Part shown: positions 1 to 25,730 of the stretch, piece by piece | Position numbering within the stretch: the stretch's first letter is position 1 | Layout: each line of letters starts with the position of its first letter | DNA from: a virus | Taxonomy: Duplodnaviria; Heunggongvirae; Uroviricota; Caudoviricetes | Direction: 5' to 3' (one strand) | Virus record (IMG/VR): IMGVR_UViG_2706794664_000009 | Length of the DNA: 25,730 nucleotides | Made by a program: the position numbers and the translations under genes | The notes under the pieces: generated by a model | Told to the model about the DNA's origin: nothing | Database searches by the model: none | Seen by the model: the letters and a program-made list of their open reading frames with translations, nothing else

Positions 1-59
1 TCAGATCGCACAATCCGGGCTAAGTTCCCTCAAAGTGATCTACTATTCCGCGCAGCTAT

Positions 60-524
60 TTAGATTCGTCTCGCCTGCCAGAAATTTTTCTGCCAATAGA
101 CATTATCAAGTGAGGAACGCATCACTCCCTTGCTGGTAGAGGCGTGGATAAATTGGTTGTTGGTATCGTAAATACCTACATGCAAACCATTTTGTCCGGA
201 ACCCGTTTTGAAAAAGACCAGGTCACCAGGCAGCAACTCGTCTTTATCAATTTGCGTGCCGATAGAGGCTTGTTCTTTGGTTTCTCGGGGCAGCTGCAAA
301 TCGAAACGATCGCGCATCGTTACAACCACAAATCCCGAACAGTCCACACCGCGCCGCGTCATGCCACCATAACGATACGGCGTGCCATGCCAGCTTTGTA
401 GCTGGTCGTTCAAACCGGCAATAACGGTAATCGAATCAGAAAGTCTGGCATTTGGCGGCGGTGCTTTATGGTGGCTACACCCGGCCAGAAACAGTGCTGT
501 GATCAAAATAAGGCAGAAACGCAT
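60..524 (-). CDS. nlpC: NlpC/P60-family lipoprotein NlpC
   Basis: 154-aa ORF with a lipoprotein signal (LFLAGCS lipobox) and an NlpC/P60 Cys-His core (DCSGF ... GLHVGIY). Sequence and its position after btuD match E. coli NlpC as I recall it. Confidence 0.9.
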   Translation of the reverse strand: MRFCLILITALFLAGCSHHKAPPPNARLSDSITVIAGLNDQLQSWHGTPYRYGGMTRRGVDCSGFVVVTMRDRFDLQLPRETKEQASIGTQIDKDELLPGDLVFFKTGSGQNGLHVGIYDTNNQFIHASTSKGVMRSSLDNVYWQKNFWQARRI

Positions 525-601
525 TCCGTACGGTTCCTCTGTTTTTTATTCTTGCATTAATTTAGCGTCGTAATTACCCGATTTTCAAGATACTAATGAA
601 A

Positions 602-1351
602 TCAGATGGTCGAAATCAGCATTCTGTGACCTTCGATATCCAGACGGCGAAAATTCATCCCATAGGCCTGCGCCAGATTTGGCGGCGTGAGCACCTCTTC
701 TCTGCGTCCACTGGCCAGCATTTTTCCACCTTTTAGCAACCACGCCCGATGCGCATGACGCAATGTGTGGTTGAGATCGTGACTGCTCATCACAATCGCC
801 AGTCCTTGCTGACACAGAGCGCTCAGAATTTTGTCTAACGCACTTTGTTGCGCAACATCAAGACTGTTCATCGGCTCATCAAGAAGCAGCAATTGGCCTG
901 CGGGATTGGCTTGTGGTGTGATTTGCAGCACCACCGCAGCAAGACGTACGCGTTGCCATTCACCGCCGGAAAGTTGATTGGTGCTACGTCCGAGTTTGTC
1001 ATCAAGAGCCAGCGCCCCTGCGACATCATTCAGTAGTTCGGTACGCGTTTTATCGTGCTGATGCAGTGTCAGATAGTGCCAGACCGGCATTGCAAACGGC
1101 GGCGTCTGCTGTTGTGAAAGATAGGCGCGATGCAGCGCGAGTTTTGTTGCGGACCATGCTTCCAGTGGTTGCCCCGCGAACTGAATACTTCCCTTACCGC
1201 TGGTCATTCCGGCCATTCGTGCCAGTAAGGTACTCTTACCCGCGCCATTCGGCCCCACCAGGTGCAGGATCTCCCCAGCCCGAACCTCGCCAGAAAGTGG
1301 CCCCAGGCGGGTAGATTCCGCAACATCCTGTAACTGCATCACAATAGACAT
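602..1351 (-). CDS. btuD: vitamin B12 ABC importer ATP-binding subunit BtuD
   Basis: 249-aa ORF with Walker A (GPNGAGKST), ABC signature (LSGGEWQR) and Walker B (LLLLDEP). Its start overlaps the btuE stop by 1 nt, as in the E. coli btuCED operon. Confidence 0.95.
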
Positions 1352-1902
1352 TATTTTGCCAACGCCAGTTTAATGCTTTCCATCACAATGGGGTCTTCCG
1401 GCGTCATATCCGGGGAAAAACGCTGGATGACCAATCCGTCCCTGCCAACTAAAAATTTCTCAAAATTCCATAAAATATCATCAGGGTACAGCGGTGCACG
1501 ACCTTTGCTGACCATACGGGCATAGAATCCGCTCTCTTCCGGCGCGACTGCGGTCGGCGCTGCGGCAATCAATTTTTGATACAGCGGATGGCGTCCTTCG
1601 CCGTTAACTTCAATCTTACTGAACATCGGGAACGTCACCCCCCATGTGGTGGTACAGTAAGTTTTAATCTCTTCATCGCTGCCCGGTTCTTGTTCCAGAA
1701 ACTGGTTGCACGGGAATCCCAGCACCACAAAACCTCGATCGGCCCAGGCTTTCTGAATATTCTCCAACTGCTCATATTGCGGCGTTAAGCCACACTTTGA
1801 GGCGACATTGACAATCAACAGCACATTACCGGCGTACTTCTCCAGCGTGGTCACTTCACCGTCGATATCTTTCACTACGGTCGTCAGAATGGAATCTTGC
1901 AT
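1351..1902 (-). CDS. btuE: glutathione peroxidase-family protein BtuE
   Basis: 183-aa ORF with a GPx-like active-site region ([19 protein letters not shown]), located between btuC and btuD. Confidence 0.9.
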
Positions 1903-1964
1903 CGTTTCTCCTGGGTGTGGTCAGTAAAAATCTTAGCTTTTAATCATAGACCGTCTTTTTGCGG

Positions 1965-2945
1965 CTAACGTCCTGCTTTTAACAATAACCAGATAAACAC
2001 CGGCGCACCCAACGTTGCGGTGACCACGCCAATAGGCAGCTCTGCGGCAGCTAATGCCAGGCGCGCTACAATATCGGCCAGCAGCACTGCGCTCGCCCCT
2101 GCCAGCGCGCAGCCGGGAAGTAATACGCGATGATCGGTTAAACCACACAACCGAAGAATATGTGGGATCACCAGACCAATAAAGCCGATAGCACCCGCCA
2201 GCGCCACACTGACGCCAACCATCCAGCCGGTCGCTGCCACCAGCACATTGCGCCAGAACCACAGGGGTAAACCCAGTTGCCGCGCCGAGATCTCGCCAAG
2301 TGCTAACATATTCATCGGCCTGGACTGACAACAGATCCACAACAACACGGGGATCAATGCCAGCATCAGCCAGCTTTGCCGCCAGTCTACGCCGCCAAAA
2401 CCGCCCATCATCCAGTACATCAGCTGACGTAAATCAACAGAGGTGGAAAAGTAGATAGCCCACGTCATTAGTGCGCTACAGATAATCCCTAATGCAACGC
2501 CAGCCAGCAATAACCGACTGGTCGAAAGATGACGACGGGCGAAACGTAAGAGTATTAAAGTGATGATAAGCGCGCCAGCAATCGCACACAGCCCTAGCGC
2601 CCAGTTGGGGAGTTGCCCTTGCCCAAGCAATACCGCGGCGATAAGCCCCACGCCTGCGCCGTTAGAGACGCCAAGTAGTCCAGGTTCTGCCAGAGGATTT
2701 TCAAACAACGCCTGCATTACAGCGCCGGATATAGCCAGCGCCGCACCAACCAGCAATACAGCCAGCGTACGTGGCAGGCGAATTTGCCAGACGAACAGTT
2801 CGCCACGAGGAGTAAACCAGTCACCTGGCGAAATCCATTGTTCACCGGCGCAAAGGCTTAAGAGAAGCGCCAGCAGCATCAAAACTGACAGGCATAATAA
2901 CCAGCGAATATTTTGTCGCTGTTGTTGGCGGGCAAGTGTCAGCAT
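1965..2945 (-). CDS. btuC: vitamin B12 ABC importer permease BtuC
   Basis: 326-aa highly hydrophobic multi-TM ORF of the FecCD/BtuC permease type. Length and sequence match E. coli BtuC as recalled. Confidence 0.95.
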
Positions 2946-3004
2946 GGTATCCGTTCTGCTGAAGTGTCATGGCGTTGATTTTACGGTGACTCTTCGACAG
3001 TGAA

Positions 3005-3029
3005 AAGAAAAAAGGCCGCAGAGCGGCCA
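3005..3029 (-). terminator. Candidate rho-independent terminator (minus strand)
   Basis: GC hairpin GGCCGC-agag-CGGCC (3015-3029) preceded on the plus strand by aaaagaaaaaa, which is a T-run after the hairpin on the minus strand. It sits just downstream of the minus-strand ORF ending at 3138 and upstream of btuC. Confidence 0.45.
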
Positions 3030-3137
3030 TAAACACAAACAAAAATCAATAAGTTAGGTAATTATCAAAGACTTACAGACACACAAAAACACAGCCAACC
3101 ACAACAAATAACAGAGATGTGGTCAATTTGTGGATCA

Positions 3138-3692
3138 TCAGCCAACAAATTTAGCAACAAATACAGCAACCGCCGCTGTGAAAATGGTTGTGCACACTGG
3201 CACAATAATGCCACTCCAACGCCACTTCGTATTATCATCAACCTTGTCAAACCGCCGATTCATCTCATCCATAATCTTGTCAAAGCGTTTATCCATCGCT
3301 TCGGTAAGCTCACCCTTCAGGCTGTTAATGTCTGATTTGAGCTGCTCTTTCAGGTTAGCTGTATCAGATTTAAGCTCACCTTTCAGATTCGCAATATCGC
3401 ATTCAAGATCACCTTTCAGATGTGCTATGTCTGCTTTGAGTTCACCTTTCACCTCACCAACATCGGCTTTAGTTGAGAGGTTTGTAGTGCGTTCAGCAAG
3501 CGTCGCAAGGTCGTTTCTTGTTAGCGATAAATCACCTTCGAGCCGCTCAATTCGCCTTTCAAGTTTATCTGACATTCCGCCTCCACTACTGCCGCCATCG
3601 CCACCATGATAAAGCACATCACGCTCAGAATGCGACACACTACCTGCTGAATTACCGAAAAGATTTCTTGCTACATTACCCATTATCACCAT
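3138..3692 (-). CDS. Coiled-coil protein with tandem 11-residue repeats and a C-terminal hydrophobic anchor; function unknown
   Basis: ORF with repeats LKGELKADIAH / LKGDLECDIAN / LKGELKSDTAN / LKEQLKSDINS and a C-terminal TM-like segment (IIVPVCTTIFTAAVAVFVAKFVG). An alternative start at 3575 (MSDKLERR) has a GGAGG 4 nt upstream. The region is AT-rich relative to the phage structural genes. Confidence 0.55.
   Translation of the reverse strand: MVIMGNVARNLFGNSAGSVSHSERDVLYHGGDGGSSGGGMSDKLERRIERLEGDLSLTRNDLATLAERTTNLSTKADVGEVKGELKADIAHLKGDLECDIANLKGELKSDTANLKEQLKSDINSLKGELTEAMDKRFDKIMDEMNRRFDKVDDNTKWRWSGIIVPVCTTIFTAAVAVFVAKFVG
3300..3455. repeat. Five tandem 33-bp direct repeats inside the coiled-coil ORF
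   Basis: The motif agctcacc(t/c)ttcag recurs with ends at 3320, 3353, 3386, 3419 and 3452, an exact 33-bp period that encodes the 11-residue protein repeats. Confidence 0.7.
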
Positions 3693-4005
3693 CCTGCGCT
3701 TTGTCTTTCTCCAACCACTTCAGCACCGCAGACGTACGATAAAGGCTCAGGTAACCACAATTCAGGCAATGCAGCGTGTAATAAGTTTTGCGCATATCAG
3801 GTATGCTCTTAACATCACCCAAAAAAGCATAAGATACATAATGCTTTATGTTCTCTTTAATTAACTCACTCTGTTCCTCCAGGGGTAGATTGTTAAAATT
3901 TTCTGGTTTCTTATTTTTATCCCAGCAAAGATCCATACTTTCTGGAACAGATAATCGCGACGATCCACATGAAGGGCAGACACTGGAGACCCCCTTCTCA
4001 GACAA
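3676..4005 (-). CDS. Small zinc-ribbon protein (CPSCG ... CLNCG); function unknown
   Basis: 109-aa ORF with two CxxC pairs. The called start is TTG at 4005 and the frame is open into the masked run, so the true 5' end may lie inside 4022-4252. Its stop overlaps the long form of the downstream coiled-coil ORF. Confidence 0.45.
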   Translation of the reverse strand: MSEKGVSSVCPSCGSSRLSVPESMDLCWDKNKKPENFNNLPLEEQSELIKENIKHYVSYAFLGDVKSIPDMRKTYYTLHCLNCGYLSLYRTSAVLKWLEKDKAQDGDNG

Positions 4006-4252
4006 GAAACGGAAGAAGATTNNNNNNNNNNNNNNNNNNNNNNNNNNNNNNNNNNNNNNNNNNNNNNNNNNNNNNNNNNNNNNNNNNNNNNNNNNNNNNN
4101 NNNNNNNNNNNNNNNNNNNNNNNNNNNNNNNNNNNNNNNNNNNNNNNNNNNNNNNNNNNNNNNNNNNNNNNNNNNNNNNNNNNNNNNNNNNNNNNNNNNN
4201 NNNNNNNNNNNNNNNNNNNNNNNNNNNNNNNNNNNNNNNNNNNNNNNNNNNN

Positions 4253-5138
4253 GCCCCAGAATTTTCTGGAGCGTCAGAATATTGCCGCCGTTCATCATGA
4301 AATGACTGGCGAAGGTGTGGCGCAGCGCATGAACAGCCTGGCCGTCAGGAACATCAGGTGCGACCGTTTTGATGACATCGCGAACCAATGAATAATCCAG
4401 CGTCGGAAACACCAGTTTCCCGCCCCGTTTTTTGATCTTTTCAAACAGGCTTTCAGAAATAGGAACGGTACGGTTTTTGCTGTTCTTCGTTTTTGAAAAA
4501 GTGATTCGACAATGAAGAACACGGCGCTGCTCCAGTGCCGCTACCTCGCCCCATCGCGCCCCGGTCGACAGAAGGATTTCGACGGCCAGCCGTTCATCGG
4601 GATTTTCAGCCAGTGCATCCAGCAACTGAACACATTCAGACTTACTCAGATATCCCATTTCACGCTCGTTAACCTTCATTCCTTTAAGGCCTTGAACGGG
4701 GTTATCGTTAAGAAAATGGCCGGATGAGATGAGTGCGGTAAACATCGCGCTTAACGCCCCAATCTCTCGATTTATGGTGCTGGGCTGTATCCCCTGCTCT
4801 ATCCTGGACACACGTAGCTCGGTGAGCATCGTTGTATTAAGTTTATGCACGCACGGGTCATCCATTGCCTCACTCAAGCGCAGCAATTTAAGGCGCGTGT
4901 TATGCCCTGACTTCATTAGCTGGCCGTGGTATTTCCACCACAAGTCAATAAGCACTGACAGCGGACGGCGATCAATGGAGTTTCCTTTCCACTCATTGTT
5001 ATGCTGTTGCGCCAGCACCCACCGCTCATATAAAACTGCATCCGATTTCGTTTTAAATTTTTTGCGAATGCGTTTGCCTTTACGCCCCTCAGGACGCATG
5101 TCAAGAAGATACCCTCCCGGAATTGATTTTATGCTCAT
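4253..5138 (-). CDS. int: P2-type tyrosine integrase (3' end inside masked run 4022-4252)
   Basis: From the ATG at 5138 (MSIKSIPGG...) the protein aligns along its length with recalled P2 Int, including GARWGE, HALRHTFA and the C-terminal LQKILG that runs into the gap. About 40 residues, including the catalytic Tyr, should lie in the masked part. Confidence 0.9.
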
Positions 5139-5187
5139 TCGTGAAGCCCCAGCGTTACAAGACCACCATGCCCCCAGCGTTCCATGA

Positions 5188-5499
5188 TTAGCCGGGCTGT
5201 GTGCCAGTCTTGCGGGATTTTTGAGAAGACGATGTGTTTTCTGGCCCATCAGGGGAGAGAGAAGGACTGATCTGCCCAGCAGCCTCATTTGTTTCGTTAC
5301 TCATCAACCACGTAGTGTATTTTTTAAATTCCGGGTGCATTGTGATTTTCAGTAAAACCTCCGTTCCCACACCTCGAATACCAGTCTCGTATTGCTTAAC
5401 CGTACCAACCGCAATACCTATTGAATCCGCGAACTTTGCCTGACTAAGCCCCTCAGATTCTCGAATTGCTTTTAGCTTCTTTGATATCTCTATTGACAT
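5188..5499 (-). CDS. C: P2 C-type immunity repressor
   Basis: 103-aa ORF from the ATG at 5499 (MSIEISKK...), about 100 aa like P2 C, with a C-terminal pattern close to recalled P2 C (PEFKKYTTWLMSNE ... GQISP ... SQKSRKTG). It lies immediately upstream of int and divergent from the early operon. Confidence 0.8.
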   Translation of the reverse strand: MSIEISKKLKAIRESEGLSQAKFADSIGIAVGTVKQYETGIRGVGTEVLLKITMHPEFKKYTTWLMSNETNEAAGQISPSLSPDGPENTSSSQKSRKTGTQPG

Positions 5500-5594
5500 G
5501 GTGTGCACCTGAATACTATATTGGTTATCAGTTGAGTACCACTTGACGCTACAAAGAGCCACAAATAGCACCAGATTGAATAGGTTATCACACC
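5500..5594. promoter_or_regulatory. Divergent C / early-operon control region with candidate operator repeats
   Basis: Intergenic region between the divergent C and cox-like starts. GGTTATCA occurs as a direct repeat at 5523-5530 and 5583-5590, each preceded by TGAATA. A TTGACG -35-like hexamer is at 5543-5548. No promoter was mapped precisely. Confidence 0.35.
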
Positions 5595-5873
5595 ATGGCA
5601 AAAGTCCTTAACACATACGAACAAGCGGATTTTGAGCGTTTGGCGGCGTTCTACCCATACCGTAATGAACATGGGCTACCGGTACTTGAAGAAAGCCTAG
5701 AGGATTATGCGAAACGCACAAATCAAAGCATTCTCGCTGTAAGAAGGCAGGCTGATAGATCGGTAATTCCCGTTACTCAAGAAGGAAGAAACACAAAACG
5801 CAAAGTAAATCTCTTCGCAATTTTCCTGAAAACCATCAGAAACGCAGAGAAATACGTGCAGATGACAAAATAA
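5595..5873 (+). CDS. Cox-position small regulator (putative excisionase / transcription factor)
   Basis: 92-aa first gene of the rightward early operon, divergent from C, with the size and position of P2 Cox. The call is positional; I did not recognise the sequence. Confidence 0.45.
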   Translation: MAKVLNTYEQADFERLAAFYPYRNEHGLPVLEESLEDYAKRTNQSILAVRRQADRSVIPVTQEGRNTKRKVNLFAIFLKTIRNAEKYVQMTK

Positions 5874-5887
5874 CGAGGTGTCATTTT

Positions 5888-6226
5888 ATGCTGAAGCAAC
5901 GCCGTAATTTTTGTACCGGAACAGAACGCCACGCTAACCGTTTCACTACCAGTGCATCACGCAGCAACATCCGCTACAGCCTGAGTGATACACACGCAAC
6001 GCCGGATGGCTACCCAGTAAAACAAATCGGCGAGCACGCCTGGCTGATTGAGAAAGCTGGAATCGTGATCCACAAATGCCCACGCAATCCGTTTACCGGA
6101 AACCGCATTTTTGCACTGAGCTGTGGCGACAATCAGTTCGGGCAGGATTTCACATTATACGAAGCACTTCGCACGGTTGATCGTCTGCTTCGCGGGCAAA
6201 GTTTTATTAAACAGGCTGATTTATAA
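5888..6226 (+). CDS. Hypothetical early-operon protein
   Basis: 112-aa ORF with a GAGGTG Shine-Dalgarno 7 nt upstream, co-oriented and tightly packed with the early genes. Confidence 0.5.
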   Translation: MLKQRRNFCTGTERHANRFTTSASRSNIRYSLSDTHATPDGYPVKQIGEHAWLIEKAGIVIHKCPRNPFTGNRIFALSCGDNQFGQDFTLYEALRTVDRLLRGQSFIKQADL

Positions 6227-6236
6227 CAGGTGCTTT

Positions 6237-6524
6237 ATGACCAAAGACAATGCACAAGGTGTATTTATCCGTTTTATTGATTTTCGCGGTGAACTGTTAT
6301 TACGTGCATCCGCTATTGACGGAGTGACTCCGGCGGGTAAAAACGGAGCCGACGAAGCCACTTACGTTTATCTGAACGGCACGCGACTGCTTGTGGAACT
6401 TCCGTACCAGACCGTACGAGAAATCATCAGCGAAGATGAAAAGGCACGCCAGGTTAATGGCGATGAACCCTATATCGAAATTATTTGTATGGATTCAGAA
6501 GCTGAAATACAGAAAGCAGATTAA
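6237..6524 (+). CDS. Hypothetical early-operon protein
   Basis: 95-aa ORF from an internal ATG (MTKDNAQGV...) chosen to avoid a 100-nt overlap with the upstream gene; AGGTG lies upstream. Confidence 0.45.
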   Translation: MTKDNAQGVFIRFIDFRGELLLRASAIDGVTPAGKNGADEATYVYLNGTRLLVELPYQTVREIISEDEKARQVNGDEPYIEIICMDSEAEIQKAD

Positions 6525-6535
6525 AGGGCGTTGTG

Positions 6536-6778
6536 ATGGGCAAAGAATATAAAACTCTCATTAACAAAGCACTTGAGCGTTTTTATTTTCGCTTAAGTGC
6601 ATCAGGCGCTCATGCTGAACGTGCGGCCCGTGACTCATTGACCAGAGCAATCCGAAGTCTGTATGACGTGGCTTTTTACGCTGATGATCTGGATGCACTT
6701 AACGAACTTTCCGAGCTGATCTGTGCCGCAGAATGCGGGGAACATATTGAACCGTATAAGCTGGGAAATATCGCATGA
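6536..6778 (+). CDS. Hypothetical early-operon protein
   Basis: 80-aa ORF; ATG at 6536 (GTG at 6533 is an alternative) with AAGGG upstream. Confidence 0.45.
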   Translation: MGKEYKTLINKALERFYFRLSASGAHAERAARDSLTRAIRSLYDVAFYADDLDALNELSELICAAECGEHIEPYKLGNIA

Positions 6779-6888
6779 GTATATTTATTTCATGGCTTGT
6801 TCTGATTATTTCGGTGGTCTGCGCCATTGGGATTATGCGAATTATTAATTCAGTAAAAAAGATTGAACGCTTTTTCACTGAAGAATAA
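6775..6888 (+). CDS. Small hydrophobic protein (37 aa, single predicted TM)
   Basis: Not in the ORF track. ATG at 6775 overlaps the upstream stop (ATGA) and encodes MSIFISWLVLIISVVCAIGIMRIINSVKKIERFFTEE. Short ORFs are error-prone. Confidence 0.3.
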   Translation: MSIFISWLVLIISVVCAIGIMRIINSVKKIERFFTEE

Positions 6889-6974
6889 CCGCGCAAATAA
6901 GACCCCAGGTTAAATAAGAAAATGTGAAAACAATCCGCATTCGCGGAGGTATTCGCACACGCCAAGGAGGCGTA

Positions 6975-7178
6975 ATGGCAATTAAGCATTTTCCTGTCGT
7001 TCGTTTCACCTCCAGAGGACGTGAATACGAAGTTGACGAACGCCTGATTACCACAATCGACAAACACCGTTCAGAAAAGGATGCACATCATATCTATCTC
7101 ACTGACGGCACTTACTTCTGCGCCACCAACGTGGTGCAGGTGAATCTTATCAGACAGGTACAGGAGTCACGCAGATGA
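6975..7178 (+). CDS. Hypothetical early-operon protein
   Basis: 67-aa ORF from ATG 6975 with a strong AAGGAGG 4 nt upstream; the track's longer form from 6924 lacks a comparable RBS. Confidence 0.45.
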   Translation: MAIKHFPVVRFTSRGREYEVDERLITTIDKHRSEKDAHHIYLTDGTYFCATNVVQVNLIRQVQESRR

Positions 7179-7420
7179 CCATTCTGGACTACATCGCTGC
7201 CAATCCGGGTTGTAGCAGTGGAGAAATCGCCGCAGCACTGAATACACCAACCACAACCATTAATGCGGAGCTACGCCGTCTCTGGCGCAGCGGTTTAGTC
7301 ACAAGAAAAGAGCGCAAAACAGGCGGTCGCTTTTCTTATCAGGTAAACCTGATGCCGTTTGGGTGTAGCAACCCACTAACCCAGATGTTCAACCAGCTAC
7401 TGAGGGAAATCAGAGCATGA
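7175..7420 (+). CDS. Small putative winged-helix DNA-binding protein
   Basis: 81-aa ORF whose start overlaps the upstream stop (ATGA), with AGGAG upstream. The N-terminal pattern (ILDYIAANPGCSSGEIAAAL ... LRRLWRSGLV) looks like a wHTH; this is an inference. Confidence 0.45.
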   Translation: MTILDYIAANPGCSSGEIAAALNTPTTTINAELRRLWRSGLVTRKERKTGGRFSYQVNLMPFGCSNPLTQMFNQLLREIRA

Positions 7421-7561
7421 GCACCTCCAACTGCCGGAAACCACGTCGGGCTTCAGCAGCTCATCCGGCAGCAAAACAAACTCCATTAATTCCTGTTCCG
7501 GGCCTTTCCTGCACCTTGCGGCGGGAGGCCTTCGCACATCTGTAACAAGAGGATTGCCGCA

Positions 7562-7927
7562 ATGATTCTCGCCAACGACTTTCTTGAATACCTGCTCAAC
7601 ACAGAGCGTGATCTTGCCGCTCGCGTGCGTGATCGTTATGACATGTACCTGAAATCCCTGCCTGTACCGCAGCTCGCTGACGGAAAGATTGTTATTGATG
7701 GTCGCTACATGATTGACAGCCACGAGGGAAATTACAGGCTTTACCGCATTGAAGGTGGCACCCCGTCCGTTATTGGCATTTACCAGCGCCCATCCTCTGC
7801 AATCGTCGATGTGATTGCCGACAGCATCCGCATCACACATCGCCATGCCGACACAGAAGACACCGTGCTGGAAATTCAGCGGCTGGCTACAGTCTGCCGC
7901 GACACCCTGAATGGCATGACGAAGTAA
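7562..7927 (+). CDS. Hypothetical early-operon protein
   Basis: 121-aa ORF with AAGAGGA 8 nt upstream, ending 7 nt before the gene A start. Confidence 0.5.
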   Translation: MILANDFLEYLLNTERDLAARVRDRYDMYLKSLPVPQLADGKIVIDGRYMIDSHEGNYRLYRIEGGTPSVIGIYQRPSSAIVDVIADSIRITHRHADTEDTVLEIQRLATVCRDTLNGMTK

Positions 7928-7933
7928 ATCACT

Positions 7934-10761
7934 ATGACGGCAGAGTACATCAGGGACTGGCAACAACCGCGCCANNNNNNNNNNNNNNNNNNNNNNNNNN
8001 NNNNNNNNNNNNNNNNNNNNNNNNNNNNNNNNNNNNNNNNNNNNNNNNNNNNNNNNNNNNNNNNNNNNNNNNNNNNNNNNNNNNNNNNNNNNNNNNNNNN
8101 NNNNNNNNNNNNNNNNNNNNNNNNNNNNNNNNNNNNNNNNNNNNNNNNNNNNNNNNNNNNNNNNNNNNNNNNNNNNNNNNNNNNNNNNNNNNNNNNNNNN
8201 NNNNNNNNNNNNNNNNNNNNNNNNTGCGCCTGCTGCCGTCCTATCTGCGCGATCCGCTTATTCGCCACCTCTCCTTCCTGCGCAAAAAACAGGAAGCCGA
8301 TCGCCGGAAAGGCAAAAAGAGCTGGCAGGCGGAACGCTATGCACGCGGAACCCTGCGCAAAATATTCGAACGTCTGGATCGCACTGACGGACACTGGCTG
8401 ACACCGGGTTATCGCTCCCTTGCCGGACGTGAACGCCTGGACGATTTGCTTTACCTGCCGCAACTCAACAAACACCAGATACAGACGCTGGCCACCATGA
8501 CGGCGGCGATGTTCAGCAGCACCTTCGAAAAACTCTGCGATGGTTTTGGCGCGACTGATGGCGAGCTGACCATGGATGTAACGCTGAAGGCGTATCAGAT
8601 GCTGGCCCGCATGGCGTTACACTTACACGCCATGCCTCCGCATTATGACGCACTGACAACAGACAAAGACCGGAGGCACGAACCGGACACAGAACTGCTG
8701 CCGGGCGCAATCCTTCGCCTGACCTGTGCGGAATGGTGGAAACGCAAACTGTGGCTGTTACGTTGCGAGTGGAGAGAAGAACAACTTCGCGCCGCCTGTC
8801 TGGTTTCCAGAAAAACATCGCCCTATCTGAGCCAGGACGCGTTAAGCGAGTTTCGCGCACAGCGCGAGAAAACACGCGATTTCCTGAAAAGTTTCATGCT
8901 GGAAAATGAAGACGGGTTCACGATTGATCTCGAGACGGTGTATTACGCGGGAGTAAGTAACCCGGTTCACCGTAAGGCAGAAATGATGGCCACCATGAAG
9001 GGGCTGGAACTTCTGGCCGAAGCCCGTGGCGACAAAGCGGTGTTTCTGACTGTCACCTGCCCGTCAAAATACCACGCCACAACGGAGAACGGTCATCCGA
9101 ATCCCAAATGGAACGGGGCCACAATGCGCGACTCCAGCGATTACCTGGTTAACACGTTTTTTGCGACGGTCCGCAAAAAACTGAACCGCGACGGCCTGCG
9201 CTGGTATGGCATCCGCACGGCGGAGCCTCACCATGACGGCACCGTGCACTGGCATATGATGGTCTTTGCTCATCCGGAAGAAATCGACACCATTGTGTCC
9301 CACACCCGCGATATTGCCATTCAGGAAGATCGTCACGAGCTGGGCGATGACATAACTCCGCGCTTTAAGGCGGAGTATGTAGACGGCTCAAAAGGCACGC
9401 CAACCAGCTACATCGCCACCTACATCGGGAAAAACCTGGACAGCCGCGCCGTGGATGGCATCGACCCGAAAACGGGCAAGCCACGCGTTGACCACGAAAC
9501 CGGAAAATCAATGGCCGAGAGCGTGGAACGCGCCATCGGCTGGGCGCGCCTTCACCGGGTCCGCCAGTTCCAGTTCTTTGGCATCCCCTCCCGCCAGGTA
9601 TGGCGTGAACTGCGCCGCCTTGCCAGCCAGATGGCACGCAACCCGGAAAGCCCGCAACGGCTGAAGGATGACGCAATGGATGCGGTTCTTGCCGCCGCTG
9701 ATGCCGGATGTTTTGCCACCTACATAGAGAAACAGGGCGGCGTACTTGTTCCACGCAAAGACTACCTGATTCGCACCGCCTACGACCTCGCCGATGAGCT
9801 GAACGATTACGGCGAACAGAGCGTACAGATTTACGGGATCTGGTCACCACTCATCGGGGAATCCTCCCGTGTGTGCACGCATCCGGATAACTGGAAGCTG
9901 GTAAGACGCAAACCGGAAGCGGAAGACAGCGCCCGCGAAAATGGTTTTGACCTTCAGGGCGGCCCTGCCGCCCCTTGGACTCGTGGCAATAACTGTCCCC
10001 GTGTACAGGAAACGGACAACAACGGGACAGAACAGCCGGAAGAACGGCCAGCACCGTGGCCGCAGCTCCCTGACGGCGTTGATGTGGATGAATGGATGCG
10101 CTCACTGAAACGGCACGAACGCCGGGCGCTGATGCGTTCGCTTCGTGACAAACAGGCAAAAAACAGCAGTGATGAAATGCAGAGCTGGACACAGAGCCGC
10201 AAACAGCAGCGGCCTTTGCCTGATAACCACGAATTACTCGCTAAAGAATGGCGGGAGTCTGCTGAATCTCTCGGCCTGCATATCGGTGAACAACAGATGC
10301 AGCACCTGTTACGGGGCGGCAGTCTGTACGTTGACGGCAGCATCATTGCACCGCAGGGATTTGAAATTGTACGCAAACCGGATACCCGCCCGGACAGCCG
10401 AATCACGCAGCTCTGGCAGCGCCTGAGCCGTAATCATGGCGTAAGCAGCACGGAGATCCGCCATAACCCGGTCGCCAGCTATCTGACACAGCTGGGGGCA
10501 TCAGACCCTGAAGCCGCCGCACGCCTGGCATCCACACTTCAGCAGGACCAGAACACCATGAAAACACCCGTTACCGTGCTTTCTGACATGCTGCGCGCCA
10601 TCCGCGACGCAGAGCACGCACAGAGAATCAGTGAAACCACTGAACGCGCCCGCCGCAAAGCAGACCTGCTGCGGGGTGGCCTGACCAGTGGAAACAAAAA
10701 ACAGACAGAAACGGGACTCACGAATCCCGTAAATGAGCAAAAAACGCGCAGCGATATATGA
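7934..10761 (+). CDS. A: P2 gpA-type rolling-circle replication initiator (interrupted by masked run 7975-8224)
   Basis: Long frame 8227-10761 carries an HUH motif (VHWHMMVFAH) and a catalytic Tyr pair (SYIATYIGKN, YxxxY as in phiX174 gpA and P2 A). Likely start is ATG 7934; the frame on either side of the gap differs by 1, read as gap-length imprecision. Confidence 0.85.
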
Positions 10762-10803
10762 AGCGCGCACAAAACAGGCAAAAACGGGATTTCAGAATCC
10801 CGT
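10711..10803. promoter_or_regulatory. Two palindromic 20-bp repeats upstream of the parM-like gene (candidate operator or centromere-like site)
   Basis: acgggactcacgaatcccgt (10711-10730) and acgggatttcagaatcccgt (10784-10803), each an inverted repeat ACGGGAy-N6-ATCCCGT with conserved flanks (aaACGGGA ... ATCCCGTAAA). Copy 1 lies in the last codons of gene A; copy 2 is 35 nt before the parM-like ATG. Confidence 0.4.
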
Positions 10804-10837
10804 AAACGATTAATTAATCAACATAAGGAAAAGCGAC

Positions 10838-11814
10838 ATGAAAATTTGTATCGACGACGGCTCCACCAACATCAAGCTGGCATGGACTGAGAACGGCGAA
10901 CGCCGCAACGCCATCAGCCCGAACAGCTTCAAGTCGGAATGGTCTGCGCCGTTCGGTGGCATGCAGCCCGCGAACTACATNNNNNNNNNNNNNNNNNNNN
11001 NNNNNNNNNNNNNNNNNNNNNNNNNNNNNNNNNNNNNNNNNNNNNNNNNNNNNNNNNNNNNNNNNNNNNNNNNNNNNNNNNNNNNNNNNNNNNNNNNNNN
11101 NNNNNNNNNNNNNNNNNNNNNNNNNNNNNNNNNNNNNNNNNNNNNNNNNNNNNNNNNNNNNNNNNNNNNNNNNNNNNNNNNNNNNNNNNNNNNNNNNNNN
11201 NNNNNNNNNNNNNNNNNNNNNNNNNNNNNNNNNNNNNNNNNNNNNACCAGAACGGCGAAGCATTCACTATCCGTAACGTGCGGGTTATGCCTGAATCCAT
11301 TCCGGCTGGCTTTAAGGCACTGGCTGACATGAGTCCGTTTGAATCCCTGCTGATTGTGGATTTGGGCGGAACCACGCTGGATGTGGCAAAGGTTCAGGGG
11401 CAACTGGCAGGTATCAGCCAGGTGTTTTGCGATCCACACGTAGGCGTTTCTCTGATGGCCGATGCCGTACTGTCGGTGATGGCCACTAACGGTATGCGCA
11501 CCAGTCACCACATCGCCAATACCATTATCGAACATCGCCATGATGAAGCCTGGCTGCGCCAGCACATCCACAATGACGCGCATTACGCCAGCCTGATGGC
11601 GGTTATTCGTGAAAAGGAAGAAACACTGAAACAACGCGTGATCCGCGCGCTGGCGGGTTTTTCGGGTTACGGGCGGGTGATGGTTGTCGGTGGAGGGGCG
11701 GAGATTGTGGCACCCGCTATCCGCGAAGCCTGCGGAGTTAATGCGACTTTCATCGCGGACGGGGTGCCACAGTTTGCTCTGGTTAATGGGCTGTACGCAA
11801 TGGACAAGGAGTAA
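10838..11814 (+). CDS. parM: ParM/StbA-like actin-type ATPase (interrupted by masked run 10981-11245)
   Basis: N-terminus MKICIDDGSTNIKLAW ... ISPNSFKSEW resembles plasmid R1 ParM as recalled. Downstream blocks also match (DLGGTTLD, GISQVFCDPHVGVSL, GFSGYGRVMVVGGGAEI, LVNGLYAM). Total span is about 325 codons versus about 320 aa for ParM. Confidence 0.8.
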
Positions 11815-11818
11815 ACCA

Positions 11819-12130
11819 ATGACGACACCAACCAGACGGATAAGTTTCTATCTGAAGCCTGCGGCCGTCAAGAACGAAAGCGAAGCATGCGCCTGGCTGG
11901 GCAGCCTTACACCAGAAGCCCGCAAAAGCGGCCAACGCGTGGCTTTTCTGGCCGGGCTGGCACTTCTGAAAATGAATCCAGCAGAGGCTTACCGACTGGC
12001 TGCATGGGCTGACGATGAGGCGTTATCGGTGACACAAACCAGGACAGAACGCCCCGTGCCACAGCCAGTACCAACCGCACAGATAACCAGTCAGATAGCA
12101 GGGAATATCCGGGCATTATTTCCTGAATGA
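11819..12130 (+). CDS. parR: ParR-like small DNA-binding protein (putative partition or operator adaptor)
   Basis: 103-aa ORF starting 5 nt after the parM-like stop, with AAGGAG upstream. Local resemblance to recalled R1 ParR (RISFYLKP; QRVAFLAGLALLKMNP versus NRAALTAGLALYRQDP; NIRALFPE versus NILRSLFPKE). Weaker evidence than for parM. Confidence 0.55.
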   Translation: MTTPTRRISFYLKPAAVKNESEACAWLGSLTPEARKSGQRVAFLAGLALLKMNPAEAYRLAAWADDEALSVTQTRTERPVPQPVPTAQITSQIAGNIRALFPE

Positions 12131-12190
12131 CGAATTTGACGGCTTTTAATTTTATCGGGGTGCACTGTCGCCCCGCACGAGGAAAACACG

Positions 12191-12715
12191 ATGAAAAAAT
12201 ACGAATACATGCTAATGAAAGAAGCACTGCGGGCTGGTCTGGCTCCCTGTCCTGTATCCGTAGAAGCTGTTGTTGGGAACACGATTTTCCGAACGCTGCG
12301 AAATCGCGTATCCGTGAAGATGGTTCACCAACCACCCAAATCTACCAGCATGATCTATCTGCCGCTGCCCGAGGCTATCAAACTTATGCGTTCGCTGAAA
12401 TTTGCGATTTGGATGCAGACACAAATCAACAAAGCGGTGCAAAACACCTTCGTTAAGAGACTAATACCGGAGCTTGCTGCCAGATGTGCAAAATGTACCA
12501 GACCCGCACTTCAATTTGATCTGTCATTGATTCAACAAGCTACGGAGGCAGAACTGTACCGCCTGTCACCTATCCGTGATGCTCACACGGAAGCATCAGA
12601 AATGTTCCGGCTCATGTTTCAATTTAATTTTGCCGTTCGACGCACACGCGTTCAGGTCAATCGCATGATGCAGGAGCAGGAAGAGTTAACACAGTACAAA
12701 GGGGGCAGCCAGTGA
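12191..12715 (+). CDS. Hypothetical 174-aa protein; first gene of an accessory operon in the tin/old-equivalent locus
   Basis: GAGGA Shine-Dalgarno 8 nt upstream of the ATG. I recognise no motif or family. The region is AT-richer by eye than the phage structural genes. Confidence 0.55.
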   Translation: MKKYEYMLMKEALRAGLAPCPVSVEAVVGNTIFRTLRNRVSVKMVHQPPKSTSMIYLPLPEAIKLMRSLKFAIWMQTQINKAVQNTFVKRLIPELAARCAKCTRPALQFDLSLIQQATEAELYRLSPIRDAHTEASEMFRLMFQFNFAVRRTRVQVNRMMQEQEELTQYKGGSQ

Positions 12716-12951
12716 GTAATTCAGCACGACTACAGCTTGGTTTTTCACCGCTATCAAAAACCATCGTATTGGCAAAAATGCGTGACTTAGGAGACGGAAC
12801 AAAACGCCGCGTAGGAAATGATCGCGGTCGCGATGTAACCAACGAGGCCGCTCAACTCGTTTGGCATCTAGTCATGGCAGAAGGCGGTGAAATTAATTGG
12901 GAGCTGGATGATGGTTCTCGTATGATTTTGAGGGCCGAGAAGAGTAAATAG
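12712..12951 (+). CDS. Hypothetical 79-aa protein, translationally coupled to the upstream gene
   Basis: GTG start overlaps the upstream TGA (GTGA) and a G-rich stretch precedes it. No recognisable motif. Confidence 0.4.
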   Translation: MSNSARLQLGFSPLSKTIVLAKMRDLGDGTKRRVGNDRGRDVTNEAAQLVWHLVMAEGGEINWELDDGSRMILRAEKSK

Positions 12952-12965
12952 CTCAAGGGGGATTA

Positions 12966-13151
12966 ATGCTAAATGATGATGAAGAAGAGCTGCTTATGCA
13001 GGAATGGTCGCTCGGTGATTATGATAATGGTGAAAATGGGTGCCCGCATTGTGGCCGTTATCGTTTATGTATCTGCCAGAATGGAAAACACAGATGTGAA
13101 AAGTGCAATTGGTCTCCGGAACTTAATGACTACGTGCCGATCGAGTGGTAG
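12966..13151 (+). CDS. Small zinc-finger protein (61 aa)
   Basis: Acidic N-terminus, then CPHCG ... CICQNGKHRCEKC, giving six Cys and one His. Starts 14 nt after the upstream gene and is the last gene before the cos region. Confidence 0.45.
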   Translation: MLNDDEEELLMQEWSLGDYDNGENGCPHCGRYRLCICQNGKHRCEKCNWSPELNDYVPIEW

Positions 13152-13642
13152 AGGTAAGTCACACTAGGTGTTTTTTAGTTGATTTTATAAATGCACAATA
13201 GTGCACAAATTTGCACAATTTTTTTGAACGACTTTTTGCCCTTCCGGCCCGCGTGGCGGCTGGATCCGTCAAGGATCCGTGCATGCACAAAAAAACGCGT
13301 TTTTTCTGCGCGCAGGTGACGGGGGAACAGCCCGCGTTTCAGGGGGTAAATAGCATTCCCTGAACGATGTCGCAGAGATACAACAGAATGGCTGTATTTC
13401 TCACGCTGAGCGTGAAAAAGACGTGAGGGCTTTTGATTTGATGGGGTGAAAGGTAAGGCCGTCAAAATCGCACTGAGACGGCGAGAATATGCAGTCAACG
13501 AGGTGGGATTGCGTAAGAGTCTGACTGTCGATGATGGCAATCAGCAGGAAAGCGTCGTGAAATTATCTGACTGATACAGGAGCTGGAGAGTCGGGGCATA
13601 AATTTTTTATGCCCCGGCGAAGCAGCAGACAAGCGAAGCGCG
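13152..13642. other. Non-coding region in the P2 cos position, between the accessory locus and gene Q
   Basis: About 490 bp without a convincing ORF. Contains three TGCACAA(T) repeats (13190-13220), a perfect palindrome AAAAAAACGCGTTTTTT (about 13290-13307), a GGATCCGT direct repeat, GC-rich segments loosely like the P2/186 cos core, and a strong hairpin near 13590-13612. Exact cos ends were not identified. Confidence 0.4.
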
Positions 13643-14689
13643 TCAGGATGTGGGCTGGGTGTCTAACAGTGCGTAAGGGTTAAAGCGGATCACCTCTTCG
13701 CCAAGCCAGTCATTGATGTGCTTCATGGCCTCCATGACGGGCATCAGCTCGTTAATTGCGTAAACCCGCGCGGCCTTCTCCACATCACCAAACGCACTTT
13801 TTTCGCCCGGCATCGCCCCCATCAGTTGCGGCGGAACGCGGTGCGCAGCCAGCACATCATCACGGGATGCCGCCTTAACATTCATGAACTCATCCTTTGC
13901 GGTGATCTGCTGGAACGGCAAAATTTGCACCCCCTCTTTGCCCCCGTTGGGCGCATGAATGAGCACGTTTTTAAACGCACCACCACCACGTGCCCCCTGT
14001 AGCGTTTCTTTCAGGGAGTCCATGCTTTCGCGGTTTACCTGCGCTGCACCGATGTAGATGATGCACCCGGCGTGGGATCCGTTGTCGTAGTACAGTTTTC
14101 TGAACATGTCCGCCGAATGAGAAAGGCTGGCCGAGAGTAATGCGCCAAGATATTCCGGCATGCCGTAGATTTCCTGGTTAATATCCGGATTCATCAGGTG
14201 GCACACTTTGCCAGGACGAAACTGAAACGCATCCTTGCCATCCTGCACATACCACCATGATTCAAGATCGCTTCCGCGTCGCATGTATTTCGCCAGGGCG
14301 TGCCGTAATTTAAGCGGTTCGCCGAGCATATTGCTCCGAAGCTCAAGGAATGCGTTACCGAACACAAACCAGTCCAGCGCCAGCGCCGAGAAATCCTGCC
14401 GGGAAAGCAGCGGGTGCGGAATATAGCAGCCGAGCAATACATTGCGCTTAAAGTAAAGCGCAGACTGATGCCAGGACGTTTGCCGGGCAGCTCTTGCCAG
14501 ACCGTACCAGTCCACCGGGGTTTCATACCACCGCCCGTTATCAGCACAGTACATATTGTCCAGCAGGTCATGCCCGGTCAGGCGGTAAGGACCATCAAAT
14601 GTGAATGCACTGAGCGACGATTCTTTCCTGAGCGCATCAGCGAGATCAATGCGTGAACTCATGCGCACTTTTTTATTTTTTCTGCTCAT
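13643..14689 (-). CDS. Q: Portal protein (P2 gpQ homolog)
   Basis: 348-aa ORF, size and position as P2 gpQ (about 344 aa), downstream of and 1-nt overlapping the terminase gene, adjacent to the cos region. Confidence 0.9.
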   Translation of the reverse strand: MSRKNKKVRMSSRIDLADALRKESSLSAFTFDGPYRLTGHDLLDNMYCADNGRWYETPVDWYGLARAARQTSWHQSALYFKRNVLLGCYIPHPLLSRQDFSALALDWFVFGNAFLELRSNMLGEPLKLRHALAKYMRRGSDLESWWYVQDGKDAFQFRPGKVCHLMNPDINQEIYGMPEYLGALLSASLSHSADMFRKLYYDNGSHAGCIIYIGAAQVNRESMDSLKETLQGARGGGAFKNVLIHAPNGGKEGVQILPFQQITAKDEFMNVKAASRDDVLAAHRVPPQLMGAMPGEKSAFGDVEKAARVYAINELMPVMEAMKHINDWLGEEVIRFNPYALLDTQPTS

Positions 14690-16268
14690 CAGAACTCCAT
14701 AACCGTGAAACGCTCGTTTTCTCCTTCGCCGCCAATCGGTTCGTTAATGACAGCAAGCATGGTTGCCCACGCAAGGTCGCCGTGGCTGATCCCCCTCGCG
14801 CGGTCCGTTTCGTAAGTGATAAAACCGCCCGGTGTTTTCACCTTACGCACGGCGTTAAAGGCCGCAACCAGCTCGCGTTCGGCGCGATCGTATTCCCACC
14901 GCCCGGCACGCATTATTTGCAGCATTTTCAGTACCAGCGACCGTTTTGATGACAGCGTGAAGGTGTAAGGGATGGCGGCGGGAAAAAACCGTTTCACTAT
15001 CTGATAGACGGCATCCCCGTGCCCGCCCGTCGCATCAATGCCGATGTGTTCCACGTTGTAGCGATACGTGAACTCTTCAATAACTCTGGCCTGCTCTTCA
15101 AATTCCAGCCCCTGAACGCGTCGCGTCTCCACCGTTCTGAAACGACCACCAGGAACAGCCGGAGGAACCACCACGGACACAGCGCCGCTGTCGCCGTTAC
15201 CACTGCTGCCGTTTGCGTCATACCCAATCCATACCGGACGATTCCCCATCGGGCGGGGGGCAAAGGGTTTCCAGTCTTTCCAGTCGTCGTATCCGTCAAC
15301 ACCGCAGCCAATCAGGATATTCAGGTTAAATGCCGATTCCCCTTCGCGGACAAACTCACACATATAGAGATTGCGGAACTCGTCTTCGGTGTTTTCATCA
15401 CGAATTTCATCAATATCGGTGTGTTTCCAGCCGTGATTAACCACATCTTCCAGCGTGACAATTTGCCGCCACGTCCGGTCAGGGCAGATAAGCCCGTTAT
15501 GCAGCGTTTTCCAGTCCACAGAAAAACGCTGGCGTTTATGCGCGGCCTTTTTCTCGTTCCAGCGGTCGCCGTTCCAGTAGGCGTATGCCTCGTGCGTTTC
15601 GGTGGATGGCGTGGAGAAGCAGGTGCGCCGCAGTCCGCTGAGGGTTGCCATAGCGCCAGCCACCTTGCGCAGTTCAGCAAAGCGACTGACCCAGAAAAAT
15701 TCATCAAAATAAAAATTGCCCGTGTAAGATTGCGCCGTCGCAGCAGAAGTGCCGAGAAAATGCATCTCTGCGCCGTTGGAGAGGATGATTTTATCGCCCC
15801 CTTTCAGCTCCACATCGACTTCAGCCGCGGCCTTCTGAATAATGCTTTTAAACTGGAACGCCTGACGACGCGACGCAGACAAAAAAATCTGGTTACGCTG
15901 GTAAGGTTGTGCCACATCGTCACGCAGCGCCATCAGCAGTGCTTCCTGTGCAAAATACCAGGTCGCCCCAATCTGTCGGGATTTCAGGATCATCCTGTTA
16001 CGTATCCCGGCTTCCCTGCAAAGCGTCAGGGAGTCAAACCAGCCCCGCTGATGCCACTCCAGCCTGCTGATGATTTTTTCCCGCAGTGCGGCAATCTGTT
16101 CCGGCGTGAAATGATTTTTGAGTTTTTTCGCCCGGCCTTTCTTTCCTGTGGCCGTCGCATCCGGCTGGCCATCATGCAGTTTTTTAAGCTGCCGGGTCAG
16201 CAGGTCTATTTCCTTAAAGTCACCACCTGTTTTATTCTGTTTTTCAGTAAGCTGGATGAGGCGCGCAT
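14689..16268 (-). CDS. P: Terminase large (ATPase) subunit (P2 gpP homolog); 5' end inside masked run 16269-16537
   Basis: Long minus-strand frame directly upstream of Q. Expected length of about 590 aa places the start inside the gap. Terminase-like internal sequence and P2 synteny. Confidence 0.9.
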
Positions 16269-16618
16269 NNNNNNNNNNNNNNNNNNNNNNNNNNNNNNNN
16301 NNNNNNNNNNNNNNNNNNNNNNNNNNNNNNNNNNNNNNNNNNNNNNNNNNNNNNNNNNNNNNNNNNNNNNNNNNNNNNNNNNNNNNNNNNNNNNNNNNNN
16401 NNNNNNNNNNNNNNNNNNNNNNNNNNNNNNNNNNNNNNNNNNNNNNNNNNNNNNNNNNNNNNNNNNNNNNNNNNNNNNNNNNNNNNNNNNNNNNNNNNNN
16501 NNNNNNNNNNNNNNNNNNNNNNNNNNNNNNNNNNNNNTTTCTTACAACAAAAGCCCTTTGTATCAGCCTGTTACGCTTTGCCATCATGACTGAAGAACCA
16601 GTCAGAGGGGCAAAAACT

Positions 16619-17455
16619 ATGGCTAATGAAAAAAAGACATCCCGCAAAAAGTTTCGCGTGGCTGTCTCCGGATCAACTGTTGATGGCCGTGAAATCAGTC
16701 CGGTGCATCTGCGTGAAGCCGCCGAGAACTTCAACCCGGATGTTTACGCTGCCCGCGTGAACGTTGAGCACTATCTCTCGCCATGCCCGTCAAGCGAATT
16801 TTCCGCAATGGGCGATGTCACCGCACTGAGTACGGAAGACATTACGGAAGGTCCGCTGGCCGGACGTACTGCGCTGTATGCAGAAATCGAACCGACCGAG
16901 CGCATGAAGCAGCTTGTCGCGGACGGCAAGAAAATCTATTCCAGTATCGAACTGCACCCGCAGTTCTCCGTTAACGGGCGCGCCTATCTGGTCGGGCTGG
17001 CGATGACCGACACCCCGGCAAGCCTGGGCACTGAGCGCCTGAAATTCACGGCACAGCAACGTCAGGCGGTGATGACGTTCAACAGTATCCAGGGTGAAGC
17101 ACCGCTTATCTCCGAAGCCATCGAGTCTGAAATCATCGAAATGGCAGAACAACGCCAGGAAGAAGGCACCCAGTGGTTTAACCGCGTAATGGGGATTATT
17201 GGTCGTGGCCGCAAAGCGGATGACGCCAGTTTCTCCCGTATTCAGGAAGCGGTGGAAAGCGTCGCAACGTCACAGGCCGACATTATCGACCGTTTTAATG
17301 CGCTGGAAACACGCCATCAGCAGGACAGCCAGAAAATCACTTTACTGACCACGGAGCTGACAGCACTGAAGGAAAAACTGCGCACGCAGGACGGCGATCC
17401 GCAGAACCGGTTCACCGCAACGGGCGCAGCCTCCGACCAGCTGGCTGACTTCTGA
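16619..17455 (+). CDS. O: Capsid scaffolding protein (P2 gpO homolog)
   Basis: 278-aa ORF from ATG 16619 with a G-rich RBS. Matches recalled P2 gpO (KKFRVAVSGSTVDGREISP; KIYSSIELHPQFSVNGRAYLVGLAMTDTPASLGTE). Divergent from P. Confidence 0.9.
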   Translation: MANEKKTSRKKFRVAVSGSTVDGREISPVHLREAAENFNPDVYAARVNVEHYLSPCPSSEFSAMGDVTALSTEDITEGPLAGRTALYAEIEPTERMKQLVADGKKIYSSIELHPQFSVNGRAYLVGLAMTDTPASLGTERLKFTAQQRQAVMTFNSIQGEAPLISEAIESEIIEMAEQRQEEGTQWFNRVMGIIGRGRKADDASFSRIQEAVESVATSQADIIDRFNALETRHQQDSQKITLLTTELTALKEKLRTQDGDPQNRFTATGAASDQLADF

Positions 17456-17478
17456 TAAGACAAAGGAGCAAATTTTTT

Positions 17479-18455
17479 ATGAATCTGGTGATGTCAGATA
17501 TTACCCGCAACAAGCTGGGTTGCTATATGGCGCAGCAGGCGTCGCTTAACAATATCCCGGTTTCTGCACTGGTATCGCGATTTACCGTGGAACCTGCGGT
17601 GCAGCAACGTTTTGAAAACGCCTCAAAGGATAGCACCGAACTTACAAAAAAAATTAACGTGATCGGCGTGACCGACCAGAAAGGCGAAAAAATCCTCCTG
17701 GACACCACAGGACCGATTGCACGCACAAATACCAGTTATGACGGAACAAAACGCCGTAACCCGAATAACGTGGTTGATCTGAAAAACCGCAAATACCAGT
17801 GCGAACANNNNNNNNNNNNNNNNNNNNNNNNNNNNNNNNNNNNNNNNNNNNNNNNNNNNNNNNNNNNNNNNNNNNNNNNNNNNNNNNNNNNNNNNNNNNN
17901 NNNNNNNNNNNNNNNNNNNNNNNNNNNNNNNNNNNNNNNNNNNNNNNNNNNNNNNNNNNNNNNNNNNNNNNNNNNNNNNNNNNNNNNNNNNNNNNNNNNN
18001 NNNNNNNNNNNNNNNNNNNNNNNNNNNNNNNNNNNNNNNNNNNNNNNNNNNNNNNNNNNNNNNNNNNNACGTGACGCTGACTTCCCGCAACATGGACAAC
18101 ACCGTGGCGCACGCGGGTAAATACGCGAACCCTGATGCACTGGTACAGGACGCGCGCTCATCTCTGCTGGATGAATGGCACAAGGAAGCTGACGACCTCG
18201 TGGTGATTATGGGGCGCAACCTGTTTAACTCGCTGCGTCTGCCAGTGCTGAACAGCATCAGCGGCCAGAATCCCAATGCGGAATTACTTGCCGGGCAGCT
18301 CATCCTGTCATCGCGCACCATTGGCGGGCTGGGTGTGTTCCTTGCACCGTTCTTCCCGGATGCAACGATGCTGATCACCTCATTCAACAACCTGTCGATT
18401 TACTGGCAGAAAGGTTCAATGCGTCGTCTGATGAAAGACGAACCGGAATACAACC
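17479..18455 (+). CDS. N: Major capsid protein (P2 gpN homolog); internal masked run 17808-18068 and 3' end inside 18456-18709
   Basis: AGGAG RBS; matches recalled P2 gpN before and after the internal gap (RFTVEPAVQQ; RKYQCE; DLVVIMGRNL; PDATMLITSFNNLSIYW). Confidence 0.9.
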
Positions 18456-18709
18456 NNNNNNNNNNNNNNNNNNNNNNNNNNNNNNNNNNNNNNNNNNNNN
18501 NNNNNNNNNNNNNNNNNNNNNNNNNNNNNNNNNNNNNNNNNNNNNNNNNNNNNNNNNNNNNNNNNNNNNNNNNNNNNNNNNNNNNNNNNNNNNNNNNNNN
18601 NNNNNNNNNNNNNNNNNNNNNNNNNNNNNNNNNNNNNNNNNNNNNNNNNNNNNNNNNNNNNNNNNNNNNNNNNNNNNNNNNNNNNNNNNNNNNNNNNNNN
18701 NNNNNNNNN

Positions 18710-19357
18710 AGAAGCGCGAAAGCCGACATCAAAAAAGCGTTGTTGCCGGACTTTTCCGGCTGGATTGAGGGAACGCTGGAGGCTGACGGCGGGCAACAGG
18801 ACGAAGTGATTGCCACGCTGATGGTGTGGGCGATTGACTGCGGCGATCTTCCGCTTGCGCTGCGTATTGGTGCGTATGCGGTCCGTCACAACCTCATCAT
18901 GCCGGATAACTTTGGCCGTACTGCTGCCACAGTGCTGACCGAAGAAATCTGCAATCCGGTACTGACGCAGGCCGGGACGGATGCCGACGCGGATTTGTCC
19001 GTCTTTATCGAACCACTGGACACACTTTGGGAAATTGTCGCCAACCAGGATATGCCGGACGAAGTGCGCGCCAAATTATGCAAGGCGTGCGCCTTTGCCC
19101 GCCGTGGCCTGAGCGATGCGGACAGCATGGCCTCATCACTGAAGCTGCTGCGCGAAGCGATGCATCTGAACCAGAACGCAGGTGTGAAACGCGAGATTGC
19201 AACCCTTTCCCGCGCCCTGAAAAAAGCCGATTCCGCAGCCGCACCAGAAGACGCCAGCGCACAGCAGGCGCAGGACGAAAGCAGCGAAAGTAAAAAGACA
19301 ACGCGGAAGCCTGCAACACGAAAAACCACCGCGACGCAGAAGGCGAAGCGCGGTTAA
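18710..19357 (+). CDS. M: Terminase small / endonuclease subunit (P2 gpM homolog); 5' end inside masked run 18456-18709
   Basis: Frame open from the gap edge to the stop at 19357, with a basic C-terminal tail. Position between N and L. Expected length of about 247 aa puts the start inside the gap. Confidence 0.8.
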   Translation, partial: RSAKADIKKALLPDFSGWIEGTLEADGGQQDEVIATLMVWAIDCGDLPLALRIGAYAVRHNLIMPDNFGRTAATVLTEEICNPVLTQAGTDADADLSVFIEPLDTLWEIVANQDMPDEVRAKLCKACAFARRGLSDADSMASSLKLLREAMHLNQNAGVKREIATLSRALKKADSAAAPEDASAQQAQDESSESKKTTRKPATRKTTATQKAKRG

Positions 19358-19372
19358 CGACTGACCCCGTCA

Positions 19373-19444
19373 GCGGGCGGCGTGCGCGGTGTTCCGGTTT
19401 GGCTCCGTGACCGTTTACACCGCGCACCCACCGCCCGATTTTTT
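19373..19444 (+). terminator. Stem-loop followed by a T-run between M and L (candidate intra-operon terminator or attenuator)
   Basis: gcgggcggcgtgcgcggtg (19373-19391) pairs with caccgcgcac-cca-ccgcccg (19418-19437), giving a 10-bp plus 7-bp stem with a bulge and a 26-nt loop, followed by attttttc. The large loop lowers confidence. Confidence 0.3.
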
Positions 19445-19458
19445 CAGGAGTGAACCCC

Positions 19459-19953
19459 ATGAGTATGGTTGCCAGAACTGAACCCGGACCCGCAGAGGAC
19501 GACATCACCGACACCGAAGATGGCGATACCCGTATTTCAGCGGGTGCATTCTGGCCGGATATTGTGCTGCGCGAGCTGCGTCTGGCGGTACGACTGCCGG
19601 GCCGCGTGACCACCTCCCGCCTGCTGCATACCGCCACCGGGGCCGTGGCACACGTTACCCGCGAGCTGGAAGCATGGCAGCAGGAACAGCAGGCGGCTGG
19701 CCATCAGACGCTGGCCGATGTTCCGGCACCTGTAATTAACGGAGAAAGCGTCAATCTCTGGCACTGGCGCAATGCTGTTTATACCGCCACACGCGCCCTG
19801 ATTCTGGAGCGTTACCGCGATGCGGACACAACGGACAAGGGCGACCGCCGGGCGGACGCACTGGATATACAGACATCGGATTTGTGGCGCGATGTGAGCT
19901 GGGCCATCTCTGACATTCTGTGCCGCCCGCGAATCTTTGCGGAGTTGTGCTGA
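19459..19953 (+). CDS. L: Head completion protein (P2 gpL homolog)
   Basis: About 165 aa, size and position as P2 gpL. AGGAG sits 8 nt before ATG 19459; GTG 19450 is an alternative start. Confidence 0.8.
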   Translation: MSMVARTEPGPAEDDITDTEDGDTRISAGAFWPDIVLRELRLAVRLPGRVTTSRLLHTATGAVAHVTRELEAWQQEQQAAGHQTLADVPAPVINGESVNLWHWRNAVYTATRALILERYRDADTTDKGDRRADALDIQTSDLWRDVSWAISDILCRPRIFAELC

Positions 19954-20150
19954 TGAAAGTGAAGACACTGGAAGGCGACACCGTGGATTCGCTCTGTTTC
20001 CGGTACTACGGCACGACGCAGGGCGTCACCGAAAAGGTGCTGGATGCCAACCCCGGACTCTGCCGACAGGTATTTCTGGAAGCCGGACAGGAGGTGGAAA
20101 TGCCGGAGCCGGAGAAGAAAAAACAACGAGAGATGATACAGCTATGGTAA
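19953..20150 (+). CDS. X: Tail protein X (P2 gpX homolog)
   Basis: 65-aa ORF whose ATG overlaps the L stop. MKVKTLEGDTVDSLCFRYYGTTQGV ... ANPGL matches recalled P2 gpX. Confidence 0.8.
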   Translation: MKVKTLEGDTVDSLCFRYYGTTQGVTEKVLDANPGLCRQVFLEAGQEVEMPEPEKKKQREMIQLW

Positions 20151-20446
20151 CAGGTTTTTTTCAGCGGGTGAGTGACTGGATCACCTTCTGGGCATCAGTC
20201 ACAGCCACCACAATAGGCGTGATGACCATCAGTGAAAAAATCGCCCTTGCCGGGTTGTTACTCGGTTCTCTGTCTGCATTACATGCCTGGCGACATCGCC
20301 GCCTGATGGAAACCGCCATGCAGCGTCGCAATGAACTCATCGCCAGTATCCTGGCGCAGTCAGACGCACGGCCACTTCACGACAGTGAGCGTCAGGCTCT
20401 GAACATTCTGCGGGATAACGATACACATGATAAAGCTGCCCGTTAA
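20144..20446 (+). CDS. Putative holin (P2 gpY position)
   Basis: 100-aa ORF with two hydrophobic segments (WITFWASVTATTIGVMTI; IALAGLLLGSLSALHAW), immediately before the endolysin. Called by position and topology; the sequence differs from my recollection of P2 Y. Confidence 0.55.
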   Translation: MVTGFFQRVSDWITFWASVTATTIGVMTISEKIALAGLLLGSLSALHAWRHRRLMETAMQRRNELIASILAQSDARPLHDSERQALNILRDNDTHDKAAR

Positions 20447-20975
20447 ACGTTACGCCGTAGCCGCCATTGTGGCGCTGGGGTTCTCCATTGCCCCTCACAA
20501 ACTCCGGACCAGCCCGGAAGCGCAAATCCGCATTGCCACATGGGAGGACTGTCGCGCAACGCCTTACCGGGATATTGCCGGGGTAATGACCGTGGGGTGC
20601 GGCTCGACCGGGCATGTGGAAAATCGTCTGTACACCGAAACGGAAGTCGCCGGGCGCTGGGTTAATGATATGCAACATGCAGAAAACTGCATAAATCAGA
20701 ACTTCAGCGGCAACGCCATGCCACAGTCCGCGTTTGAGGCAATGACAGATGCCGCCTTTAATCTTGGATGCAGAAATCTTATGTGGTTCAGGGATAAGAA
20801 CCGTAACTACCACCGCACCACTATCTGGAAACATGCACAGGCGCACAACTGGCCTGACATGTGCAACAGACTGACTGACTTCGTGAACAGCGGCGGCGAA
20901 CGCTCACAGGGACTGGTTAACCGTCGTACTGATTTTCGTGCATGGTGCTTACGTGACACCGGAGGCCAGTCATGA
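20427..20975 (+). CDS. K: Endolysin, phage lysozyme (GH24-type) with a possible N-terminal SAR segment
   Basis: E-x8-D-x5-T catalytic arrangement (WEDCRATPYRDIAGVMT) typical of T4/P21-type lysozymes. The N-terminal Gly/Ala-rich weakly hydrophobic stretch (YAVAAIVALGFSIA) suggests a signal-anchor-release domain. Confidence 0.8.
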   Translation: MIKLPVKRYAVAAIVALGFSIAPHKLRTSPEAQIRIATWEDCRATPYRDIAGVMTVGCGSTGHVENRLYTETEVAGRWVNDMQHAENCINQNFSGNAMPQSAFEAMTDAAFNLGCRNLMWFRDKNRNYHRTTIWKHAQAHNWPDMCNRLTDFVNSGGERSQGLVNRRTDFRAWCLRDTGGQS

Positions 20976-21445
20976 AAGTGCGTTACATCCTGATGATGGC
21001 ACTGACCGTCCTCACGCTGCTGACCATAACACTCTGGCAGACATTCAGACTGGGGCAGGAAGACGGACACAACCGTTATACACAGGCGCAACTGGACGAT
21101 TACAGCCGGACCCTGAAAGAGGCCGGCACCATCATCAGCACCGCATCCGGTGTACTGCGTGACGTCATGACAGCGCGCCAGAACCGACAACAGGAAGGGG
21201 AAATCCGACGTGAACAGCTACGCAACGATATCACGACAGATGCATGTGCCCGCGCTGTTCCTGACGCTCGCTTTACTGAGCGGTTGCACCAGCACGCAGA
21301 ACGCGTCCGCGCCGCCGCCGTCGTTCCGTTTCATCCCGGAAGGGCTGACCGCCCCCGTACTTCCCCCGCCGTTTCCGGTGACGCCATCATGGGGAAACAT
21401 CGGGATATGGAGCGACAGCCTCATGGACGCACTGGAAACCTGTAA
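20972..21445 (+). CDS. lysB: Rz-like inner-membrane spanin (lysB position)
   Basis: N-terminal TM (ILMMALTVLTLLTITLW) followed by a charged, Gln/Arg-rich predicted periplasmic helical region. Its 3' part overlaps the lysC-like ORF in another frame. Confidence 0.55.
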   Translation: MKVRYILMMALTVLTLLTITLWQTFRLGQEDGHNRYTQAQLDDYSRTLKEAGTIISTASGVLRDVMTARQNRQQEGEIRREQLRNDITTDACARAVPDARFTERLHQHAERVRAAAVVPFHPGRADRPRTSPAVSGDAIMGKHRDMERQPHGRTGNL

Positions 21446-21530
21446 CGCCGATAAGCGGGCCATTGAATTACTGGAACAGCGCAGGCTGCAACGACTGAAC
21501 AACGAGGACAACAACCATGCTGAAAACTGA
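21210..21530 (+). CDS. lysC: Rz1-like outer-membrane lipoprotein spanin (lysC position)
   Basis: Lipoprotein signal with lipobox LLSGC, then a proline-rich mature region (PPPSFRFIPEGLTAPVLPPPFPVTPS). GTG 21210 has AGGAAGGGG upstream; ATG 21240 is an alternative start. Confidence 0.6.
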   Translation: MNSYATISRQMHVPALFLTLALLSGCTSTQNASAPPPSFRFIPEGLTAPVLPPPFPVTPSWGNIGIWSDSLMDALETCNADKRAIELLEQRRLQRLNNEDNNHAEN

Positions 21531-21984
21531 TTCCCTGCGTGAAGCCATGACCCGTTCATGCCGGTGGTGTCATGCCAACCCGGAAAAATTCACCATTTTC
21601 GTGGAGAGCGGCAACATTGAAACGACCGGAGAAACCCCATCGTTTGTTTACCGCTATCAGATAGTGATGTTTGTCATGGATTACGCCGGAGAGCTGGACG
21701 ACCTCACGCTGCCGCTGCTGGCGTGGTTATCCGAAAATCAGCCACAGTTGTTGCTCAATCCGGAGCGTAATCAGGACATCAAATTTTCCGCCGTTATCAA
21801 TGACGATGACAGCGCCGATCTCCTGTTTACGCTCCCCCTGCGGGAACGCGTTCGCATCACGCGCAGCAGTCAGGGCACACCGCAGGCAGAACACCTGCCG
21901 GAGCCAAAACCCCGCCTGCCCTCTTCCGAAGGCGACTGGTCGCATGTATTCCAGGATGTGACGTGGGGGGAAAGCGATGGATAA
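21517..21984 (+). CDS. R: Tail completion protein (P2 gpR homolog)
   Basis: 155 aa, the same length as P2 gpR, and in the same position after the lysis cassette. Confidence 0.75.
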   Translation: MLKTDSLREAMTRSCRWCHANPEKFTIFVESGNIETTGETPSFVYRYQIVMFVMDYAGELDDLTLPLLAWLSENQPQLLLNPERNQDIKFSAVINDDDSADLLFTLPLRERVRITRSSQGTPQAEHLPEPKPRLPSSEGDWSHVFQDVTWGESDG

Positions 21985-22612
21985 GGCATTCACCCGCGTG
22001 GATGAAACCTTTGAGGCTATCCGCGACAGCCTGAATCAGCAGGCCATTAATAACATCGCCAGAAAGCTGGCACAGGATTTACGCCGCGCCCAGCAGGCGC
22101 GTATCCGGTCACAGAAAGCGCCGGACGGGACCGCATGGACACCACGCAGACGCCGCGTAACCCGGATACAGGAGCGCATTCGCTTTATCTGGAATAACGA
22201 AGCACGCACGCTGAAAAACTGGCATCACGACACGGGGAAATACGGGCGAACCATCACCGGGTGGGATGAGGATAAAAACAATATCCGCACGTTTTACCGG
22301 GATGACATCGACCGTTTTCTGGAAATACGCACCCGGCGCATCAACCAGGACAGCACCAGGCGCGTCTCCATGTTCGTAAAACTGCGCACCGCCCGCTACC
22401 TGAAAGCCCGTGCAGATGCTTCCGGTGTGACGGTGGGTTACAGCGGCGTGGCCGCACGTATTGCACGCGTTCATCAGTTCGGTGAGCGCGATCAGGTTGC
22501 GCCGGGCATTTTCACCGATTACCCGGTACGTGAGCTGCTGGGTATCAGCCAGGCAGATGAGCGCCTGATTTATAACACGGTGCTGGGCCGGATTGCGGAG
22601 GCTGTACGATGA
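21977..22612 (+). CDS. S: Tail completion / virion morphogenesis protein (P2 gpS family)
   Basis: 211-aa ORF overlapping the R stop and the V start. C-terminal region (ARIARVHQFGERDQVAPGIFTDYPVRELLGISQADE) resembles the gpS family. It is longer than I recall P2 gpS to be. Confidence 0.75.
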   Translation: MDKAFTRVDETFEAIRDSLNQQAINNIARKLAQDLRRAQQARIRSQKAPDGTAWTPRRRRVTRIQERIRFIWNNEARTLKNWHHDTGKYGRTITGWDEDKNNIRTFYRDDIDRFLEIRTRRINQDSTRRVSMFVKLRTARYLKARADASGVTVGYSGVAARIARVHQFGERDQVAPGIFTDYPVRELLGISQADERLIYNTVLGRIAEAVR

Positions 22613-23211
22613 GCGCAGAACTCATGCGACTGCTGAGCAATATCATCCGCACCGGGATCATCTCTGAAGTTGATGAGGAATCCTGGTGCGTGCGCGTTCG
22701 CAGCGGCGAACTGGAAACAGGCTGGCTGCGCTGGAACACCACGCGCGCGGGAGACNNNNNNNNNNNNNNNNNNNNNNNNNNNNNNNNNNNNNNNNNNNNN
22801 NNNNNNNNNNNNNNNNNNNNNNNNNNNNNNNNNNNNNNNNNNNNNNNNNNNNNNNNNNNNNNNNNNNNNNNNNNNNNNNNNNNNNNNNNNNNNNNNNNNN
22901 NNNNNNNNNNNNNNNNNNNNNNNNNNNNNNNNNNNNNNNNNNNNNNNNNNNNNNNNNNNNNNNNNNNNNNNNNNNNNNNNNNNNNNNNNNNNNNNNNNNN
23001 NNNNNNNNNNNNNNNNNNNNNNNNNNNNNNGCCTGTCGTGGAATGCACAGACCTTCTGAGAACAGCGACGCTTGACGTCACAAAAGGGGGAACGATGAGC
23101 GGCAATATCACGCACAGCGGCGGCGATTTCACCTCAAACGGCATCACAGTGCATACGCATAAGCACGGTGGCGTTAAAGGTGGCAGCGATTCGACAGGAG
23201 GCCCGCAGTGA
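22609..23211 (+). CDS. V: Baseplate spike / assembly protein (P2 gpV homolog); internal masked run 22756-23030
   Basis: Same frame on both sides of the gap. Gly-rich C-terminus (HTHKHGGVKGGSDSTGGPQ). Position between S and W. Confidence 0.8.
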   Translation: MSAELMRLLSNIIRTGIISEVDEESWCVRVRSGELETGWLRWNTTRAGDXXXXXXXXXXXXXXXXXXXXXXXXXXXXXXXXXXXXXXXXXXXXXXXXXXXXXXXXXXXXXXXXXXXXXXXXXXXXXXXXXXXXXXXXXXXXPVVECTDLLRTATLDVTKGGTMSGNITHSGGDFTSNGITVHTHKHGGVKGGSDSTGGPQ

Positions 23212-23549
23212 CAACCCGCTACACAGGAATGAACCCGGACGGGACGGGAAACCTGAACGATATGGCGCACCTGAAACAGTCAGTCAGGGACATCCTGACC
23301 ACCCCGCTGGCAAGCCGGGTTATGCGACGGGAATATGGCAGCCTTGTGCCTGATTTGATTGACGAACCCATGAATAACACCACGCGTCTGCAATGCATGA
23401 GTGCTACCGTGATTGCACTGACACGATGGGAACCACGCATTGCCCTGAACGCCATCGACGTTGTCTGGAAGGCAGGAGGCCACGCCGGGGTGACGCTGTC
23501 GGGCACTGTCATGCAGACCATGCAGAATGTTGAATTAACCATCACGCTG
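23208..23549 (+). CDS. W: Baseplate wedge protein (P2 gpW / gp25-like); 3' end inside masked run 23550-23805
   Basis: GTG start overlapping the V stop (GTGA), with GGAGG upstream. Size and position as P2 gpW (about 115 aa), which would end just inside the gap. Confidence 0.7.
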
Positions 23550-23806
23550 NNNNNNNNNNNNNNNNNNNNNNNNNNNNNNNNNNNNNNNNNNNNNNNNNNN
23601 NNNNNNNNNNNNNNNNNNNNNNNNNNNNNNNNNNNNNNNNNNNNNNNNNNNNNNNNNNNNNNNNNNNNNNNNNNNNNNNNNNNNNNNNNNNNNNNNNNNN
23701 NNNNNNNNNNNNNNNNNNNNNNNNNNNNNNNNNNNNNNNNNNNNNNNNNNNNNNNNNNNNNNNNNNNNNNNNNNNNNNNNNNNNNNNNNNNNNNNNNNNN
23801 NNNNNG

Positions 23807-24493
23807 CGGGTCAATGAGGCCGCACGCGCCTGCATGTTGAGCCACAGCGCCGGAACAGACCTGGACAACCTCGCGGGCAATATGAACACAAAGCGCCTGG
23901 TTATCACTCCGGCAACGGATACCACCGACGTGGTGATGGAGAACGACACCTCGCTGAGACTGCGGGCGCAGCGGGCGTATGACGGCCTGAGTGTTGCAGG
24001 CCCGTCAGGCGCATACGAGTATTTTGCCCGCAGCGCCAGCGGTCTGGTGCGCGATGCGCGGGCCATCAGTCCGTCTCCGGCAAATGTGACGGTTTCCATC
24101 CTGTCCACTGAGGGCGACGGCACAGCAACGGAGGCGTTGCTTAATACCGTTCGCGCCGTTCTGAATGCAGAGGATACCCGCCCGGTGGCCGACCGCCTGA
24201 CCGTACAGAGTGCCAGAATCGTGACATGGCGGCTGAATGCAAAACTGTACTTTTACCCCGGTCCGGAATCCGAACCTATTCTGGCTGCGGCTGAATCGTC
24301 GTTCAGGAAGTGGCTGGCTGAGCAGGGGCTTATCGGTCAGGACGTGGCGTTGTCCGCCATTGCTGCCGCACTGCATGTGCACGGTGTGCAACGCGTGGAG
24401 ATAATCGAACCCACACAGAATATGGCCATCAGCGACATACAGGCGGCGCGCTGTGAGTCATTCACCATCAGCGAAGGTGGGCGTAATGAGTAA
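23807..24493 (+). CDS. J: Baseplate assembly protein (P2 gpJ homolog); 5' end inside masked run 23550-23805
   Basis: Frame open from the gap edge (RVNEAARACMLSHSAG...) to the stop at 24493. Position between W and I. P2 gpJ is about 302 aa, so roughly 70 residues are masked. Confidence 0.8.
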   Translation, partial: RVNEAARACMLSHSAGTDLDNLAGNMNTKRLVITPATDTTDVVMENDTSLRLRAQRAYDGLSVAGPSGAYEYFARSASGLVRDARAISPSPANVTVSILSTEGDGTATEALLNTVRAVLNAEDTRPVADRLTVQSARIVTWRLNAKLYFYPGPESEPILAAAESSFRKWLAEQGLIGQDVALSAIAAALHVHGVQRVEIIEPTQNMAISDIQAARCESFTISEGGRNE

Positions 24494-25016
24494 TTCACTG
24501 TTACCACCATCAGCCAGCAATTTCATGCGTTGTGCCGAAGCCGTCGGAACACGCATTACAGACATTCCGGCAGACCTCAACACGCTGTGGTCGCCGGACA
24601 CCTGCCCGGTGCATCTGCTGCCTTATCTCGCCTGGGCGTTTTCCGTTGACCGCTGGGATCGCAACTGGCCGGAAGAGACAAAGCGACAGGTGATTCGTGA
24701 TGCATGGCTGATACACCGACACAAAGGAACCATCAGCGCCCTGCGACGGGCCATTGAGCCGCTGGGATACCTCATTCGCGTGTCTGAGTGGTGGGAGTTC
24801 AACGGCGAACCCGGAACATTCAAGATTGATGTTGGCACGCTGGACAGTGGCGTGACGGAGGAAATGTATCTGGAAATGGAGCGGTTGATTGCTGATGCCC
24901 GCCCGGTCAGCCGCCACATGACAGGGCTGAATATCATTCAGGAGATTCAGGGAGATATTTTCGCGGCAGCAGCAACTTACGACGGTGAAGTCATTACCAT
25001 TTATCCGGACGATTAA
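24486..25016 (+). CDS. I: Baseplate assembly protein (P2 gpI homolog)
   Basis: 176 aa from ATG 24486, the same length as P2 gpI. Start overlaps the J 3' end. Confidence 0.8.
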   Translation: MSNSLLPPSASNFMRCAEAVGTRITDIPADLNTLWSPDTCPVHLLPYLAWAFSVDRWDRNWPEETKRQVIRDAWLIHRHKGTISALRRAIEPLGYLIRVSEWWEFNGEPGTFKIDVGTLDSGVTEEMYLEMERLIADARPVSRHMTGLNIIQEIQGDIFAAAATYDGEVITIYPDD

Positions 25017-25018
25017 GC

Positions 25019-25730
25019 ATGAGTACCACAACACGAAAATTTAAAACCATTATCACCGATACGGGTGCAAAAAAATTAGCGCAGGCAACCGCGCCAGATG
25101 GGAAACCTGTCCGCCTGACACATATGGCCGTGGGTGACGGCGGCGGTACTTTACCCACGCCAGACAGTAAGCAGACCCGTCTTGTGCATGAGGTGTGGCG
25201 ACATACCGTTAATCGCGTCACCCTGGACGCAACACATCAGAACCACATTATTGCGGAGCTGGTTATTCCTCCTGAAACGGGCGGATTCTGGATCCGGGAA
25301 ATTGGTGTGTTTGATGAGCACGGCGATTTGATCGCGGTAGGCAATACTGCCGAAAGTTACAAGCCAACCGTTGCCGAAGGATCCGGACGTGCACAAACAT
25401 TTCGCACCATTCTGACCGTATCCAGCACTGCCACTGTGGCGCTTACCGTGGATAACACCATGGTGATGGCCACAGTGAATTACGTGGATGACAAACTGAA
25501 AGAGCATGAACAGTCACGACGTCACCCGGACGCCTCGCTGACCGCAAAAGGCCTTGTCCAGCTCAGCAACGCCACCAACAGCACGTCTGAAACGCTGGCA
25601 GCGACACCAAAAGCCGTTAAGGCAGTAATGGATGAAACGAACAAGAAAGCCCCATTAAACAGCCCGGCACTGACCGGAACGCCAACAACACCAACTGCGC
25701 GACAGGGAACGAATAATACCCAAATCGCAA
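25019..25730 (+). CDS. H: Tail fibre protein (P2 gpH homolog), N-terminal part; continues beyond the window
   Basis: Not in the ORF track because it has no stop within the window. Translation from ATG 25019 (MSTTTRKFKTIITDTGAKKLAQATAPDGKPVRLTHMAVGDGGG ... HEVWRH ... IIAELVIPPETGGFW ... HEQSRRHPDASLTAKG ... SATNSTSETLAATPKAVK) closely matches the conserved P2 gpH N-terminal region. Confidence 0.85.
   Translation, partial: MSTTTRKFKTIITDTGAKKLAQATAPDGKPVRLTHMAVGDGGGTLPTPDSKQTRLVHEVWRHTVNRVTLDATHQNHIIAELVIPPETGGFWIREIGVFDEHGDLIAVGNTAESYKPTVAEGSGRAQTFRTILTVSSTATVALTVDNTMVMATVNYVDDKLKEHEQSRRHPDASLTAKGLVQLSNATNSTSETLAATPKAVKAVMDETNKKAPLNSPALTGTPTTPTARQGTNNTQIA

Follow-up and report, generated by a model that had tools for sequence, protein, structure and literature searches.

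The window, that is, the whole 25,730-nt stretch of DNA analysed here, begins with chromosomal genes. According to the reference annotation, nlpC (60-524), btuD (602-1351) and btuE (1351-1902) lie downstream of btuC (1965-2945, minus strand). The latter, assigned from the ORF list and the annotation of a 99.5% identical reference, is the last chromosomal gene before the junction. In a search with positions 2800-4021 the match covered query positions 1-229, i.e., chromosomal identity ends at position 3028, and in at least 5396 genomes the match to the window stops at this same position. The gene ihfA follows btuC at a distance of about 100 bp in 5120 of the 5426 complete E. coli genomes. In the window, the DNA past the hairpin at 3014-3028 contains two ORFs and then a P2-type integrase gene.

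The junction is formed by a 25-bp core, AAAGAAAAAAGGCCGCAGAGCGGCC, which is common to attB, attL and attR and within which the crossover occurred. The core is located at 3004-3028 of the window (attL) and at 15424-15448 of L003, the locus containing attR of E. coli O26 RM8426, a near-identical reference strain, and it is present once in the empty-site locus L002; it was exact at every occupied or empty site fetched. The 25 bp lie within the 100-bp btuC-ihfA spacer and represent the ihfA terminator hairpin. Terminator scans identified an intrinsic terminator at 3004-3028 on the minus strand (stem-loop 3028..3014 plus a T-tract); its hairpin, GGCCGCAGAGCGGCC at 3014-3028, is followed on the minus strand by TTTTTTCTTT. 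The same hairpin was found after ihfA in the empty site and at attR. The distance from attL to attR in RM8426 is 35,098 bp, which corresponds to a 35.1-kb P2-family prophage. It should be noted that attR was read from the RM8426 prophage, 94-99.9% identical to that of the window, whose own right end lies outside the 25.7 kb.

These data agree with an earlier note on this DNA, which had placed a chromosome-prophage junction beside btuC and had given ihfA as the neighbour of this gene in E. coli K-12. The direct repeat of 20-30 bp that the note had proposed to look for at both prophage ends is the 25-bp core, with the right end taken from RM8426. The claim that foreign DNA occupies the position of ihfA was correct in that prophage DNA starts there, but the gene has been kept, and in RM8426 it is found intact directly past attR, 35 kb away. 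Integration regenerates the ihfA terminator, and the gene is displaced, not replaced.

An alignment of 10 occupied sites, including those from Salmonella, delimited the phage-derived arm of attL (the int-proximal arm of attP) at 3029-3140. This arm is conserved whatever the cargo, up to GTGGATCAT, and the sequences diverge from about position 3141. Two putative IHF sites, AATCAATAAGTTA (3044-3056) and TATCAAAGACTTA (3063-3075), were found in the arm on the plus strand as matches to the consensus WATCAANNNNTTR. No other matches to this consensus were present in the whole 25.7-kb window, the expected number being 0.81, and a third match, AATCAATCAGTTA, was found in the attR arm. Based on a GTGG repeat pattern, a putative pair of Int arm-type sites 11 bp apart, GTGGTCAatttGTGGATC, was located at 3119-3136 (plus strand). 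This pattern, which was composed after the sites had been seen, has one match in the window and one in the attR arm (L003, 15369-15386), with 0 expected. At the sequence level, attP has paired putative Int arm-type sites on both arms together with putative IHF sites. Exact-pattern scans for a reconstituted attP junction in IMG/VR and in JGI metagenome contigs, with the attR-arm sequence taken from one strain, gave 0 matches, an absence that carries little weight.

The visible part of the integrase gene occupies 4253-5138 on the minus strand, and its last ~25 codons are masked. The protein (325 aa in the reference) contains the Pfam domains Int_N and Phage_integrase. Its identity is 48.6% with P2 Int (over 324 aa) and 48.9% with Wphi Int, which bears out its earlier assignment to the P2 type. 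Within the P2 Int family it forms a different specificity class. Directly upstream of int, on the same strand, a gene for a C-type immunity repressor (HTH_3; 5188-5499, minus strand) was assigned by Pfam and annotation. A strong promoter-like site, TTGACA-18-TATATT (5493-5522, plus strand), faces the early genes and is a candidate early promoter by analogy with P2, and a cox-like gene is found at 5595-5873. Based on the window ORFs and the reference annotation, the genes follow the P2 order: C, cox-like, gpA, portal, terminase, capsid, lysis, tail, gpD and ogr. Both this order and the set of core genes (gpA, Q-P-O-N-M-L, lysis, baseplate/tail, D and ogr) are those of Peduoviridae.

The window and the reference are 94-99.9% identical across the region. 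The masked run 4022-4252, which covers the N-terminal third of ORF2 and the C-terminus of int, was read from a 99.5-99.9% identical reference. At every run checked the length of the mask differed from that of the reference (here 231 vs 249 nt), so the gene ends cannot be placed from the length of a masked run. Neither this int nor the cargo was found in the phage isolates of INPHARED, where the sole match to the attL-cargo-int DNA (81%) was to part of a Klebsiella integrase.

The int-attP region of P2 shares with the window the order ogr, attP, int, C, the Int family and the arm-type pairs 11 bp apart on both arms. P2 attP is IHF-dependent, and the IHF and arm sites of the window suggest a similar organization as far as the sequence goes. 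In P2, the equivalent arm-type sequence, GTGTCCACAtaGTGTCCACA, starts 13 nt past the int stop codon, whereas the window has a two-gene cassette of about 1.0 kb in between. P2 also has another core and another target in the chromosome: no match to the 25-bp core was found in its int-ogr region (L018).

The btuC-ihfA site is split in 306 of the 5426 complete E. coli genomes (~5.6%), and the window-type int is present in 299 of the 5426. This attachment site is already known: it has been published, is fairly common in E. coli and is used in Salmonella too. Oshima et al. (2008, PMC2608844, Table 2) listed the prophage PP_SE11-4 of strain SE11 with the site 'between btuC and ihfA' and a 25-nt duplication, and its published start maps to position 3004 of the window. 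PP_SE11-4 (35.8 kb) is P2-like and has the same att site and the same 25-nt duplication as the window prophage. The SE11 Int (WP_012565105.1) is one residue off the RM8426 Int, and the same Int protein is found in MS8345. Unlike the window, SE11 carries cassette B, which encodes a 120-aa Zn-ribbon protein and a 145-aa coiled-coil/TM protein, 24-37% identical to the pair of the window. Thus, the earlier impression that the locus is not a classical P2 attachment site is right insofar as it is not P2's own (core absent, Int ~49% identical), but the locus was already in the literature.

The two ORFs lie outside attL itself, and the cassette that they form is located between the int stop codon and the attP arm sites. 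The GC content is 45% for the one at 3138-3683/3692 and 39% for the one that runs from 3676 into the masked run, lower than in the chromosome (52%) and in the remainder of the prophage (54%). ORF2 (minus strand) is visible in the window as its C-terminal 114 codons and stop (3676-4021), the N-terminal 52 codons being masked, and encodes a Zn-ribbon protein of 166 aa (CxxC...CxxC). Its ATG in the reference follows the int stop codon at a distance of 2 nt, and GGAGGA is present within the last int codons. The AF2 model of ORF2 had a pLDDT of 83.6, and structure comparison with this model gave no neighbour.

ORF1 (181 aa; 3138-3683/3692, minus strand, from the ORF list) has an N-terminal peptide followed by a linker rich in Gly (GGDGGSSGGG), a coiled coil in which STKADV is found at residue 70 and, according to hydropathy, a C-terminal TM tail anchor (residues 159-177). 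A 33-bp tandem repeat of 3.2 copies, found by TRF at 3347-3451, encodes the 11-residue repeats of the coiled coil, and the lengths of ORF1 homologues (192, 181, 170, 159 and 148 aa) differ in 11-aa steps. ORF2 and ORF1 overlap by 8 nt, ATGGGTAA, and are a translationally coupled pair: the product of the former is a small Zn-ribbon protein of the cytoplasm, that of the latter a coiled-coil protein with a tail anchor in the membrane. The NCBI call for ORF1 includes only the last 145 aa (3138-3575, 'DUF1640 domain-containing'). All variants have kept the upstream extension, the linker and the 8-nt overlap with ORF2, and the start that NCBI gives for the 'DUF1640' gene probably omits 36 codons.

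Searches of Pfam, NCBIfam, PHROGs and PADLOC with all cassette proteins gave no match above threshold. Against the DUF1640/CCDC90-like family (PF07798) ORF1 scored 24.1 bits, which is under the gathering cutoff of 33.5; NCBI still names the gene DUF1640/CCDC90. A beta-layer motif, [aliphatic]-A-T-K-[polar]-[D/E], has been described in coiled-coil stalks (Hartmann et al. 2016, PMC4786415). Like DUF1640/CCDC90 proteins, all ORF1-type partners examined have such a motif (STKADV/ATKSDV) in the coiled-coil stalk and a single C-terminal TM segment. The ORF1 family differs from them in that an N-terminal peptide and a Gly-rich linker are added to the protein, and in that a Zn-ribbon partner gene is obligatory. 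A literature search found nothing relevant tying DUF1640/CCDC90 to phage defence. PHROG 4293, matched by ORF2, and PHROG 9415 are both labelled as function unknown.

The slot that holds the cargo extends from the int stop codon to the Int arm-type sites (3119-3136). Related prophages with >98% identical Int have at least four alternative cassettes in this same slot: cassette A, that of the window, in 23 genomes, B in 86, C in 158 and E in 14. Across the cassette types the Int proteins differ in their last residues only. Cassette C is an unrelated single gene of 131 aa. The Zn-ribbon/tail-anchor pair is carried by about 120 genomes, and comparison among A, B and E gave identities of 24-31% for the Zn-ribbon proteins and of 30-37% for their partners. 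Relatives from E. coli, Salmonella, Providencia and metagenomes retain the overlap, the Gly linker, the ATK(A/S)D motif and the C-terminal TM segment, and diverged forms of the pair are found repeatedly around attP in further P2-like elements. As 16 genomes seemed to have the DUF1640 gene without the 166-aa ORF2, independence of ORF1 from ORF2 was considered and rejected: a homologous 132-aa Zn-ribbon gene, sometimes unannotated, is present there.

We conclude with high confidence that positions 3004-3140 of the window are attL of a complete P2-family (Peduoviridae) prophage and that the two ORFs are a swappable passenger cassette between int and att. This corresponds to the first of two options in the earlier note, attL near 3030 with the ORFs as cargo between attL and int, which is borne out by the 25-bp repeat at both ends and by an attL arm with Int arm-type and IHF sites. 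The note had considered cargo in this place unusual for P2. It is indeed atypical, but a paper of 2026 counts the int-att interval among the defence hotspots of P2-like phages, as a minor one, with only 3% of the known defence systems in these phages mapping to it (NAR 2026, PMC13586616). Hotspots described earlier for P2 are the gpA-gpQ (tin/old) and tail-gene Z/fun loci (Rousset 2022, PMC9122126). The slot at btuC resembles the int-att hotspot in having variable genes between conserved flanks, moved with the phage as passengers. The cassettes here differ from the systems of that hotspot in having no match to known or candidate defence families: PADLOC-DB 2.0 returned only coiled-coil noise (best LmuB, 21 bits, E=3.8e-5), and neither the Zn-ribbon proteins nor the 131-aa gene had any match.

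We suggest that integration proceeded as follows. A P2-type tyrosine integrase would have recombined the phage attP with the 25-bp chromosomal core at the ihfA terminator, a step which is largely shown by the junctions. With the phage's own copy of the hairpin and T-tract, a working-looking terminator is left at both junctions; ihfA has moved ~35 kb away, and the btuC-proximal DNA has stayed unchanged. Since the phage supplies an ihfA terminator of its own, integration is neutral by design. At attL, this terminator would stop transcription of int and the cargo and shield btuC from it. Scans of the interval from the repressor gene to the attL hairpin gave no promoter-like sites on the minus strand, and the terminator-like matches there were all weak. 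In the lysogen, the pair probably shares with C and int a transcript that ends at the borrowed ihfA terminator. Because of its position, architecture and variability, the pair is probably a lysogenic-conversion module at the inner membrane, acting in superinfection exclusion, abortive infection or in a toxin-antitoxin-like manner. A more specific proposal can be offered only tentatively. It is possible that the pair is an unrecognised, fast-evolving two-gene anti-phage system (exclusion or abortive infection), specific to the attP flank of P2-like phages and expressed from the C-int operon. Its coiled coil would be tuned in 11-residue steps by the 33-bp repeat, and A, B and E would be an allelic series swapped by recombination at the int 3' end and the arm sites.

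Alternatively, the cassette may be chiefly a toxin-antitoxin (addiction) module, with the tail-anchored protein as the toxin and the upstream Zn-ribbon protein as the antidote, which would stabilise the prophage and not exclude phages. The two small genes with overlapping stop and start and the putative antidote first, the single-TM membrane effector and the Hok/Gef gene at the other end of the same prophage family in RM8426 are consistent with this role, yet we consider it rather unlikely. ORF1 and ORF2 showed no match to the toxin and antitoxin families of Pfam, NCBIfam and PADLOC, and have in common with them only the layout of two small overlapping genes. With its length of 107-192 aa and its predominance of coiled coil, the partner does not resemble known small membrane toxins, and the 158 genomes with cassette C have a single unrelated gene in the slot. 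Furthermore, the border between addiction and abortive-infection defence is blurred, so this explanation overlaps with the anti-phage proposal.

A role in the phage cycle (integration/excision, lysis timing or DNA entry) in place of host conversion seems improbable. The genes are packed tightly with int in one putative operon, they always occur in the ogr-attP-int region of P2-like elements, and there is a weak PHROG holin match at the C-terminus (E=0.004). However, most prophages with the same Int do not have the cassette (in the 158 genomes an unrelated gene is found instead), which makes it dispensable, and a complete P2 lysis cassette is located elsewhere in the prophage. In P2, Cox is the directionality factor, and the cox-like gene is present here.

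It is very improbable that the two ORFs are decaying or non-functional filler. The poor annotation (the Zn-ribbon gene is unannotated in strains 2D and DEC5B) and the narrow taxonomic range of the family could be read in this way, but both frames are intact across variants that are 24-60% identical, the invariant Cys pairs and motifs are retained, translational coupling is conserved, the AF2 model is confident and the family spans 91 clusters at 50% identity. Finally, the second option of the earlier note, with attL inside the masked run and the ORFs as a separate small insertion between chromosome and prophage, is scarcely conceivable: P2 has no genes between int and attP and the run is unreadable in the window, but in the unmasked reference ORF2 extends through the run from just past the int stop codon with no att-like sequence there, the 25-bp direct repeat sits at 3004-3028 and at attR, the IHF sites and arm-type pair (3044-3136) lie on the chromosome side of the ORFs, and every cassette variant lies between the int stop codon and the attL arm.

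As a documented P2-like attachment site, the junction itself is of little import. With its boundary fixed exactly at 3004-3028, btuC is not mistaken for phage cargo, nor are the two ORFs for chromosomal genes. The slot from the int stop codon to the arm sites, being clean and narrow, lends itself to harvesting candidate genes for lysogenic conversion or defence.

The left 2.9 kb of the window corresponds to the E. coli nlpC-btuD-btuE-btuC block, which lies entirely on the minus strand, and both the ORF list and the reference annotation place the btuC start codon at 2945 (−). In the empty site of strain AR434, the ihfA stop codon is located about 100 bp beyond the btuC start, and the hairpin GGCCGCAGAGCGGCC, with A- and T-runs on its sides, lies between them. 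When window 2800–4021 was compared by megablast with 5426 complete E. coli genomes, all 5426 matched the query, and in all but 23 of them the match ended at query position 229, exceptionally 339. In window coordinates, this end point is 3028, the final base of the hairpin; the order of btuC start, terminator-like hairpin, two unassigned ORFs and integrase described in the earlier note was thus accurate.

The best full-length match to the window was E. coli O26 RM8426 (99.5% identity over 61–4021, 99.9% over 4253–7974 and ~94% in the tail genes). Based on its annotation, btuC is followed by a 'DUF1640' gene, a hypothetical protein, phage integrase, HTH repressor and early genes; then by replication endonuclease, ParM/ParR, portal, terminase and capsid, with lysis, baseplate and tail genes after them; and, at the right end, by gpD, a PIN-domain protein, ogr and Hok/Gef, beyond which lie ihfA, pheT and pheS. 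The attL of the window, the unoccupied attB and the attR of RM8426 were compared base by base. attL is identical to attB through window 3028, attR is identical to attB from the equivalent of window 3004 onward, and exactly 25 bp, the att core AAAGAAAAAAGGCCGCAGAGCGGCC, are common to attL and attR (window 3004–3028; 15424–15448 in L003, the right-end locus of RM8426). In RM8426, 35,098 bp separate one copy from the other. Therefore, ihfA is intact and merely displaced by the prophage: foreign DNA takes its position at attL, but the gene itself is preserved beyond attR. The phage copy includes the stem-loop together with most of the T-tract, so each junction has a terminator-like structure.

A location of attL within the masked run 4022–4252 is excluded, as ORF2 runs through this interval in the unmasked reference, with its ATG 2 nt after the int stop codon. 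The 25-bp direct repeat, within the 20–30 bp anticipated and found at both ends with attR taken from RM8426, places attL near 3030 and makes the two ORFs cargo between attL and int. The masked runs differ in length from the reference (231 versus 249 at 4022–4252, 250 versus 245 at 7975–8224, 265 versus 248 at 10981–11245, and others also), so coordinates cannot be transferred exactly across them.

In an alignment of ten occupied sites, the 112 bp past the core (3029–3140) were conserved regardless of the following cargo, Salmonella included, and similarity ended entirely just past GTGGATCAT, at ~3141. Within the window, the IHF consensus WATCAANNNNTTR is matched just twice, both times in this arm (3044–3056 and 3063–3075; 0.81 expected for the full window). 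The arm also carries the window's only GTGG-type repeat pair, 11 bp apart (3119–3136), which may represent Int arm-type sites. The pair has a single match in the 25 kb of L003, within the attR arm (15369–15386). As the repeat pattern was written after the sites had been seen, its support consists of uniqueness and recurrence on the other arm rather than independent prediction. The corresponding P2 repeats, GTGTCCACAtaGTGTCCACA, begin 13 nt past the int stop codon, and a second pair is found on the other P2 arm. Because the arm combines IHF-consensus matches with paired repeats that have equivalents in P2, the functional attP looks intact and P2-like. The insertion point of the cargo is exact: it follows the int stop codon and precedes the arm-type sites.

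The locus, which the earlier note did not count among the classical P2 attachment loci, is indeed not one of P2's own sites, since the 25-bp core has no match in the P2 int-attP region, but it is neither new nor rare. A prophage at the btuC-ihfA site is on record in E. coli SE11 (Oshima et al., PMC2608844), and its published left coordinate, 1,928,706, lies 59 nt upstream of the btuC start codon, at window 3004. The SE11 integrase is the same protein as that of MS8345 (WP_012565105.1) and differs from the RM8426 one at a single residue. The btuC-ihfA junction was split in 306 of the 5426 genomes, and the integrase of this prophage was present in 299, nearly all at ≥95% identity, among them O103:H2 12009, O55:H7 CB9615, O104:H4 and O111 strains. 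It is, then, an ordinary, already published attachment site, correctly observed. Given the lack of the core in P2 int-attP and only 48.6% and 48.9% identity to the P2 and Wphi Int proteins, respectively, the integrase constitutes a specificity class of its own in the P2 Int family.

Many genomes (O111 and others) contain a truncated int (query 17–795, 17–674 or 17–492) fused directly to the DUF4761 or partitioning genes. In these genomes the same prophage has decayed in place, losing its repressor and cox region. In a survey of P2-like viruses from 2026 (PMC13100340), the BtuC permease is counted among phage 'auxiliary metabolic genes', which is plausibly prophage-boundary overshoot and not real cargo, because the att site is only 59 bp from btuC. 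The same site and the same cassette family also occur in Salmonella enterica, where the equivalent btuC-side site (loci L012/L013 and L019) has the core variant GCAATGC in the loop. The Salmonella Zn-ribbon gene is found as a copy 58% identical to that of E. coli and, in strain s1, as a 97%-identical copy, and this pattern implies recent exchange between the genera.

The cargo position noted earlier as unusual is real but already on record: a survey from 2026, based on thousands of P2-like prophages (PMC13586616), describes the int-att interval as a minor defence hotspot, home to 3% of the systems known from P2-like phages, which the authors regard as atypical but real. Among prophages whose Int proteins vary only at the last few residues, we found four cassette contents in this slot. 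Cassette A, that of the window, encodes a 166-aa Zn-ribbon protein and a DUF1640-like protein (23 genomes, including RM8426 and O103:H2 12009); cassette B, a 120-aa Zn-ribbon protein and a 145-aa coiled-coil/TM protein (86 genomes; MS8345, SE11); cassette C, one unrelated 131-aa product (158 genomes; HCP5S3_I2, NCCP 14541); and cassette E, a 132-aa Zn-ribbon protein and a DUF1640-like protein (14 genomes; STEC388, 2013C-3033, and unannotated in 2D and DEC5B). Together, they account for ~281 of ~300 occupied sites. A, B and E are homologous pairs, with 24–31% identity between the Zn-ribbon proteins and 30–37% between their partners. Set against Int proteins differing only in their last residues, these values mean that divergence or exchange of the module is much more rapid than that of the neighbouring int.

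For ORF1 (3138–3683, −), the NCBI annotation gives 145 aa. The frame upstream of the annotated start is open and conserved in every variant; this extension ends in a Gly-rich linker, GGDGGSSGGG-M, and begins with ATG or GTG in an 8-nt overlap with the ORF2 stop (ATGGGTAA in the window, start at 3683). The coupling of the two genes through this overlap recurs in Salmonella, Providencia and another E. coli lineage, for which the gene caller gave 181 aa. For these reasons ORF1 was taken as 181 aa, and RefSeq has likely placed the 'DUF1640' start 36 codons downstream of the true one (window 3575–3683). The homologous 132-aa Zn-ribbon gene of DEC5B and 2D has a frame open at the 3′ end, and its missing calls (L007 3498–3975; L009 2948–3425) are probable RefSeq annotation errors.

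The ORF1 protein consists of an N-terminal peptide, the linker, a coiled coil, 11-residue repeats and a TM segment, in this order. Its coiled coil includes STKADV, in agreement with the beta-layer motif described for DUF1640 ([aliphatic]-A-T-K-[polar]-[D/E]; Hartmann et al. 2016, PMC4786415), and the 11-residue coiled-coil units are encoded by a 33-bp tandem repeat (3347–3451). The TM segment, at residues 159–177 of 181, forms a tail anchor. The homologues (P0019–P0054) are 192, 181, 170, 159 and 148 aa long, with short annotations of 145, 134, 123 and 112 aa; these steps of 11 residues suggest that stalk length varies through repeat number. The Zn-ribbon family is small: a set of 1.84 billion representatives contains 91 of its clusters at 50% identity, and in GTDB just two species representatives carry it. 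In every relative inspected, the next gene overlaps that of the Zn-ribbon protein and encodes a partner sharing the linker, the motif and the tail anchor; each relative lies close to ogr, attP and int of a P2/HP1-like element or where such an element joins the chromosome.

The gpA-gpQ hotspot of the prophage contains a ParM/ParR (StbA/StbB-type) plasmid-segregation pair at 10838–12130 (+) (Pfam ParM_N, 3.5e-69; Plasmid_stab_B, 2e-23), which is unexpected in an integrating P2-like phage and may hint at a plasmid-like state or another role. Between ParR and the portal gene, window 12131–13190 lacks a counterpart in the RM8426 prophage, which is otherwise nearly identical, and is a second variable slot; the ORFs at 12191–12715 (174 aa) and 13175–13540 gave no Pfam match. 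Outside the window, L003 of RM8426 encodes a PIN-domain protein of 500 aa, flanked by gpD and ogr (12822–14324), and a Hok/Gef toxin between ogr and attR (15019–15159), so passengers are present on both attP flanks.

The C and int genes of P2 belong to a single lysogenic operon. In the reference, a GGAGGA Shine-Dalgarno sequence for ORF2 lies within the last int codons, and the gap between int and the first cargo gene ranges from +10 to −23 nt in the other variants. A sequence scan between the repressor gene and the attL hairpin revealed no minus-strand promoter-like sites and only weak terminator-like matches. Based on the ORF2-int spacing, the lack of such promoter-like sites and the P2 layout, we suggest that the cargo pair is co-transcribed with C and int, and that this transcript would end at the borrowed ihfA terminator. 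The cassette proteins matched no known defence, toxin or antitoxin family in Pfam, NCBIfam, PADLOC or PHROGs. What remains of interest is this two-gene cassette family, as yet uncharacterised, along with the neighbours that share its slot. As an AT-rich passenger (39–45% GC versus 54%), presumably expressed in the lysogen from a known hotspot and pairing a membrane-anchored protein with a small partner, the cargo would most simply be a lysogenic-conversion module for superinfection exclusion, abortive infection or toxin–antitoxin-like addiction.

What the first reader, a model, noticed from the sequence alone, without database searches (positions are those of the whole stretch)
3138..4005. AT-rich two-gene module beside the integrase: tandem-repeat coiled-coil membrane protein plus zinc-ribbon protein
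The 3138-3692 ORF encodes exact 11-residue tandem repeats (a 33-bp DNA period, five copies) ending in a hydrophobic anchor. Its upstream partner is a CxxC...CxxC zinc-ribbon protein. Neither resembles a P2 core gene, both are AT-rich, and they sit at the prophage edge where morons and anti-phage or toxin genes often accumulate. Repeat-number variation could alter the protein between strains.
Basis: partly seen in the sequence, partly recalled or inferred. Interest (0 to 1): 0.6.

Follow-up and report, generated by a model that had tools for sequence, protein, structure and literature searches.

The report
Prophage zinc-ribbon plus membrane-stalk gene pair
Two small uncharacterised genes at the edge of a P2-like prophage form a conserved pair, a zinc-binding protein and a membrane-anchored rod of variable length, that temperate phages mostly carry beside their repressor or integrase genes; it probably protects the host against other phages, but this is untested.

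Summary
The 11-residue repeats are degenerate, not exact. The zinc-ribbon gene (A) is about 166 aa rather than 109, because its start lies in an N-masked stretch. RefSeq annotates the repeat protein (B) from an internal ATG.

A and B are a genuine module. In all 16 A lineages examined (E. coli, Salmonella, Klebsiella, Providencia, metagenomes), A is directly followed by a B-type gene. Ten of the 16 sit in the repressor/integrase operon of P2-like, 186-like or lambdoid prophages.

B consists of:
- a disordered N-peptide;
- a Gly/Asp linker;
- a hendecad coiled-coil stalk with a beta-layer motif;
- a C-terminal membrane anchor.

Stalk length varies between strains in steps of 11 residues. B's N-peptide changes together with the A type. 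An invariant internal Met preceded by GGAGG suggests long and short isoforms.

A belongs to an orphan Cys4 family of about 90 clusters among 1.84 billion proteins, with no structural relative. Neither protein matches a known defence family, and I found no literature on them.

Most likely this is a lysogen-expressed phage-exclusion or abortive-infection cassette, comparable in layout to RexAB. No functional evidence exists. Rivals are a lysis accessory, a toxin-antitoxin pair or a tethered regulator.

The parts
3004..3028 (.). attL core. It is a 25-bp direct repeat, AAAGAAAAAAGGCCGCAGAGCGGCC, identical to the ihfA terminator hairpin. On the minus strand it reads as hairpin plus T-run, so it would terminate the int-A-B transcript.
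   Evidence: The same 25-mer is found next to ihfA at the other prophage end in NZ_CP028116. The terminator scan also picks it up.
3029..3137 (.). Phage-side att arm, non-coding, between the att core and the B stop codon.
   Evidence: Window 3040-3138 is 95-98% identical in 301 of 5426 complete E. coli genomes, whatever cargo follows it.
3138..3683 (-). Gene B, long form, 181 aa. It encodes a tail-anchored coiled-coil membrane protein. RefSeq names the 145-aa form 'DUF1640 domain-containing / CCDC90 family protein'.
   Evidence: ORF. The start overlaps the A stop by 8 nt, as in the Salmonella, Providencia and other E. coli loci. The frame is open in 11 of 11 loci: 0 stops in 358 codons against 12 and 54 in the other two frames, P about 4e-11.
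3606..3683 (-). B residues 1-26, a variable N-terminal peptide predicted to be disordered. It is the proposed docking site for A.
   Evidence: AF2 pLDDT is below 50 over residues 1-31. The sequence changes with the A type while the stalk stays about 98% identical.
3576..3605 (-). B residues 27-36, the Gly/Asp-rich linker GGDGGSSGGG. It contains GGAGG at 3580-3584, 4 nt upstream of the internal ATG.
   Evidence: A linker of this kind is present in 14 of 15 loci (the L019 partner lacks it). One IMG/VR locus has an in-frame 27-nt (GGD)3 expansion. GGAGG is enriched upstream of the internal ATG.
3573..3575 (-). Internal ATG (Met37). It is invariant in all B homologs and is the RefSeq start. It is a candidate second initiation site that would give a 145-aa short isoform.
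   Evidence: GGAGG lies 3-10 nt upstream in 10 of 15 loci, against 2.4 expected under E. coli codon usage (P about 3e-6) or 5.0 under uniform synonymous codons (P about 0.005).
3462..3479 (-). B residues 69-74, LSTKAD. This matches the beta-layer motif [aliphatic]-A/S-T-K-polar-D/E described for DUF1640 stalks.
   Evidence: The motif is described in PMC4786415. AF2 breaks the helix exactly at S70-T71. The motif is conserved as [NS]YA[TS]K[EA]D or FATKSD in distant partners.
3306..3470 (-). Five degenerate 11-residue (33-bp) hendecad units, KADVGEVKGEL / KADIAHLKGDL / ECDIANLKGEL / KSDTANLKEQL / KSDINSLKGEL. The copy number is polymorphic between strains.
3240..3305 (-). Two further, more divergent 11-residue units, TEAMDKRFDKI / MDEMNRRFDKV. 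The second is present or absent as a whole unit among homologs.
3141..3236 (-). B residues 150-181, the C-terminal transmembrane anchor. The protein is tail-anchored, so the stalk lies in the cytoplasm.
   Evidence: AF2 helix over 150-180. KD19 is 2.43. K/R residues precede the helix. The topology itself is inferred.
3676..4176 (-). Gene A, a Cys4 zinc-ribbon protein of about 166 aa. Its 5' end lies inside the N mask at 4022-4252, so the start maps to 4158-4176. The Cys codons are at 3976-3978, 3967-3969, 3766-3768 and 3757-3759.
   Evidence: AF2 model of a 97%-identical homolog: pLDDT 84.
4161..5138 (-). P2-type tyrosine integrase. Its stop codon lies in the masked stretch, 2 nt upstream of the A start in the unmasked relative.
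5188..5499 (-). HTH immunity-repressor-like gene, the P2 C analogue. It is the first gene of the leftward C-int-A-B gene string.
   Evidence: No promoter-like or strong terminator-like site lies between it and B on the minus strand.

Best explanation
This is a self-contained accessory ('moron') cassette of temperate phages that encodes two proteins working together at the inner face of the cytoplasmic membrane.

B is tail-anchored by its C-terminal helix. It builds a cytoplasmic coiled-coil stalk with hendecad periodicity, a beta-layer motif near its start, and a length that varies in 11-residue steps. Its tip carries a flexible Gly/Asp linker and a short variable peptide. A is a small cytoplasmic Cys4 zinc-ribbon protein that docks on that peptide.

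B is probably made in two forms. The long form is translationally coupled to A. The short form comes from a conserved internal SD+ATG and lacks the docking peptide.

In this prophage the pair is co-transcribed with the repressor and integrase and ends at the att-core terminator, so it is expressed in the lysogen. I take it to be a prophage-encoded phage-exclusion or abortive-infection device, comparable in layout to RexA/RexB. In this model A is the soluble sensor or regulator, and B is the membrane-bound scaffold or effector.

Shown: the anatomy, the conservation of the pair, the covariation, the repeat polymorphism and the operon position. Inferred: the A-B contact, the two isoforms, the trimeric state, lysogenic expression and the anti-phage role.
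For: **The pair is always together.**
- All 16 A lineages examined are followed by a B-type gene with an overlapping or abutting start.
- The exhaustive profile search found only about 90 A-family clusters, all of them stand-alone proteins of 57-180 aa.

**It usually rides in the lysogeny operon.** Ten of the 16 loci do so.
- Seven lie after int in P2/186-like elements.
- One lies between the repressor and int (L019).
- Two lie directly after a CI-type repressor in lambdoid prophages, the position rexAB holds in lambda (L015, L027).

**The genes are tightly packed.**
- The int stop and the A start are 2 nt apart, with a GGAGG upstream.
- The only strong terminator is the att core.

**The slot is variable cargo.**
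- Other prophages at the same att site carry different genes there.
- The slot is reported as a minor defence hotspot (PMC13586616).

**Covariation.**
- Type-1 and type-2 A proteins are 24% identical.
- Each comes with a different B N-peptide, while the B stalk and anchor stay about 98% identical.

**The N-peptide is coding.**
- It has no in-frame stops.
- One locus has an in-frame linker expansion.
- pN/pS is about 0.4-0.5 at larger distances.

**An internal start is conserved**.

**Architecture of B:**
Against: - There is no functional evidence of any kind. PADLOC v2 gives only weak coiled-coil-type hits (best E 3.8e-5, LmuB/ZorA profiles) for B and a marginal one for A, and none for neighbouring cargo beyond one weak hit.
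- Six of the 16 loci are not in a lysogeny operon. Three are in or near tail genes or in an unclear setting. One is next to ogr. One is at a degraded element edge. One is directly upstream of a holin and an SLT endolysin.
- N-peptide dN/dS is about 0.8 between the two closest alleles, though on few sites.
- Transcription from the repressor promoter is inferred from gene packing, not measured.
Confidence: 0.4

Rival explanations
1. Lysis accessory. B is an XhlA-like membrane protein that helps or times the phage's own holin, and A regulates it.
For: - One B homolog scores 30.5 bits on Pfam XhlA, below the cut-off of 34.7.
- The window B gives weak PHROG hits to 'holin' (E 0.004) and 'hemolysin' (E 0.023).
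- In a Mu-like contig the pair sits directly upstream of Holin_2-3 and an SLT endolysin. This mirrors xhlA-xhlB-xlyA of PBSX, where all three genes are needed for lysis (PMC5589764).
- A dual start is a classic holin/antiholin device (own knowledge).
Against: - In 10 of 16 loci the pair is co-oriented with the repressor and integrase, away from the late genes.
- P2-type phages carry a complete lysis cassette elsewhere (own knowledge).
- The pair is absent from most P2-like prophages at the same att site.
- A has no match in 50,697 deposited phage genomes, and B has only distant ones.
- No hit reaches a curated threshold.
Confidence: 0.15
2. Toxin-antitoxin or addiction module. B is a membrane toxin, and A is its antitoxin, bound to the N-peptide. 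The pair stabilises the prophage.
For: - The layout is antitoxin-first, with overlapping, translationally coupled small genes.
- A and its presumed binding site on B covary.
- The same prophage carries a Hok/Gef gene at its other end.
Against: - A natural 1-bp frameshift allele of A, with B fully intact, is present in at least 14 contigs from different samples.
- The B anchor is a poorly conserved, plainly hydrophobic helix without polar pore-lining residues.
- B-disrupted alleles also occur (an IS insertion), so both genes simply decay.
Confidence: 0.12
3. Membrane-tethered regulator. B sequesters A, a zinc-ribbon nucleic-acid-binding factor that acts on immunity, integration or excision. A is released when the membrane is perturbed.
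For: - The pair lies inside or after the repressor-integrase operon, and in L019 it sits between the two genes.
- Weak similarity to nucleic-acid-binding zinc ribbons: Zn_ribbon_13 at 17-20 bits, cut-off 23.
Against: - The pair also occurs in tail-gene and lysis-gene contexts, and next to ogr, without an adjacent integrase.
- No DNA-binding domain was detected.
Confidence: 0.1
4. There is no joint function. The two ORFs are adjacent by chance, or A is not a real gene.
For: RefSeq leaves the type-2 A gene unannotated in NZ_CP135706 and other records.
Against: - Adjacency holds in 16 of 16 lineages, down to about 20% identity.
- Four Cys, one Phe and one Trp are invariant.
- dN/dS of A is about 0.25.
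- The AF2 model is confident, pLDDT 84.
Confidence: 0.03

Closest known systems
DUF1640 / CCDC90-like family (Pfam PF07798; MCUR1, CCDC90B and prokaryotic relatives)
   Same: - C-terminal single membrane anchor.
- Long coiled-coil stalk with a beta-layer motif near its start: LSTKAD here, [aliphatic]-A-T-K-polar-[DE] in PMC4786415.
- Distant relatives such as a Kuenenia CCDC90 protein have the same 11-residue repeat style.
- NCBI names the gene this way.
   Different: - Scores are below Pfam's gathering cut-off: 24.1 bits, and 28.7 at best among alleles, against 33.5.
- The match covers only the repeat stalk and anchor.
- Short-stalk partners in other phages do not hit at all.
- There is no globular N-terminal head. 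In its place are a disordered peptide plus a Gly linker.
- It always has a zinc-ribbon partner.
- The setting is a phage.
XhlA of Bacillus prophage PBSX (Pfam PF10779)
   Same: - A small phage protein with an N-terminal coiled coil and a C-terminal membrane helix.
- One B homolog nearly reaches the family cut-off.
- One module lies just upstream of a holin and an endolysin.
   Different: - The window protein has no Pfam XhlA hit.
- Most modules lie in lysogeny operons, not lysis cassettes.
- XhlA is not known to have a zinc-ribbon partner (own knowledge).
Lambda RexA/RexB and similar repressor-linked two-gene exclusion systems
   Same: - Two genes, one product cytosolic and one in the membrane.
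- Carried in the operon of the immunity repressor. In two lambdoid loci the pair sits exactly where rexAB sits.
- Accessory and patchily distributed.
   Different: - No sequence or fold similarity was detected.
- RexB is a polytopic channel-like protein (own knowledge), whereas B has one anchor helix and a long stalk.
- Function is untested here.
Dual-start membrane proteins (lambda S105/S107 holin/antiholin; P22 SieB/Esc)
   Same: A conserved in-frame internal start with its own Shine-Dalgarno sequence would give two isoforms that differ at the N-terminus.
   Different: - The two starts are 36 codons apart.
- The extra segment is a partner-docking peptide, not a charged residue that affects topology.
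- The isoforms have not been demonstrated.
C-tail-anchored stalk proteins ElaB/YqjD/YgaM (DUF883)
   Same: A cytoplasmic helical stalk held by a single C-terminal membrane helix (own knowledge).
   Different: - No sequence match was seen in any search.
- They are chromosomal stress genes.
- They have no hendecad repeats and no partner gene.

Membership tests
DUF1640 / CCDC90-like (PF07798) | Score at or above Pfam's gathering cut-off (33.5 bits) | tested here: not met
   The window B scores 24.1 bits. The best allele (192 aa) scores 28.7 bits. Nine partners from other phages do not hit at E <= 0.01.
DUF1640 / CCDC90-like (PF07798) | Single C-terminal transmembrane anchor | tested here: met
   AF2 helix over 150-180. 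KD19 is 2.43 at residue 159.
DUF1640 / CCDC90-like (PF07798) | Beta-layer motif [aliphatic]-A-T-K-polar-[DE] at the start of the stalk (PMC4786415) | tested here: met
   LSTKAD lies at residues 69-74. The predicted helix breaks at S70-T71. In B it lies 33 residues into the helical region rather than at its very start.
DUF1640 / CCDC90-like (PF07798) | Globular N-terminal head domain ahead of the stalk, as in MCUR1/CCDC90B (own knowledge of the solved structures) | tested here: not met
   Residues 1-36 are predicted disordered. Profile positions 1-67 are unmatched.
DUF1640 / CCDC90-like (PF07798) | Homotrimeric coiled coil | not testable with these tools
   Only single-chain prediction was available. 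The hydrophobic period of 3.71 fits a hendecad coiled coil but does not give the oligomer state.
XhlA (PF10779) | Score at or above the gathering cut-off (34.7 bits) | tested here: not met
   The window B has no hit at E <= 1. The best partner (L014) scores 30.5 bits.
XhlA (PF10779) | Encoded in a lysis cassette with a holin and an endolysin | tested here: not met
   In the window the gene follows int. Only 1 of 16 loci (L026) is next to a holin and an SLT endolysin.
Zinc ribbon (Cys4) | Two CxxC pairs conserved and folded as a ribbon | tested here: met
   C67, C70, C137 and C140 are invariant in 29 sequences. The confident model has beta strands around both pairs. Metal binding itself is inferred.
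Named zinc-ribbon families (Zn_ribbon_13, Lar, TFIIB-type and others) | Curated family threshold | tested here: not met
   The best score is 20.2 bits against a cut-off of 23. Of 29 members, at most 4 hit any one family, and only weakly. Lar scores 13 bits against 39.6.
Known anti-phage defence systems (PADLOC-DB 2.0.0) | Profile match to a component of a described system | tested here: not met
   B gives only coiled-coil-type matches to parts of LmuB/ZorA profiles, E >= 3.8e-5. A gives one marginal hit, and type-2 A gives none.
Rex-like repressor-linked exclusion system | Carried in the immunity-repressor operon and expressed in the lysogen | tested here: inconclusive
   The position is met in 10 of 16 loci. 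Expression was not measured.
Rex-like repressor-linked exclusion system | Excludes superinfecting phage | not testable with these tools
   This needs plating assays.
Type II toxin-antitoxin pair | The antitoxin is indispensable while the toxin gene is intact | tested here: inconclusive
   A frameshifted A with an intact B occurs in at least 14 contigs, which argues against indispensability. However, loss of translational coupling could also lower production of long-form B.

The most novel reading that the evidence does not exclude
A previously undescribed two-protein anti-phage system of temperate phages. A membrane-anchored cytoplasmic coiled-coil 'ruler', whose length evolves in hendecad steps, presents an exchangeable zinc-ribbon sensor on a tethered peptide. 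Long and short isoforms of the ruler, made from two start codons, set the system's threshold. Swapping the cassette [A + docking peptide] onto a constant stalk changes its specificity.
Probability: 0.3. Interest if true: 0.75.

Novelty: new variant of a known kind. Interest (0 to 1): 0.55.

Why it matters
If the pair excludes phages, it adds a new, compact, membrane-based defence family. Its architecture is unusual, with a tail-anchored hendecad stalk, a tethered docking peptide and an orphan zinc ribbon. It is carried by prophages of pathogenic E. coli (O26, O103, O145, O157), Salmonella, Klebsiella and Providencia.

It would also give the prokaryotic branch of the DUF1640/XhlA-like proteins a first functional handle.

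The module offers natural experiments. Stalk length varies in 11-residue steps. Sensor-plus-peptide cassettes have been exchanged on a constant stalk. A conserved internal start may give two isoforms.

There is a practical point too. RefSeq annotation of the locus is inconsistent. The A gene is missing in some records, and B is started at the internal ATG. Automated surveys of P2 cargo will therefore miss the pair.

Tried and rejected
- **A-B complex model.** I built a paired alignment of 11 A+linker+B(1-75) fusions. The proposed contact is therefore untested.
- **PDB sequence searches** for A and B found nothing.
- **The search for related loci** with the diverse A alignment failed because no conserved stretch was long enough. 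With the close alignment it returned mostly the same E. coli allele.
- **Family libraries.** Neither NCBIfam nor Pfam had a hit above the curated cut-off. PADLOC on genes next to the module in other loci was uninformative.
- **Literature.** 'DUF1640', 'CCDC90 + phage', the protein accessions and the PHROG ids gave nothing on this module. The Vassallo et al. screen has nothing resembling it.
- **A misreading I corrected.** I first took '301 genomes' as the prevalence of B. The spread listing showed that about 265 of them share only the 99-nt att arm. Only about 37 carry this B allele, 23 with the window's A type and 14 with type 2.
- **Rejected: the region upstream of Met37 is merely a spacer.** It has no in-frame stops in 358 codons, and one locus has an in-frame 27-nt expansion.
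- **Rejected: exact repeats**.
- **Rfam** found nothing in the window.
Full report
**Setting**

The window begins with E. coli nlpC-btuD-btuE-btuC on the minus strand. A P2-like prophage follows. Its closest public match is E. coli O26 RM8426 (NZ_CP028116, locus L001), 99.9% identical over 3040-4021. I used that record to read the masked stretch. A 25-bp direct repeat, AAAGAAAAAAGGCCGCAGAGCGGCC, lies at window 3004-3028 and again next to ihfA at the far end of the prophage. This is the att core and also the ihfA terminator hairpin. The gene order leftward from the immunity region is HTH repressor (5188-5499), integrase (4161-5138), gene A, gene B, a 110-nt arm, then the att core.

**Check of the observation**

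The ORF 3138-3692 exists and ends in a hydrophobic helix. The periodicity is real. TRF finds a 33-bp period. The hydrophobic period of residues 37-146 is 3.71, close to 11/3, and none of 2000 shuffles reach it. The repeats are not exact, however. TRF gives 3.2 copies at 75% matches. The five units at 3306-3470 share only 4-7 of 11 residues and 19-24 of 33 bases.

In L001 the gene is 166 aa and starts 2 nt after the integrase stop, behind a GGAGG. The N run is 18 nt shorter than the homologous L001 stretch, so the start maps to 4158-4176. GC is 45.2% for B and 38.7% for A, against 53.4% for the prophage part of the window.

**The two genes are one module**

A second allele group (L002, NZ_CP135706) has the same B stalk and anchor at about 98% identity. 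Upstream of it lies an unannotated 132-aa ORF that is a 24%-identical homolog of A, with the Cys pairs conserved (BLASTP 2e-11). A Klebsiella P2-like element has the same arrangement.

A word-indexed search found 18 A clusters in E. coli, Shigella, Salmonella and Providencia. An exhaustive profile search of 1.84 billion representatives found only 90, all stand-alone proteins of 57-180 aa. F54, C67, C70, C137, C140 and W154 are invariant.

I looked up the genomic neighbourhood of A homologs across this whole range. In all 16 distinct lineages the next gene, overlapping or abutting, encodes a protein with the B layout. That layout is:
- a 20-38-residue variable peptide;
- a Gly/Asp-rich stretch (present in all but the L019 partner);
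- an invariant Met;
- a coiled coil beginning L-E/D-x-R/K-x-x-x-L-E;
- a [NS]YA[TS]K[EA]D or FATKSD motif;
- a C-terminal hydrophobic helix.

**Where the module sits**

| Context | Loci (of 16) |
|---|---|
| After int in P2/186-like elements | 7 |
| Between the repressor and int (L019) | 1 |
| Directly after a CI-type repressor in lambdoid prophages (L015, L027), where lambda carries rexAB | 2 |
| Next to ogr, with no int nearby (Providencia) | 1 |
| In or near tail genes, or unclear | 3 |
| At a degraded element edge next to hinT | 1 |
| Directly upstream of a holin and an SLT endolysin, in a Mu-like contig | 1 |

In the window there is no room for a promoter or terminator between int and A. 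The only strong terminator on that strand is the att-core hairpin. Expression in the lysogen as part of the C-int transcript is therefore likely, but it is inferred.

The int-att interval is a variable slot. Of 301 complete E. coli genomes that share the 99-nt att arm, only about 37 carry this B allele. Others carry an unrelated 131-aa gene (O26:H11 11368) or another, divergent A-B pair (APEC E956). A 2026 survey of P2-like prophages lists the int-att interval as a minor defence hotspot holding 3% of systems (PMC13586616).

**Anatomy of B**

The AF2 model has mean pLDDT 64. Its elements are:
- residues 1-36 disordered;
- a helix over 37-69;
- a break at S70-T71;
- a helix over 72-146;
- a break at 147-149;
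- a helix over 150-180.

The first break falls in LSTKAD. This matches the beta-layer motif that Hartmann et al. described for DUF1640 stalks (PMC4786415).

Pfam CCDC90-like scores 24.1 bits, below the cut-off of 33.5. The match covers only the stalk and anchor. Short-stalk partners from other phages do not hit at all. One of them nearly reaches XhlA, at 30.5 bits against 34.7. So B resembles both families in build but does not pass the membership test of either. The RefSeq name rests on the repeat stalk.

With no signal peptide, a C-terminal anchor preceded by K/R, and a Cys4 partner, the stalk should lie in the cytoplasm. This topology is inferred.

**Repeat polymorphism**

B homologs are 192, 181, 170, 159 and 148 aa in the long form. 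As annotated they are 156, 145, 134, 123 and 112 aa. The alignment shows gain and loss of whole 11-residue units, and some alleles have identical neighbouring units. Partners in other genera have almost no repeats, for example 107 aa in Providencia and 91-100 aa elsewhere. Stalk length is therefore free to vary about three-fold. One locus also has an in-frame 27-nt (GGD)3 expansion of the linker.

**Start codon and isoforms**

The segment between A's stop and Met37 has no stop in B's frame in 11 loci covering 358 codons. The other two frames have 12 and 54 stops (P about 4e-11). pN/pS is about 0.4-0.5 at larger distances and about 0.8 between the two closest alleles. The long form is therefore coding.

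At the same time, Met37 is invariant. GGAGG lies 3-10 nt upstream of it in 10 of 15 loci. The expectation is 2.4 under E. coli codon usage (P about 3e-6) or 5.0 under uniform synonymous codons (P about 0.005). Three of the loci share the same stalk, so they are not fully independent. I therefore propose two isoforms: a long one coupled to A, and a short one that lacks the peptide.

**Covariation**

Between type-1 and type-2 E. coli alleles, A is 24% identical and the B peptide is unrelated (RDVLY against GITLI motifs). The remaining 145 residues of B are nearly identical. Between two type-1 alleles, dS falls from 1.26 in A to 0.22 in the peptide and 0.06 in the stalk. The unit exchanged is A plus the peptide. 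This is what one expects if A binds the peptide. I could not model the complex.

**A itself**

**Function**

There is no direct evidence of function. For an exclusion or abortive-infection role:
- the module usually sits in the lysogeny operon, including the rexAB position;
- the slot holds variable cargo;
- distribution is patchy;
- the putative sensor part is diversified;
- the product acts at the membrane.

The lysis-accessory rival rests on the XhlA likeness and on the one locus next to a holin. The toxin-antitoxin rival fits the gene layout. It is weakened by a natural frameshift of A with B intact in at least 14 contigs. An IS-disrupted B also exists. The frameshift site lies inside the window's mask, so I cannot say whether the window's own A is intact.

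**Verdict**

This is a real, conserved, uncharacterised two-gene phage cassette with several unusual and testable features. Its architecture is well supported. Its function is a reasoned guess.

Noticed in passing
window 10939-12130 (partly masked at 10981-11245): The variable region between the replication gene (8446-10761) and the portal gene (13643-14689) holds a ParM-like actin ATPase (ParM_N 230 bits, StbA_N) and a ParR-like 'Plasmid_stab_B' protein. This is a plasmid-type partition module inside a P2-like prophage. A DUF7446 gene follows at 12712-12951.
   Followed up: partly
L011 (NZ_CP028116 2400000-2418000), 12822-14324 and 15019-15159: In the near-identical genome, the far end of the same prophage carries a 500-aa PIN-domain protein between gene D and ogr. 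It also has a Hok/Gef toxin gene between ogr and attR. A serine O-acetyltransferase sits at the Z/fun position (L011 5015-5587).
   Followed up: no
L002 4630-5028 (NZ_CP135706) and other RefSeq records: The type-2 A gene is not annotated in several RefSeq genomes. B is annotated from the internal ATG (145 aa) in most records, but as the long form (170 aa, 'CCDC90 family protein') in others.
   Followed up: yes
window 3040-3138: This 99-nt phage-side att arm is 95-98% identical in 301 of 5426 complete E. coli genomes, whichever cargo follows it. It is probably the set of Int/IHF arm sites of attP.
   Followed up: partly
window 4022-4252 and seven other N runs (7975-8224, 10981-11245, 16269-16537, 17808-18068, 18456-18709, 22756-23030, 23550-23805): The window carries eight masked stretches of 231-275 N. 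The first stands for 249 nt in the closest public record, so masks need not preserve length. Coordinates to its right are shifted by 18 nt relative to that record.
   Followed up: yes
L020/L021 2501-2815; L034 about 4060-4090; L038 about 4500: Natural variants of the module exist. One has a 1-bp deletion in A codon 51 with B intact. One has an in-frame (GGD)3 expansion of the B linker. One has an IS-element end inserted just before the B membrane anchor.
   Followed up: partly
L022 3096-3491 (E. coli O26:H11 11368): The same int-att slot holds an unrelated 131-aa gene (WP_000416304.1). I did not scan it against Pfam, and it has no PADLOC match. It is another candidate cargo gene.
   Followed up: no
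L012 / L013 3001-3836: An identical A-B pair (155 + 122 aa) is found behind two different host genes, a peptidase U32 gene and raiA, with the same 566-aa gene downstream. This suggests a small mobile unit or prophage end that inserts at more than one site.
   Followed up: no

What the first reader, a model, noticed from the sequence alone, without database searches (positions are those of the whole stretch)
10711..10803. Paired palindromic 20-bp elements immediately upstream of the parM-like gene
Two near-identical inverted repeats (ACGGGAy-N6-ATCCCGT with conserved flanks) lie 73 bp apart, the first overlapping the end of gene A and the second 35 bp before the parM-like start. In R1-type parMRC loci the centromere and promoter region upstream of parM consists of repeats bound by ParR. 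These could be the equivalent site or an operator for the accessory operon. Neither is followed by a T-run, so they are unlikely to be simple terminators.
Basis: seen in the sequence. Interest (0 to 1): 0.5.

Follow-up and report, generated by a model that had tools for sequence, protein, structure and literature searches.

The report
Likely centromere of a prophage ParMR system
Two 20-bp palindromes just upstream of a plasmid-type DNA-segregation operon (parM-parR) in a P2-like E. coli prophage are most likely the sites where the ParR adaptor protein grips the phage DNA; this is an expected part of such a system, but built in an unusual way.

Summary
Two copies of ACGGGA-N8-TCCCGT (10711-10730 and 10784-10803) sit inside two 42-nt direct-repeat blocks 73 bp apart, where chance predicts none. 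The window is a P88-like (Xuanwuvirus, P2 family) prophage. Downstream lie an R1-type ParM and a ParR from the same Pfam family as R1/R100 ParR.

- The two sites persist at the same spacing in Hafnia (73 bp) and Plesiomonas (72 bp) prophages. In Plesiomonas the hairpin potential is almost gone.
- In a lineage where parM is not next to gene A, the repeats stay with parM.
- Plasmid relatives carry two blocks of G[A/G]GAW units exactly 11 bp apart. Each phage palindrome is two such units (GGGAY / RTCCC) 11 bp apart, head to head.
- Arm mutations in about 200 loci are never compensated.

That reading fits the comparative data poorly, and so does an RNA hairpin. No consensus promoter lies between the blocks, so the operator role is uncertain. 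ParR binding is inferred, not shown.

Verdict: an uncharacterised member of a known kind. It has only two inverted unit pairs, and one is overprinted on the replication gene. Interest is moderate.

The parts
10695..10736 (+). parC-like block 1: 42-nt repeat made of an A-rich 5' flank plus site 1. It lies entirely within the last codons of gene A.
   Evidence: Direct-repeat family D1. Polymorphism in the flank is 0.010 per position across 108 unique relatives.
10711..10730 (.). Site 1: palindrome ACGGGACTCACGAATCCCGT. It consists of two 5-bp units, GGGAC (10713-10717) and ATCCC (10724-10728), 11 bp start to start, head to head.
   Evidence: The most common allele in relatives is the perfect ACGGGATT-CACA-AATCCCGT.
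10737..10767 (+). 31-bp core between the blocks. It holds the gene A stop codon (TGA, 10759-10761). No consensus sigma-70 promoter was found here, unlike the core in plasmid relatives.
   Evidence: For contrast, the Salmonella plasmid relative has TTGATA-16-TATAAT in its core.
10768..10809 (+). parC-like block 2: 42-nt repeat, non-coding.
   Evidence: Flank polymorphism is 0.025 against 0.046 for the core.
10784..10803 (.). Site 2: palindrome ACGGGATTTCAGAATCCCGT, with units GGGAT (10786-10790) and ATCCC (10797-10801) 11 bp apart. It ends 34 nt before the parM start.
10825..10829 (+). Shine-Dalgarno sequence AAGGA of parM. The leader CATAAGGA is shared with R100 parM.
   Evidence: Read directly.
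10838..11814 (+). parM, an actin-like segregation ATPase. It is interrupted by a masked N run at 10981-11245.
   Evidence: The P88 orthologue matches Pfam StbA_N at 1.8e-82 and ParM_N at 1.3e-68. It matches R1 ParM structures at E = 9e-93. The window N-terminus is identical to the P88 protein except one residue.
11819..12130 (+). parR, a 103-aa centromere-binding adaptor. It has an invariant N-terminal RRISFYLKP (the presumed RHH strand), a variable linker and a conserved C-terminal tail NIRALFPE.
   Evidence: Pfam PF10784 at 2e-23. hhalign against R100 ParR gives probability 97.5%. The profile hits pB171 ParR, PDB 2JD3, at E = 1e-3. Alignment.
7939..10761 (+). Gene A (replication endonuclease), whose 3' end is overprinted on block 1. 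The start is inferred from the 2823-nt P88 gene, and a masked run at 7975-8224 lies inside it.
   Evidence: Phage_GPA, 1.2e-128.

Best explanation
The two 42-nt blocks (10695-10736 and 10768-10809), each centred on a 20-bp palindrome, are most likely the parC-type centromere of the prophage's R1-family ParMR partition system. Proposed mechanism, inferred by homology with R1, pB171 and pSK41: each palindrome is two 5-bp recognition units (GGGAY and its complement RTCCC) one helical turn apart. Each unit would be bound by one ribbon-helix-helix ParR dimer through the invariant N-terminal strand RRISFYL. The A-rich 5' flank (AAACAGR, 10-11 bp upstream of AAACGGG) may be a third, degenerate unit. 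The two blocks lie 73 bp apart, about 7 helical turns, so they face the same side of the DNA and could be gathered into one ParR-DNA complex. The conserved ParR C-terminal tails (NIRALFPE) would then capture the ends of ParM filaments, which push copies of the circular phage DNA apart. What is shown: the sequence anatomy, its conservation, the homology of the proteins and the family-wide repeat grammar. What is inferred: ParR binding, segregation activity and any transcriptional role. Because no consensus promoter lies in the core, parMR is probably transcribed mainly by read-through from the early operon through gene A. ParR bound at site 2 may still modulate that transcription.
For: (1) The proteins are the right ones. 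ParM matches R1 ParM at E = 9e-93. ParR is in PF10784, as is R100 ParR, with hhalign probability 97.5% and a hit to pB171 ParR 2JD3. (2) The sites are in the right position. They are the only significant repeats in the 76-nt gap and gene A tail upstream of parM, and there are only two in the whole P88 genome. (3) The arrangement is conserved. Hafnia prophages (ParR 74% identical) keep the core GGGATT-N4-AATCCC twice, 73 bp apart. A Plesiomonas prophage (ParM 63% identical) keeps GGGACA-N4-WAACCC twice, 72 bp apart. (4) The sites are linked to parMR, not to gene A. In Enterobacter L098 a methylase gene and a small ORF separate A from parM. A 20-bp repeat pair beginning GGGAAC sits before parM, and none sits after A. 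In L032 a different gene A C-terminus is joined exactly 5' of block 1, and both sites are kept. (5) The repeat grammar is shared across the family. In 23 plasmid or other relatives, G[AG]GA[ATC] occurs 115 times in the 170 nt upstream of parM, against 30 expected. Neighbouring motifs are exactly 11 bp apart 42 times, against 0.2 expected. The phage arms are the same motif with the same 11-bp spacing. Block spacings across the family are 60-63, 72-74, 82-83 and 94 bp (R100), which is about 6 to 9 helical turns. (6) The recognition strand of ParR is invariant even in variants only 52% identical overall, and the GGGA/TCCC cores are likewise nearly invariant. (7) There is precedent for type II centromeres with few direct and inverted repeats: srpC of SXT/R391, which SrpR binds (PMC4489591).
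Against: No binding or stability data exist. The site differs from the textbook parC, which has ten direct 11-bp iterons flanking the promoter (review PMC5016525). Here there are only two inverted unit pairs and no consensus promoter in the core. Both palindromes also score as minus-strand terminator-like hairpins (about -10 kcal/mol), so a second or alternative role is not excluded. The relatives used are not independent samples. The motif G[AG]GAW was defined after looking at the data.
Confidence: 0.75

Rival explanations
1. The hairpins are a tandem pair of Rho-independent terminators for minus-strand (antisense) transcription. They would protect gene A and the early operon from transcripts coming from leftward cargo genes or from late-operon read-through.
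For: On the minus strand each forms an 8-bp stem with a 4-nt loop (-10.2 kcal/mol) followed by UUUCUGUCUGUU or UUUUUGCCUGUU. Hafnia copies are flagged in the same way. In P2 the cargo genes tin and old in the equivalent region are transcribed leftward toward gene A. Some relatives (705R2, Shae_phiSM) have minus-strand cargo genes after parR.
Against: In this window every plausible gene between the sites and the portal gene is on the + strand. Portal gene Q has its own strong hairpin at 13592-13617. A terminator 1.3 kb or more beyond the nearest possible minus-strand gene, and inside another operon, would be odd. Plesiomonas keeps both sites at the same spacing but without usable hairpins or T tails (site 1 z = -0.15). 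Arm changes in about 200 loci are never compensated: AATCCT in about 40 loci, AAACCC with AACCCC in both sites of L019 and L253, and ACAGGA in both sites of L032. The arms match the family's ParR unit motif and spacing.
Confidence: 0.1
2. They are plus-strand RNA stem-loops in the A-parM transcript. Possible roles are a processing or RNase III site, a 3' stabiliser of the gene A message, or a translational control element for parM.
For: The + strand RNA folds into the same hairpins (-9.0 and -10.7 kcal/mol, z = -2.9 and -3.7). The region is almost certainly transcribed with the early operon. Variation is concentrated in the 'loop' positions.
Against: There is no Rfam match even at E = 1. No compensatory changes occur among 111 unique sequences. 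Hairpin potential is lost in Plesiomonas while the sequence frame GGGA-N8-CCC is kept. Relatives carry direct iterons, which cannot form hairpins, at the homologous place.
Confidence: 0.07
3. They are binding sites for a different protein or belong to replication. Candidates are gene A protein (origin or terminus), the phage Cox or C regulators, or a host factor.
For: Site 1 lies inside gene A. P2-type origins lie inside gene A. Palindromes are generic protein-binding sites.
Against: The homologue of the P2 ori nick site is about 780 bp upstream, at roughly 9948-9997. The sites stay with parMR when the gene A C-terminus is exchanged (L032). In the Enterobacter lineage, repeats sit before parM and not after A. 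No further copies occur near other phage promoters in P88.
Confidence: 0.05

Closest known systems
parC of plasmid R1/R100 (type II ParMRC partition locus)
   Same: The protein partners are homologous: ParM at E = 9e-93, and ParR in the same Pfam family PF10784 with hhalign probability 97.5%. The site lies immediately upstream of parM. There are two repeat blocks separated by a core, with an 11-bp unit period and a block spacing that is a whole number of helical turns (R100 94 bp, here 73 bp). The parM leader CATAAGGA is shared. The phage right arm plus flank, CCCGTAAACGA, matches the R100 unit CCCAAAAACAA at 8 of 11 positions, which is a weak resemblance read.
   Different: R1/R100 has about ten direct 11-bp iterons in two arrays flanking the parMR promoter. 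Here each block holds one head-to-head unit pair, plus perhaps one degenerate unit. No consensus promoter lies in the core. Block 1 and the core are overprinted by the end of the replication gene. The element is an integrating P2-like prophage, not a plasmid.
Plasmid-borne parMR loci of Enterobacterales with GAGAW iterons (for example Salmonella plasmid contig L104 and Pantoea L100)
   Same: ParM is about 50% identical. The ParR N-terminus is RRKIxFYxxP, against RRISFYLKP here. There are two 34-35-nt blocks 72-73 bp apart, units 11 bp apart, and a unit core that differs by one base (GAGAW against GGGAY).
   Different: Units are in direct orientation, three per block. A strong promoter, TTGATA-16-TATAAT, lies in the core. 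These loci are themselves uncharacterised, and their role is inferred from R1.
srpMRC of SXT/R391 integrative conjugative elements (Carraro et al. 2015, PMC4489591)
   Same: It is a type II partition system on a chromosomally integrating element. Its centromere upstream of the actin-like gene consists of only four short repeats in direct and inverted orientation. SrpR binds it in EMSA, and it stabilises the excised circular form.
   Different: SrpR has no detectable similarity to ParR, and the repeat sequences are unrelated 13-mers. That element is an ICE rather than a phage.
AlpAC of the Corynebacterium glutamicum prophage CGP3 (Donovan et al. 2015, PMC4446434)
   Same: An integrated prophage encodes an actin-like protein, and the abstract describes this protein as required for efficient viral DNA replication.
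   Different: The actin-like family and host phylum are distant. I read only the title and abstract, and made no sequence comparison.

Membership tests
Type II (R1-type ParMRC) partition locus: parC centromere | An actin-like ParM ATPase is encoded immediately downstream of the site. | tested here: met
   Pfam StbA_N at 1.8e-82 and ParM_N at 1.3e-68. R1 ParM structures match at E = 9e-93.
Type II (R1-type ParMRC) partition locus: parC centromere | A small ParR adaptor follows parM, with an N-terminal ribbon-helix-helix DNA-binding domain and a C-terminal ParM-binding tail. | tested here: met
   PF10784 at 2e-23, the same family as R100 ParR. hhalign probability 97.5%. pB171 ParR 2JD3 at E = 1e-3. 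Conserved N-terminal strand and C-terminal NIRALFPE. The fold itself was not confirmed: the AlphaFold monomer had pLDDT 54.8.
Type II (R1-type ParMRC) partition locus: parC centromere | Repeated short units lie upstream of parM, phased at about one helical turn, in one or two blocks. | tested here: met
   Two 42-nt blocks lie 73 bp apart. Units GGGAY and RTCCC are 11 bp apart. Relatives show the same grammar, with 42 spacings of exactly 11 bp against 0.2 expected.
Type II (R1-type ParMRC) partition locus: parC centromere | Multiple direct (tandem) iterons, as in R1 (ten 11-bp units) or pSK41. | tested here: not met
   There is only one inverted unit pair per block, and the possible third unit is degenerate. 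Inverted blocks do occur in relatives (L170, L097).
Type II (R1-type ParMRC) partition locus: parC centromere | The parMR promoter is embedded in or between the repeats and is repressed by ParR. | tested here: inconclusive
   The scan found no sigma-70 consensus in 10300-13700 apart from one site at 12897, and none in Hafnia. Only weak candidates are visible by eye: TGAGCA-N15-TATATG in the core, and TTCAGA-N16-ATTAAT overlapping site 2. A plasmid relative does have an 11/12 promoter in its core.
Type II (R1-type ParMRC) partition locus: parC centromere | ParR binds the repeats specifically. The site acts in cis to stabilise a replicon and exerts incompatibility. | not testable with these tools
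   This needs EMSA or footprinting, plasmid-loss assays and incompatibility assays.
Rho-independent (intrinsic) terminator | A G+C-rich hairpin is followed directly by a U-tract on the transcribed strand. | tested here: inconclusive
   Not met on the + strand. Met by pattern on the minus strand for both sites, although the tails are interrupted (UUUCUGUCUG and UUUUUGCCUG).
Rho-independent (intrinsic) terminator | The hairpin is maintained in relatives through compensatory changes, and there is a transcription unit to terminate. | tested here: not met
   No compensated arm changes occur in 111 unique sequences. Plesiomonas site 1 has z = -0.15. This window has no minus-strand gene upstream within 2.8 kb.
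P2-type origin of replication (gene A nick site) | Homology to the P2 ori nick sequence inside gene A. | tested here: not met
   The P2 ori region aligns to window positions about 9948-9997, not to the palindromes.
Any curated RNA family (Rfam 15) | A covariance-model match. | tested here: not met
   No match at E <= 1 in 10300-11000 on either strand.

The most novel reading that the evidence does not exclude
P88-like P2-family prophages are present in 1304 of 5426 complete E. coli genomes. They may carry a complete and active R1-type segregation machine whose centromere has been remodelled into two palindromes partly overprinted on the replication gene. That would imply a biologically important extrachromosomal phase for a phage family regarded as strictly integrative. 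Possibilities include plasmid-like maintenance, a carrier state after excision, or active positioning of replicating genomes. A 34.4-kb circular 'plasmid' record that is a whole phage of this type (NZ_CP148288.1) hints at such a phase.
Probability: 0.25. Interest if true: 0.6.

Novelty: new member of a known kind. Interest (0 to 1): 0.4.

Why it matters
This prophage module is very common, occurring in about a quarter of complete E. coli genomes. In the searched library I found no paper that analyses its parMR locus or its centromere. Pinning parC to two defined 20-bp palindromes gives a compact and directly testable target of about 115 bp. That target could be used to ask why an integrating P2-like phage keeps a plasmid segregation machine. 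It could also show how ParR recognition changes between direct iterons (GAGAW) and inverted units (GGGAY), and how a centromere can coexist with coding sequence. It is not a new principle, because a ParR site upstream of parM is what the R1 paradigm predicts.

Tried and rejected
(1) Looking for the same ParR subfamily on true plasmids. tblastn found only 7 records, mostly integrated prophages or misnamed chromosomes. The genome-contig scan gave only 3 loci, so the subfamily is narrow. I switched to ParM-based searches.

(2) Using the 52%-identical ParR variants as a test of co-evolution. This was uninformative, because their N-terminal 18 residues and the sites are unchanged.

(3) Correlating minor site alleles with ParR N-terminal alleles. 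No pattern emerged.

(4) Searching for covariation in support of a hairpin. None was found. Variation sits in the central 4-6 nt and the outermost base.

(5) AlphaFold of the ParR monomer. Confidence was low (pLDDT 54.8), with the N-terminal strand disordered as expected for an obligate dimer. No fold search was run.

(6) NCBIfam gave no hit for ParR.

(7) A multiple alignment of phage, R100 and plasmid upstream regions is too diverged to prove positional homology of the blocks. Only the layout and the leader are comparable.

(8) The EMBO J 2007 ParR/parC paper (PMC2034672) is not held.

(9) L043 looked like a one-site variant but is an IS insertion just 5' of site 2.

(10) The origin-of-replication idea was rejected by homology with the P2 ori.
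Full report
**What the window is**

The region matches Escherichia phage P88 and other Xuanwuvirus (Peduoviridae, P2-like) phages at 96-99% identity.
- In P88 the gene order is replication endonuclease A (940 aa), ParM (319 aa), a 103-aa 'partition protein', small cargo genes, then portal Q and terminase P on the other strand.
- In the window, gene A ends at 10761, parM runs 10838-11814 and parR runs 11819-12130.
- The window has eight masked N runs, one of them inside parM.
- The same A-end/parM junction occurs in 1304 of 5426 complete E. coli genomes, almost always on the chromosome.

**Check of the observation**

- ACGGGA-N8-TCCCGT occurs at 10711-10730 and 10784-10803 and nowhere else in the window, with 0 expected in shuffles.
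- Only these two sites exist in the whole P88 genome at 2 mismatches or fewer.
- Each lies in a 42-nt direct repeat (10695-10736 and 10768-10809, 81% identical, 73 bp start to start).
- Site 1 is fully inside the gene A reading frame, whose stop is at 10759-10761. Site 2 ends 34 nt before the parM ATG.
On the minus strand both hairpins (-10.2 kcal/mol) are followed by T-rich tails, and the scan lists both as terminator-like.

**The neighbouring proteins**

- ParM matches Pfam StbA_N and ParM_N and matches R1 ParM crystal structures at E = 9e-93.
- The 103-aa protein is in PF10784 (Plasmid_stab_B), the same family as ParR of R100.
- A profile of it aligns to R100 ParR with 97.5% probability over the N-terminal 62 residues. 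It also hits the pB171 ParR structure 2JD3.
- Across the subfamily the N-terminal RRISFYLKP and the C-terminal tail NIRALFPE are conserved, while the linker is highly variable. That is the ParR architecture: a DNA-binding RHH domain plus a ParM-binding tail, as described in the review PMC5016525.

So this is a genuine R1-family parMR pair, and a centromere is expected immediately upstream.

**Comparative evidence within prophages**

- Hafnia prophages (ParR 74% identical) keep two sites with the core GGGATT-N4-AATCCC, 73 bp apart. The outer AC...GT is not kept, and the gene A stop codon lies in the spacer of site 1.
- A Plesiomonas P2-like prophage (ParM 63% identical) has GCGGGACAACAAAAACCC and GCGGGACAACACTAACCC 72 bp apart, at the same place relative to parM. 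It has almost no hairpin potential and no T tails on the minus strand. Fold z for site 1 is -0.15.
- In Serratia and Enterobacter prophages (ParM 54-58% identical, ParR 133-134 aa) the region upstream of parM carries a 19-20-bp inverted pair beginning GGGAAC / AGGAAC.
- In the Enterobacter locus, a methylase gene and a small ORF separate gene A from parM. The repeats sit before parM, and nothing similar follows gene A.
- In L032 a different gene A C-terminus is fused exactly 5' of block 1, and both sites are retained.

The repeats therefore belong to the parMR module and not to gene A.

**Comparative evidence from plasmid and other relatives**

- A Salmonella plasmid contig and a Pantoea contig with roughly 50%-identical ParM and PF10784 ParR have two 34-35-nt blocks of three units, 72-73 bp start to start.
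- The Salmonella one has an 11/12 sigma-70 promoter in the 39-bp core, which is the R1 layout.
- R100 itself has two arrays of 11-bp units (CCCAAAAACAA on the parM strand), 94 bp apart.
- In 23 non-phage relatives the motif G[AG]GA[ATC] occurs 115 times in the 170 nt upstream of parM, against 30 in shuffles. Successive motifs are exactly 11 bp apart 42 times, against 0.2 expected.
- Blocks occur in direct or inverted orientation, with spacings of 60-63, 72-74 or 82-83 bp. With R100's 94 bp, that is about 6, 7, 8 and 9 helical turns.

The phage palindromes fit this grammar exactly. GGGAY and RTCCC are the same 5-bp core with one base changed. They are 11 bp apart, with blocks 73 bp apart, and the proximal block ends about 35 nt before the start codon. 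The only real difference is that the two units of a block are head to head.

Two caveats apply. These relatives are not independent samples. I also chose the motif after inspecting the sequences.

**Population variation**

I examined 213 loci, giving 111 unique upstream sequences.
- Polymorphism is concentrated in the central 4-6 nt and the outermost base of the palindromes. The GGGA/TCCC cores and the 5' flanks are the least variable non-coding positions.
- Arm changes are never compensated. AATCCT occurs in about 40 loci. L019 and L253 have AAACCC in site 1 and AACCCC in site 2. L032 has ACAGGA in both sites.
- The absence of compensation argues against selection for a stem. The parallel changes in both sites hint at gene conversion or a shared reader.
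- No correlation with ParR N-terminal alleles was seen. The recognition strand is simply invariant, including in ParR variants only 52% identical overall.

**Rivals**

- A minus-strand terminator pair is the strongest rival, for three reasons. The pattern is there. In P2 the equivalent cargo genes tin and old are transcribed toward gene A. Some relatives have minus-strand cargo genes.
- Against it, this window has only + strand genes between the sites and portal gene Q, and Q has its own strong hairpin at 13592-13617. Plesiomonas lacks the hairpins and tails, and stems are not maintained by compensation.
- A plus-strand RNA element is disfavoured for the same reasons and by the lack of any Rfam match.
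- An origin role is excluded by homology, because the P2 nick-site region aligns to about 9948-9997.

**What remains open**

- No consensus sigma-70 promoter lies in the core or around site 2. Only weak candidates are visible by eye.
- parMR is therefore probably expressed by read-through from the early operon.
- ParR binding, segregation activity and the biological purpose of a partition system in an integrating phage are all inferred.
- A circular 34.4-kb 'plasmid' record that is an entire phage of this type is a hint that an episomal form exists. It could equally be an assembly of excised or induced DNA.

**Comparison with known systems and novelty**

- The locus is a member of the R1/pB171 ParMRC family by its proteins.
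- The cis site works, by inference, like parC. It departs from the textbook in three ways: inverted unit pairs instead of tandem iterons, no core promoter, and overprinting by gene A.
- Centromeres with few direct and inverted repeats on integrating elements are already known (srpC of SXT/R391, PMC4489591). Prophage-encoded actin-like systems are also known (CGP3 AlpC, PMC4446434).
- I found no paper on P88-like parMR or its centromere in the searched library.

I therefore rate it as a new, uncharacterised member of a known kind, with moderate interest.

Noticed in passing
L015 (NZ_CP148288.1, whole record 34,461 bp, circular): A record deposited as an E. coli 'plasmid' is an entire P88-like phage genome, with gene A, parM, parR and terminase. 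It could be an episomal or excised form, which bears on why the phage keeps a partition system.
   Followed up: partly
window 10695-10761; L009 2919-2934; L096 2868-2897; L032 1397-1430: The gene A reading frame runs through parC block 1. In E. coli it stops 31 nt after site 1. In Hafnia the TGA is in the spacer of site 1. In Plesiomonas it stops just after block 1. L032 has an unrelated gene A C-terminus fused exactly at the 5' edge of block 1.
   Followed up: partly
window 9948-9997: This is the homologue of the P2 origin nick region (GCCGCCCCTTGGACTCGTGGCAATAACTGT), inside gene A and about 780 bp upstream of the palindromes.
   Followed up: yes
window 13592-13617: A strong palindromic hairpin, CGGGGCATAAA-TTT-TTTATGCCCCG, lies immediately after the stop of portal gene Q (minus strand). 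It is probably the terminator between the convergent early/cargo and late P-Q transcription units.
   Followed up: no
window 10981-11245 (N run) within parM 10838-11814: parM spans 977 nt in the window but 960 nt in P88, so the reading frame does not carry across the masked run. The length of the N run is apparently not faithful to the masked sequence, or an indel is hidden there.
   Followed up: partly
window 12131-13151 versus L001 6278-7368, L002 5805-6323, L003 5801-8428: The cargo between parR and the portal gene differs among otherwise near-identical phages. The window has a 174-aa ORF with no Pfam hit, a DUF7446 protein and a 61-aa zinc-ribbon-like ORF. P88 has a ClpX-zinc-finger protein. 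705R2 and Shae_phiSM have minus-strand genes. This is the position of tin and old in P2, a variable cargo spot.
   Followed up: partly
L043 768-1460: An IS-type transposase gene is inserted directly 5' of site 2. It removes block 1 and the gene A end but leaves site 2 and parM intact.
   Followed up: partly
L003 5403-5717 and about a dozen other loci: ParR exists in several allelic classes only about 52% identical overall, differing in the linker and second half. They sit behind 99%-identical parM genes and identical sites. The recombination or divergence boundary lies after ParR residue 18.
   Followed up: partly
L267 34928-35068 (P88 genome): A hok/gef-family (MokW-like) host-killing toxin gene is annotated in P88. 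This is a second plasmid-type maintenance function on the same phage.
   Followed up: no
L268 25508-25700 (R100 parC) versus window 10797-10810: The phage right arm plus 3' flank, CCCGTAAACGA, matches the R100 iteron CCCAAAAACAA at 8 of 11 positions. The parM leaders share CATAAGGA. This is weak evidence of common descent of the cis region.
   Followed up: partly

What the first reader, a model, noticed from the sequence alone, without database searches (positions are those of the whole stretch)
10838..12130. parMR-like actin-type partition module inside an integrated P2-like prophage
The locus after gene A is the canonical P2 accessory slot (orf91-tin-old), which other peduoviruses fill with diverse anti-phage systems. 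Here it starts with a clear ParM/StbA-family ATPase and a ParR-like partner. A plasmid-type segregation system in a chromosomally integrated phage is unexpected. It could reflect plasmid-derived cargo or a capacity for extrachromosomal maintenance, or the actin-like ATPase could be co-opted as part of a larger system with the three downstream genes.
Basis: partly seen in the sequence, partly recalled or inferred. Interest (0 to 1): 0.7.

Follow-up and report, generated by a model that had tools for sequence, protein, structure and literature searches.

The report
ParM/ParR partition genes in P88-like prophage
The window carries a real plasmid-type (actin-like ParM plus ParR) DNA-partition gene pair. 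It is a fixed, conserved part of P88-like P2-family prophages of E. coli, it is already annotated and briefly noted in the literature, and its role in the phage life cycle has never been tested.

Summary
parM (10838-11814, partly masked) and parR (11819-12130) lie between replication gene A and the portal gene of a P88-like (Xuanwuvirus) prophage integrated beside btuC. Pfam scores are very strong, and ParM aligns over its full length with plasmid R1 ParM (PDB 1mwk, E=9e-93). The apparent frame break across the N-run is a masking artefact. Relatives 97-98% identical in DNA encode an intact 319-aa ParM.

The pair is not swappable hotspot cargo. It stays constant next to gene A while the genes after parR vary. 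It occurs in 1285 of 5426 complete E. coli genomes, almost always on the chromosome. ParM relatives 54-63% identical sit at the same position in P2-like prophages of four other genera, whereas the closest plasmid ParMs reach only 52%. parM dN/dS is 0-0.19. No iteron array is present. The only candidate ParR sites are two GGGA..TCCC dyads 73 bp apart.

My best guess is that it positions or segregates the circular extrachromosomal phage genome after infection or induction, like AlpAC of prophage CGP3 or srpMRC of SXT/R391 elements. Stable plasmid lysogeny is a weaker rival.

The parts
7934..10761 (+). Gene A (replication endonuclease, P88 type). It is partly masked (7975-8224), and its last codons overlap repeat 1.
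   Evidence: Annotated as replication endonuclease in relatives. tblastn gives 95-98% identity to P88-type gpA in 12 phage records and 86% in the two records of phage 503458. Other P2-like gpA proteins are below 47% and align only to residues 1-627 of the visible 771.
10695..10736 (.). Repeat 1 of a 42-nt direct repeat. It contains the dyad ACGGGACTCACGAATCCCGT (10711-10730). It is a candidate ParR-binding site (parC/operator) and alternatively a leftward terminator.
   Evidence: the repeat finder D1/I1. The motif occurs only twice in the window, with 0 expected by chance, and only twice in the whole prophage L004. It folds at -9 to -10 kcal/mol. On the minus strand it looks like a terminator.
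10768..10809 (.). Repeat 2 (81% identical to repeat 1) in the A-parM intergenic region. Its dyad is ACGGGATTTCAGAATCCCGT (10784-10803), 73 bp from repeat 1.
   Evidence: The region is nearly invariant in seven E. coli-type loci whichever ParR allele is present. A two-site layout with 72-bp spacing and a shared CGGGA core is seen in Plesiomonas and, by inspection, in Hafnia.
10838..11814 (+). parM, an actin-like ATPase of the ParM/StbA family. Bases 10981-11245 are masked, so the frame offset across the mask is an artefact.
   Evidence: Pfam StbA_N plus ParM C-terminal domain. The relative aligns full-length with R1 ParM, PDB 1mwk, E=9e-93. phrog_691 'partition protein'. Visible residues are 234/235 identical to the intact 319-aa relative, with nucleotide-binding motifs present. 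dN/dS is 0-0.19.
11819..12130 (+). parR, a 103-aa ParR/StbB-family adaptor with a conserved N-terminal segment (RRISFYLKP) and C-terminal tail (NIRALFPE).
   Evidence: PF10784, 2e-23. phrog_2515. The N-terminal motif and the C-terminal N-[AI]-x-x-[LM]-F motif are conserved in phage, ICE and plasmid ParRs. A second allele, 52% identical, keeps both ends.
12191..13151 (+). Variable cargo of the A-Q hotspot, not part of the partition module. It holds a 174-aa ORF (12191-12715, no family), a 79-aa DUF7446 protein (12712-12951) and a 61-aa zinc-ribbon-like protein (12966-13151).
   Evidence: Pfam and PHROGs, with no PADLOC match. Homology with EA2 ends at 12716 and with P88 at 12128. Other relatives carry different genes here. 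The distance from parR to the portal gene ranges from 1.0 to 4.2 kb in 62 loci.
13643..14689 (-). Portal gene Q, the right-hand border of the hotspot. The cos region lies between 13151 and 13643.
   Evidence: Annotated as phage portal protein in relatives. Placing cos here rests on the known P2 genome organisation as described in PMC9122126.

Best explanation
This is a genuine type II (actin-like) partition gene pair. It is a fixed backbone component of P88-like (Xuanwuvirus) and related P2-family phages and lies between replication gene A and the variable A-Q hotspot.

Shown:
- ParM has the full ParM fold signature and nucleotide-binding motifs.
- ParR has the family's conserved N-terminal segment and the conserved C-terminal tail.
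- Both genes are under purifying selection, and their position is syntenic across genera.

Inferred mechanism:
1. The genes are transcribed in the same direction as gene A, probably as a continuation of the early (replication) operon. They would then be made after infection or induction rather than in the repressed lysogen.
2. ParR dimers bind the two GGGA..TCCC dyads immediately upstream of parM.
3. ParM-ATP filaments are capped by ParR-DNA complexes and push sister phage circles apart.
4. P2-type phages replicate as monomeric circles (background knowledge). The system would therefore spread or position replicating and packaging-substrate circles, and would keep a not-yet-integrated or freshly excised genome from being lost at cell division.

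This is the role shown for AlpAC in prophage CGP3 and for srpMRC in SXT/R391 elements.
For: Identity of the genes.

Constant while the neighbours vary. In the 80 IMG/VR loci, parM was intact in 80/80 and gpA lay upstream in 78/80, with the other two cut at contig ends.

Linkage to the replication gene in sequenced phages: the same 14 records carry ParM and P88-type gpA, and 370 other gpA-bearing phage records have no ParM.

Deep conservation in phage context: ParM relatives 54-63% identical in Plesiomonas, Hafnia, Serratia and Enterobacter all lie in the order gpA, parM, parR, cargo, portal. Relatives at 50% identity or less lie in an ICE or an integrated plasmid. The phage-context proteins cluster in a neighbour-joining tree.

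Purifying selection: parM dN/dS 0-0.19 and parR 0.14-0.39.

Cis elements: two copies only, at a conserved 72-73 bp spacing in two genera.

Transcription: no plus-strand terminator or consensus promoter was predicted between A and parM.

Precedents: AlpAC is required for efficient CGP3 replication and is induced early (PMC4446434). srpMRC stabilises the excised form of an integrating element (PMC4489591).
Against: - No experiment on this system was found in the searched library.
- There is no classical iteron array, only two dyads, and those also look like leftward terminators. A functional centromere is therefore unproven.
- The promoter scan is crude. It also missed the expected promoter in a plasmid control, so co-transcription with A is an inference.
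- Sizeable clonal groups carry truncated parM: a 229-aa frameshift cluster with 649 members and a 188-aa cluster with 555 members. The gene is therefore dispensable for the resident prophage.
- The masked 265 bases prevent proof that this copy is intact.
Confidence: 0.5

Rival explanations
1. Facultative plasmid lysogeny. parMR, together with gene A replication, would let these phages persist stably as low-copy plasmids instead of or alongside integration. This is the suggestion made by Rousset et al. 2022.
For: - The suggestion is in PMC9122126.
- One PLSDB record (NZ_CP148288.1, 34,461 bp, circular) is the entire phage genome closed at the int/methylase junction.
- Some relatives also carry a hok/gef killer gene, the other type of plasmid stability locus.
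Against: - 1424 of 1426 parMR places in complete E. coli genomes are chromosomal.
- Of the 7 plasmid records that match, most are 227 kb to 1.4 Mb replicons or fragments.
- A contiguous attP junction of that integrase type was found in 0 of 432 genomes.
- Every lineage examined keeps an integrase.
- In P2-type phages gene A is in the repressed early operon (background knowledge), so a repressed prophage should not replicate.
- The single circular record lacks several essential genes in its gene table, so it may be a poor assembly or an induced culture.
Confidence: 0.15
2. The 42-nt repeats are not a centromere. They would be tandem leftward intrinsic terminators that shield the early operon from antisense transcription coming out of the hotspot. 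ParR would then have no parC here and would act, if at all, only as a regulator, or it would bind elsewhere.
For: - Both hairpins are followed by T-runs on the minus strand and were called as terminators.
- Their stability is -10.2 kcal/mol.
- Minus-strand terminator-like hairpins also lie upstream of parM in Serratia and Enterobacter.
- Cargo genes are often on the minus strand.
Against: - The equivalent Plesiomonas and Hafnia repeats keep the two-site layout and the GGG/CCC half-sites, but they have only 3-4 bp stems and no T-run.
- Terminators placed upstream of parM would not protect parMR itself.
- A dyad can serve as both a terminator and a binding site.
Confidence: 0.2
3. The pair serves the host or competes with other elements. 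It could exclude plasmids or related phages through partition incompatibility, or it could be one component of an anti-phage system with the downstream genes.
For: The locus borders a known defence hotspot (PMC9122126). The adjacent cargo in relatives includes KAP NTPase, HicAB and DUF4760 genes.
Against: - No PADLOC match for ParM, ParR or the three downstream proteins.
- The downstream genes are not conserved with parMR.
- Plasmid ParMs are at most 52% identical, and their centromeres are different iteron arrays, so cross-talk is unlikely.
Confidence: 0.07
4. The pair is a functionless relic of an old plasmid-phage recombination that is carried along passively.
For: Truncated parM alleles exist in large clonal groups.
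Against: - dN/dS is 0-0.19.
- ParM was intact in 10/10 fetched loci and 80/80 IMG/VR loci. The latter set is biased toward best matches.
- Across genera ParM is more conserved (54-63%) than the flanking gpA (30-64%) and portal (30-47%).
- ParR keeps both functional ends even in the divergent allele.
Confidence: 0.08

Closest known systems
ParMRC (parA/stb locus) of plasmids R1/NR1, the archetypal type II partition system
   Same: ParM aligns over its full length with R1 ParM, at E=9e-93 and roughly 50% identity by eye, with identical phosphate-binding, catalytic and adenosine motifs. ParR belongs to the same Pfam family, PF10784. The gene order parM-parR with the cis site upstream is the same.
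   Different: - It resides in an integrating tailed phage, not a plasmid.
- The upstream region is only 76 nt of intergenic DNA and holds two dyads. Plasmid relatives have arrays of short iterons spread over 200 bp or more.
- ParR is shorter, at 103 aa.
- ParM forms a separate phage clade.
'Putative plasmid partitioning system' in about a quarter of E. coli P2-like phages (Rousset et al. 2022, PMC9122126)
   Same: This is the same gene pair at the same gpA-gpQ locus. My count of 1285/5426 genomes (24%) agrees with theirs.
   Different: They list it among hotspot systems and give it one sentence. This analysis shows it is lineage-fixed at the edge of the hotspot and not exchangeable cargo. It also adds the cross-genus synteny, the ParR alleles and the candidate cis sites.
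AlpC/AlpA/alpS of Corynebacterium glutamicum prophage CGP3 (PMC4446434, PMC5539076)
   Same: It is an actin-like ATPase plus a DNA-binding adaptor encoded by an integrated prophage. The adaptor binds upstream of its own operon. The genes are induced early and are needed for efficient phage DNA replication. This is the functional model adopted here.
   Different: There is no close sequence relationship. The Pfam ALP_N match is only 1.4e-05 and falls below the cut-off. The host, phage type and adaptor family are different. The function of the E. coli system is untested.
srpMRC of SXT/R391 integrative conjugative elements (PMC4489591)
   Same: It is a type II partition system in an element that normally sits in the chromosome, and it stabilises the transient circular form.
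   Different: It belongs to a conjugative element, not a virus, and SrpM/SrpR are only distantly related to R1 ParMR. The phage ParM is much closer to R1.
StbA-type partition locus of the P1-like phage-plasmid D6
   Same: It is the only other ParM homologue found among 50,697 phage records, at 48% identity.
   Different: D6 is an obligate plasmid prophage, where partition is expected. P88-like phages integrate.

Membership tests
Type II (ParMRC) partition system | Actin-fold ATPase of the ParM/StbA family with intact nucleotide-binding and hydrolysis motifs | tested here: met
   Pfam StbA_N 1.8e-82 plus ParM C-terminal domain 1.3e-68. Full-length alignment to R1 ParM structures. DDGSTN, MPESIPAG, DLGGTTLD and GGGAE are present in the visible window sequence. 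The central 84 or so residues of this copy are masked.
Type II (ParMRC) partition system | Small ParR/StbB adaptor encoded immediately downstream of parM | tested here: met
   PF10784, 2e-23, covering 71 of 72 model positions. phrog_2515. The gap to parM is 4 nt. The N-terminal R-[RK]-I-x-F-Y-L-x-P segment is conserved with plasmid and ICE ParRs. No solved structure matched by sequence, and the fold was not predicted.
Type II (ParMRC) partition system | ParR C-terminal tail that contacts ParM | tested here: inconclusive
   A C-terminal N-[AI]-x-x-[LM]-F motif is conserved in both phage alleles and in plasmid and ICE ParRs. That this tail binds ParM is known for R1 from background knowledge only. 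Binding was not tested here.
Type II (ParMRC) partition system | Array of multiple tandem iterons (parC) upstream of parM | tested here: not met
   There are only two 42-nt repeats with dyads, 73 bp apart. The same search finds multi-copy iterons upstream of plasmid-type parM in L017 and L100.
Type II (ParMRC) partition system | A cis-acting site bound by ParR that confers stable inheritance on a replicon | not testable with these tools
   The candidate sites are 10711-10730 and 10784-10803. EMSA and plasmid-stability assays are needed.
P2 A-Q hotspot cargo / anti-phage defence system | Presence or absence varies among otherwise closely related phages | tested here: not met
   parMR is constant while the genes after it change. 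It is present in 14 of 14 phage records with P88-type gpA.
P2 A-Q hotspot cargo / anti-phage defence system | Similarity to known defence proteins | tested here: not met
   No PADLOC-DB match at E<=0.1 for ParM, ParR or the three downstream proteins.
Phage-plasmid (plasmid prophage) | The genome is found as an autonomous replicon in its hosts | tested here: not met
   There are 1424 chromosomal and 2 plasmid places in complete E. coli genomes. The attP junction is contiguous in 0 of 432 genomes. One exception is a 34.5-kb circular record.
AlpAC-like prophage cytoskeletal system | Early induction after excision and a requirement for efficient phage replication | not testable with these tools
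   Only indirect support is available: same orientation as gene A, and no predicted terminator or promoter between them. Transcriptomics and deletion mutants are needed.

The most novel reading that the evidence does not exclude
P88-like phages would use a plasmid-type actin spindle with a minimal two-dyad centromere as part of their replication module, to move or segregate circular phage genomes after infection or induction, or even to persist for generations as an unintegrated episome. This would be the first demonstrated role of a canonical ParMRC system in the life cycle of an integrating tailed coliphage, in an element present in about a quarter of E. coli genomes.
Probability: 0.4. Interest if true: 0.6.

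Novelty: already known. Interest (0 to 1): 0.35.

Why it matters
About 24% of complete E. coli genomes, including ST131, O157:H7 and O26 strains, carry this module inside a P2-family prophage, yet nobody has tested what it does. Two integrating elements (prophage CGP3 and SXT/R391 ICEs) have been shown to need actin-like partition systems for their extrachromosomal phase. Showing the same for a genetically tractable coliphage would give a simple model for how viruses organise their DNA inside bacterial cells. It would also help define the boundary between prophages and phage-plasmids. For hotspot surveys it matters in a practical way, because parMR should be treated as the conserved left border of the A-Q hotspot in this lineage and not as one of its cargo systems.

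Tried and rejected
- **Frameshifted parM.** Rejected. The seven N-runs that could be measured against relatives (of eight) have lengths unrelated to the real sequence.
- **Defence-system reading.** No PADLOC hits, and the neighbours are not conserved.
- **Recent capture from a plasmid.** Rejected. The best plasmid ParM is 52% identical, with nothing between 60% and 99%.
- **Solved-structure search for ParR.** No sequence match.
- **Rfam scan of the whole window.** No matches.
- **Promoter scan.** Nothing convincing upstream of parM in E. coli, Serratia or Enterobacter. It also missed the expected promoter in a plasmid control, so this is uninformative.
- **Species-representative genome scan.** It returned only three near-identical loci. 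Divergent relatives had to be reached through the protein database.
- **IMG/VR scan.** The best 80 loci were all 99-100% identical. They were useful for counting but not for diversity.
- **Search for further copies of the dyad elsewhere in the prophage.** None found.
- **Literature searches for a functional study of this system.** None found.
- **Not attempted.** Structure prediction of ParR and ParM.

Full report
**What is there.** The stretch 10838-12130 holds two co-oriented genes. parM runs 10838-11814, with 10981-11245 masked. parR runs 11819-12130. parR starts 4 nt after the parM stop, and parM starts 76 nt after the stop of replication gene A. Pfam gives StbA_N at 1.4e-19 for the 47 visible N-terminal residues. 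It gives the ParM C-terminal domain at 3.5e-69 for the 188 visible C-terminal residues. It gives PF10784 (Plasmid_stab_B) at 2e-23 for ParR over the whole model. PHROGs files both as 'partition protein'. The full-length protein of a 98%-identical relative aligns end to end with plasmid R1 ParM structures (1mwk and others, E=9e-93). The phosphate-1, catalytic, phosphate-2 and adenosine motifs are identical.

**The mask.** The two flanks of the N-run are in different frames, which would suggest a disrupted gene. The seven N-runs that could be measured against near-identical relatives (of eight) all differ from the true length. The parM run is 265 N against 248 real bases. The other offsets are +5 in gene A, +24 in the terminase gene, and +19, -39, +21 and +35 elsewhere. 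Run length therefore carries no information. The visible ParM residues are 234/235 identical to an intact 319-aa protein. Ten relatives that I fetched and 80 IMG/VR loci all have an intact 960-bp parM. Whether this particular copy is intact inside the mask cannot be settled from the window.

**Context.** The window begins with host genes nlpC-btuD-btuE-btuC. These are followed by an integrase, a repressor, early genes, gene A, parMR, three small genes, and then portal, terminase and the morphogenesis genes. The element is a P88-like phage (genus Xuanwuvirus, Peduoviridae). Phage P88 and its relatives match at 94-97% nucleotide identity.

**Backbone component, not cargo.**
- Homology to E. coli EA2 runs through parMR to 12716, and homology to P88 stops at 12128, right after parR.
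- O26, O157:H7, ST131 and O111 prophages keep parMR but carry different genes between parR and the portal gene.
- In 62 IMG/VR loci the distance from parR to the portal gene ranges from 1.0 to 4.2 kb.
- Among 50,697 phage records, ParM homologues occur only in 14 P88-like records and in the phage-plasmid D6.
- Those same 14 records are the only ones with a P88-type gene A. The other 370 gpA-bearing records are below 47% identical and have no ParM.
- ParM relatives at 54-63% identity in Plesiomonas, Hafnia, Serratia and Enterobacter all lie in the same order: gpA, parM, parR, cargo, portal/terminase.
- Relatives at 50% identity or less lie in an ICE (Dickeya) or an integrated plasmid (Mangrovibacter).
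- The phage-context proteins cluster together in a neighbour-joining tree, which was not bootstrapped.
- Plasmid ParMs reach at most 52% identity, with an empty gap between 60% and 99%.
- Across genera ParM is more conserved than the flanking gpA and portal proteins.
- dN/dS is 0-0.19 for parM and 0.14-0.39 for parR.

The pair is therefore an old, selected part of this phage lineage. It is not a recent plasmid capture, and it is not one interchangeable hotspot system.

**Frequency and replicon.** The parM-parR DNA is present in 1285 of 5426 complete E. coli genomes, at 1424 chromosomal places and 2 plasmid places. Seven plasmid records match. Most are very large replicons or fragments. One of them, NZ_CP148288.1 (34,461 bp, circular), is the whole phage genome closed at the integrase/methylase junction. 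A contiguous attP junction of that integrase type was found in 0 of 432 genomes. A circular record that starts at the junction would escape this test. Evidence for a plasmid state is therefore anecdotal.

**ParR alleles.** About half of the E. coli copies, including ST131 and O157:H7, carry a second ParR allele only 52% identical. It has an unchanged ParM and unchanged upstream DNA. Residues 1-18 (RRISFYLKP) and the C-terminal NIxxLFPE are retained. The C-terminal N-[AI]-x-x-[LM]-F motif is shared with plasmid and ICE ParRs. This fits the DNA-binding N-terminus and ParM-binding C-terminus known for R1 ParR from background knowledge. The recombination breakpoint of this allele lies inside parR, so hotspot exchanges can reach into the gene.

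**Cis elements.** Plasmid-type loci show multi-copy short iterons upstream of parM. L017 has TTTATCTC units at 11-bp spacing, and L100 has TTGCATTTAT-like units. The phage has nothing like that. It has two copies of a 42-nt repeat (10695-10736 and 10768-10809), each containing the dyad ACGGGAyT..GAATCCCGT, 73 bp apart. The first copy lies inside the last codons of gene A. The motif occurs nowhere else in the prophage. Plesiomonas has two 26-nt repeats 72 bp apart with the same CGGGAC core. Hafnia has two GGGA/TCCC sites at similar spacing. Serratia and Enterobacter have a large inverted repeat instead.

These dyads are the best candidates for ParR binding sites. On the minus strand, however, they are also called as intrinsic terminators, as are hairpins at the same place in Serratia and Enterobacter. 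I rate the parC assignment at roughly even odds.

**Expression.** No plus-strand terminator and no consensus promoter is predicted between gene A and parM. This suggests co-transcription with the early replication operon. The scan is crude and failed on a plasmid control, so this remains an inference.

**Mechanism proposed.** After infection or induction, ParR binds the dyads on circular phage DNA. ParM-ATP filaments capped by ParR-DNA push sister circles apart. P2-type phages replicate as, and package from, monomeric circles (background knowledge). Such a system could distribute replicating genomes and prevent loss of an unintegrated or freshly excised genome at division.

Two precedents exist. 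AlpAC of prophage CGP3 is induced early and is needed for efficient phage replication (PMC4446434). srpMRC stabilises the excised form of SXT/R391 ICEs (PMC4489591). The rivals are stable plasmid lysogeny, the dyads being terminators only, a host-directed or defence role, and a relic. Large clonal groups with truncated parM show that the gene is dispensable for a resident prophage, which is expected if it acts only in the episomal phase. These are a 229-aa frameshift cluster with 649 members and a 188-aa cluster with 555 members.

**What is known already.** RefSeq annotates the genes as 'plasmid segregation protein ParM' and 'plasmid partitioning/stability family protein'. A paper on Citrobacter rodentium prophages lists the homologue as a 'fitness' gene (PMC6456863). 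Rousset et al. [quoted passage not shown] I found no functional study. The library covers open-access papers and bioRxiv only.

**Verdict.** The accessory-cargo and larger-system parts of the interpretation are not supported. This analysis adds several refinements:
- the lineage-fixed status of the pair and its position at the edge of the hotspot;
- its conservation across genera in phage context;
- a separate phage ParM clade;
- two ParR alleles;
- a non-canonical two-dyad cis region.

The biological role remains an open and readily testable question of moderate interest.

Noticed in passing
window N-runs 4022-4252, 7975-8224, 10981-11245, 16269-16537, 17808-18068, 18456-18709, 22756-23030, 23550-23805: Mask lengths do not equal the length of the hidden sequence. 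Offsets against close relatives are +5, +17, +24, +19, -39, +21 and +35 for the seven runs that could be measured (the 4022-4252 run was not), so reading frames across any mask in this window are meaningless.
   Followed up: yes
window 10330-10761 (3' end of gene A): P88-type gpA has a C-terminal extension of about 144 aa. Other P2-family gpA proteins align only to residues 1-627 of the 771 visible residues. The first candidate ParR site lies in its last codons.
   Followed up: partly
window 12191-12715: A 174-aa ORF directly after parR has no Pfam, NCBIfam, PHROG or PADLOC match. It is shared with the E. coli EA2-type prophages but absent from P88, O26, O157 and ST131 relatives.
   Followed up: partly
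window 12716-13190: The DUF7446 gene plus the zinc-ribbon gene (phrog_24897) are not found at this locus in any of the 5426 complete E. coli genomes. The DUF7446 gene matches Yersinia phage vB_YpM_39 at 91% and lambdoid or other phages at 82%. This suggests moron exchange between unrelated phage types.
   Followed up: partly
L003 3556-3696 and 1983-2931; L018 110-1431: Related prophages carry a hok/gef killer gene and a com/mom-like methyltransferase pair near ogr at the far end of the genome. O26 RM8426 has a PIN-domain protein there instead (L004 35500-37002). This looks like a second variable slot. Together with parMR it gives some of these phages both classes of plasmid R1 stability loci.
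   Followed up: no
L018 (NZ_CP148288.1, whole record): A 34,461-bp circular 'plasmid' record is a complete P88-like phage genome closed at the attP side. Several essential genes (portal, sheath, tape measure) are missing from its gene table, so it may be an error-rich assembly or an induced culture.
   Followed up: partly
protein clusters P0010 and P0017: Two large clusters of truncated ParM exist: a 229-aa frameshift form with 649 members and a 188-aa form with 555 members. Both occur on long chromosomal contigs, which indicates clonal lineages with an inactivated parM.
   Followed up: partly
L009 (NZ_JBQPOM010000071.1): A 226-kb contig labelled Vagococcus sp. WN89Y carries this E. coli-type prophage with 98% identical ParM and 99.7% identical portal. 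It is probably a contaminated or mislabelled assembly.
   Followed up: no
window 3138-4176: Two small genes lie between btuC and the integrase: a DUF1640 protein and a hypothetical protein, as annotated in the O26 relative L004. They sit at the attachment-site end of the prophage and may be further cargo.
   Followed up: no
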